38,774 bases of DNA, from assembly GCA_012798795.1 (NCBI GenBank), contig JAAZMN010000038.1:1-38774 (forward strand). Reading direction: 5' to 3'. The translations under genes were made by a program, and so were the position numbers. The DNA is from Bacillota bacterium (GTDB taxonomy: Bacteria > Bacillota > Limnochordia > Darwinibacteriales > DTU012). A model generated the notes under the pieces. The model searched no databases and was not told the DNA's origin. It saw only the letters and a list, made by a program, of their open reading frames with translations. Every line of letters begins with the position of its first letter. Position 1 is the stretch's first letter. Shown piece after piece: positions 1 through 38,774 of this stretch.

Positions 1-6
1 AAAGAT

Positions 7-34
7 GAAACGGTAAATCCGTTTCTTTTTTTTT
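7..34 (+). terminator. Intrinsic terminator of the upstream gene (outside window; often sigG at this locus)
   Basis: GAAACGG-taaat-CCGTTTC stem followed by 9 T. Confidence 0.75.
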
Positions 35-96
35 GTACCGGCATATACATAAAATAACAAGCGTGTTAAATGTTACCGGTATAGGAGGGAAGCAGC

Positions 97-375
97 GTGT
101 ATATTAAAACAAGCGAATTGCGGCAATTGGATGTTATAAATATCGAGGACGGACGTTTCTTAGGTCATGTTTGCGATGTGGATCTTCATCCAGATACAGG
201 TGCCATACGCTGCTTAATCTTAGAAGGATCTGAAGGTGGATTACTGCGATTTTTCAAACACGATGATATTGAAATTCCATGGCAAGAAGTGGTAATGATA
301 GGGATTGATGTGGTAATTGTAAAAACTGAAGTAGGTAAAGCTAAATCTTATGCATATCGGACATGGCGCAGGTAG
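97..375 (+). CDS. ylmC: YlmC/YmxH family sporulation PRC-barrel protein
   Basis: SELRQLDVINIEDGRFLG, IPWQEVVMIGIDVVIV motifs; GGAGG RBS; upstream of nrdR as in Clostridia. Confidence 0.88.
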   Translation: MYIKTSELRQLDVINIEDGRFLGHVCDVDLHPDTGAIRCLILEGSEGGLLRFFKHDDIEIPWQEVVMIGIDVVIVKTEVGKAKSYAYRTWRR

Positions 376-423
376 TGATTTTAAGGTATAATGAATCTAT
401 ACAATATTAGGAGTGAACAAACA

Positions 424-879
424 ATGCGATGTCCGTTTTGTCATCATAAAGATAGTAAAGTACTGGATTCACGAGCAACTGAAGAAGGAGCTTCAATTAG
501 GCGCAGGCGCGAATGCACTAAGTGCAGTCGCAGATTTACTACATACGAAAGGCTAGATCAAGTACCTTTTATGATTGTAAAAAAAGATGGTAGGCGCGAA
601 GCTTTCAGCCGCGATAAAATTCTCAATGGTGTATTGAAAGCCTGTGAGAAACGTCCGATTTCTCCAGACCAAATTGAAAAGATGATTGATGATATAGAAA
701 AAGATGTTCGTAATACTACTGAGCGAGAAATTACTTCTAATGAAGTTGGAGAAATTGTGATGGAGCGATTAAAAGAACTCGATGAAGTTGCTTATGTAAG
801 ATTTGCCTCAGTGTATCGGCAGTTTAAAGATATCAATAGTTTTATGAGTGAACTGCAGCAGTTACTTGAGGGAGAGTAA
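424..879 (+). CDS. nrdR: Transcriptional repressor NrdR (Zn ribbon + ATP cone)
   Basis: MRCPFC, RRRRECxxCxxRFTTYE, [10 protein letters not shown]; start moved to ATG 424 after AGGAG. Confidence 0.97.
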
Positions 880-880
880 T

Positions 881-1642
881 ATGTGGTATCAAGCGGTAGA
901 TAGTGGAAGGGAATTGTGGAAAGTTAAGAATTGGGACAAATATTCATGGTTGACCCATGGATTTACATCGCGGCATTGGGGTAACCTGGCACTGCATGTT
1001 GAGGATATTGCTGATGTAATTACAGAGCGTGAAAGACTCAGCCAATACTTAGGGATTTCCCTGGACAGCTGGGTTGTGGGCAACCAAATTCATAAAGCCA
1101 ATATTCAAAGGGTAAAACCAAGTGATAAGGGACGCGGTGCTGTTGACCATGCTTCTGCATTTTGCGATACCGATGGAATGATTACAGAGTATCCGGGTTT
1201 ATTTTTAGTTACCTTTTATGCAGATTGTGTTCCCCTGTTTTTTGTAGAACCGAAATCTCGGATTATTGGCATAGCACATGCTGGTTGGCGGGGAACCGCA
1301 GCCCAAATAGGCCCGGCGATGGTTAACTATTTTCGTTTGGCTTATCAACAAGCTGATCTTAATCATTTAGAGGTAGCTATCGGCCCTTCAATTGGGAGCT
1401 GCTGCTATCAAATTAGTGAGCAGGTTGCGGAAAATTTTAGTCAACAATCATTAAGCTGTAGTTCAGATGGGATTTATTTAGATTTATGCTTAGCTAATAA
1501 ACTGCAGCTGATTGCCAGTGGAGTAAATGCGAACAATATATTTTTAGCAAACCAGTGCACCTATTGCAATAACTCATTTTTCTCTTTTCGTAGAGAAGGG
1601 AAGAATGCCGGAAGAATGGCTGCCTTTATTTACAGAAGCTAA
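881..1642 (+). CDS. pgeF: PgeF/YlmD (YfiH family) purine nucleoside phosphorylase / peptidoglycan editing factor
   Basis: HGFTSR, QIH, ADCVP, AHAGWRG, IGPSI, FFSFRRE; ATG 881 after GGGAG. Confidence 0.92.
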   Translation: MWYQAVDSGRELWKVKNWDKYSWLTHGFTSRHWGNLALHVEDIADVITERERLSQYLGISLDSWVVGNQIHKANIQRVKPSDKGRGAVDHASAFCDTDGMITEYPGLFLVTFYADCVPLFFVEPKSRIIGIAHAGWRGTAAQIGPAMVNYFRLAYQQADLNHLEVAIGPSIGSCCYQISEQVAENFSQQSLSCSSDGIYLDLCLANKLQLIASGVNANNIFLANQCTYCNNSFFSFRREGKNAGRMAAFIYRS

Positions 1643-1664
1643 AACCGTATAAATGCAGTATCAT

Positions 1665-1691
1665 AAAGGAAATCTAGTGGTTTTGTCGAAT
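1665..1691 (+). promoter_or_regulatory. sigmaH-type promoter with overlapping Spo0A-box-like heptamer
   Basis: AAAGGAAAT-N11-GTCGAAT; TGTCGAA at 1684-1690. Confidence 0.65.
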
Positions 1692-1712
1692 CTGAAGGTG
1701 AGGTGGTTTTAT

Positions 1713-3947
1713 TTGAGATCACTAAATTCGAAACAACGTGAAATTGCCGGCATTTTATTATTTTTATTAGCGGTATTTTCATTAATGAGTCTTTACTTTG
1801 AATCAACCGGTTGGGTTGGACTTAAGATAAAAAAATGGTTAGAGGTTGCTTTCGGGGAAACAGCAGCTGTTTTTAGTGTAATTCTTATTGTTATTGCCAT
1901 TAGCTTCTTTCGCGGTAAATTTTGGCCGATTAAAATTCGCAAGTTAATTGGTTATTTTCTGCTGCTCAGCTGTTTTATGACAATTTATCATTTGTTAAGT
2001 ATCTATCAAGGATATCAATTGCCTCCGTCCATGGAAGAAGAGATTCATTTTGGGCAGATGGGTTTAGGTGCCGGAGTAGTCGGTGCGATTTTAATGGTTG
2101 TCTTTTTAACGGCCTTCGGCAGAATTGGTAGTTATATTATTATCGGGGGTTTGTCATTAATCGGTATTATTTTAGTATTTAATATTTCCTTTATAAGTCT
2201 GTATAAAAAAGCAGCTTCGTTTTTTGTTAGTATGATGCAAGACATATCATCCGGGATAAAAGATATTATTAGCGAGATAGGCAGTAAAATCGGAGAATTT
2301 AAAGAAAATCATCAAGCACTTGTCAAATTGGAGACATCAGCAGCAGCAGAAAATGATTATACAAAAGGGCAAACCCATGAGATTAATGCTGACAAGCATA
2401 AAGGTAAGCATGAAAAAAGAACTGAAAGAATTAGTACTGCACAAAAACCTGCTCAACCTGAAACAAGTGTTGAAAAAACCAGCAGCTCTGGTTATGAGCA
2501 TCGCAGCAGTACTTATCGTATGCCATCGGTTAACTTACTGAAAAAAAGTTCTCAAAATATTAAGCATAGTCTTTCGGAAAACAAGTCGAAACTGTTGGAA
2601 AAGACCTTTGACAGCTTTGGAATTATCGCCAAAGTAGTTAATGTTTGCCAAGGACCGGTAGTTACCCGCTACGAACTGCAGATAGGCCCTGGAATTAAAG
2701 TAAGCAGGATAACAAGTTTAGCTGATGATTTAGCTCTGGCTTTGGCAGCTACGAATGTACGGATCGAAGCACCGGTTCCCGGTAAATCTGTAGTTGGAAT
2801 CGAAGTTCCCAATAAAACGACTCAACCGGTTTTGATTCGAGATGTTATAGAACATCCGGGTTTTATGAATCATCCTTCTAAGGTCGCTATGGCTTTAGGT
2901 AAAGATATAGCCGGAGAACCAGTAATAGGTGATCTGAAGAAATGGCTTCATCTACTGGTAGCTGGGGCTACAGGTTCTGGGAAAAGTGTATGTTTGAATG
3001 CAATTATTATCAGTCTTTTATTTCGAGCCACACCTGAAGAGGTTAAACTGTTAATGATTGATCCGAAACGCGTTGAATTGGCTAATTATGATGGAATTCC
3101 CCATCTTATATCTCCGGTGATTACAGATTTAAAAAAGGCAGCTACAGCTTTGAAGTGGGCTGCGGGTGAAATGGAACGCAGATATAAACTGTTTGCCGAT
3201 GTGCGAGTTAAGAATATTGAGTCTTATTATCAGTATTGTGATTTACAGAACGAGAAGTTGTCTAAAGAAGATATAGCGCAAGAAGAAGAAGAAATTGAAC
3301 ACTTACCTTATATTGTTATTATTGTAGATGAGTTGGCCGATCTGATGATGGTTGCTGCATCGGAAGTAGAGGATGCCATCTGCCGTCTTGCTCAAATGGC
3401 TCGGGCTACAGGTATGTATTTAATATTATCCACTCAACGACCTTCGGTTGATGTAATTACAGGTTTAATTAAAGCAAATGTTCCTTCCAGAATATCATTT
3501 GCCGTATCATCGCAGATTGATTCTCGTACTATTTTGGATATGGGAGGGGCAGAGCGCTTGATTGGCAAAGGCGATATGCTGTATTATCCAATGGGCGCTT
3601 CTAAACCTAACAGGGCTCAGGGTGCTTACGTATCTGATAAAGAAGTCCAAGCATTAGTTAGATTTTGGAAAAAGCAGGCGGAACCAGAATACGAAGCTGA
3701 AGTTTTAAAAGAGAGTTCAACTGTAAGTGTTGTTTCTGATGATACCGATGAATTACTTGAAGATGCAATTCGTTTGGTTGTGGAAACGGGACAAGCATCA
3801 ATATCAATGCTGCAGAGGCGGTTTCGGATTGGTTATAACCGGGCAGCTCGTTTAATTGATACTATGGAAGTAAGATCAATAGTCGGTCCATATCAGGGAA
3901 GCAAACCCAGAGAGGTTTTAATTGATAGCGATAGTCTAGACTTTTGA
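1713..3947 (+). CDS. ftsK: DNA translocase FtsK/SpoIIIE
   Basis: N-terminal TMs, HLLVAGATGSGKS, IIVDELADLMM, STQRPS, gamma domain ASISMLQRRFRIGYNRAARL; start reassigned to TTG 1713 after GAGGTG. Confidence 0.96.
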   Translation: MRSLNSKQREIAGILLFLLAVFSLMSLYFESTGWVGLKIKKWLEVAFGETAAVFSVILIVIAISFFRGKFWPIKIRKLIGYFLLLSCFMTIYHLLSIYQGYQLPPSMEEEIHFGQMGLGAGVVGAILMVVFLTAFGRIGSYIIIGGLSLIGIILVFNISFISLYKKAASFFVSMMQDISSGIKDIISEIGSKIGEFKENHQALVKLETSAAAENDYTKGQTHEINADKHKGKHEKRTERISTAQKPAQPETSVEKTSSSGYEHRSSTYRMPSVNLLKKSSQNIKHSLSENKSKLLEKTFDSFGIIAKVVNVCQGPVVTRYELQIGPGIKVSRITSLADDLALALAATNVRIEAPVPGKSVVGIEVPNKTTQPVLIRDVIEHPGFMNHPSKVAMALGKDIAGEPVIGDLKKWLHLLVAGATGSGKSVCLNAIIISLLFRATPEEVKLLMIDPKRVELANYDGIPHLISPVITDLKKAATALKWAAGEMERRYKLFADVRVKNIESYYQYCDLQNEKLSKEDIAQEEEEIEHLPYIVIIVDELADLMMVAASEVEDAICRLAQMARATGMYLILSTQRPSVDVITGLIKANVPSRISFAVSSQIDSRTILDMGGAERLIGKGDMLYYPMGASKPNRAQGAYVSDKEVQALVRFWKKQAEPEYEAEVLKESSTVSVVSDDTDELLEDAIRLVVETGQASISMLQRRFRIGYNRAARLIDTMEVRSIVGPYQGSKPREVLIDSDSLDF

Positions 3948-3958
3948 GGTGAGCTTAG

Positions 3959-4327
3959 ATGGAAGATTTAGGTGCATTTCTACAACAAGCTAGGGAAGAA
4001 AGAAATTTAAGTATTGCTGATATTGCTGACAGAACTAAAATCAGGCAGCTGTATTTAACTGCAATTGAAAAAGGGGAAAGGGAGAATTTACCAGAGGAAG
4101 TATATTTACGCGGATTTTTGCGTAGTTATGCTAAGGCTTTGGGAATTGATCCGGAGGAAGTGATTGCTCTCTATGATAACAGGGGTGCTGAACGGATAAA
4201 GCAGTTTGAAAGGGTATCCTTGGTAGATAAGCGCAGAGCTGCACGTCAGCGCCAGAGAATTAACTTTCTTATTGGTGCTGGAATAATCATCATTGTTTTA
4301 TTAGCTTACCATTATTATTTTAGGTAA
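3959..4327 (+). CDS. rodZ: RodZ-like HTH membrane protein lacking the C-terminal extracellular domain
   Basis: LGxxLxxAREER...YLRGFLRSYAKALGID, basic patch, single C-terminal TM; position after ftsK. Confidence 0.75.
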   Translation: MEDLGAFLQQAREERNLSIADIADRTKIRQLYLTAIEKGERENLPEEVYLRGFLRSYAKALGIDPEEVIALYDNRGAERIKQFERVSLVDKRRAARQRQRINFLIGAGIIIIVLLAYHYYFR

Positions 4328-4339
4328 AAGATAGGAGGT

Positions 4340-7042
4340 ATGCGTAATATGGGAAAAACGAGGAGAACAATCTGGATTGTAATTGGATTGTTTGCAGTTA
4401 TTTTACTAGGCATAATTGCCGGTAGTCACTTTATAACTGAATTAATGTGGTTTAAAGCTTTAGGGTATTCGAAATTGTTTATCACTAGGCTTTCTTGGGA
4501 GTGGGCAGTCAAAATAGCGGCATGGTTGGGTTTATCTCTGTTTTTGTTTATCAATCTAATGATTGTAAAACCCATGATGAAGGGGTTGTTTGTGCGGTTT
4601 CAACAGTCGGGGAAAACTGTAAAAGATAAGCATTTAGTAATTATTTCTGTCTTAGTCTCCTTACTATTAGGCTTAATCTATTCCTCGGGATTTAGTAAAT
4701 ACTATTTTAATATAGCGCAGTTTTTTAATGCTGAATCATTTGATGTGGCAGATCCGGTATTTGGGAAGGATCTGAGTTTCTATTTTTTCATTCTTCCCGT
4801 ATTACAACTACTGACTCATGAATTCATCGGCGTTTTTGTCATTACAGCGGTAATATGTTCTGCAGTCTATTTCTTTACCGGTAATTTTCGTTTTGAAAAT
4901 CATAGATTGACTTTATCTACTTATGCTAAAAGGCACCTATCGGTTTTAGTCGGTTTGATATTTGTTGTGAAAGGAATCGGTTACTATCTGAATACTTTCA
5001 ATTTGTTATTTGAACCCAGTGGAGCCGTGTTTGGTGCGGGCTATACCGATGTTCATATCAGAGTAATCGTTCTTAAGATTTTAATGGTATTGGCATTTTT
5101 CGTAAGTATTATCATTTTTGCTCAATTATACCATTATCGTAAGCTGTTTTTTGGTTCATTGATTCTGTGGTTAGCAGTGAGCTTAATTGGCGGAGTTTTT
5201 CTGCCGCAATTTGTTCAGAATTGGGTGGTTGAACCTAATGAATTTACTCGCGAGCTGCCGTATATAGAGAATCATATTAAGATGACAAGACTTGCTTATG
5301 GGCTGGATGATTTTATCGAAATGAGTTTTCCTGTAAGTGAGCAGTTGACATGGGAAGATATCGAGAGCAGTCGTACTATGATAAATAATATTCGCTTATG
5401 GGATCCTAGGCTGATTCTTCAGACCTACGGTCAGCTTCAAGAAATGCGTCCGTACTATTTATTTAGTGATGCGGATGTGGGACGCTATTGGGTAGACGAT
5501 GAATATCGGGAAGTACTGCTTGCGGCACGGGAATTAGACGTGAGCTTAACTCAAAATAGGAATTGGATTAATGATCATCTTCAGTACACTCATGGGTATG
5601 GGGTAGTAGTCAGTCCTGTTAATGAAGTATCTCGTCAGCAGTTGCCTCAGTTTTGGGTGTCGGATATTCCGCCGAAAGGCAAAAGCGATTTGCAGATTAC
5701 GCAGCCAAGAATTTATTTCGGCGAACGGACTAATGAATATGCAATTGTAAATACTCGGATCGAGGAGTTTGACTATCCAACCGGTGAGGGTAACGCATAC
5801 TATACCTATCAGGGAGAAGCCGGAGTTGAGCTTTCGTCTTTACTGCATCGTTTAGTATTTTCTGTTCGTTTTGGCACTACTAGGCTTTTGTTGTCCAATG
5901 ATATTACTAGAGAAAGCAGAATATTGTTTGATCGTAATATTAAAACAAGGATAAATAAGATTGCTCCATTTTTGCGTTATGATAATGACCCGTATATTGT
6001 CATTTCTGATCAGGGTAACTTATTCTGGATAATTGATGCATATACGGTTTCCAGTCGTTTTCCTTATGCCAAACCTACTCCCGGATGGGGTAATTATATT
6101 CGTAATTCAGTAAAAGTAGTTGTTGATGCGTATAATGGTTCTGTAGGGTTTTACCAAGTCGAAGCTGATCTGCTACTGGAAGCATACAGTGCTATTTTCC
6201 CCGGCTGGTTAAAGCCGCTAAGTGAGATGCCCGAAGATCTGCAGGCTCATTTACGTTATCCGGAGGATTTTTTAGCAATTCAGGCAAAAATTTACGGTAC
6301 TTATCATATGCAGGATACCCGAGTTTTTTATAATCGCGAAGATGTTTGGGTTATGGCTCGTGAAATTTACGCTGAACGTGAACAGGAAGTGGTCCCATAT
6401 TATGTTGTCATGCAGTTAGCTGATGAATTAGCTCCGGAATTGCTGTTGATGATTCCATTTACACCTGTAAGGCGAAACAATATGATTGCCTGGCTTGCAG
6501 CTCGCAATGATGGGGAAAACTATGGTGAGGTCGTTGTCTATCAGTTCCCTAAAGATAGCTTGACGTTAGGGCCTGCCCAAATAGATGCTACAATTGATCA
6601 AGATTCGGATATTTCGCAGTTATTGAGTCTGTGGGGTCAGCGGGGCAGTCAGGTTATCAGGGGCAATCTGTTAGTATTACCAATTAAACATTCAATTTTA
6701 TATGTGGAACCACTATTTTTACAGTCTGAGCAGAGCAGCATGCCTCAGCTGCAGCGAGTAATTGTGGCTCATCAAGATGAATTAGTAATGGAGCAGTCAA
6801 TTGAGCAAGCTCTACGAGTACTTTTTGGCGAGGGCAATGCGGATATAAAAACAGAAGTTCCTAAGGATGTTCAAGCTAGAGTAGAGACTGATTTAGGTGA
6901 AATTTTCTATAGTGAATTGGGGCAGAAGGCATTTGATTTATATAAAAACGCTGAACAAGCTCTGCGTGAGGGAGACTTCACAAGCTTTGGCGAGGCTTGG
7001 GAACAATTAGAATCTGTTCTAAATAGATTAATAAATGAATAA
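4340..7042 (+). CDS. UPF0182 family integral membrane protein
   Basis: DPVFGKDLSFYFF, GAGYTDVH, NIRLWD, HLQYTHGYG, HLRYPEDF, VIRGNLLVLP; 900 aa. Confidence 0.93.
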   Translation: MRNMGKTRRTIWIVIGLFAVILLGIIAGSHFITELMWFKALGYSKLFITRLSWEWAVKIAAWLGLSLFLFINLMIVKPMMKGLFVRFQQSGKTVKDKHLVIISVLVSLLLGLIYSSGFSKYYFNIAQFFNAESFDVADPVFGKDLSFYFFILPVLQLLTHEFIGVFVITAVICSAVYFFTGNFRFENHRLTLSTYAKRHLSVLVGLIFVVKGIGYYLNTFNLLFEPSGAVFGAGYTDVHIRVIVLKILMVLAFFVSIIIFAQLYHYRKLFFGSLILWLAVSLIGGVFLPQFVQNWVVEPNEFTRELPYIENHIKMTRLAYGLDDFIEMSFPVSEQLTWEDIESSRTMINNIRLWDPRLILQTYGQLQEMRPYYLFSDADVGRYWVDDEYREVLLAARELDVSLTQNRNWINDHLQYTHGYGVVVSPVNEVSRQQLPQFWVSDIPPKGKSDLQITQPRIYFGERTNEYAIVNTRIEEFDYPTGEGNAYYTYQGEAGVELSSLLHRLVFSVRFGTTRLLLSNDITRESRILFDRNIKTRINKIAPFLRYDNDPYIVISDQGNLFWIIDAYTVSSRFPYAKPTPGWGNYIRNSVKVVVDAYNGSVGFYQVEADLLLEAYSAIFPGWLKPLSEMPEDLQAHLRYPEDFLAIQAKIYGTYHMQDTRVFYNREDVWVMAREIYAEREQEVVPYYVVMQLADELAPELLLMIPFTPVRRNNMIAWLAARNDGENYGEVVVYQFPKDSLTLGPAQIDATIDQDSDISQLLSLWGQRGSQVIRGNLLVLPIKHSILYVEPLFLQSEQSSMPQLQRVIVAHQDELVMEQSIEQALRVLFGEGNADIKTEVPKDVQARVETDLGEIFYSELGQKAFDLYKNAEQALREGDFTSFGEAWEQLESVLNRLINE

Positions 7043-7066
7043 TTTGTACTGCCTTTCGCATATATT
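7037..7066 (+). promoter_or_regulatory. Sporulation sigma (sigmaE/sigmaG-like) promoter of spoIIP
   Basis: GAATA-N17-CATATATT upstream of RBS. Confidence 0.55.
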
Positions 7067-7089
7067 TTCTGCGGAAGGGGGTATATAGC

Positions 7090-7866
7090 TTGTCAAGAAT
7101 CCGAAGAAAAGAGAAAGACGGTCCCGGTTTGTTGTTTATACTAGTTACTTTGATTGTAGTGGCAGTTGTCGGAGCAAAGTTTTTTGGTTTTTATCCGGAA
7201 AGTCCTGAACAGGAAAGTCCCGAACCACATATTTCCTTAGAGGATGAATCGGGTAAAATACCGCCTGCCCTAATGGTACCTAAAGTTTTAGTGTTTCACA
7301 GTCATGCAACTGAAAACTACAAACCAAAAACAAGTCATCAGCATGACTCAGAGCCTGGTGATATTGTGGAAGTAGGAAAAGTGTTTGTTCAGGCTTTGTT
7401 AGAAAAGGGAGTAGCAGCTGTTCATGATCAGACTATTCATGATCGGCCCCGCTACAGTGACGCATTTATTAATTCATCTAAGATAGTAGAAAAAGCACTG
7501 GCTGAAAATTCTCAAATCCAAATGGTTTTAGACATTCACCGAGATGGATTACAGGACAAACCTGCTGGGTACACTACTATAAGGGTTAAAGGGCAGGATG
7601 CTGCTAAGATCTTATTTGTTATTGGCGACAAAGATAATGATATGCTCGAAGAAAACCTTGCTTTTGCAAAACGAATCAGCGATGCATTAGATGCTAAATA
7701 TCCAGGGGTATCTCGTGGTGTTCGCGTATTTAAATCGGATTACAGTCAAGAGCTGCATCCTAACAGTGTAATGGTGGTAATAGGAGATTGGGAAGGTAAT
7801 ACAATTGAACAGGCATGTGCAAGTGCTTTATTATTAGCAGAGGTTATAGTACCGTTAATCAAGTAG
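7090..7866 (+). CDS. spoIIP: SpoIIP family protein (short; catalytic Glu apparently replaced)
   Basis: N-terminal TM, FHSHATENY, LDIHRD, YPGVSRG, YSQELHP. Confidence 0.85.
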   Translation: MSRIRRKEKDGPGLLFILVTLIVVAVVGAKFFGFYPESPEQESPEPHISLEDESGKIPPALMVPKVLVFHSHATENYKPKTSHQHDSEPGDIVEVGKVFVQALLEKGVAAVHDQTIHDRPRYSDAFINSSKIVEKALAENSQIQMVLDIHRDGLQDKPAGYTTIRVKGQDAAKILFVIGDKDNDMLEENLAFAKRISDALDAKYPGVSRGVRVFKSDYSQELHPNSVMVVIGDWEGNTIEQACASALLLAEVIVPLIK

Positions 7867-7872
7867 CCGGCG

Positions 7873-7898
7873 AAGGTGGGTCACTTGTGACCTACCTT
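7873..7898 (+). terminator. Stem-loop after spoIIP (possible terminator, weak U tract)
   Basis: AAGGTGGGTCAC-tt-GTGACCTACCTT with one G-U pair. Confidence 0.5.
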
Positions 7899-7982
7899 AC
7901 TCATTTTATGTTATTTATTCATATTTTAGCAGCTTATGGGAAATAATAGATTTAGGTGCCAGGCAGTTAAGGGGTGTGCAAA

Positions 7983-9341
7983 ATGAACCAAAGAATTCAT
8001 TTTATTGGAATTGGGGGCACAGGCATGGGTCCTCTGGCAAAGGTTTTTTTGGAAATGGGTTGGCAGGTAAGTGGGTCCGATTTAAAGGCTTCTGAAACAA
8101 CTCATTATTTGCAAAAATTAGGTGCAACAATATCATTGGGACATGCGGCTGAGAATATCGAGGGAGTATGTGATGTGGTTTATTCTTCTGCAATTCCATT
8201 TGACAACCCGGAATTAACTGCAGCGATAGAAAAAAACTTGAATATATATCACCGCTCGGAATTGTTAGCAAAATTACTGAATGAACGCCGAGGGATAGCC
8301 GTTGGGGGAGCTCACGGTAAAACCACAATTACATCAATGATTTCTTGGGTTTTAGATCAAGCTGGGCTGGACCCGACTATTTTAATTGGTGCGAGATTTG
8401 CTCCTTTCGGGCCTGGTGCAAAATTTGGCGGGGGTAATATTGCTGTTGCTGAAGCAGACGAATCAGATCGAAGCTTTCTTCGCTACCACCCTGAAATTGC
8501 CGTTGTCACCAGTATTGAAGCCGATCATTTAGAGAATTATAATGGTGACTTTTCCGAACTGATCAGTACTTATAAGCAGTTTTTAGAAAATGTAAAACCT
8601 AACGGAGTGGCAGTATTAGGTATTGATGATTATGAAGTACGAAAGATAACTGCTGTTTACCCAAATGCACTAACTTATGGTTTTTCAGAAGACGCTAAAT
8701 GGCGTGCAGAGATAACTGAACTTAAACAAGTACAAACAAAATTTTCTTTGTTCTTTCAGGGAGAAAAGTACGGGGATTTTACACTAAAGGTACCGGGTCG
8801 GCATAATGTAAGCAATGCGTGTGCTGCGATTGTGGTGTGCGACTTTTTAGGTTTATCAGCTGAAAAAATTGGACAACATCTTGCTACATTTTCTGGTGCC
8901 CAACGCAGGTTTCAGATTATCTGCGAAAAAAAAGGTGTTACAGTTGTAGATGACTATGCTCATCATCCTACTGAAATTATCGCCACTTTAAGAGCAGTGA
9001 GGGAAGGTTGGGATCGAAGGGTTATTGCAGTTTTTCAACCACATCGGTACAGCAGGACAAAATTTTTGTTCGACGAGTTTACTAAAGCGTTCTTTGATGC
9101 AGACATCATTATCTTAACTGATATTTATGCTCCGCCGCCTGAAGAACCTATAGCAGGAGTAAGTTCGGAGGTAATGGTGAAAAGAATTAGAGCTTTAGGA
9201 AAGGAAGTTTATTTAATTAAAGATCAAAAAGAGGTTGTTCGGTTTCTGATGAAGATTGTCAGGGCTAATGATATAATTATTACGATGGGCGCAGGCCCGA
9301 TTTGGAAAACAGCTAAAGAGGTTTGTCAGTTATTAGATTAA
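7983..9341 (+). CDS. murC: UDP-N-acetylmuramate--L-alanine ligase
   Basis: IHFIGIGGTGM, GAHGKTT, EADESD, DDYAHHPTE, FQPHRYSRT; ATG 7983 (GTG 7974 alternative). Confidence 0.96.
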   Translation: MNQRIHFIGIGGTGMGPLAKVFLEMGWQVSGSDLKASETTHYLQKLGATISLGHAAENIEGVCDVVYSSAIPFDNPELTAAIEKNLNIYHRSELLAKLLNERRGIAVGGAHGKTTITSMISWVLDQAGLDPTILIGARFAPFGPGAKFGGGNIAVAEADESDRSFLRYHPEIAVVTSIEADHLENYNGDFSELISTYKQFLENVKPNGVAVLGIDDYEVRKITAVYPNALTYGFSEDAKWRAEITELKQVQTKFSLFFQGEKYGDFTLKVPGRHNVSNACAAIVVCDFLGLSAEKIGQHLATFSGAQRRFQIICEKKGVTVVDDYAHHPTEIIATLRAVREGWDRRVIAVFQPHRYSRTKFLFDEFTKAFFDADIIILTDIYAPPPEEPIAGVSSEVMVKRIRALGKEVYLIKDQKEVVRFLMKIVRANDIIITMGAGPIWKTAKEVCQLLD

Positions 9342-10228
9342 TTTACTTCATATTGATTACTAACCGGATCATAAATTATCCGGTTTATTTTTCCCCTATT
9401 TCCTACCTGCATTATCCGATATTCTAATTTTGGTAAGTAAAGGTACGCTGCTCTAAGAGGTCTAATTTCGACTCTAGGTTTAGCACGTTTCATCAGTTCT
9501 GCAATTCGTATATTTTTTTGTTTAGAATCGGGCAGGCTCTGAAAGTAATCTTCTAATTGAGTGCGTTCTGCTTCTACCTGTTCGGCAGCAATAATTGCCC
9601 AGGCAGGATCAGAAAAACTCAGCTGTTCAGTAAGTTCTTCTTGCAGGCGAGTATAGGCTTGTTTATAGCTTAATTTTCGGCGATATTGAGGTTGTTTATC
9701 GGCGATAGTACCCGGTTTTAACAGATCAGCTGGAATTTCATAATTGACAACTTTTCCGTTGACTAAGTCTACTGGTATTTTCCGTAATTCTTCTCGTTTT
9801 TCGTATGCTAAGTAAGTCAAAAGGACGGTAAACCACAGGTAGGGACCGTAAACATACTTGTAATCAATTAAGTACCATCGATAACCGGGTTGTTTAATTT
9901 CGAGTCTATTAAGAATTTTACTGCGGATTGCCGGTTCATAAAAAGTATTGTGGGGAAGATAGCCTGAAGCTAGGATGGCTTGTTTTTTAATTAGACGGAT
10001 TAACGCATTTAGCCGATAACTGCCATAGCTGATTAGTTCGGCACCATAGGTTTCAGCTAACTGCTTATTAAAAGTAAATTGAAAAAGTCGGCCTTTAGCA
10101 CGCCAACCGTCTAATTCTTTTGCAAGTTGTTCATCTATATGAACCTGAAAAATTCCTTTGCGTATCTCTACAGGTTTTAAACTGCAGAGTTTAAAAAATT
10201 GAAATACCAAATCTTGAATTTGTTTCAT
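9338..10228 (-). CDS. yqhG: YqhG family protein
   Basis: Directly downstream of yqhH-like SNF2 gene; ELISYGSYRL, PYLW, DLVNG, WA..A....EAE...LEDYF; ATG 10228 after AAGGAG. Confidence 0.65.
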   Translation of the reverse strand: MKQIQDLVFQFFKLCSLKPVEIRKGIFQVHIDEQLAKELDGWRAKGRLFQFTFNKQLAETYGAELISYGSYRLNALIRLIKKQAILASGYLPHNTFYEPAIRSKILNRLEIKQPGYRWYLIDYKYVYGPYLWFTVLLTYLAYEKREELRKIPVDLVNGKVVNYEIPADLLKPGTIADKQPQYRRKLSYKQAYTRLQEELTEQLSFSDPAWAIIAAEQVEAERTQLEDYFQSLPDSKQKNIRIAELMKRAKPRVEIRPLRAAYLYLPKLEYRIMQVGNRGKINRIIYDPVSNQYEVN

Positions 10229-10238
10229 AACATTCTCC

Positions 10239-12029
10239 TTAGAAAATATTCCATGTTTGCTTTTTAATTTCTTCACGAGCTTCTAGTATAATATTTCCAA
10301 GGTTTTCTAATTCTTGATGAATTTTTTCTTTGGAATCCTGCCTGATAAAGATGTTCATTAATTGGCTTTCAAATGACTTATCTAGTTTTAGGTGCAGCAG
10401 AATGGCATCTAATTCTCCCAATACCATCTGAAACATATTAATCTTTTCGTGCAGCAGAAACATAATGTGTTCTTCAATGGTATTCTTAGTGACCAAATTA
10501 TAAATATTGACATCTTTAGTCTGCCCTAATCGATGAATTCGACCGATACGCTGTTCCAATCGCATGGGATTCCAGGGAAGGTCATAGTTGATTACATGGT
10601 TACAGAATTGAAAATTCAGTCCTTCTCCGCCTGATTCAGTGCTTACTAGAATACCACCGTCTTTTTGAAACAGATAACGAACCCATTCTTTGCGTCCCCG
10701 TGATAGGCTGCCGTCAAAAGCAAGAGTTTTGAAATTGGTTCGTTCTAATCGATATCGTATGTATTCTTGCGATGCTTTGTATTCTGTAAAAATAATGATG
10801 CGGTCATTAATCTTTGCTGCTAGCTTTTCTACAATGTCGCATTTGCTGTTCTGTTTTACATTTACAGCTTCACTAATCAGTTTCACAATATCAGATTCAT
10901 CGCCCAAATTATATTTTTGTGCCATTTTTTCTAAAGTCAATCCGGCAGCGTAAAAGCTGCTGCATACTTCTCTCTGCAGTGTTATTAATGGTAAAATATT
11001 AGTCTGGAAGGGCAGGGCTTTACTTGATTTTCTAATTAGATTCGTAATTTGATTATAAAGTCTTTTTTCAGCATCCGAAAGATGCACAAGAATGGGGAAG
11101 ACATTTCTTTTTGTAAATTCTACCGTGCCTTCACCACGGCGGTTGCGAATAATTACTCCGGAAAGCAGCTGCCGTAGACTCTCAGGATTTTTAGGGGTTC
11201 GCATATCAATCATAAATTTCTTTTTAAATGAACGATAACTGCCTAACTGTCCTGGTTTAAGCAGAGTAATCAAGTTGTAGAGTTCTTTAAGGTTATTCTG
11301 GATGGGAGTTGCTGTAAGCATTAAGCAATACTTTTTTTGTAAGGAATTAACTAATTTAAAAGCAGCAGTAGAACTGTTTTTTAGTTTATGTGCTTCGTCA
11401 ATTATTAGCATATCATAAGGAATATTCTGGATTATTTTGGCGTGAGGTTCTCTTTTAGCAGTGTCTATAGAAGCAATTAAAATATCAGCATGTTCCCAAT
11501 CCCACTGGCTTTTTTGAATTCCGGCTTGGATATCAAATTTTTCGTATAGCTCTTGGTACCACTGCCAGCAGAGCGAAGCTGGCGTTAAAATTAAAACATT
11601 TTTAACCAATCCCCGCAGCATATATTCTTTGAGAATAATTCCTGCTTCAATTGTTTTTCCTAACCCAACTTCATCTGCTAAAATTGCCAGTCCTTGAAAT
11701 TCTTGTAACACTTTTTCTGCTGTTTTGATCTGATGGGGGTAAGGTATTACACCTACTTGTTTCCATCTTTCAGCCAAATGTTCAGTACAGAGTAAGTTGG
11801 TAAATCCATGGGTTAGTGAAAGTAAATCTGCAATTTGAGCCAAGCGATGCCAATTAAGATCATCATAATTTCTCTTTCGTATTTGACGGATAATGTTTCG
11901 AAAACCAGAAAGGGAATATTTCACTGAAAAATGTTTCAGTGAAATAGGTTCAAGGAAGATTTCTTCTTTATCATCTTTTGAGTCCGTATAGTTAAACAGC
12001 GGTACGTTAATCTGTAATGGATCAAGCAA
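10239..12029 (-). CDS. yqhH: YqhH-like SNF2 family helicase/ATPase
   Basis: ILADEVGLGKT, IIDEAH, LTATPIQN, GGEGLNFQ, YDLPWNPMRLEQRIGRIHRLGQ; AAGGAGG RBS, TTG start. Confidence 0.9.
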   Translation of the reverse strand: MLDPLQINVPLFNYTDSKDDKEEIFLEPISLKHFSVKYSLSGFRNIIRQIRKRNYDDLNWHRLAQIADLLSLTHGFTNLLCTEHLAERWKQVGVIPYPHQIKTAEKVLQEFQGLAILADEVGLGKTIEAGIILKEYMLRGLVKNVLILTPASLCWQWYQELYEKFDIQAGIQKSQWDWEHADILIASIDTAKREPHAKIIQNIPYDMLIIDEAHKLKNSSTAAFKLVNSLQKKYCLMLTATPIQNNLKELYNLITLLKPGQLGSYRSFKKKFMIDMRTPKNPESLRQLLSGVIIRNRRGEGTVEFTKRNVFPILVHLSDAEKRLYNQITNLIRKSSKALPFQTNILPLITLQREVCSSFYAAGLTLEKMAQKYNLGDESDIVKLISEAVNVKQNSKCDIVEKLAAKINDRIIIFTEYKASQEYIRYRLERTNFKTLAFDGSLSRGRKEWVRYLFQKDGGILVSTESGGEGLNFQFCNHVINYDLPWNPMRLEQRIGRIHRLGQTKDVNIYNLVTKNTIEEHIMFLLHEKINMFQMVLGELDAILLHLKLDKSFESQLMNIFIRQDSKEKIHQELENLGNIILEAREEIKKQTWNIF

Positions 12030-12058
12030 TGAGTATCCTCCTTGGTTTAGTCTAATAG

Positions 12059-12088
12059 TAGTGTTGCCGAATTTGTTTTTGCTTATCC
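12059..12088 (-). promoter_or_regulatory. sigmaF/sigmaG-type promoter of yqhH-yqhG
   Basis: Minus strand GGATA-N15-GGCAACACTA; B. subtilis yqhHG is a forespore sigmaF operon. Confidence 0.65.
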
Positions 12089-12094
12089 ATTGGA

Positions 12095-12157
12095 AAAATA
12101 AAAATCATCCTATTTATCTTGGTAAACAAAAAAGATATTTAGGATGATTTTTATTTT
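12095..12157 (-). terminator. Long intrinsic terminator ending the atp operon
   Basis: Perfect 18-nt arms AAAATAAAAATCATCCTA / TAGGATGATTTTTATTTT plus inner TATCTT/AAGATA; overlaps atpH stop. Confidence 0.78.
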
Positions 12158-12680
12158 AGTTAAAAAGCAGAGTTTGTTTTAACTGTTTGAATGAATTAAC
12201 CAAGCTTAAGTCAATTATTTTCCCGTCAACTTCTATGCTTAAACCTCCCCAAATACGTGGGTCAATAGTGGTTTCTACATCAATTTTTTTACGAGTCAGA
12301 GCTGCTAAACGCTGTTGAATTTCTTCAACGGTTTCTTCATCGAGTTGGACTGCAGAACGAATATAAGCTACAGTCATATTCCGCTTTTGATTCAGGATCT
12401 TGGTAAACTCCCGAGAAATAAATTCTAACAAAACCGCACGATTTTTTTCAAAAACCAGCAGTAAAAAGGGTTCTAGCGGTGTACCTAGATCTAAAGAACG
12501 GACTAATTTGTGCTTCATCGACAGTGTAGTCTGTGGATGAAGTAAAAAATTTTGTATTTCTGGTTCTAAAAAGGATGTGCTGACTTGATCTAACAGCTGA
12601 CTGATTTTAGTTAAGTCATCTTCTGCAGTAACCTGGTAAAGAGCTTGTGCGTATCGAACTGCTACATTGATATCACTCAT
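12156..12680 (-). CDS. atpH: F-type ATP synthase subunit delta
   Basis: VAVRYAQAL, SAVQL, IDPRIWGGL.IEVDGKIIDLS; ATG 12680 overlaps atpF stop (ATGA). Confidence 0.92.
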   Translation of the reverse strand: MSDINVAVRYAQALYQVTAEDDLTKISQLLDQVSTSFLEPEIQNFLLHPQTTLSMKHKLVRSLDLGTPLEPFLLLVFEKNRAVLLEFISREFTKILNQKRNMTVAYIRSAVQLDEETVEEIQQRLAALTRKKIDVETTIDPRIWGGLSIEVDGKIIDLSLVNSFKQLKQTLLFN

Positions 12681-13183
12681 TGCCATTCACCTGTTTCTTG
12701 CTGCTCTAAAGTATTCAATGCATCATCAATCAGTTTCTGATGTTTAGCTTGGTCAAGGGAATCTTGGATAATCTTAGCTGAAATAGTTATGGCAAGATCT
12801 GCAACTTCATCTTTTAGAGATTCTTTAAGTTGGGCCCGTTCCAATGTAAGTTCTTCTTTTGTTCGTTTATAAATCAAATCCGCTTCTTTTTTGGCTTCTG
12901 CTACCATTTCAGTTTGAATTTCTTCACCACGACGAACTGCCTGATCTAAATATTCTTTTGCTTTTTGTTTACTTTGTTTTAGTTCAGCCTCTAATTGATT
13001 ATGCAGTTTAGCGGCGGCTTCATTCTGTTCGTTTGCAGATTTAATTTGTTGTTCAATACTGCGAGTACGCTCATCTAAAAAGCTGCGTACCGGTTTATAG
13101 AGCAATCTTGTTAGGATAATAAGGAGCAAAATAAAGTTAACGGTTGACGCTAACATAGTGCTTGTGTCAAACAATATCCTCAC
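12677..13183 (-). CDS. atpF: Fo subunit b
   Basis: VNFILLLIILTRLLYKPVRSFLDER then long charged coiled coil; start GTG 13183 or TTG 13174. Confidence 0.93.
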   Translation of the reverse strand: MRILFDTSTMLASTVNFILLLIILTRLLYKPVRSFLDERTRSIEQQIKSANEQNEAAAKLHNQLEAELKQSKQKAKEYLDQAVRRGEEIQTEMVAEAKKEADLIYKRTKEELTLERAQLKESLKDEVADLAITISAKIIQDSLDQAKHQKLIDDALNTLEQQETGEWQ

Positions 13184-13228
13184 CCTTTTAATATGAATCT
13201 GGTTTGTCTACTTAAACAGCAGCTAACA

Positions 13229-13259
13229 ATAGGGTACAGTTTAGTTGACTGCACCCTAT
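13229..13259 (-). promoter_or_regulatory. Intercistronic stem-loop after atpE
   Basis: mRNA AUAGGGUGCAGU-caacuaa-ACUGUACCCUAU, 12 bp with a G-U pair only on the minus strand. Confidence 0.65.
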
Positions 13260-13264
13260 AATTG

Positions 13265-13543
13265 CTAGCCAAGCAGTTCCATTAGTTTGTTAAATAAAGG
13301 TACTGCAATAGTAAAAATTAGTAACAATGATACAGCCAATGAATAAACACCTGTGGATTCGGAGATGACTTGACCAAGAATCATCGTAGTTCTAAGAGTG
13401 TCCGAAGCTTCAGGATTTCTTGCCATTCCTTCAACTGCTTTACCTGCTACATATCCCTCAGCAATAGCTACTCCGGCTCCTGCTAATAAAGCAATACCTG
13501 AACCTATTGCAATGGCAGCAATAATTATTGCAATCTCTAGCAT
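13265..13543 (-). CDS. atpE: Fo subunit c, Na+-type signature
   Basis: Two TM helices, ARNPE loop, E29 and E62-S63-T64-x-x-Y67. Confidence 0.96.
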   Translation of the reverse strand: MLEIAIIIAAIAIGSGIALLAGAGVAIAEGYVAGKAVEGMARNPEASDTLRTTMILGQVISESTGVYSLAVSLLLIFTIAVPLFNKLMELLG

Positions 13544-13564
13544 TAATCTCCCTCCTTTCTTGGC

Positions 13565-14209
13565 CTACTCTAAACGAATTTGGATATAGGTAAGTGCCAA
13601 TAATGTAAAAACAAAGGCTTGAATAGCTCCCATAAATACTCCAAACCACAGCATAATCGGAATTGGGACTACATATGGAACAAACATATAGAGTATGTTT
13701 AAAATTACTGCCCCACCAAAAATATTTCCGTAAAGCCTGAATGAGTGAGACAACACTTTAGATAACTCACCAATAACATTTAAAGGAAACATAATCCAGT
13801 AAGGACTAAAATATCCTTTAATATAAGCACCCAAACCTTTCACTTTTATTTCATTAACGTGTGCTACTATTAATACAATCAATGCCAATGTAAATGTAAC
13901 ACTAAGATCTTGTGTAGGTGATTCACAACCAGGAACAAGTCCTATTATGTTTGCAGTAAAGACGAATAACGCAACAGTTATAATAAAAGGAGTATAGACT
14001 CTGCCGTTTTCTCCTAAATGTTTGACAACTAATGAGTCAATACCATCGACGATTAGTTCTACGATATGCTGTGTGCCTGTAGGAATAGTTTTTAAATTAC
14101 GAGTAAAAACGAAACTGGCAACAGCCAAAATCAGCAGGATAATCCAGGTAAAAAAAATAGATTGAGTGATGGGTATTGAAAAAACAGTAAACAGTACTTC
14201 TGGTTGCAT
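13565..14209 (-). CDS. atpB: Fo subunit a
   Basis: NIIGLVP, SPT.DL, LSHSFRLYGN (essential Arg), IQAFVFTLL. Confidence 0.96.
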   Translation of the reverse strand: MQPEVLFTVFSIPITQSIFFTWIILLILAVASFVFTRNLKTIPTGTQHIVELIVDGIDSLVVKHLGENGRVYTPFIITVALFVFTANIIGLVPGCESPTQDLSVTFTLALIVLIVAHVNEIKVKGLGAYIKGYFSPYWIMFPLNVIGELSKVLSHSFRLYGNIFGGAVILNILYMFVPYVVPIPIMLWFGVFMGAIQAFVFTLLALTYIQIRLE

Positions 14210-14221
14210 TTTAGTCTCTCC

Positions 14222-14587
14222 TTAGTTTCTCTTTTGTAACAAAACAAAAGTAACAGTGATGAATTTAGGTAATAGCAATCCGATTAAAGTTGCAGCAAAA
14301 TTAGTATAAGGGTTGACAATACCCACTGTCAGAGTAATTGCGTACATTCCATAACGTTTAAAATAGTTTCTTAACGCTTGTTTTTTCACATTAGAAACGG
14401 AGCTACTTGTTAATTTGTATACATCTAGCGTTAAGATACGAAAAATAAACGCACCCATAAGGCCGCCAAGAATAATTCCAAGAGCAAATTGATAATATGC
14501 AGGGAGAATTAAAATTAATAATCCTCCTATGAGAATTGGTGTTATAATAGCGGCTGAATAAATAGTTTTTTCAAGAGGTTGTTTCAT
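14222..14587 (-). CDS. atpI: ATP synthase protein I (UncI)
   Basis: Four TM helices, basic loop RNYFKRY, precedes atpB; ATG 14587 overlaps upstream stop (ATGA). Confidence 0.85.
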   Translation of the reverse strand: MKQPLEKTIYSAAIITPILIGGLLILILPAYYQFALGIILGGLMGAFIFRILTLDVYKLTSSSVSNVKKQALRNYFKRYGMYAITLTVGIVNPYTNFAATLIGLLLPKFITVTFVLLQKRN

Positions 14588-14805
14588 TTGTCCCAATCAT
14601 CCAAGGATATTTTAATCAAAATTTGATAAGCGGTCCAAAGACCCGATGCGACACCAAGGAAAATAAAAATCAGTGTCAAAATAATAGTTGTACCAAATAA
14701 TTTGTCAAGATATAATCCAATCAGAGTGCAAATTGCCACTGATAATATAATTGTTAATGCTATCTGGGTAAACAAACCTAAATATTTCCAAGGATTTTGG
14801 CTCAT
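14584..14805 (-). CDS. atpZ: AtpZ/AtpQ family small membrane protein
   Basis: 73 aa, IGLYLDKLFGT hairpin motif, first gene of the atp operon. Confidence 0.85.
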   Translation of the reverse strand: MSQNPWKYLGLFTQIALTIILSVAICTLIGLYLDKLFGTTIILTLIFIFLGVASGLWTAYQILIKISLDDWDK

Positions 14806-14824
14806 TGTTTTACCCCTTGCTTAT

Positions 14825-14853
14825 ATTCTATCTAATAACTGCTGCATAATCAA
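14825..14853 (-). promoter_or_regulatory. sigmaA promoter of the atp operon
   Basis: Minus strand TTGATT-N17-TAGAAT, 19 nt above the atpZ ATG. Confidence 0.7.
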
Positions 14854-14988
14854 TTCCACAGAATACCATTATTTCCTTCTTTTTTTAGATAGATATTTGC
14901 TTAATTGAGGTTTAATGAGGAGGAAAACAACTATCAAAAATAGAAACTCACAAATAGATTATAATTAAGTATGTGAGGAAATCTAGAA

Positions 14989-16332
14989 ATGTCGAAAACT
15001 GTTGGAATAATATCCTTGGGCTGTGCCAAAAACTTAGTTGACACTGAAATTGCCCTCGGATATCTGCATGAAGCCGGTTATACAATTGTTACAGAGCCAA
15101 AATTAGCACAGATTTTGATTGTAAACACCTGCGGATTTATTGATCCGGCTAAAGAGGAGTCGATTAATTGTATACTAGAGATGGCAGAGTATAAAAATAT
15201 AGGCGTGTGCCGCTGCTTAATTGTGATGGGTTGTCTGTCAACTCGTTACAGGGATGAATTGTGGAACGAGATTCCTGAAATAGACGGGTTATTGGGGATA
15301 TCAGAAATGGCACTTATCCCTAAAATTATTGCTAAAATCCTATCTGGCCAACGGGTTTACTGTTTTAGAGATCAGTATTTTTCTTATGATGATCCTCAAA
15401 TACCGAGAATAATTTCAACCGGAAGACACAGTGCATATCTAAAAATTGCCGAAGGCTGTAATCACCGCTGTGCTTTTTGTATTATACCCAAAATCCGGGG
15501 ACCGTATCGTTCGCGAAAATTTGAGGCTGTAATTGCTGAAGCAGAAAAACTTGCTGTCAGTGGTGTTAAAGAGCTTAATGTAATAGCACAAGATACAACT
15601 AAGTACGGTACTGATTTAGAAAATAATTATTCCTTAGTAGATTTATTAACGGAATTAGTTAAAATTGATATACCTTGGATTCGTCTTTTATATGCTTATC
15701 CTGCTTTTTTTCCAGACGAAATAATTGATTTAATGGCTCGGCATGACAATTTGATCAGTTATATTGACTTGCCGCTGCAGCATGCGTCCGCATCGATACT
15801 GCGGCGGATGAGGCGTCCGGGTAGTTATGAGAGCAGCTTGGCGTTAATTAAGAAAATTCGCAGCCGAATACCTGATGCAGCAGTGAGAAGTTCATTTATT
15901 GTTGGTTTTCCTGGAGAAACCAAGGAGGATTTTAATCTACTATTGGATTTTCTAGCTGAAGCCAAACTGCAGCACTGCGGTATATTTCAATTTTCTGCTG
16001 AGGAAGGTACTGCTGCGTATTCTATGCCGGAACAGATCAGTGATGAGATTAAAAATCAGCGTTATGATCAAGCCATGTTACTGCAGCAGCAGATTTCTTT
16101 TGCCCATCAGCAAAAGCTAATCGGCCGTAAGTTAGAAGTTTTAATTGAAGGTCGCTCGGATGAAAGTGAATTAGTGATTGTCGGCAGGCACCGCCATCAA
16201 GCACCTGATGTCGATGGTCTAGTATATATAGGTAACAAGCAGGCAAACATAGGAGATTTAGTTAATGTTAAGATAATTCAAGCTCATCCATATGATTTGG
16301 TTGGAGAGATTATAGAAGGGGATGTCAAGTAA
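14989..16332 (+). CDS. rimO: Ribosomal protein S12 methylthiotransferase RimO
   Basis: SLGCAKNLVD, NTCGFI, AYLKIAEGCNHRCAFC, APDVDG TRAM; adjacent to pgsA. Confidence 0.95.
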   Translation: MSKTVGIISLGCAKNLVDTEIALGYLHEAGYTIVTEPKLAQILIVNTCGFIDPAKEESINCILEMAEYKNIGVCRCLIVMGCLSTRYRDELWNEIPEIDGLLGISEMALIPKIIAKILSGQRVYCFRDQYFSYDDPQIPRIISTGRHSAYLKIAEGCNHRCAFCIIPKIRGPYRSRKFEAVIAEAEKLAVSGVKELNVIAQDTTKYGTDLENNYSLVDLLTELVKIDIPWIRLLYAYPAFFPDEIIDLMARHDNLISYIDLPLQHASASILRRMRRPGSYESSLALIKKIRSRIPDAAVRSSFIVGFPGETKEDFNLLLDFLAEAKLQHCGIFQFSAEEGTAAYSMPEQISDEIKNQRYDQAMLLQQQISFAHQQKLIGRKLEVLIEGRSDESELVIVGRHRHQAPDVDGLVYIGNKQANIGDLVNVKIIQAHPYDLVGEIIEGDVK

Positions 16333-16851
16333 ATGGGGTTGGCTAATTGGATCACAATGTTCCGGATTTTTATTGTACCAATATTTATGGCTTTTGTCTT
16401 AAGTGGAGATCCATACGGCAGTTTTCTGGCAGCTATCGTATTTGGGATTGCCGCAATCACTGATGGGTTAGACGGATATGTTGCGAGAAAGCGCAAACAG
16501 GTTACTAAGTTTGGAAAATTGATTGATCCGGTGGCTGATAAGCTGCTGATCAGTTCTGCTTTAATCAGTTTAGTAGAGCTAGATCAGATTAGTGCCTGGA
16601 TTGCAGTAATAATTATTGGCCGAGAGTTTGCAGTATCTGGTCTGAGAATTTTAGCTGCTGCAGAAGGTGTAGTTATTGCTGCAACTATTTGGGGGAAAAT
16701 TAAAACACTTACCCAGATAATCGCCATATTATTTATGCTGCTAGACGTGAAAGGTGCGATGGTTATTATGTGGTTAGCAGTTGTGGCAACAATAGTATCT
16801 GGTGTGGATTACTTTGTTAATGCTCAGGAACTACTGAAGAAGAAAGCTTGA
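16333..16851 (+). CDS. pgsA: CDP-diacylglycerol--glycerol-3-phosphate phosphatidyltransferase
   Basis: TDGLDGYVARK...FGKLIDPVADKLL, REFAVSGLR. Confidence 0.96.
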   Translation: MGLANWITMFRIFIVPIFMAFVLSGDPYGSFLAAIVFGIAAITDGLDGYVARKRKQVTKFGKLIDPVADKLLISSALISLVELDQISAWIAVIIIGREFAVSGLRILAAAEGVVIAATIWGKIKTLTQIIAILFMLLDVKGAMVIMWLAVVATIVSGVDYFVNAQELLKKKA

Positions 16852-16899
16852 GTTAAAAATATGAGGATGTATGTTCCTCGATATTTTATTGTCAAAATA

Positions 16900-16919
16900 C
16901 CTGACTGATATAAGTCAGG
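16900..16919 (+). terminator. Short hairpin after pgsA
   Basis: CCTGACT-gatata-AGTCAGG then CTTT. Confidence 0.4.
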
Positions 16920-16937
16920 CTTTAATGAGAGAGGGTG

Positions 16938-17477
16938 ATGTTCTTGGAATTAGGAGGTTTCCGGATTAAAATTGTACTACTGGTTTTTATTATAACTTTG
17001 TCTCTTGCACTTGGAGTTCAGTATCTCAGTTATCAGAAGCGAGTGATTGAACCTATTATAAGGGTGTTTTCGGAAATAGACGGAGTAATTCAAATTGAAA
17101 CGGAGAGACAGCATTCTGGTATAAAATTGATTATCGCTCTTGGAGATTGCGCCAGATTTGATCAAGTAATGCATAATATCCTATCTGCAGCTGAAAGATT
17201 TGATTCACTTTTAAAAATTGAGATTAAAGATGCTGGAAACAGCAGGTTAGAACAGATTTATCATGAAATGCACTACGCAATTGAACAGGCTGTAGTAATA
17301 GGCGATTTTAGAGAAATGGCTGTGGTGATTGAAGAGATTGCCCAACAGAATAACATTAAGTATCGAATTACAATTGATAGAGAATATGTTTATCTTCAAT
17401 TACATGAAGCCGATAATTATTTATATCAGTTAATATGCCGTCACAATCAACCGATTGCAGTACGTTTTGAACGATAG
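16938..17477 (+). CDS. Hypothetical membrane-anchored protein
   Basis: One N-terminal hydrophobic helix then about 150 aa soluble domain; start GTG 16935/ATG 16938 uncertain. Confidence 0.75.
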   Translation: MFLELGGFRIKIVLLVFIITLSLALGVQYLSYQKRVIEPIIRVFSEIDGVIQIETERQHSGIKLIIALGDCARFDQVMHNILSAAERFDSLLKIEIKDAGNSRLEQIYHEMHYAIEQAVVIGDFREMAVVIEEIAQQNNIKYRITIDREYVYLQLHEADNYLYQLICRHNQPIAVRFER

Positions 17478-17490
17478 AGGGGGGCATTAA

Positions 17491-18984
17491 ATGAAATTGA
17501 TATTTAAAGAAGTTGTACTAGGTCTGTTTTTAGCTATTATTGTTTTTTTAGCACTTCAGGGTTTTGATATTACTCCTATTATTTTATTGGGTGCTGCGAT
17601 ATTTATGATAAAAGTTTTATTAGGCAGTGGTATTCACAGTCGTCGTTTTGATGTTACAAACAACAGATATGCTTCTTTATCTTGTATTCCTAATATAGTT
17701 TTTGATGATATCGGTGGGCAAGAAGCTGCAAAACGGGAATTCATTGAGGCCCTAGATTTTATTCATTTAGATAAAAAAATAAGGGATTTAGGAATTAGGC
17801 CTTTAAAAGGAATTCTCTTGGTAGGTCCTCCTGGAACAGGTAAAACTTTAATGGCTAAAGCAGCGGCAAATTACACAGATTCGGTGTTTATCGCAGCTTC
17901 AGGCTCTCAATTTGTTGAAATGTATGCAGGAGTAGGGGCTCAAAGAGTACGTCAGCTTTTCAAAAAAGTATATGCAGATGCAGAAAAGGCAGGAAAAAAT
18001 ACAGGGATAGTTTTTATTGACGAAATTGACACTTTAGGTGCCAGGCGCGGAAAGAATTTAAGTCATATGGAATATGATCAAACATTAAATGAATTGCTGA
18101 CTCAGATAGATGGTATAAAAGTCAATCAAAAAATTCGCGTATTAGTCGTTGCAGCCACTAACCGGGCAGATTTACTGGATCCGGCACTAATACGTCCCGG
18201 CCGTTTTGATCGAATAGTCCAAGTTGAGCTGCCTGATAAAGACGGCAGACTCCATATTCTTAAAATACATGCACAGGGTAAGCCATTAGCAGATGATGTA
18301 AATTTAGACCAGATTGCTAAAGAAACATTTGGATTTTCTGGTGCTCATCTGGAAAGCGTGATGAATGAGGCTGCTATACAAGCTTTGAGAGCCGGGGAGA
18401 AGAAAATTACTCAAAATAATTTACGTGAAGCGTTAGAAAAGGTTATGTTAGGTGAAAAACTCGATCGTAAGCCCAGTATGAGAGAAAAGATTATCATTGC
18501 TTACCATGAATCTGGACACGCAATGCTGAGTGAAAAGGTGCAGACAGGTTCGGTTTCTGCAATTACCATTACATCAAGAGGAAATGCATTAGGATATATT
18601 CGGCGGCATCCGGAAGAAGATCAATATCTTTACACAAAAAGTGAATTACTGGATCAAATACAAATTTGTATGGCAGGGGCTACTGCAGAAGAAATAATAT
18701 TTGGTCAGCGTTCAACCGGCGCAATTGGAGACATTAAGCAGGCGATAAACATTGCTAAACAGCTCATATTTGCTGGATTAAGCAGTCTTGGAGTGGTAGA
18801 TGACGATTTGTCTGGAAGCATATTGTCCCAAGAGATTTCCAGGATTATTAAAGAACAGGAAGAGAAGGTAAGGGAATATTTAAGCTCATTTGAAGATAGA
18901 TTACGCATAATTGCTCAGGAATTGTTGGACAGAGAGAAGTTATCTGGGACAGAGTTTCGTAAAATATTAGGTAAAACCGCATAA
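17491..18984 (+). CDS. FtsH-like AAA+ zinc metalloprotease (short paralogue)
   Basis: GPPGTGKT, VFIDE, ATNR.DLLDPALIRPGRFDR, HESGH, STGAIGD. Confidence 0.9.
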   Translation: MKLIFKEVVLGLFLAIIVFLALQGFDITPIILLGAAIFMIKVLLGSGIHSRRFDVTNNRYASLSCIPNIVFDDIGGQEAAKREFIEALDFIHLDKKIRDLGIRPLKGILLVGPPGTGKTLMAKAAANYTDSVFIAASGSQFVEMYAGVGAQRVRQLFKKVYADAEKAGKNTGIVFIDEIDTLGARRGKNLSHMEYDQTLNELLTQIDGIKVNQKIRVLVVAATNRADLLDPALIRPGRFDRIVQVELPDKDGRLHILKIHAQGKPLADDVNLDQIAKETFGFSGAHLESVMNEAAIQALRAGEKKITQNNLREALEKVMLGEKLDRKPSMREKIIIAYHESGHAMLSEKVQTGSVSAITITSRGNALGYIRRHPEEDQYLYTKSELLDQIQICMAGATAEEIIFGQRSTGAIGDIKQAINIAKQLIFAGLSSLGVVDDDLSGSILSQEISRIIKEQEEKVREYLSSFEDRLRIIAQELLDREKLSGTEFRKILGKTA

Positions 18985-18996
18985 ACGAATCCCAAA

Positions 18997-19024
18997 CAGC
19001 CTCTGTTAAACAGAGGCTGCTTTA
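18997..19024 (+). terminator. Intrinsic terminator after ftsH-like gene
   Basis: CAGCCTCTGTT-a-AACAGAGGCTG then CTTTA. Confidence 0.65.
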
Positions 19025-19033
19025 TGCTATAAT
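19025..19033 (+). promoter_or_regulatory. Extended -10 sigmaA element for cysteine desulfurase
   Basis: TGcTATAAT, no clear -35. Confidence 0.55.
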
Positions 19034-19098
19034 CAAATTGTTTGGAACACATAGTTATATATTTTGGCATAAACTTCTATTGAGGTGAAAATACCAAT

Positions 19099-20247
19099 AT
19101 GGAAGTTATAGCAAATGAGCATTTGGAGTCAGAAAAGGTTTATTTGGATCATGCTGCAGCAACTCCAGTTGATCCGCAGGTTGTTTCTGTTATGTGTCAC
19201 TGGCTGACAGATGGCTATGGCAATCCATCAAGTTCCCATTCACTAGGGAGATTGAGCCGCAATGCCATTCAAAGAGCCAGACATCAGGTAGCAGAGTTAA
19301 TCGGTGCTTTGGACAGTGAAATAATTTTTACCAGCAGTGGTACGGAGTCGGATAATATGGCCTTGTGTGGGGTGTTAGCCGCTGCACCAAAATCTAGAAA
19401 AAGATTAATTACTTCTGCTATTGAACATTCTGCAATTTTAAGCAACATTAACCGGCTGGAAAGCGCTGGATATAAAGTCACTTTATTACCAGTAGATAAT
19501 TTGGGTAGAGTGGCTTGCAAAGACTTAGAACAAGCATTAGATAACGATGTTTCTTTGGTAAGTATCATGTATGCAAATAATGAAGTAGGTACTATTCAAG
19601 ATATTAAAAGGCATGTCGATATAGTAAAACCTTATAAAGCTCTATTTCATACTGATGCTGTTCAAGCTGTGGGATTATTACCCATAGACGTTAATGAACT
19701 CGGAGTTGATCTTTTATCTCTTTCCGCTCATAAGATTTACGGACCTAAAGGTATGGGCGCATTATATATTCGAGAAGGAGTCTTAATTAAACCTCTATTG
19801 GTAGGGGGAGGCCAAGAGTTTAATCTGCGGGCAGGAACAGAAAACGTTCCGGCAATAGTTGGATTAGGTGAAGCAGCCGAATTAGCCCGACAGCGATTGA
19901 AATATGTTGATAGATTGAAAAAATTGCGCGACTATTTACAGCAGGAATTGAACCGGATTCCCGGTATTATATTTTATGGTGATCCGGACAACAAATTACC
20001 CAACCACTGCTGCTTTAGCATAAGCGGCTATAAAGGAGCTAATTTAGTAGCAGCACTGGACTTAATAGGTTTTTATTGCTCAAGTGGGTCTGCTTGTCAT
20101 GGGCTTAAGCCTTCACATGTGTTACAAGCCATGGGAGTTGCACAAGACCATTATAATCAGGCAATAAGAGTTACACTAGGGTGGAGTAATACTATAGAAC
20201 AAATTCAGCGATTTTCAGCTGTCATTCAGGATTTAATTGCCGATTAA
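19099..20247 (+). CDS. iscS: Cysteine desulfurase, IscS/NifS group I
   Basis: YLDHAAAT, HTDAVQ, SAHKIYGPKG (PLP Lys), SSGSAC (catalytic Cys). Confidence 0.9.
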   Translation: MEVIANEHLESEKVYLDHAAATPVDPQVVSVMCHWLTDGYGNPSSSHSLGRLSRNAIQRARHQVAELIGALDSEIIFTSSGTESDNMALCGVLAAAPKSRKRLITSAIEHSAILSNINRLESAGYKVTLLPVDNLGRVACKDLEQALDNDVSLVSIMYANNEVGTIQDIKRHVDIVKPYKALFHTDAVQAVGLLPIDVNELGVDLLSLSAHKIYGPKGMGALYIREGVLIKPLLVGGGQEFNLRAGTENVPAIVGLGEAAELARQRLKYVDRLKKLRDYLQQELNRIPGIIFYGDPDNKLPNHCCFSISGYKGANLVAALDLIGFYCSSGSACHGLKPSHVLQAMGVAQDHYNQAIRVTLGWSNTIEQIQRFSAVIQDLIAD

Positions 20248-20679
20248 TGAAAGCAGCAGTGCAGTTATTCCTGCAGCCATAATCGGTCCGACGGATACAC
20301 CTCCGAAAAAGGCGACTGATATTACCACACCTAGAAGTATCCCGGGCATTATTTCTGGTTTATTACTTATAAATTGAACTCCTTGGGCATTTAAGTAAGC
20401 TCCGAGTAATCCGCCAATGATGGAGAAAAGACCTGCAGTAGAGCTGAATGTCTTAAACATATCTTGAATTGTAACTCTGCCTGTAGCAAAAGGTATTAAT
20501 AATGCGATTGACAAAAATAAGATACCGGCTTCTATACCTCGTCTTTCCAGCAGAGAATAGAACTGATGAAGATTCATTAAGTCGAGGATAAGGACAACTC
20601 CGGCAGCGGCTGCCAACAGATTGTTCTTTGTAAATATACTAATAATTAGAATTATTAATAATGGCCAAGTGTTATTCAA
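20233..20679 (-). CDS. DUF441 (UPF0756) membrane protein
   Basis: LIPFATG, VAFFGGVSVGPIMAAG; start reassigned to TTG 20679 after AAGGGGG. Confidence 0.85.
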   Translation of the reverse strand: MNNTWPLLIILIISIFTKNNLLAAAAGVVLILDLMNLHQFYSLLERRGIEAGILFLSIALLIPFATGRVTIQDMFKTFSSTAGLFSIIGGLLGAYLNAQGVQFISNKPEIMPGILLGVVISVAFFGGVSVGPIMAAGITALLLSLIGN

Positions 20680-20755
20680 AAGAGATTCCCCCTTAATTGT
20701 CCGTTTAATAGTTATTCGATCAGAGCATTTTTCATTCATGAAGGAGGAGATAGTA

Positions 20756-21202
20756 ATCAATAATTTTTATGCTAAAATTGGACAAAACCAAGTATTATTA
20801 ACTGCAATTATTGCATGGGCCATAGCTCAGATAGTTAAAACAGCCGTTGCTGCCTTAAAAGAAAAAAGAATTAATTTTCGCAGATTGGTAGAAACAGGAG
20901 GTATGCCCAGTTCGCATTCAACTTTTGTATCTTCATTGGCTACGGGGATAGGAGTAGTTGAAGGCTGGGATACGACAATGTTTGCTTTAGCAGCTGTCTT
21001 TGCCCTAATTGTAATGTATGATGCTGCTGGTGTAAGAAGAGCGGCAGGTCGACAAGCACGAGTATTGAATATAATAGTGGCGGATATTAACAAGAAGGAT
21101 TTTAAACCTGAGAGACTGAAGGAGTTACTAGGTCATACCCCCGTTGAGGTTTTTATAGGTGCTTTGTTTGGTATTCTTTTTACACTACATAGATTTATGT
21201 AG
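20756..21202 (+). CDS. Divergent PAP2 family protein (DUF212)
   Basis: GGMPSSHS, VMYDAAGVRRAAG, LKELLGHTP; start uncertain (ATC 20756 or ATG 20738). Confidence 0.9.
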   Translation: MNNFYAKIGQNQVLLTAIIAWAIAQIVKTAVAALKEKRINFRRLVETGGMPSSHSTFVSSLATGIGVVEGWDTTMFALAAVFALIVMYDAAGVRRAAGRQARVLNIIVADINKKDFKPERLKELLGHTPVEVFIGALFGILFTLHRFM

Positions 21203-21216
21203 ATTATGGTAACTTG

Positions 21217-21241
21217 GGGACCTGAAGAGTTTTCAGGTCCC
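21217..21241. terminator. Hairpin between convergent genes
   Basis: GGGACCTGAA-gagtt-TTCAGGTCCC. Confidence 0.6.
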
Positions 21242-21247
21242 TGTGCT

Positions 21248-22231
21248 TCAATCTAAACTTACAATAACCGGTTGGGCCCGATAACCTGTTACTTTTGCAG
21301 AAAATGAGGCTACCGTGTAATTTATTATTGCTGGCAGCTCTTCTAAATCAGTAAGGTCATGTGTAAATTCAGTTATACTGGCATCTACATGAGTTATTAG
21401 TTCGAATGGCTCAAATGGGGATATCTGCCAATAGATGTTGTGCCCGACTAGTGATTCAAAGGAGTTAATATCCCATGTTATACATACTCTGTTTTCACTG
21501 TAAAGTGCTGTTAGATTCGTTGGTGCCGGGGGAACCATAAATATATCTACTGATATATATAGATCCTGCATAAACGGACTCCAAACCAGAGTTTGTTCAC
21601 TCAAAGGTTCAATATGAATTGTCTGCCAAATTCCTGGATCAATTTTATCACCTACGCGAAATGATTCGGTGAATAATTCTACCTTAAAATCATAACTACC
21701 CGGTGGAATACTGTACTGTGCTTTCAAGGGTTCTTGCGGTGTGTCTCGTATTATTTCTTTGATTTCATCGTTGAAATGAACTCTAGCACGCAGAACTTGC
21801 TCTGCTTGAGGGAAATTGTCTATCTCTATGATTACTTGTACCAATCCTTCGGCAGGACTCAATTGGAAATTAATAAAAACTGGTTTGTCAGGATAGATAG
21901 TGATATCTTTCAATGAATCTTGGTAATTTACAATATCGTTATCATCCACTAGATACATAGAGATATTCCAGGTACCTACGGGGATTTTTATTTCTGATGA
22001 AAAATCGGTACCGACAACTTCTATAGTTTGAGATAATTCATGTTTACCTCGAGAGAATATAATATGGGCGGTCCAATTGCTTTCTATTCGTTCTGGGATA
22101 CCGGTAGTGGTGACTGTTATAGTGCCGAGATCTTTAGGAGTAATCAGTGAGCTGGATATGCAGCCTGATAAAAACAGCGCTGCAAGCCATATTATACAAC
22201 TAAATAGACACAAGCGAGTTTGTCTTATCAA
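21248..22231 (-). CDS. Lipoprotein with beta-rich domains and C-terminal FN3-like domain
   Basis: Signal peptide with LSGC lipobox; PPAPTNLTA...ITW...HNIY...YTVA; GAGGAGG RBS. Confidence 0.75.
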   Translation of the reverse strand: MIRQTRLCLFSCIIWLAALFLSGCISSSLITPKDLGTITVTTTGIPERIESNWTAHIIFSRGKHELSQTIEVVGTDFSSEIKIPVGTWNISMYLVDDNDIVNYQDSLKDITIYPDKPVFINFQLSPAEGLVQVIIEIDNFPQAEQVLRARVHFNDEIKEIIRDTPQEPLKAQYSIPPGSYDFKVELFTESFRVGDKIDPGIWQTIHIEPLSEQTLVWSPFMQDLYISVDIFMVPPAPTNLTALYSENRVCITWDINSFESLVGHNIYWQISPFEPFELITHVDASITEFTHDLTDLEELPAIINYTVASFSAKVTGYRAQPVIVSLD

Positions 22232-22266
22232 ATCAGAACCTCCTCAGACTCTCCCTTGGTAACCGA

Positions 22267-22295
22267 ATTATAGCACAAATCTGAAAATTTGTAAA
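22267..22295 (-). promoter_or_regulatory. sigmaA promoter of the lipoprotein gene
   Basis: Minus strand TTTACA-N17-TATAAT with TG extension. Confidence 0.75.
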
Positions 22296-22312
22296 TAGGA
22301 AGGTGAATAATT

Positions 22313-23548
22313 TTGAAAGCAGAAATTGTAATGATTGGAACAGAATTATTGTTAGGAAATACAGTGGACACTAATGCTGTATTTATTGCGGAAGAATTGG
22401 CGAAATTGGGAATCGATATTTATTATAAATCCACTGTCGGTGATAATTGGCTGCGAATGATTGAAGTTTTATCTCAAGCTCTCAGTAGATCCGATTTAGT
22501 GATCACCAGCGGTGGGCTTGGTCCGACTACTGATGATCTAACAAGAGAAGCAGTTGCGGCCTTAGTTAATCGCAAACTTAAGCTTAATCAGACTGCACTT
22601 AAAGATATTCAGATGTATTTTAGCAGAACGAATCGGACTATGAGTGCTAATAACAAAAAACAGGCGTATATACCTGATGGCGCTGTCGGTATTAAGAACA
22701 AATGGGGAACTGCACCCGGAATATTATTGGAAATGCCGCATAACAAACTGATTATTTCACTACCAGGTGTTCCTAGGGAACTAAAAGGGATGTTTCATGA
22801 GAGCGTAGTTCCTTTTTTGCAAGCAAAGATTCAAAAAAGTTGTTTGTTGTCCCGTACTCTCAAGTTTGTTGGAATCGGCGAATCGCATTTAGTAGAAATT
22901 ATTAATGATGTAATTATTAACCAAACAAATCCTACTGTTGCTCCTTATGCTTCACTAGGTGAAGTTAAAGTTCGCATTACCGCAAAAGCAGAATCTGAAA
23001 GTAAAGCTCAGGCGTTGATTCAGCCTGTAGAAGAACAGCTTAAACTTCTTTTGGAACCATATTTTTATGGTGTTGATCAAGATACACTTGAAGGAGTAAT
23101 CGGTGCAAGACTTAAAACAAGAAACGAGACATTAGCTTGTGCTGAATCCTGCACCGGAGGTTTAATTGCTCATCGGATCACAAATATACCCGGCAGTTCA
23201 GATTATTTCGAACGGGGTTATATTACATACAGCAATAAAGCAAAAGTAGAAATATTAGGCGTTGATTCGGATTTAATAAAATCTGTGGGTGCGGTCAGTA
23301 AAGAGGTAGCAATTGCAATGGCAGTCGGTGCACAGAAAACAGCTAATACAACTTGGGGTTTAGCAGTGACGGGAATAGCTGGCCCGAGTGGTGCAACCGA
23401 GGAAAAACCAGTTGGATTAGTACACATAGCAGTTGCTCGAAACGGTCATACTAAATCTAAGGTGTATAATTTTAGCGGAAATAGAGAAGAAATAAAATTC
23501 CGCGCTTCTCAAGAAGCACTGAATTTATTGCGTCAATCTATAGAGTAG
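22313..23548 (+). CDS. cinA: Competence/damage-inducible protein CinA (NMN deamidase fusion)
   Basis: IGTELLLG, GGLGPTTDDLT, LPGVPRE, AESCTGG, TGIAGP. Confidence 0.96.
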   Translation: MKAEIVMIGTELLLGNTVDTNAVFIAEELAKLGIDIYYKSTVGDNWLRMIEVLSQALSRSDLVITSGGLGPTTDDLTREAVAALVNRKLKLNQTALKDIQMYFSRTNRTMSANNKKQAYIPDGAVGIKNKWGTAPGILLEMPHNKLIISLPGVPRELKGMFHESVVPFLQAKIQKSCLLSRTLKFVGIGESHLVEIINDVIINQTNPTVAPYASLGEVKVRITAKAESESKAQALIQPVEEQLKLLLEPYFYGVDQDTLEGVIGARLKTRNETLACAESCTGGLIAHRITNIPGSSDYFERGYITYSNKAKVEILGVDSDLIKSVGAVSKEVAIAMAVGAQKTANTTWGLAVTGIAGPSGATEEKPVGLVHIAVARNGHTKSKVYNFSGNREEIKFRASQEALNLLRQSIE

Positions 23549-23570
23549 TTGATTTTCGGAGGTCTTTAGT

Positions 23571-25052
23571 ATGGCTTTCAGATCCGAAGACTATACGGCC
23601 AGGCAAGTGGTTTATCAGCGTCGGAAGAAACATTTACCGACTCTTTTTGCTGTATTAGGAGCTATTGTGCTGATTAATTTAGTCGGGACAATCAGTTTTC
23701 AAATTGCTCCTATTGAGTTGTCTGTTACTGCGAGTATTGGTATACCCGGTTACACTCGATTAACAATACCTCCTATAGGCAGTATAAGTGCGTCGACTCA
23801 CCGCCAGCCGGTTAAGATAACAGTTGCCTTACAAAACATTGATTTAGAAGGCCTCAAAGATTTGGTCTCTGAGGCAGAAACCGATGCACAAACCATATTA
23901 ATCAGTCATTTTAGCAGTAGAATTAAAAAGACTGTTGTTTTATTACTGCTAAAATATATGGGTATTGCAGGTATCGGTGGAATGCTGGGGGTACTGATTT
24001 TAGGCAAAAGATCGCAGCGGGATTTATTTACTGGCTTTATGATCGGCAGTATATTATTGGGTGTGTTAATTGGTACTATATACTTCAGTTTTAATGTCCA
24101 AGCCTTTCAACATCCTAAATATCAGGGGATTATTGAAGCTGCTCCATGGATGATAAATTTAATTGAAGAAAGTATTGTAAAGGTAGGGGAATTAGGTGAA
24201 TTGATTCGAAGTTTGGCTGACAACTTATATTCAGTTTTTAATCAAATAGAAAACTTAAAAGGTGTCGGGATTTTAACCGCTGATCTAATGGTATTACATG
24301 TATCGGATATTCATAATCATCCTGTTGCTTATGATTTTGTTCGACAGGTTATACAGAGCTTTCCTATTGATTTAGTTATTGATACCGGTGATCTTACTGA
24401 TTTGGGCAGTCCTTTGGAGGCAGATATTGTAAAGCAAATTGAGCAGTTAGGTGTAACTTATGTTTTTATTTCAGGTAATCATGATACTCCTGATGTCATT
24501 GAGCGTTTAGAGCAAACCGAAAATGTAATTCTCATTGACACTGATTTAAAACACATTTTGGGACTAAGCATAGCCGGAATAGATGATCCGTCAGCAGATA
24601 GTTATTCGTCTAGGACTGCTCCTACTGAAGAACTAATTGAGTTGGCTGGAGAGATCAATGACAAATACCGAAATGAACAGCCACCGGATATATTTTGCGT
24701 TCATAATCATCGGATTGCATCACTGCTTGAGCCGGGGATATTTCCTATAGTTTTATACGGACATAATCATATTCAGTCCTTTGATCAAGTTGACGATACG
24801 GTGTACATAAATGCAGGAACTACCGGTGCAGCCGGCATTAGAGGATTACAGAGTAAAGAACCGGTTCCATTCAGTTTATCAATCCTTTATTTTTTATCTG
24901 ACGTGGAGCAAAACACATATCATCTTACAGCTGTTGACAGTATGCAAGTTCAAGGATTAGAAGTCAGTTTTTCTTTGGAACGAACTTTCATTTCACAAAA
25001 GGGAAGGAATCAGATGGAAAATGTCGAAGATTTTAATCAAATATTTGACTAG
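23571..25052 (+). CDS. Membrane-anchored metallophosphoesterase
   Basis: Three N-terminal TMs; VSDIH, DTGD, GNHD, GHNH. Confidence 0.85.
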   Translation: MAFRSEDYTARQVVYQRRKKHLPTLFAVLGAIVLINLVGTISFQIAPIELSVTASIGIPGYTRLTIPPIGSISASTHRQPVKITVALQNIDLEGLKDLVSEAETDAQTILISHFSSRIKKTVVLLLLKYMGIAGIGGMLGVLILGKRSQRDLFTGFMIGSILLGVLIGTIYFSFNVQAFQHPKYQGIIEAAPWMINLIEESIVKVGELGELIRSLADNLYSVFNQIENLKGVGILTADLMVLHVSDIHNHPVAYDFVRQVIQSFPIDLVIDTGDLTDLGSPLEADIVKQIEQLGVTYVFISGNHDTPDVIERLEQTENVILIDTDLKHILGLSIAGIDDPSADSYSSRTAPTEELIELAGEINDKYRNEQPPDIFCVHNHRIASLLEPGIFPIVLYGHNHIQSFDQVDDTVYINAGTTGAAGIRGLQSKEPVPFSLSILYFLSDVEQNTYHLTAVDSMQVQGLEVSFSLERTFISQKGRNQMENVEDFNQIFD

Positions 25053-25143
25053 TATAAGGTGTGACTGCTGATTTCTCGGAAGAAATCACTGGCCCCTCTT
25101 AGTTTTTGCCAGTTGTTTTCCTCCTTTTTATTTGCTGCAGGGG

Positions 25144-25157
25144 CGAACAAAGGTTTC
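25144..25157 (+). promoter_or_regulatory. LexA (Cheo) box upstream of recA
   Basis: CGAAC-aaag-GTTTC vs Firmicute consensus CGAAC-N4-GTTCG. Confidence 0.65.
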
Positions 25158-25189
25158 TAATATTTTGTATAGGGAGTGAGAAACAGATT

Positions 25190-26227
25190 ATGAATGATGA
25201 GCGAGCAAGGGCGTTAAATACTGCAATATCTCAGATTGAAAAGCAGTTTGGTAAGGGTTCTATTATGAAACTTGGTGAATCTTCGCTAAAACTAAACGTC
25301 GATGTGATACCAACGGGTTCTTTGGCTTTGGATATTGCTCTTGGTATAGGGGGAATCCCTAGAGGAAGGGTTATTGAAATATATGGTCCGGAGAGTTCCG
25401 GAAAAACTACATTAGCATTGCATATTATGGCTGAGGCACAAAAAGCGGGCGGTGTTGCCGCTATGATTGATGTGGAACATGCTCTTGATCCGATATATGC
25501 CAGGAAACTCGGAGTTGATATTGATAATCTATTAATATCACAGCCTGATCATGCGGAACAAGCTTTAGAAATAGCTGAACATTTGGTTCGCAGTGGTGCT
25601 GTTGATGTAGTAGTAATTGATTCGGTAGCGGCATTAGTTCCCAGGGCTGAGATTGAAGGAGAAATGGGAGATGCTCATGTCGGATTGCAGGCACGATTAA
25701 TGTCGCAAGCTTTGAGAAAGCTGGCAGGAGCTATCAGTAAATCACAGGCTACAGTAATATTTACCAATCAACTGCGTGAAAAAGTAGGTATCATGTTTGG
25801 GAATCCGGAGGTTACTCCTGGCGGAAGAGCTTTAAAATTTTATGCATCTGTAAGACTCGATATTCGTAGAATTGAAACATTAAAACACAATAATGAAATG
25901 GTTGGAAATCGGACAAGAGTCAGGGTTCTAAAAAATAAGTTAGCTCCGCCGTTTAAGGAAGCCGAATTTGATATTATGTATGGCGAGGGTATTTCCCGCG
26001 AGGGAAGTCTTATAGACATGGCATCAGATTTAGATATTATCAATAAAAGTGGCGCTTGGTACTCTTACGGTGAAATAAGATTAGGTCAGGGACGTGAGAA
26101 TGCAAAGGATTTTCTGCGGCAAAACCCTGAGTTGACTGAAGAAATTGAGCATAAGGTTAAGGAAAAATGTGGATTGATTAAGGCTGACAACAAGAATGAA
26201 AAAGCAACCGAAAAGAAAAAATCCTAA
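25190..26227 (+). CDS. recA: Recombinase RecA
   Basis: [34 protein letters not shown]; ATG 25190 after AGGGAG. Confidence 0.99.
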
Positions 26228-26678
26228 AAATAAAGCTTTACGTCTATTAACAGTGAGAAATCTTACTTGTGAGGAATTAACTGAGAAACTTCGCAGAGAC
26301 GGTTTTACATCAAAGGAGATTGAGCCGGTAATTCAATGGTTGAAAGAACTCGGTTATTTGGATGATAAGAAGACAGCAGCGTCTTGGGTGGACTATCGTA
26401 ATCGGTATCGACCGACAGGGATATATGGGTTAAAATATGAGCTACGTAAAAAGGGAGTAGCTTCGGATATCATTGACGATGTAGTTAATTCATCAGAACA
26501 GGATTATAAACTTGCTCTGAAGTTAGCTTCAGATAGACTCAAAACACTAAACAGATTGCCTGTAAAAAAACAGTATCAGCGGATTGGCGGATTACTATCC
26601 AGACGTGGTTTTAGCTGGGATGTAATTAGAAGTGTTTTGGATGTTTTATTTGGCTCGTCTCTTGACAGTGATCTATAA
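26196..26678 (+). CDS. recX: Regulatory protein RecX
   Basis: Overlaps recA end; ALRLL, GYLDD, ELRKKGV, LSRRGF. Confidence 0.9.
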
Positions 26679-26690
26679 AAGGTCTACAAT
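26662..26690 (+). promoter_or_regulatory. sigmaA promoter of rny, overlapping recX 3' end
   Basis: TTGACA-N17-TACAAT. Confidence 0.8.
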
Positions 26691-26807
26691 TAATTAGAAC
26701 GTATTTTTTATTAAATGAGGTCTAAGATATATAGTTGTTGGTTGTTAAACCGACTAATGAGGCCGAGTTTTATACTCGGCTTTATCTAATCTTGGCATTC
26801 ACAGGAG

Positions 26808-28358
26808 GTGAACGATATAGAACTATTTGTAGAAATTATCAAGTATGCCGTAATTGCTTTAATTGCAGCGGCGTTAGGATATTTAATCCGTAAGACTATT
26901 GCAGAGGCAAAGATTTCATCAGCAGAAGAAGAAGCTAAACGTATTGTTGCAGACGCAGAAAAAGAAGCAGAAGCAATAAAACGAGAAGCAATTATTGAAG
27001 CTAAAGATGAAATATTTAAAATGCGCAATGACGTAGAGCGAGAAAATCGTGAGAGAAGATCTGAATTACATCAGATGGAACGCCGTTTGATGCAAAAAGA
27101 AGAAGCTCTTGATCGCAAAAGTGGTTCTTTAGAGCGAAAAGATGAGAGCCTGCAGCATAAACAGAAAGAAATTGAGCATACACAGCAAGAGATCAATGAA
27201 ATATTAGAGAATCAGCGTAAAGAGTTAGAACGGCTGTCAGGTTTAACTGCAGAAGACGCAAGAACAATAATACTACAGCAAGTTGAAGACGATGTAAAAC
27301 ACGAAACTGCAATAATGATTAAGGACATTGAAAACCAGGCAAAGGAAGAAGCCGAAAAACGAGCTCGCAATATAATATCATTGGCAATTCAAAGAAATGC
27401 AGCGGATCATGTTGCGGAAACTACAGTATCTGTTGTCAATTTGCCGAATGATGAAATGAAGGGTAGAATAATTGGACGTGAAGGTCGAAATATCAGGGCA
27501 CTTGAGACTCTGACAGGTATTGATCTAATAATTGATGATACACCTGAAGCGGTTATTCTCTCTGGTTTTGACCCAATTCGGCGTGAGATTGCCCGAGTAG
27601 CTCTGGAGAAACTGATTGTTGATGGACGTATCCATCCTGCTCGTATCGAAGAAATGGTAGAAAAAGCACGCAAAGAAGTAGAAGCAGTAATTCGCGATGC
27701 AGGTGAACAAGCAACATTTGATGCTGATGTTCATGGTTTACATCCTGAAATTATCAAGTATTTAGGACGGTTGCGCTTTAGGACAAGTTATGGGCAAAAT
27801 GTACTAAATCATTCGATTGAAGTTGCAAACCTTGCAAGTATTATGGCTGCAGAACTTGGTGCTGATGCCCGTTTGGCACGGCGTGCCGGTTTACTTCATG
27901 ATATTGGTAAAGCAATAGATCATGAAGTCGAAGGAACGCATGTTGAAATTGGTATTGATCTGCTTAAAAGATTTAAAGAAAACAATGATGTAATTCATGC
28001 CATGTCTTGTCATCATGGAGATTATGAACCTGAAACCATTGAGGCAGTTTTAGTATCCGCTGCAGATGCTATTTCTGCTGCTCGTCCCGGTGCAAGACGC
28101 GAAACGCTTGAAACATATATTAAACGTCTGCAGAGACTTGAAGAAATAGCTAATGATTTTGATGGAGTCGAAAAGTCTTTTGCAATTCAAGCGGGTAGAG
28201 AAATTCGGATTATTGTAAGACCAGATCGGGTAAGCGACGTATATTCTGCAAAAATTGCACGGGATATTGTTAAACGAATTGAAAGCGAATTAGAATATCC
28301 CGGTCAAATTAAGGTTACGGTTATTCGTGAAACTCGTGCTGTTGAATATGCTAAATAA
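26808..28358 (+). CDS. rny: Ribonuclease Y
   Basis: N-terminal TM, coiled coil, [16 protein letters not shown] domain LLHDIGK. Confidence 0.98.
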
Positions 28359-28385
28359 GCCGGGCTATATCCTGGCTTTATTTTT
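28357..28385 (+). terminator. Terminator-like hairpin after rny
   Basis: AAGCCGGG-ctatat-CCTGGCTT then TATTTTT. Confidence 0.55.
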
Positions 28386-28426
28386 CTTAAAGTTAGGTGC
28401 CGATATTATTAGTTAGGAGGATTTTC

Positions 28427-29209
28427 TTGCGAATACTATTACTCGGTGACATATATGGACGTCCCGGCCGGGAAATGGTGAGAGAATACTTGCCGGAAAT
28501 AACAACTTTATATAGCCCTAATTTCATTGTTGCCAACGGCGAAAATTCTGCCGGTGGCTTTGGAATTACAGAGAAAGTAGCGGAAGAATTATTTGGTATG
28601 GGTGTAAATGTGATTACCAGCGGTAATCACATTTGGGACAAAAAGGAAGTTTATTCGTATCTTGATCAAGAGATGCGGCTTTTGCGTCCTGCTAACTATC
28701 CTCCACAAGTTCCGGGGCAGTATTTATATCTTACTGAAGTTCAAGGTAAGTCCATTGCTGTAATTAATTTGATTGGTCGGGTATTCATGGGTGATTATGA
28801 TTGTCCTTTTAGAAGATTTGATCAGGTATTTGCCGAAATAAATAAAGAGACTTCAATAGTTATAGTAGATTTTCACGGGGAAGCTACATCGGAGAAACAG
28901 GCGTTTGCATGGTATGTTGACGGCAGGGCTAGTGTAGTAGTAGGCACTCATACTCATGTGCCGACTAGCGATGAGCGGATTTTGCCTAGAGGTACTGCAT
29001 ATACTACTGATTTAGGTATGTGTGGGCCATTAAACGGAATTTTAGGAGTTGACCGTGATATCGTCATTAATAGATTTTTAACTCAGCTTCCCGCAAGATT
29101 TTCTGTTGCCAAAGGGCCGAGACAACTATGCGGAGTTATAGTGGATATTGACGTTAATGGGAAAGCTCAGAAAATTTTCCGAATTTATTACGAGAAAAAT
29201 ATTGTGTAA
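28427..29209 (+). CDS. ymdB: YmdB (TIGR00282) metallophosphoesterase
   Basis: GDIYG, NGEN, SGNH, DFHGEATSEK, GTHTHV; TTG 28427 after AGGAGG. Confidence 0.95.
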   Translation: MRILLLGDIYGRPGREMVREYLPEITTLYSPNFIVANGENSAGGFGITEKVAEELFGMGVNVITSGNHIWDKKEVYSYLDQEMRLLRPANYPPQVPGQYLYLTEVQGKSIAVINLIGRVFMGDYDCPFRRFDQVFAEINKETSIVIVDFHGEATSEKQAFAWYVDGRASVVVGTHTHVPTSDERILPRGTAYTTDLGMCGPLNGILGVDRDIVINRFLTQLPARFSVAKGPRQLCGVIVDIDVNGKAQKIFRIYYEKNIV

Positions 29210-29306
29210 AAAAGAGGTATTTTGACCTTTAAGCTTAATATATATATATAAATGGCAGAATTTATGGATAAGAGGAAGAAATGCAAAAAAGGGAGGTCAC
29301 TTACAC

Positions 29307-29567
29307 ATGGAAGTATTAAAGGTTTCGGCAAAGTCTAGTCCAAACTCTGTGGCAGGTGCATTAGCAGGGGTTTTAAGAGAACGTGGGAGAGCGGAAGTCC
29401 AAGCAATTGGAGCAGGTGCGTTAAATCAGGCGGTCAAAGCTGTGGCTATTGCAAGAGGTTTTGTGGCCCCGAGCGGCATGGATCTTATTTGCATTCCGGC
29501 TTTTACAGACATTATGATCGATGATGAAGAAAGAACGGCGATTAAGTTAATTGTAGAGCCGCGGTAG
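29307..29567 (+). CDS. spoVS: Stage V sporulation protein S
   Basis: MEVLKVSAKSSPNSVAGALAG...ERTAIKLIVEPR. Confidence 0.98.
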   Translation: MEVLKVSAKSSPNSVAGALAGVLRERGRAEVQAIGAGALNQAVKAVAIARGFVAPSGMDLICIPAFTDIMIDDEERTAIKLIVEPR

Positions 29568-29583
29568 AGTTGTTTTTTATCTT

Positions 29584-29620
29584 AACCTGTTTGTTTTATA
29601 ATAAAACAAACAGGTTTTAT
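29584..29620 (+). terminator. Terminator after spoVS
   Basis: Perfect 16-nt arms AACCTGTTTGTTTTAT / ATAAAACAAACAGGTT, T-rich tail. Confidence 0.7.
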
Positions 29621-29636
29621 TATTTTAGAGGGAGAT

Positions 29637-30608
29637 TTGTTGATGTTTATTTTTGATGCTCATATTGATACTTTACAAAAGTTGGTTCAAAGTAATGGAT
29701 TATATGATTTGGCATCTATACCGAATACCCACGTCAATTTGGCCAAAATGCAAACAGCTGGATTAAATGCCCAAATTTTTGCTGTCTTTATTCCTGAGAA
29801 TTATCGCCATGGATTAGCACTTCATAACGCCTCAGTTATGATTGATATATTTTGGCAGAATATGATTAAATATACTTCTGAGTTAATGCCCATTATGTGG
29901 CAGGATGAATTGTGCTTATTAACAGCGGAGACTAAACGAATTGGCTGTATTTTGTCTATAGAGGGCGGAGAAGCATTAGAAGGTCGGCTGGAAAACTTGC
30001 GCAACTTTTTTCGTTTGGGAGTTAGAGGTTTAACCTTAACATGGAATAATCGCAATGAATTAGCAGATGGTGTTGGCGAAGGAGAGCAGGCGTCAGGTTT
30101 AAGTGAATTTGGTCGGCAGGTTGTTGCTGAAATGAACAATTTGGGTATGATTATTGATGTATCTCATTTGGCTGAGAAAGGCTTTTGGGATGTTTTAAAG
30201 ATAAGCAAATTTCCGGTTATTGCCTCGCACTCAAATTCTTTTGCACGCTGCCAACACCGGCGCAACCTTAATGACAAACAGATTACCGCACTTGCTGATC
30301 AAGGCGGAGTAATTGGAGTAAATTTTTGCCCAGCTTTTCTGACAAATAATCCCAAAACTGCTGCTATAGATCATGTGGTTTCGCATATAGTTCATTTAAT
30401 AGATGTTGGAGGAAGTGAAGCAGTCGGTTTAGGTTCGGATTTTGACGGCATTGCCTCAGTTCCTCAAGGCCTTGAGGACATATCTAGAGTGAATGAAATC
30501 ATTACTAAGCTAAAAAACCATGGTTATCCGGAATCAGTTATCGAAAAAGTGATGGGCCTGAATTTCCTTAGAGTTTTAAAGCAAGTATTTCCACAAAAGA
30601 GCTTATAA
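29637..30608 (+). CDS. Peptidase M19 family (renal-type) dipeptidase
   Basis: DAHIDT, SIEG, LTWN, IDVSH, ASHSN, GSDFDG; exact start (29637/29640/29643) uncertain. Confidence 0.92.
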   Translation: MLMFIFDAHIDTLQKLVQSNGLYDLASIPNTHVNLAKMQTAGLNAQIFAVFIPENYRHGLALHNASVMIDIFWQNMIKYTSELMPIMWQDELCLLTAETKRIGCILSIEGGEALEGRLENLRNFFRLGVRGLTLTWNNRNELADGVGEGEQASGLSEFGRQVVAEMNNLGMIIDVSHLAEKGFWDVLKISKFPVIASHSNSFARCQHRRNLNDKQITALADQGGVIGVNFCPAFLTNNPKTAAIDHVVSHIVHLIDVGGSEAVGLGSDFDGIASVPQGLEDISRVNEIITKLKNHGYPESVIEKVMGLNFLRVLKQVFPQKSL

Positions 30609-30623
30609 ATAAGCTCTTTTTTT
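30595..30623 (+). terminator. Intrinsic terminator after dipeptidase
   Basis: AAAAGAGCTTA-taaa-TAAGCTCTTTT then TTT. Confidence 0.75.
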
Positions 30624-30650
30624 GGTTATACTAAAATGGTTATACTAAAA
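30623..30650 (+). repeat. Perfect 14-bp tandem duplication
   Basis: TGGTTATACTAAAA x2. Confidence 0.9.
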
Positions 30651-30667
30651 ATGGAGGTGTTAGTTAA

Positions 30668-30883
30668 ATGTCGGTTGTGAAGATTATTGAACTTGTAGGC
30701 CAATCGGATTTAAGCTGGGAGGAAGCTGTTAAAAGAGCTGTTAAAGAAGCCGCTAAGACCATAAGAAATATTAGTGGCGTAAAAGTTCTAAATTGCACCG
30801 GTAATGTCAATAATAAAGGAGAAATAATCGAATACAAGGCAAATGTTCAAATTGCTTTTCGTGTAGAACCGGAAAGTGATTAG
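30668..30883 (+). CDS. Dodecin family protein
   Basis: VVKIIELVGQS..SWEEAV..AV.EA.KT.R, IIEYKANVQIAF; 71 aa. Confidence 0.9.
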   Translation: MSVVKIIELVGQSDLSWEEAVKRAVKEAAKTIRNISGVKVLNCTGNVNNKGEIIEYKANVQIAFRVEPESD

Positions 30884-30959
30884 TTTTAAACCTAGGATAA
30901 TAACCAGATTGTTTTTTGGCTATACTATGGAAGGATAAATCTGAAAATGAGGTGATTTT

Positions 30960-31292
30960 ATGGATTGGCTTGGCGCGGTTGTTCGCTTTGTTGTTTCAGC
31001 TTTAGTGTTGATGGTTGTCGGTTATATCATACCTGGATTTAGTGCTTTAGGTTTTTGGAATGCACTGCTGGCAGCTGTAGTTATAGCAGCAATCGGATGG
31101 GTTATTGAAGCTACTCTTGGAAAACGGGTCTCTCCGTATAGCCGAGGAATTGTGGGCTTTCTCGTTTCAGCAATTGTGATCTGGACCACTCAATTTATTG
31201 TTCCAGAGATGGAGGTGACATTTTTAGGAGCGCTGTTAGCGGCATTCGTCATTGGAATAATAGACATGTTTGTACCCACAACAGTTCGTTAA
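30960..31292 (+). CDS. Small 4-TM membrane protein, YvlD-like 'phage holin family'
   Basis: 110 aa with internal duplication (IPGF.ALGFWNALLAA / VPEMEVTFLGALLAA). Confidence 0.75.
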   Translation: MDWLGAVVRFVVSALVLMVVGYIIPGFSALGFWNALLAAVVIAAIGWVIEATLGKRVSPYSRGIVGFLVSAIVIWTTQFIVPEMEVTFLGALLAAFVIGIIDMFVPTTVR

Positions 31293-31297
31293 CAAGG

Positions 31298-31321
31298 AAA
31301 AGCGCCACTAAGGCGCTTTTT
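31298..31321 (+). terminator. Intrinsic terminator
   Basis: AAAAGCGCC-actaa-GGCGCTTTTT. Confidence 0.65.
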
Positions 31322-31353
31322 ACAAAAGGCAGTAGGTAGAGGGAGCAGTATTT

Positions 31354-32808
31354 ATGGCAAACAATGTCCACAAGAAGTTGGATGCTAACTTAGAAATCAT
31401 CAAGCAGGAACTTGGAGTCGGGGTAACTTTTGATGTTCTCATCCGTGAGTTTAATGCTGCAGATCGAAAAGCAGCCATCATATTTATTGACGGATTTATT
31501 AAAGATCGAGAAACAACCGTAGTAATGAAAACCTTAATGCAGATTCCTAAGGGAAGTTTGGCCATCAATGGATTAGAGAAAATTCTTACAAATCATTTAC
31601 CTTATTTTGAGTTGGAAGCCACCGATAATCTTGAAGATGCAATTGATCAAATGTTAGCAGGGCCGCTAATTTTATTAGTGGACGGAATCGAATCGGCAGT
31701 GATAATTGATGTAAGAGAGTATCCTGTCCGTGGTGTGGAAGAACCTGACTTAGAACGTGTTACCAGAGGCTCAAGAGAGGGTTTTGTGGAAACAGCGATA
31801 TTTAATACCATTATGGTGAGAAGGCGAATAAGGGATCCAAAATTACGATTTGAAGCACTTCAGGTAGGAAAGCGTTCAAAGACTGATGTTTTCATTGGTT
31901 ATATTGAAGATATAGCTGATCAATCTTTGGTTAAGGAAGTAAAAAAGCGAATTAATAAAATCAATTGCGATGCGCTGCCTATGGGAGGGAAAAATCTTGA
32001 GGAGTATATATTTGGAACTGCGCTAAACCCACTTCCTGTTACTAGATATACAGAACGCCCAGATGTTACTGCTGCTCATCTTTATGAAGGGCATATTGCT
32101 ATATTTGTAGATACATCACCCTTTGCTATGCTTTTGCCGGTAACTGCTTGGCACTTTACACAGCATGCTGAGGAGTATTTCCAAAATCCTCCTGTCGGAA
32201 CCTATTTACGGTGGGTAAGAACTCTGGGAATTATTATCTCAATTTTGCTGATTCCTGTTTGGTATGCGTTAGTAAATACAAAAAATTTACCTGATTGGTT
32301 AAGCTGGATCGGGCCAAAGCAGATGGGTGTAGTTCCCTTGTGGCTTCAGTTCTTAATTTTAGAATTCGGATTGGATCTAATTCGCATGGCATTTGTACAT
32401 ACACCTAATGCTTTAGCAACTTCATTAGGTATTGTAGGAGGTATACTTTTAGGTGATTTGGCAGTACAAGTCGGTGTTTTTGCACCTGAATCTATTCTCT
32501 ATATTGCTATTGTAGCTATAGGAACTTTCGGCACACCGAGTCTTGAATTTGCTTTAGCTTTGCGATTATTCCGTTATTTGATATTTCTCGGCACTGTTCT
32601 ATTTGGTTGGATTGGTTTCTTTGCAAGTCTGTTAATCAGTGTATTAATCTTTGGTTTAACTAAATCATTTGGTTTGCCATACCTTTGGCCGTTGATCCCA
32701 TTTGACGGCAAAGCTCTGCTGAGGATTATATTTCGCTATCCTATTCCAAATGTCAGTATGCGGCCTACTGCAATATCTAAAAAGGATAGTGATACTCGAA
32801 GCAAATAA
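31354..32808 (+). CDS. spoVAF: GerA-family spore germination protein, SpoVAF-like
   Basis: FDVLIRE, EEPDLERVTRGSREGFVET, TERPD, VDTSP, QHAEEY, SFGLPYLWP; no B/C subunit genes adjacent; upstream of lysA. Confidence 0.75.
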   Translation: MANNVHKKLDANLEIIKQELGVGVTFDVLIREFNAADRKAAIIFIDGFIKDRETTVVMKTLMQIPKGSLAINGLEKILTNHLPYFELEATDNLEDAIDQMLAGPLILLVDGIESAVIIDVREYPVRGVEEPDLERVTRGSREGFVETAIFNTIMVRRRIRDPKLRFEALQVGKRSKTDVFIGYIEDIADQSLVKEVKKRINKINCDALPMGGKNLEEYIFGTALNPLPVTRYTERPDVTAAHLYEGHIAIFVDTSPFAMLLPVTAWHFTQHAEEYFQNPPVGTYLRWVRTLGIIISILLIPVWYALVNTKNLPDWLSWIGPKQMGVVPLWLQFLILEFGLDLIRMAFVHTPNALATSLGIVGGILLGDLAVQVGVFAPESILYIAIVAIGTFGTPSLEFALALRLFRYLIFLGTVLFGWIGFFASLLISVLIFGLTKSFGLPYLWPLIPFDGKALLRIIFRYPIPNVSMRPTAISKKDSDTRSK

Positions 32809-32821
32809 AAGGAGGAGATTT

Positions 32822-33775
32822 ATGAGAATAGGGATACCGCGGGCATTATATTATTATCGCTATTTTCCTTTTTGGCAATCTTTCTTTGAAGACTTAGGCT
32901 GTCAAGTGGTAGTTTCTGATAAAACTACAAGGAATACCATGGATGTGGGAGTATCTTTAACAGTTGATGGTCTATGCCTGCCTGTAAAGGTCTATGTAGG
33001 TCATGTTAGTGAGCTTATTGACAAAGATATTGATTATCTATTTGTGCCTAGGATTATCAGTACAGCCAAACGCGAATATATTTGTCCAAAATTTATGGGA
33101 TTACCGGATATAGTGAAAAATAGCATTAAAAATTGTCCGCCGATACTTGCACCGGTAGTGGATGGACGTGTAAGCAGTTTAAATATCATGAAGGCCTATG
33201 TAAAGTTAGGAATGAGGTTTGCTCCACTGCCGCAGGCTTCTTTTGCCTATTTAAAGTCTGTAAAGAAACAGCATCAGTACGAAACAGCAGCTAGAGAAAA
33301 GAATTTGAATAATCCAAAGAATATAGTATTCGACTATCTGACTATCGGTATATTAGGGCATGAATACCTGATTAATGATGATTATATTAATATGGGAACG
33401 ATGAGATGGCTGAAAGCAGCTAACTGTCGGATTGTAACTATGGAAGAATTAACTGAAAGTACAATTAATCGACATGTAGGTAAGCTGAAGCTGAAAAGAA
33501 TGTTTTGGACGTCAGGTAAAAGGCTCTTAGGAGCATTCCATCATTTTCGGGGGCGAGTGGATGGAATTATTTCCATAGCGGCTTTTTCTTGTGGCACGGA
33601 TTCTTTGACGATGGATTTAGTAGAGCGTTATAGCTGTCGTTATCATGTACCTCATTTTCAGTTGAGCCTTGATGAACACACAGGAGAAGCCGGTGTTATT
33701 ACAAGGTTAGAAGCTTTTCTGGAACTATTGATTAGGAGGAAGAAACTTGAAGCTGACCATGCCGCATATGGGTAA
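32822..33775 (+). CDS. DUF2229 / dehydratase-reductase-like Fe-S subunit 1
   Basis: IGIPRAL, CLPVK...GH, CPKFMGLPD, FSCGTDS, DEHTGEAG..TRLEAF; ATG 32822 after AGGAGG. Confidence 0.85.
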   Translation: MRIGIPRALYYYRYFPFWQSFFEDLGCQVVVSDKTTRNTMDVGVSLTVDGLCLPVKVYVGHVSELIDKDIDYLFVPRIISTAKREYICPKFMGLPDIVKNSIKNCPPILAPVVDGRVSSLNIMKAYVKLGMRFAPLPQASFAYLKSVKKQHQYETAAREKNLNNPKNIVFDYLTIGILGHEYLINDDYINMGTMRWLKAANCRIVTMEELTESTINRHVGKLKLKRMFWTSGKRLLGAFHHFRGRVDGIISIAAFSCGTDSLTMDLVERYSCRYHVPHFQLSLDEHTGEAGVITRLEAFLELLIRRKKLEADHAAYG

Positions 33776-34862
33776 TTGCTATATAGCAGCTGAAGCTTTA
33801 TTTAATGAGATGGGCCACGAAGTGATTGTACCACCTTTATCTAGTAAAAAAACTCTCGATCTGGGTACCAAGTACAGTCCTGAAACAGCCTGTTTGCCTT
33901 TAAAGCTAAATGTAGGTAATTTTTTGGAAGCTATTGAAATGGGAGCAGAGATTATAATAATGATTGGCGGCAGAGGGCCTTGCCGTCTTGGCTATTATGC
34001 CGCGGTAGAACAGGAAATACTGCGTGATTTAGGTATACAAATCGACTTTATTATTCTTGAACACCCCAGAGATAACTTCCACAAATTACAAAAGCAATTA
34101 AGAATTTTAATTGCCAAGAAAGGAATTAAAGGATTAATCAATGGCCTGCGGTTGGCATGGGAAAAATTAGGTGCCATAGAAGAGCTGGAAAGGACTTCAC
34201 ATGTAGTTCGACCTCGAGAAATACATCAAGGCGAAACCTCAGAGCTATTGAAAAAGCTGTTATTACAATTAAGAATGACTAATACAATCGCAGAGATAAG
34301 AAAAATACGTCGATTAGGCTTGAGCAAGATGCAGAGTTTGGCTGTAAACAGGGAAATACAGCCGTTAAAAATTGGCATAGTTGGCGAAATATATACGATA
34401 CTTGAATCGTTTGCAAATCTAAATTTAGAGGAACGGTTAGGGGATCTAAAAGTTGAGGTTACTCGTACAGTAAATTTAGTTGATTGGATTAAAGAACATT
34501 TGATTTTAAGTTCAATAGGGCTGTACAGCAATAAGCATTTATTGGAGAAAGCCGCTGGATATTTACACAGCTTTGTCGGTGGTCATGGACTTGAATCTGT
34601 AGCAAGAACTGTGATGCTGGCTGAAGCTGATTATCACGGAGTAATCCATATCCTGCCTTTTACTTGTATGCCCGAAATTATTGTTCAGGGTGCATTACTA
34701 AGGGTAAGCAGTGATTATAAGATACCGGTTATAACGCTTGTGGTTGATGAACATACCGGTGAAATGGGATTTCAGACAAGACTCGAAGCTTTTGTTGAGT
34801 TAATTGCCAGACGTTTGGAGGCAGAAAAACATGCAGAGAAGACAAGTCTATCTAGGTGTTGA
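33747..34862 (+). CDS. Dehydratase-reductase-like Fe-S subunit 2 (PlsR-like)
   Basis: PETACLPLK, GPCRLGYY, GIVGEIY, PFTCMPE, DEHTGEMGFQTRLEAF. Confidence 0.8.
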   Translation: MKLTMPHMGNCYIAAEALFNEMGHEVIVPPLSSKKTLDLGTKYSPETACLPLKLNVGNFLEAIEMGAEIIIMIGGRGPCRLGYYAAVEQEILRDLGIQIDFIILEHPRDNFHKLQKQLRILIAKKGIKGLINGLRLAWEKLGAIEELERTSHVVRPREIHQGETSELLKKLLLQLRMTNTIAEIRKIRRLGLSKMQSLAVNREIQPLKIGIVGEIYTILESFANLNLEERLGDLKVEVTRTVNLVDWIKEHLILSSIGLYSNKHLLEKAAGYLHSFVGGHGLESVARTVMLAEADYHGVIHILPFTCMPEIIVQGALLRVSSDYKIPVITLVVDEHTGEMGFQTRLEAFVELIARRLEAEKHAEKTSLSRC

Positions 34863-35820
34863 TGTAGGTTCTGTTAGTACTAATTTGGTATTGATTGATT
34901 ACAGTACCTGCCAGGTTGTAAAAAAAATTTATTTAAGGACACAGGGTCGACCAATTGAAGTTTTACAGCTGGGAATGGAGCAGTTGGCTGCTAGTGGAAA
35001 CTGGCAGATATTGGGGGTAGGAACTACTGGCAGTGCCCGGCAGTTAGCAGGAGTAATGTTGGGTGCAGATGTTGTCAAGAATGAGATTACTGCTCATGCC
35101 ATAGCGGCTGCTCATGAAGAAGATAACGTAGGTACAATTATTGAAATCGGCGGACAGGATTCTAAAATTATAATTTTGCGCGACATGGTGGTAAGTGATT
35201 TTGCAATGAATACGGTATGTGCGGCAGGTACAGGTTCGTTTTTAGATCAGCAGGCTTCACGGCTGAATATTTCTATTGCTGATTTCGGTGACATTGCACT
35301 TCAAAGCAAAAATCCAGTGAGGATTGCCGGCCGCTGTACAGTTTTTGCAGAAAGTGATATGATTCATAAGCAGCAGCTGGGCCACAGCTTACCTGATATT
35401 CTTGCAGGCTTGTGCAGCGCCATGGTGCGCAATTATCTAAACAATGTAGGCAAGGGGAAAGAGATTAAAGCTAAAGTTATTTTTCAGGGTGGTGTGGCTG
35501 CCAACAAAGGTATGCGCCGCGCATTGAAAGAAGCACTGAACCTGGATATATATGTACCTAAACATTTTGATGTAATGGGAGCTTTAGGAGCTGCATTATT
35601 AGCGAAAGAGCACATTGATACAAAAGCAGTAACTCGATTTCATGGTTTTAAGATGATTAACAGTGCTTTTTCAAATGAAAGTTGGGAATGTAAAGACTGC
35701 CCCAATCACTGCGAAGTGGTTAATATTATCAGAGATGGAGAGATAATCGCTAGTTGGGGATCGCGCTGTGGAAAATATTCGGTAAATAAGGTGAAAACGC
35801 TTAATCTTGCTATTTTATAA
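34831..35820 (+). CDS. BadF/BadG/BcrA/BcrD-type ATP-dependent activase (archerase)
   Basis: GVDVGSVSTN, NEITAHA, EIGGQDSK, MNTVCAAGTGSF, RCTVFAES, C-terminal CKDCPNHC...GSRC; ATG 34831. Confidence 0.92.
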   Translation: MQRRQVYLGVDVGSVSTNLVLIDYSTCQVVKKIYLRTQGRPIEVLQLGMEQLAASGNWQILGVGTTGSARQLAGVMLGADVVKNEITAHAIAAAHEEDNVGTIIEIGGQDSKIIILRDMVVSDFAMNTVCAAGTGSFLDQQASRLNISIADFGDIALQSKNPVRIAGRCTVFAESDMIHKQQLGHSLPDILAGLCSAMVRNYLNNVGKGKEIKAKVIFQGGVAANKGMRRALKEALNLDIYVPKHFDVMGALGAALLAKEHIDTKAVTRFHGFKMINSAFSNESWECKDCPNHCEVVNIIRDGEIIASWGSRCGKYSVNKVKTLNLAIL

Positions 35821-35835
35821 TCAGTATGTTAAAAT
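35807..35835 (+). promoter_or_regulatory. sigmaA promoter of lysA
   Basis: TTGCTA-N17-TAAAAT with TG extension. Confidence 0.65.
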
Positions 35836-35852
35836 ATTACTGTATTATTTGT

Positions 35853-35872
35853 CCCCGCTTTTGCGGGGTTTT
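35853..35872 (+). terminator. GC-rich hairpin with T tract
   Basis: CCCCGC-tttt-GCGGGG-TTTT. Confidence 0.6.
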
Positions 35873-35902
35873 GTATATTGTATATGCCTGGGAGGAACTG
35901 AT

Positions 35903-37219
35903 TTGAACTATCATAATATGTCGATAAACAATAAAGGTCACTTAGAGATTGGCGGTTGTGATCTTGTTGATCTTGCCAGCGAGTATGGCACACCTCTTTA
36001 TGTTCTTGATGAGGAATTAGTCGTTGACAGAGCTGAACAATATCTACAAGCATTAAAAGGACTGCCGGAATATGAAATAGCCTATGCCAGCAAGGCTTTT
36101 ATCTCTCTTGGCATGGCAAAACTAATTGCTAATTTGGGTTTATGTATTGATGTCGCCAGTGGGGGCGAGCTTTATATTGTACTTAAGGCGGGTTTCCCAG
36201 CGGAAAGGATTTATTTTCACGGAAATAATAAATCAATTGAAGAATTGAAACAGGCTCTTAATGCAAATGTAGGGAGAATTGTAGTTGACAATCTCTATGA
36301 ACTTGAATTATTGTCTAAGCTGGCCACAGAATCTAATCGAACTGCGAATATATTAATTAGGCTTACACCGGGAATTGATGCCTATACTCATACTTATATT
36401 AGAACAGGACAGTTGGATTCTAAGTTTGGTATTAGTTTAGCACATGATCAAGCTTTTGAAGCTGTTAAATTAGCAGTTCAGCTGCGAAATATTGAGCTTA
36501 AGGGAGTTCACTGTCATATCGGCTCACAGATTTTTGATGTTTCCAGTTATCCGGTGGCAGTTGATCTTATGATGCGGTTCATTTCAAAGGTAAAGAAAGA
36601 AGGAATCGAGCTTAGAGAATTAAATTTAGGCGGTGGTTTAGGCATTCGCTATATCCCGAATGACCAACCTGTATCCATTGGTGACTTTGGAGAGCTATTA
36701 ACAAAATCCCTAATGCAAGCTGCACAGAAATATAATATCAAGATTCCTAAAATAATAGTTGAACCCGGGCGTTCTATAGTAGGGGAAGCTGGAACGACAC
36801 TTTACCGTATTGGTGCAATTAAAGAAATCAAAGGCGGCAGAACTTATGCGGCAGTGGACGGCGGTATGACTGATAATATACGAGTTGCACTGTACCAAGC
36901 TAGATATCATGGCGCTGCCGCAAATAAAGCTGCCAGTGAAAATGAAAAGTTATATACTATTGTGGGAAAGAGCTGCGAATCATCAGATATTCTCATTAGT
37001 GACATTTATTTACCGAAGCTGGAGGCAGGTGATATATTGGCGGTTTTTGTCACCGGGGCTTATAATTATTCTATGGCTAACAATTATAATGCAATTCCAC
37101 GTTCTCCTGTTGTAATCGCCTATAAGGGGCAGAGTGAATTGTTAATTGAGCGAGAAACATATCAAGATTTGATTCGACTACATAAAATACCTGCAAGGTG
37201 GTGCAAAAATGAATTTTGA
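35903..37219 (+). CDS. lysA: Diaminopimelate decarboxylase
   Basis: YGTPLYV, YASKA, HCHIGSQI, EPGRSIVG, KSCESSD, GAYNYSMA; TTG 35903 after GGAGG. Confidence 0.96.
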   Translation: MNYHNMSINNKGHLEIGGCDLVDLASEYGTPLYVLDEELVVDRAEQYLQALKGLPEYEIAYASKAFISLGMAKLIANLGLCIDVASGGELYIVLKAGFPAERIYFHGNNKSIEELKQALNANVGRIVVDNLYELELLSKLATESNRTANILIRLTPGIDAYTHTYIRTGQLDSKFGISLAHDQAFEAVKLAVQLRNIELKGVHCHIGSQIFDVSSYPVAVDLMMRFISKVKKEGIELRELNLGGGLGIRYIPNDQPVSIGDFGELLTKSLMQAAQKYNIKIPKIIVEPGRSIVGEAGTTLYRIGAIKEIKGGRTYAAVDGGMTDNIRVALYQARYHGAAANKAASENEKLYTIVGKSCESSDILISDIYLPKLEAGDILAVFVTGAYNYSMANNYNAIPRSPVVIAYKGQSELLIERETYQDLIRLHKIPARWCKNEF

Positions 37220-37823
37220 ACAGCTTGCTTATACGATAATATCAGCAATTTTTGCTATTTCAATACATGAATACGCACATGGATTTGTTGCTTACAAGTT
37301 GGGAGATCCTACTCCTAAAGCCCAAGGCAGACTAACTCTTAACCCCTTAAAGCATCTGGATCCAATCGGAGCATTGATGTTAATTATTGCCAAAGTCGGA
37401 TGGGCGAAACCCGTTCAAATCAATCCTTTATATTTTAAAAACAAGCGGCAGGCTATGATCCTTGTAGCGTTGGCTGGACCGTTAGCTAATATTACTACGG
37501 CTTGGGTTGTAAATATCATCAGTGTATTGTTATTTCGGCTGCCTATAAAACCAAATTTTTTGTTTTCACTTTATTTATTTGCCTGTATTTCTATTGAAAT
37601 TAACATAATGTTGGCTGCGTTTAATTTAATACCAATTCCACCGTTAGATGGTTCGAAAATTGTTGCTAATCTGCTGCCTCTTAAAATGCGGCTTAAATAT
37701 GAACGAATCAGTCCGTATGCTCCGTTGATCTTGATTGTCGGCATATGGACGGGTACACTGAGCTATATAATTAGTCCCCTTTACCGCATGCTTTTTTCAC
37801 TGATTAGAGGATTTTCATTATAA
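37209..37823 (+). CDS. Site-2 protease (M50) family protein
   Basis: HEYAH, ALAGPLAN, NLIPIPPLDG. Confidence 0.93.
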   Translation: MNFEQLAYTIISAIFAISIHEYAHGFVAYKLGDPTPKAQGRLTLNPLKHLDPIGALMLIIAKVGWAKPVQINPLYFKNKRQAMILVALAGPLANITTAWVVNIISVLLFRLPIKPNFLFSLYLFACISIEINIMLAAFNLIPIPPLDGSKIVANLLPLKMRLKYERISPYAPLILIVGIWTGTLSYIISPLYRMLFSLIRGFSL

Positions 37824-37855
37824 TCAAACTCAATCAAGAATATTAGGTGAGTTTT

Positions 37856-38575
37856 ATGGGTTATTTAGTTAAGCTGGAAATATTCGAAGGACCTTTTGAT
37901 TTACTGCTTAATCTAATTGAAAAAGCGGAGATTGATATTTTTGACATTCCAATTGCTCAAATAACAGAGGAGTATCTTGATTATCTCCGAAAAATGCAAG
38001 AGTTAGACCTAGTTGTCAGCGGTGATTTTTTAGTAATGGCCGCTACTTTATTACAGATTAAAGCCAAGATGCTGTTACCTGCCAAACCCCAAACCGATGA
38101 AGAAGAGCCGGAAGAAGACCCGCGGGAAGAGTTGGTTGAGCGTTTATTAGAATATAAGTTTTATAAAGAAATTGCTGAGATTCTGCAGACGAAAAGCCAA
38201 CAGGCAGCAGGGGTTTATCCCCGTTACTTTTATGATCAGAGTCAACATAAATCCCCAATATTTACTAATCCAATCGGTGAAGCAGATGCTAACACACTAG
38301 CAAAACTGTTTTCCCAAGTCCTGCAGGCTCTTAAAGAGAGTAAAACAGTAACACATATAAAAAGGCGTAGAAGAAGTATGGCAGAGACAATAGCATCCAT
38401 TCGCTTAACCATGTTAAAGCGTAATCAGGTTACATTTAGTGAATTGCTTATCGAGAAAGATCGCTATTATATCTTAATGACATTTTTGGCAGTGCTAGAA
38501 TTAGTTCACATGCAAGAAATTAAAGCTGTGCAAGAACAGGATTTTGGCGAAATCAAACTGATTTTATTGGCATGA
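37856..38575 (+). CDS. scpA: Segregation and condensation protein A
   Basis: FEGPFDLLL.LI, FLVMAATLL.IKAKMLLP, TFLAVLEL. Confidence 0.96.
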   Translation: MGYLVKLEIFEGPFDLLLNLIEKAEIDIFDIPIAQITEEYLDYLRKMQELDLVVSGDFLVMAATLLQIKAKMLLPAKPQTDEEEPEEDPREELVERLLEYKFYKEIAEILQTKSQQAAGVYPRYFYDQSQHKSPIFTNPIGEADANTLAKLFSQVLQALKESKTVTHIKRRRRSMAETIASIRLTMLKRNQVTFSELLIEKDRYYILMTFLAVLELVHMQEIKAVQEQDFGEIKLILLA

Positions 38576-38595
38576 ATTAAGGAGGTAGGGAGAAC

Positions 38596-38774
38596 TTGAC
38601 CTTAGAAGAATCATATAGAATCATAGAGGGTTTGATTTTTGCTGCTCCTTATCCTTTAACTGCAAAGGAAATTGGAGAAATTACAGGCCTGGAACCAGAA
38701 ATGGTGGAACGATTAATTCATAGAATTAAGGAAAAGTATTGCGATGGTGGTATTGTACTGCGTAAAGTGGCAGG
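38596..38774 (+). CDS. scpB: Segregation and condensation protein B (5' part, runs off window; absent from ORF track)
   Basis: Manual translation MTLEESYRIIEGLIFAAPYPLT...GGIVLRKVA; follows scpA; TTG after GGAG. Confidence 0.9.
   Translation, partial: MTLEESYRIIEGLIFAAPYPLTAKEIGEITGLEPEMVERLIHRIKEKYCDGGIVLRKVA

What the first reader, a model, noticed from the sequence alone, without database searches (positions are those of the whole stretch)
12095..14853. Self-contained Fo+delta ATP synthase operon with no alpha/gamma/beta/epsilon genes
Seen: atpZ-I-B-E-F-H are intact, with two ATGA overlaps. They are bounded by a TTGATT-N17-TAGAAT promoter and an 18-bp-arm terminator overlapping the atpH stop; the next gene is yqhH. 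Known: Bacillota normally continue atpH-A-G-D-C in one operon, and common split operons usually keep delta with alpha. Inference: this is a discrete rotor-plus-stator module. It could be a swappable second Fo that docks a shared F1 (delta keeps its RYAxAL alpha-binding helix) to change coupling ion, an unusual operon split, or an F1-independent Na+ conduit.
Basis: partly seen in the sequence, partly recalled or inferred. Interest (0 to 1): 0.85.

Follow-up and report, generated by a model that had tools for sequence, protein, structure and literature searches.

The report
Split ATP synthase operon, Fo+delta half
This is the membrane half (plus the delta connector) of an ordinary sodium-type ATP synthase whose catalytic half lies elsewhere in the same genome, an unusual gene split shared by a whole order of uncultured digester bacteria.

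Summary
atpZ-I-B-E-F-H lie intact on the minus strand at 12156-14805, with two ATGA overlaps, a promoter-like site and a strong hairpin at the atpH stop; yqhH follows.

The bold readings fail for this genome. It has one atpA-G-D-C cluster on another contig, directly after wecB, and no second a, b, c or delta gene and no V-type a subunit.

Misassembly is excluded. DNA contigs from two studies bridge the junction, and the same layout recurs in relatives.

The split is still noteworthy:
- atpH and atpA are separated in 35 of 41 genomes of this order, an uncultured Limnochordia lineage. They are adjacent in 48 of 48 informative genomes of the class's other orders.
- The cut falls between delta and alpha, which is uncommon.
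- The c subunit carries the full two-carboxylate Na+ motif of Fusobacterium nucleatum.
- One relative (G003) pairs a foreign-type Fo+delta with the native F1, so the block has been exchanged in evolution.

Whether the order itself gained its Fo+delta from outside or only moved it is unresolved. I rate this a new variant of a known kind, of moderate interest.

The parts
14825..14853 (-). promoter-like site TTGATT-N17-TAGAAT upstream of atpZ
   Evidence: 9 of 12 matches; such sites not enriched: 17 against 14.0 +/- 3.7 in shuffles; sequence read. RNA contigs of two studies end at 14862 and 14830, which is only a weak hint.
14584..14805 (-). atpZ (small membrane protein, PF09527 ATPase_gene1), 73 aa
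   Evidence: 1.3e-15, 57.6 bits against a cut-off of 26.6.
14222..14596 (-). atpI (PF03899). The likely start is the ATG at 14587, overlapping the atpZ stop as ATGA
   Evidence: (1.1e-06, 29.4 bits against a cut-off of 25.1).
13565..14209 (-). atpB, Fo subunit a, 214 aa, with the conserved SHSFRLYGN arginine motif
   Evidence: 6.3e-49. R158-L159-Y160-G161-N162 are invariant in 8 order members.
13265..13543 (-). atpE, Fo subunit c, 92 aa, with the two-carboxylate Na+-type ion site (AIAEGY ... ISESTGVYSL)
   Evidence: 1.2e-15; best solved matches are the Na+ c-rings 4bem (2e-26), 3zk1 (1.6e-21) and 1yce (9.2e-21), with the motif aligned residue for residue to 3zk1. Site residues are defined in PMC3692424.
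12677..13183 (-). atpF, Fo subunit b, 168 aa
   Evidence: 8.6e-23.
12156..12686 (-). atpH, subunit delta (OSCP), full length. The likely start is the ATG at 12680, overlapping the atpF stop as ATGA
   Evidence: 1.7e-33, profile 1-172 of 172. It is the only delta gene in the genome.
12095..12157 (-). A/U-rich hairpin overlapping the atpH stop codon; likely intrinsic terminator
   Evidence: 26-nt arms, 92%; dG -26.7 kcal/mol, z -6.46, 0 of 200 shuffles. RNA contigs of two studies stop at 12168 and 12224 while DNA contigs run on, which is only a weak hint.
10239..12029 (-). yqhH-like SNF2 helicase: downstream border of the slot that holds the Fo+delta block
   Evidence: rimO and yqhH are divergent neighbours across the class. 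They are directly adjacent, with no atp genes between, in G003-G008.
14989..16332 (+). rimO/miaB-family radical-SAM methylthiotransferase: upstream, divergently transcribed border of the slot
   Evidence: It lies upstream of atpZ in 28 of the 33 order-type named loci.

Best explanation
The region is one half of the genes for a single, ordinary F1Fo ATP synthase that is encoded at two loci.

The window block atpZ-I-B-E-F-H makes the membrane sector (a, c-ring, b2), its assembly helpers (AtpZ, AtpI) and the delta connector. It is apparently its own transcription unit, running from a promoter near 14825-14853 to a hairpin terminator at 12095-12157. The catalytic core alpha3-beta3-gamma-epsilon is encoded by atpA-G-D-C on contig C35, directly after wecB; the atpA start overlaps the wecB end.

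Shown: gene content, single copy of every subunit, the conserved split, and the junctions.

Inferred:
- The two products assemble into one enzyme. Delta, made together with b, docks onto the finished alpha3-beta3 head through the alpha N-terminus.
- The enzyme is Na+-coupled, because the c subunit has every side chain of the Fusobacterium nucleatum two-carboxylate Na+ site.

The split arose once, in the ancestor of this order of uncultured Limnochordia. The F1 genes stayed in the ancestral tagO-wecB-atp position, and the Fo+delta block came to lie between rimO and yqhH. I judge gain of a Na+-type Fo+delta cassette followed by loss of the native one slightly more likely (about 0.55) than plain relocation (about 0.4). 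This step is not settled.
For: Own genome (1.77 Mb, 242 contigs, 92.6% complete):
- PF00006 gives 4 matches: atpA and atpD on C35, a FliI-type ATPase on C203 and Rho on C213.
- The C35 order is GT4 (tagO-like), wecB, atpA, atpG, atpD, atpC, M23 peptidase, spoIIID, mreB-like.
- Subunits c, a, delta and b give one match each above the cut-off, all in the window.
- The V-type a subunit gives none.

Conservation:
- In the order, atpH and atpA are split in 35 of 41 genomes, adjacent in 4 and missing in 2.
- In the other orders of the class they are adjacent in 48 of 54 and missing in 6, with no splits.
- In G035 the two genes lie on one contig about 452 kb apart, on opposite strands.
- The neighbours are the same in fetched relatives: rimO | atpZ..H then yqhH, and tagO-wecB-atpAGDC.
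- Of 47 named loci, all 33 with a subunit a at least 47% identical to the window's lack atpA; 24 of these show 2 kb or more downstream of atpH. All 14 less similar loci have atpA next to the Fo genes.

Ancestral state:
- tagO/wecB is followed by a contiguous atpB-E-F-H-A-G-D-C operon in outgroup Bacillota (L077, L078).
- The same holds in 8 of 11 loci from the class's other orders outside f9. A ninth, f10, has wecB directly before atpF-H-A-G-D-C.

Junction and transcript:
- DNA contigs of two studies bridge atpH/yqhH (X5 spans 9000-17000 in one piece; X8 spans 10454-17000).
- RNA contigs of two metatranscriptome studies cover 12168-14862 and 12224-14830.

Na+ type:
- Two RnfD/NqrB-family genes are in the genome.

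Assembly logic: in the Acetobacterium woodii Na+ enzyme, alpha3beta3gamma-epsilon forms on its own, delta binds only the finished hexamer, and AtpI is needed for the c-ring (PMC8904574, passages read).

Origin:
- The F1 tree puts the order with the H+-motif families (100/100*).
- The Fo+delta tree puts it with family f11 and an outgroup Bacillota (99/97*).
- AU tests reject the alternatives at p 0.0036 for Fo and 3e-8 for F1.
Against: - The genome is a draft bin (92.6% complete, 3.4% contamination). A second Fo or F1 set in unassembled DNA cannot be excluded, and the two contigs are linked only by binning and by the same pattern in relatives.
- No assay shows Na+ coupling; the motif is a sequence inference.
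- The promoter match is weak and not above chance.
- The RNA evidence comes from assembled contigs. These cannot show true transcript ends or strand, and assemblers often break at hairpins.
- Co-transcription of atpAGDC with wecB rests only on the 17-nt overlap. No RNA was laid on C35.
- For the origin, under a site-heterogeneous model with the long type-b branch removed, the AU test against 'order plus H-type Fo' is only borderline (p 0.0496, dlnL 12.3).
- The H-type Fo clade sits on a very long stem (1.33), so fast evolution could mimic foreign origin.
- The tested groups were named after the quick trees had been seen.
Confidence: 0.9

Rival explanations
1. The split arose by plain relocation of vertically inherited Fo+delta genes. 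One rearrangement moved atpZIBEFH from between wecB and atpA to the rimO-yqhH slot. The Fo of the H+-motif families then diverged fast from a shared Na+-type ancestor.
For: With the mixture model and without the type-b rows, the Fo data barely reject 'order plus H-type' as one clade (p 0.0496). The H-type Fo stem is very long (0.51 under LG+G4; 1.33 under the mixture model), while its F1 stem is short (0.07). This fits rate acceleration. I looked for no mobile-element genes around the block; the Pfam scans of its neighbours show core genes only.
Against: The Fo+delta tree groups the order with f11 and an outgroup Bacillota (99/97*; support 90 under the mixture model). The F1 data reject that grouping (p 3e-8). 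Under LG+G4 the Fo data reject 'order plus H-type' (p 0.0036). In f10, which sits weakly next to the order in the F1 tree (89/71), the b subunit that stayed at the wecB locus is H-type (99*). Gain-and-loss is the route seen in G003 and f10.
Confidence: 0.4
2. The block is a second, alternative Fo that shares one F1 with another Fo in the same cell, or it works without F1 as a Na+ conduit.
For: The block has its own promoter-like site and terminator-like hairpin and carries delta. The genome is 7.4% incomplete by marker count.
Against: Each of a, b, c and delta has only one match above the cut-off in the genome, all in the window. There is one alpha/beta pair and no V-type a subunit. Relatives also show one atpH per genome as a rule: 39 of the 40 genomes with a match have one place, and G005 has two. 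Without this block the genome's F1 would have no Fo, and the block's full-length delta has no other known role than binding F1.
Confidence: 0.03
3. The atpH/yqhH junction, or the placing of the two contigs in one genome, is an assembly or binning artefact.
For: The genome is a 242-contig bin with 3.4% contamination.
Against: Contigs from DNA runs of two different studies bridge the junction (one of them may be the source of the window). The same junctions recur in independent bins. 24 named order loci show 2 kb or more after atpH without atpA. wecB directly precedes atpA in 8 of the 9 fetched relatives. One relative has both loci on a single 1.13-Mb contig.
Confidence: 0.02
4. The enzyme is H+-coupled despite the Na+-like motif.
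For: No biochemical data exist for this lineage, and ion choice also depends on ion concentrations in the habitat. Within the order the motif varies: several f3 members have SESGAIY, with Gly where Thr67 would be, and G012 has Gln in place of the first Glu.
Against: The window's c subunit keeps the equivalents of Glu32, Glu65, Ser66, Thr67 and Tyr70. Its closest solved relatives are three Na+ c-rings. Its nearest named relatives come from soda-lake samples. RnfD-family genes are present.
Confidence: 0.15

Closest known systems
Split atp operons of Alphaproteobacteria (Rhodospirillum rubrum type: atpIBEFF' plus atpHAGDC)
   Same: One F1Fo enzyme is encoded at two distant loci, one mostly membrane sector and one mostly catalytic sector. 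The pattern is conserved across a whole clade (PMC5709465, sections 16-17 read).
   Different: There the cut lies between b and delta, so delta travels with F1. Here it lies between delta and alpha, so delta travels with Fo. The survey's dominant patterns are eps-beta | gamma..a, eps..delta-b | c-a, eps..delta | b-c-a, and eps..delta-b | c | a. None is the two-part a-c-b-delta | alpha-gamma-beta-eps pattern. The survey does report a delta-b-c-a unit within three-part splits, for example in some Bacteroidetes. Its supplementary tables were not visible to me and may list more.
Fusobacterium nucleatum Na+ F1Fo ATP synthase, c11 ring with two-carboxylate motif (PDB 3ZK1/3ZK2; PMC3692424)
   Same: The c subunit aligns over residues 5-86 at E 1.6e-21. 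It has the same Glu32, Glu65, Ser66, Thr67 and Tyr70 equivalents.
   Different: Ring size and ion specificity are untested here. Position 63 is Ile rather than Val (a backbone ligand) and position 64 is Ser rather than Ala. I did not examine the gene layout in F. nucleatum.
Acetobacterium woodii Na+ F1Fo ATP synthase (PDB 4BEM; assembly study PMC8904574)
   Same: It is the best solved match of the c subunit (2e-26) and it depends on AtpI. Its assembly pathway treats alpha3beta3gamma-epsilon as one autonomous unit, with delta joining afterwards. That matches the gene partition seen here.
   Different: From the cloning passage read, which names atpHAGDC as the F1 genes, and otherwise from recall, A. 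woodii keeps all genes in one operon and has a mixed c-ring with a duplicated c1. The window has a single ordinary c gene.
Laboratory hybrid ATPases that combine Propionigenium modestum Fo with Escherichia coli F1 (recalled; not found in the library searched)
   Same: A Na+-type membrane sector can work with a foreign F1. As I recall, the functional hybrids carried delta from the Fo donor, the same module boundary as here and in G003.
   Different: Those are engineered constructs. G003 would be a natural case.

Membership tests
Bacterial F-type ATP synthase (F1Fo) | Fo subunits a, b and c present, with the conserved arginine of subunit a and the helix-2 carboxylate of subunit c | tested here: met
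   PF00119, PF00430 and PF00137 match above their cut-offs. The R158 motif is invariant in 8 order members. The Glu65 equivalent is aligned to solved c-rings.
Bacterial F-type ATP synthase (F1Fo) | Full-length delta (OSCP) subunit | tested here: met
   PF00213 matches at 1.7e-33 over profile positions 1-172 of 172.
Bacterial F-type ATP synthase (F1Fo) | Alpha, gamma, beta and epsilon genes in the same genome | tested here: met
   Found on contig C35: PF00006+PF00306 (alpha), PF00231 (gamma), PF00006 (beta), PF02823+PF00401 (epsilon).
Bacterial F-type ATP synthase (F1Fo) | The products of the two loci form one complex | not testable with these tools
   Inferred from the single copy of every subunit. 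No complex prediction was run, because a textbook pair passes by likeness to solved structures.
Na+-coupled F-ATPase with two-carboxylate c-ring site (F. nucleatum type) | Second carboxylate at the Glu32 position of helix 1 | tested here: met
   AIAEGY aligns with GIGEGY of 3zk1. The residue's role is taken from PMC3692424.
Na+-coupled F-ATPase with two-carboxylate c-ring site (F. nucleatum type) | Glu65, Ser66, Thr67 and Tyr70 equivalents | tested here: met
   ISESTGVYSL aligns with VAESTGIYSL of 3zk1.
Na+-coupled F-ATPase with two-carboxylate c-ring site (F. nucleatum type) | Na+-dependent activity and Na+ binding | not testable with these tools
   This needs the expressed enzyme. The organism is uncultured (PMC12663870, passages read).
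N-type ATPase (atpD-C-Q-R-B-E-F-A-G) | Own gene order beta-epsilon-Q-R-a-c-b-alpha-gamma, and no delta subunit | tested here: not met
   The order here is Z-I-a-c-b-delta, with a full delta. The defining order is recalled; it is also mentioned in PMC5709465 section 17.
Alphaproteobacterial-type split (Fo operon without delta, F1 operon with delta) | Cut between b and delta | tested here: not met
   atpH overlaps atpF and ends the Fo operon. atpA follows wecB with no atpH before it.
   There is one match above the cut-off for each of PF00119, PF00137 and PF00430 in a genome 92.6% complete.

The most novel reading that the evidence does not exclude
In this class of bacteria, Fo+delta behaves as an exchangeable cassette that can be swapped under an unchanged F1 engine.

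- G003, a member of the window's own family, runs the native alpha-gamma-beta-epsilon genes at the wecB locus. Its Z-I-a-c-b-delta block is of a different lineage, 70% identical to the contiguous operon of genus g5 and only about 35% to the native type.
- Family f10 has replaced only a, c and one b.
- The whole order may owe its Na+-type, two-carboxylate membrane sector, and therefore its split operon, to an earlier swap of the same kind that changed the coupling-ion site.

Cutting the operon between delta and alpha would then be the trace of a natural rule for building chimeric rotary ATPases: delta goes with the stator it binds.
Probability: 0.5. Interest if true: 0.65.

Novelty: new variant of a known kind. 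Interest (0 to 1): 0.45.

Why it matters
Split atp operons are known, so the basic finding is ordinary: the catalytic genes are simply elsewhere. Three things give it some value.

- **A clean marker for the order.** The delta|alpha cut defines an abundant, uncultured order of anaerobic-digester and soda-lake bacteria. It is a genomic marker, and it warns annotators that the F-type ATPase of these genomes lies at two loci. The order's description paper says only that the complex is encoded.
- **Na+ energetics.** The Na+-type two-carboxylate c subunit, together with Rnf-family genes, predicts sodium-based energy conservation in a group proposed to matter in biogas reactors. This can be tested by heterologous expression.
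- **Natural chimeras.** G003 and f10 combine membrane and catalytic sectors of different ancestry. They show which subunit sets tolerate exchange, which bears on the long-argued modular origin of rotary ATPases and on the design of hybrid enzymes.

Tried and rejected
- **Second Fo, V-type enzyme or missing F1 in this genome:** searched and not found, or refuted.
- **Weak matches judged to be chance:** a PF00119 match at window 23547-23747 (E 0.013, one TGA inside) lies in a metallophosphatase gene. Weak OSCP matches on C137 and C173 (E 0.02-0.04) are below the cut-off.
- **Misassembly:** rejected.
- **N-ATPase:** rejected on gene order and the presence of delta.
- **f10's a and c genes in the rimO-yqhH slot as an intermediate:** not so. 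The gap there holds a large membrane protein and a methyltransferase-like gene. The f10 a-c-b' block lies on another contig, and its a subunit is not sister to this order's.
- **Downstream genes of G003 and g5:** the sugar-transporter genes that follow atpH in G003 gave no matching hits in the fetched g5 loci. How the type-b F1 genes were lost in G003 is not shown.
- **Order-level origin:** the LG+G4 result (p 0.0036) did not hold at that strength under the mixture model (p 0.0496), so I do not claim it.
- **Promoters inside wecB for atpA:** matches exist but are at chance level (20 against 18.3 +/- 4.4).
- **RNA depth:** the depth contrast (about 40 on the atp contig against about 6 on yqhH contigs) is one figure per contig and is not used as a measure of expression.
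- **Rows left out of the trees:**
  - The Fo concatenation kept rows with at least 3 of 4 proteins (34 rows; G005 and G065 dropped).
  - The F1 concatenation kept rows with at least 2 of 3 (35 rows; the Thermotogae outgroup dropped).
  - One search also removed G003, G004, G006, G007, G053b and G057b.
  - Gene starts in the tree sets were picked automatically and not curated, so the short lengths of the H-type c subunits (61-76 aa as extracted) are not reliable.
- **Literature searches:**
  - One search was badly framed and gave nothing useful.
  - One search did not find the hybrid-ATPase papers that I recall.
  - No paper describing this split in Limnochordia or 'Candidatus Darwinibacteriales' turned up. 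Supplements are closed, and those of PMC5709465 may list such patterns.

Full report
WHAT IS THERE.

On the minus strand of the window lie six intact genes:
- atpZ (14805..14584)
- atpI (14596..14222)
- atpB (14209..13565)
- atpE (13543..13265)
- atpF (13183..12677)
- atpH (12686..12156)

Each matches its Pfam family above the curated cut-off.

The TTGATT-N17-TAGAAT site is at 14853..14825, but it is a 9-of-12 match and such matches are at chance level in this A+T-rich region. The hairpin at the atpH stop is strong: 26-nt arms, dG -26.7 kcal/mol, z -6.46, and no shuffle of 200 folds as well. Downstream come a SNF2 helicase (yqhH-like) and YqhG. Upstream and divergent come rimO and pgsA.

WHERE THE F1 GENES ARE.

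The window is a whole contig (C148) of a 242-contig draft genome, 1.77 Mb and 92.6% complete. The alpha/beta family has four matches in it:
- atpA and atpD on contig C35
- a flagellar FliI-type ATPase on C203
- Rho on C213

C35 reads tagO-like GT4, wecB, atpA, atpG, atpD, atpC, M23 peptidase, spoIIID, mreB-like. The atpA start overlaps the wecB end by 17 nt, and there is no atpH before it. Subunits c, a, delta and b each have one match above the cut-off, all in the window. The V-type a subunit has none.

So the genome has one Fo+delta and one alpha-gamma-beta-epsilon set.

NOT AN ARTEFACT.

Near-identical copies of the locus are held by 14 DNA runs of 7 studies from digesters, sludge and wastewater (some may be the source). 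Contigs of two of these studies bridge the atpH/yqhH junction.

Metatranscriptome contigs of two further studies cover 12168-14862 and 12224-14830, almost exactly atpZ to atpH. Separate contigs cover yqhH and rimO. Contigs cannot give true RNA ends, and assemblers break at hairpins, so this is only a weak hint of a discrete transcript.

THE SPLIT DEFINES A CLADE.

I searched atpH (protein, then family) and atpA in the genome's relatives and in its whole class of 95 species genomes and tallied positions.

| Group | Genomes | Split | Adjacent | One or both genes missing |
|---|---|---|---|---|
| Own order | 41 | 35 | 4 (all genus g5) | 2 |
| Other orders of the class | 54 | 0 | 48 | 6 |

Of the 35 split genomes, 34 have the genes on different contigs. 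G035 has them on one contig about 452 kb apart. In three split genomes (G015, G019, G028) atpH lies within 260 bases of a contig end, so its downstream gene cannot be seen.

Fetched neighbourhoods of ten relatives show the same two layouts:
- yqhG, yqhH, atpH-F-E-B-I-Z | rimO, pgsA, a conserved unknown gene, ftsH-like
- tagO, wecB, atpA-G-D-C, M23, spoIIID, mreB-like

A scan of named genome records with an alignment of the a subunit returned 47 loci. All 33 with at least 47% identity to the window's a subunit lack atpA: 28 have rimO upstream, 31 have atpH, and 24 show 2 kb or more beyond atpH. All 14 less similar loci have atpA in a contiguous operon.

The record titles name the relatives as Limnochordia, as 'Candidatus Darwinibacter acetoxidans', and as many digester and soda-lake bins. 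I infer that the order is the one described as 'Candidatus Darwinibacteriales', formerly MBA03. [quoted passage not shown]

WHICH HALF MOVED.

tagO/wecB directly precedes a contiguous atp operon in outgroup Bacillota (L077, L078). It does so too in 8 of 11 loci from the class's other orders outside f9. A ninth, f10, has wecB directly before atpF-H-A-G-D-C.

rimO and yqhH are divergent neighbours across the class, 0.3 to 18 kb apart. So the F1 genes kept the ancestral place, and the Fo+delta block came to lie in the rimO-yqhH slot.

ION TYPE.

The c subunit's best solved matches are three Na+-binding rings: A. woodii 4bem, F. nucleatum 3zk1 and I. tartaricus 1yce. Aligned to 3zk1, it has the equivalents of Glu32, Glu65, Ser66, Thr67 and Tyr70. 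These residues form the two-carboxylate Na+ site (PMC3692424, passages read).

The families whose F1 is closest to this order's carry a different c motif (AFMEALTLF) without the Ser/Thr ligands. The genome has two RnfD/NqrB-family genes. Na+ coupling is therefore my inference; it is untested.

HOW IT LIKELY WORKS.

The partition matches two units that assemble on their own. In the A. woodii Na+ enzyme, alpha3beta3gamma-epsilon forms as a stable subcomplex, delta binds only the finished hexamer, and AtpI is needed for the c-ring (PMC8904574, passages read).

- Locus 2 encodes exactly that core.
- Locus 1 encodes the ring, its helper, a, b and the connector delta.
- The alpha N-terminus, which delta binds (recalled), is conserved.
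- Separate transcription would let the cell set the high c and b dosage apart from F1.
- It would tie F1 expression to wecB, or to a promoter inside it. This last point is inferred from the overlap only.

EXCHANGE OF THE BLOCK IN RELATIVES.

Genus g5 of the window's family has a contiguous operon of another type ('type b'). Type b also occurs as a second operon in family f9.

G003 (genus g4, 98% complete) has the following:
- an empty rimO|yqhH slot;
- the native-type F1 at the wecB locus, 76% identical to G001 over 1260 columns;
- as its only Fo, a type-b Z-I-a-c-b-delta block followed by sugar-transporter genes, not by atpA. Against G004, identities are a 79%, c 88%, b 63% and delta 57%. Against the native type they are about 35%.

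Concatenated trees place G003's Fo+delta inside type b (100/100*) and its F1 inside the native clade (100/100*). AU tests reject the opposite placements (p 1e-7; p 8e-7). The caveat is that G003 is a bin, and the groups were named after I had seen the quick trees.

Family f10 shows a partial case. wecB-atpF-atpH-atpAGDC sits at one locus, with b in the H-type clade (99*). A separate Z-I-a-c-b' block, with a two-carboxylate c subunit, sits on another contig.

G011 has a three-way split: atpZ-F-H in the slot, atpI-B-E elsewhere and atpAGDC elsewhere.

ORIGIN OF THE ORDER'S BLOCK.

- The F1 tree joins the order to the H-type families (100/100*).
- The Fo+delta tree joins it to f11 and an outgroup Bacillota (99/97*).
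- Under LG+G4 each data set rejects the other's grouping (p 0.0036; p 3e-8).
- Under a mixture model with type b removed, the Fo topology stays (support 90) but the AU test is borderline (p 0.0496). The H-type Fo stem is very long there.

I therefore hold gain-and-loss as slightly more likely than relocation, and mark the question as open.

COMPARISON WITH WHAT IS KNOWN.

A survey of 2248 strains lists the common splits. None is the two-part a-c-b-delta | alpha-gamma-beta-epsilon pattern, though a delta-b-c-a unit occurs in three-part splits (PMC5709465, sections 16 and 17 read; supplements not seen).

Verdict: an ordinary enzyme with an uncommon, clade-wide gene split. It is a new variant of a known kind. 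The more novel lead is the natural Fo+delta/F1 chimeras in relatives.

Noticed in passing
L028 (G003:C126) 7421-10237 and L038 (G003:C24) 7761-11978: G003 pairs a type-b atpZ-I-B-E-F-H block, followed by sugar ABC-transporter genes, with native-type atpAGDC at the wecB locus. Its rimO|yqhH slot is empty. This would be a natural Fo+delta/F1 chimera.
   Followed up: yes
L110 (G065:C24) 2254-8952 and L121 (G065:C7) 374-2503; G066:C109 alike: Family f10 has wecB-atpF-atpH-atpA-G-D-C at one locus. A separate atpZ-I-B-E block plus a second b-like gene lies on another contig, so the enzyme may have two different b subunits of different ancestry.
   Followed up: partly
L031 (G011:C53) 6819-8105 and L118 (G011:C61) 6331-7655: G011 (family f4) shows a three-way split. 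atpZ-atpF-atpH lie in the rimO-yqhH slot, atpI-B-E sit next to leuS on another contig, and atpAGDC are on a third.
   Followed up: partly
G008 (genus g5, 94% complete): I found no atpH, atpA or subunit-a gene with the queries used. Either the genes are unassembled or this species lacks an F-type ATPase.
   Followed up: no
G046:C37:21575-22636; G042:C250, G043:C19, G044:C11: In family f6 the OSCP matches lie in long open frames of 292-378 aa. In G046 there are three OSCP-like stretches in one frame. This suggests b-delta fusions or a repeated delta domain just upstream of atpA.
   Followed up: no
G050:C1:14686-16113, G088:C14:13587-14963, G086:C164, G087:C44, G091:C66, G094:C129, G049:C148: Several genomes of families f8 and f16 hold a second alpha-like gene only 49-53% identical to the window genome's atpA. 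These may belong to second, divergent rotary ATPase operons.
   Followed up: no
alpha N-terminus of G003 (L038, start of atpA): The delta-binding N-terminal helix of G003's native-type alpha reads ILKQQIKNYQAEI. At two or three positions it is closer to type b (VIKQQIKSYSSQL) than to its native relatives (ILKRQIEQFEAEI). This is a weak hint of co-adaptation to the foreign delta.
   Followed up: partly
L005 (G000:C35) 13242-13258: The atpA start overlaps the end of wecB by 17 nt. In relatives the gap is about -2 to +25 nt. The F1 genes therefore have no intergenic promoter region of their own.
   Followed up: partly
window 16935-17477 (+) and 21248-22231 (-): Two genes have no Pfam match. The first (180 aa) is conserved between pgsA and the ftsH-like gene across the order.
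   Followed up: no
G000:C179:2249-3127 and G000:C9:3344-4210: The genome has two RnfD/NqrB-family genes, the second in a 594-aa open frame. It may therefore have two Rnf/Nqr-type complexes.
   Followed up: no
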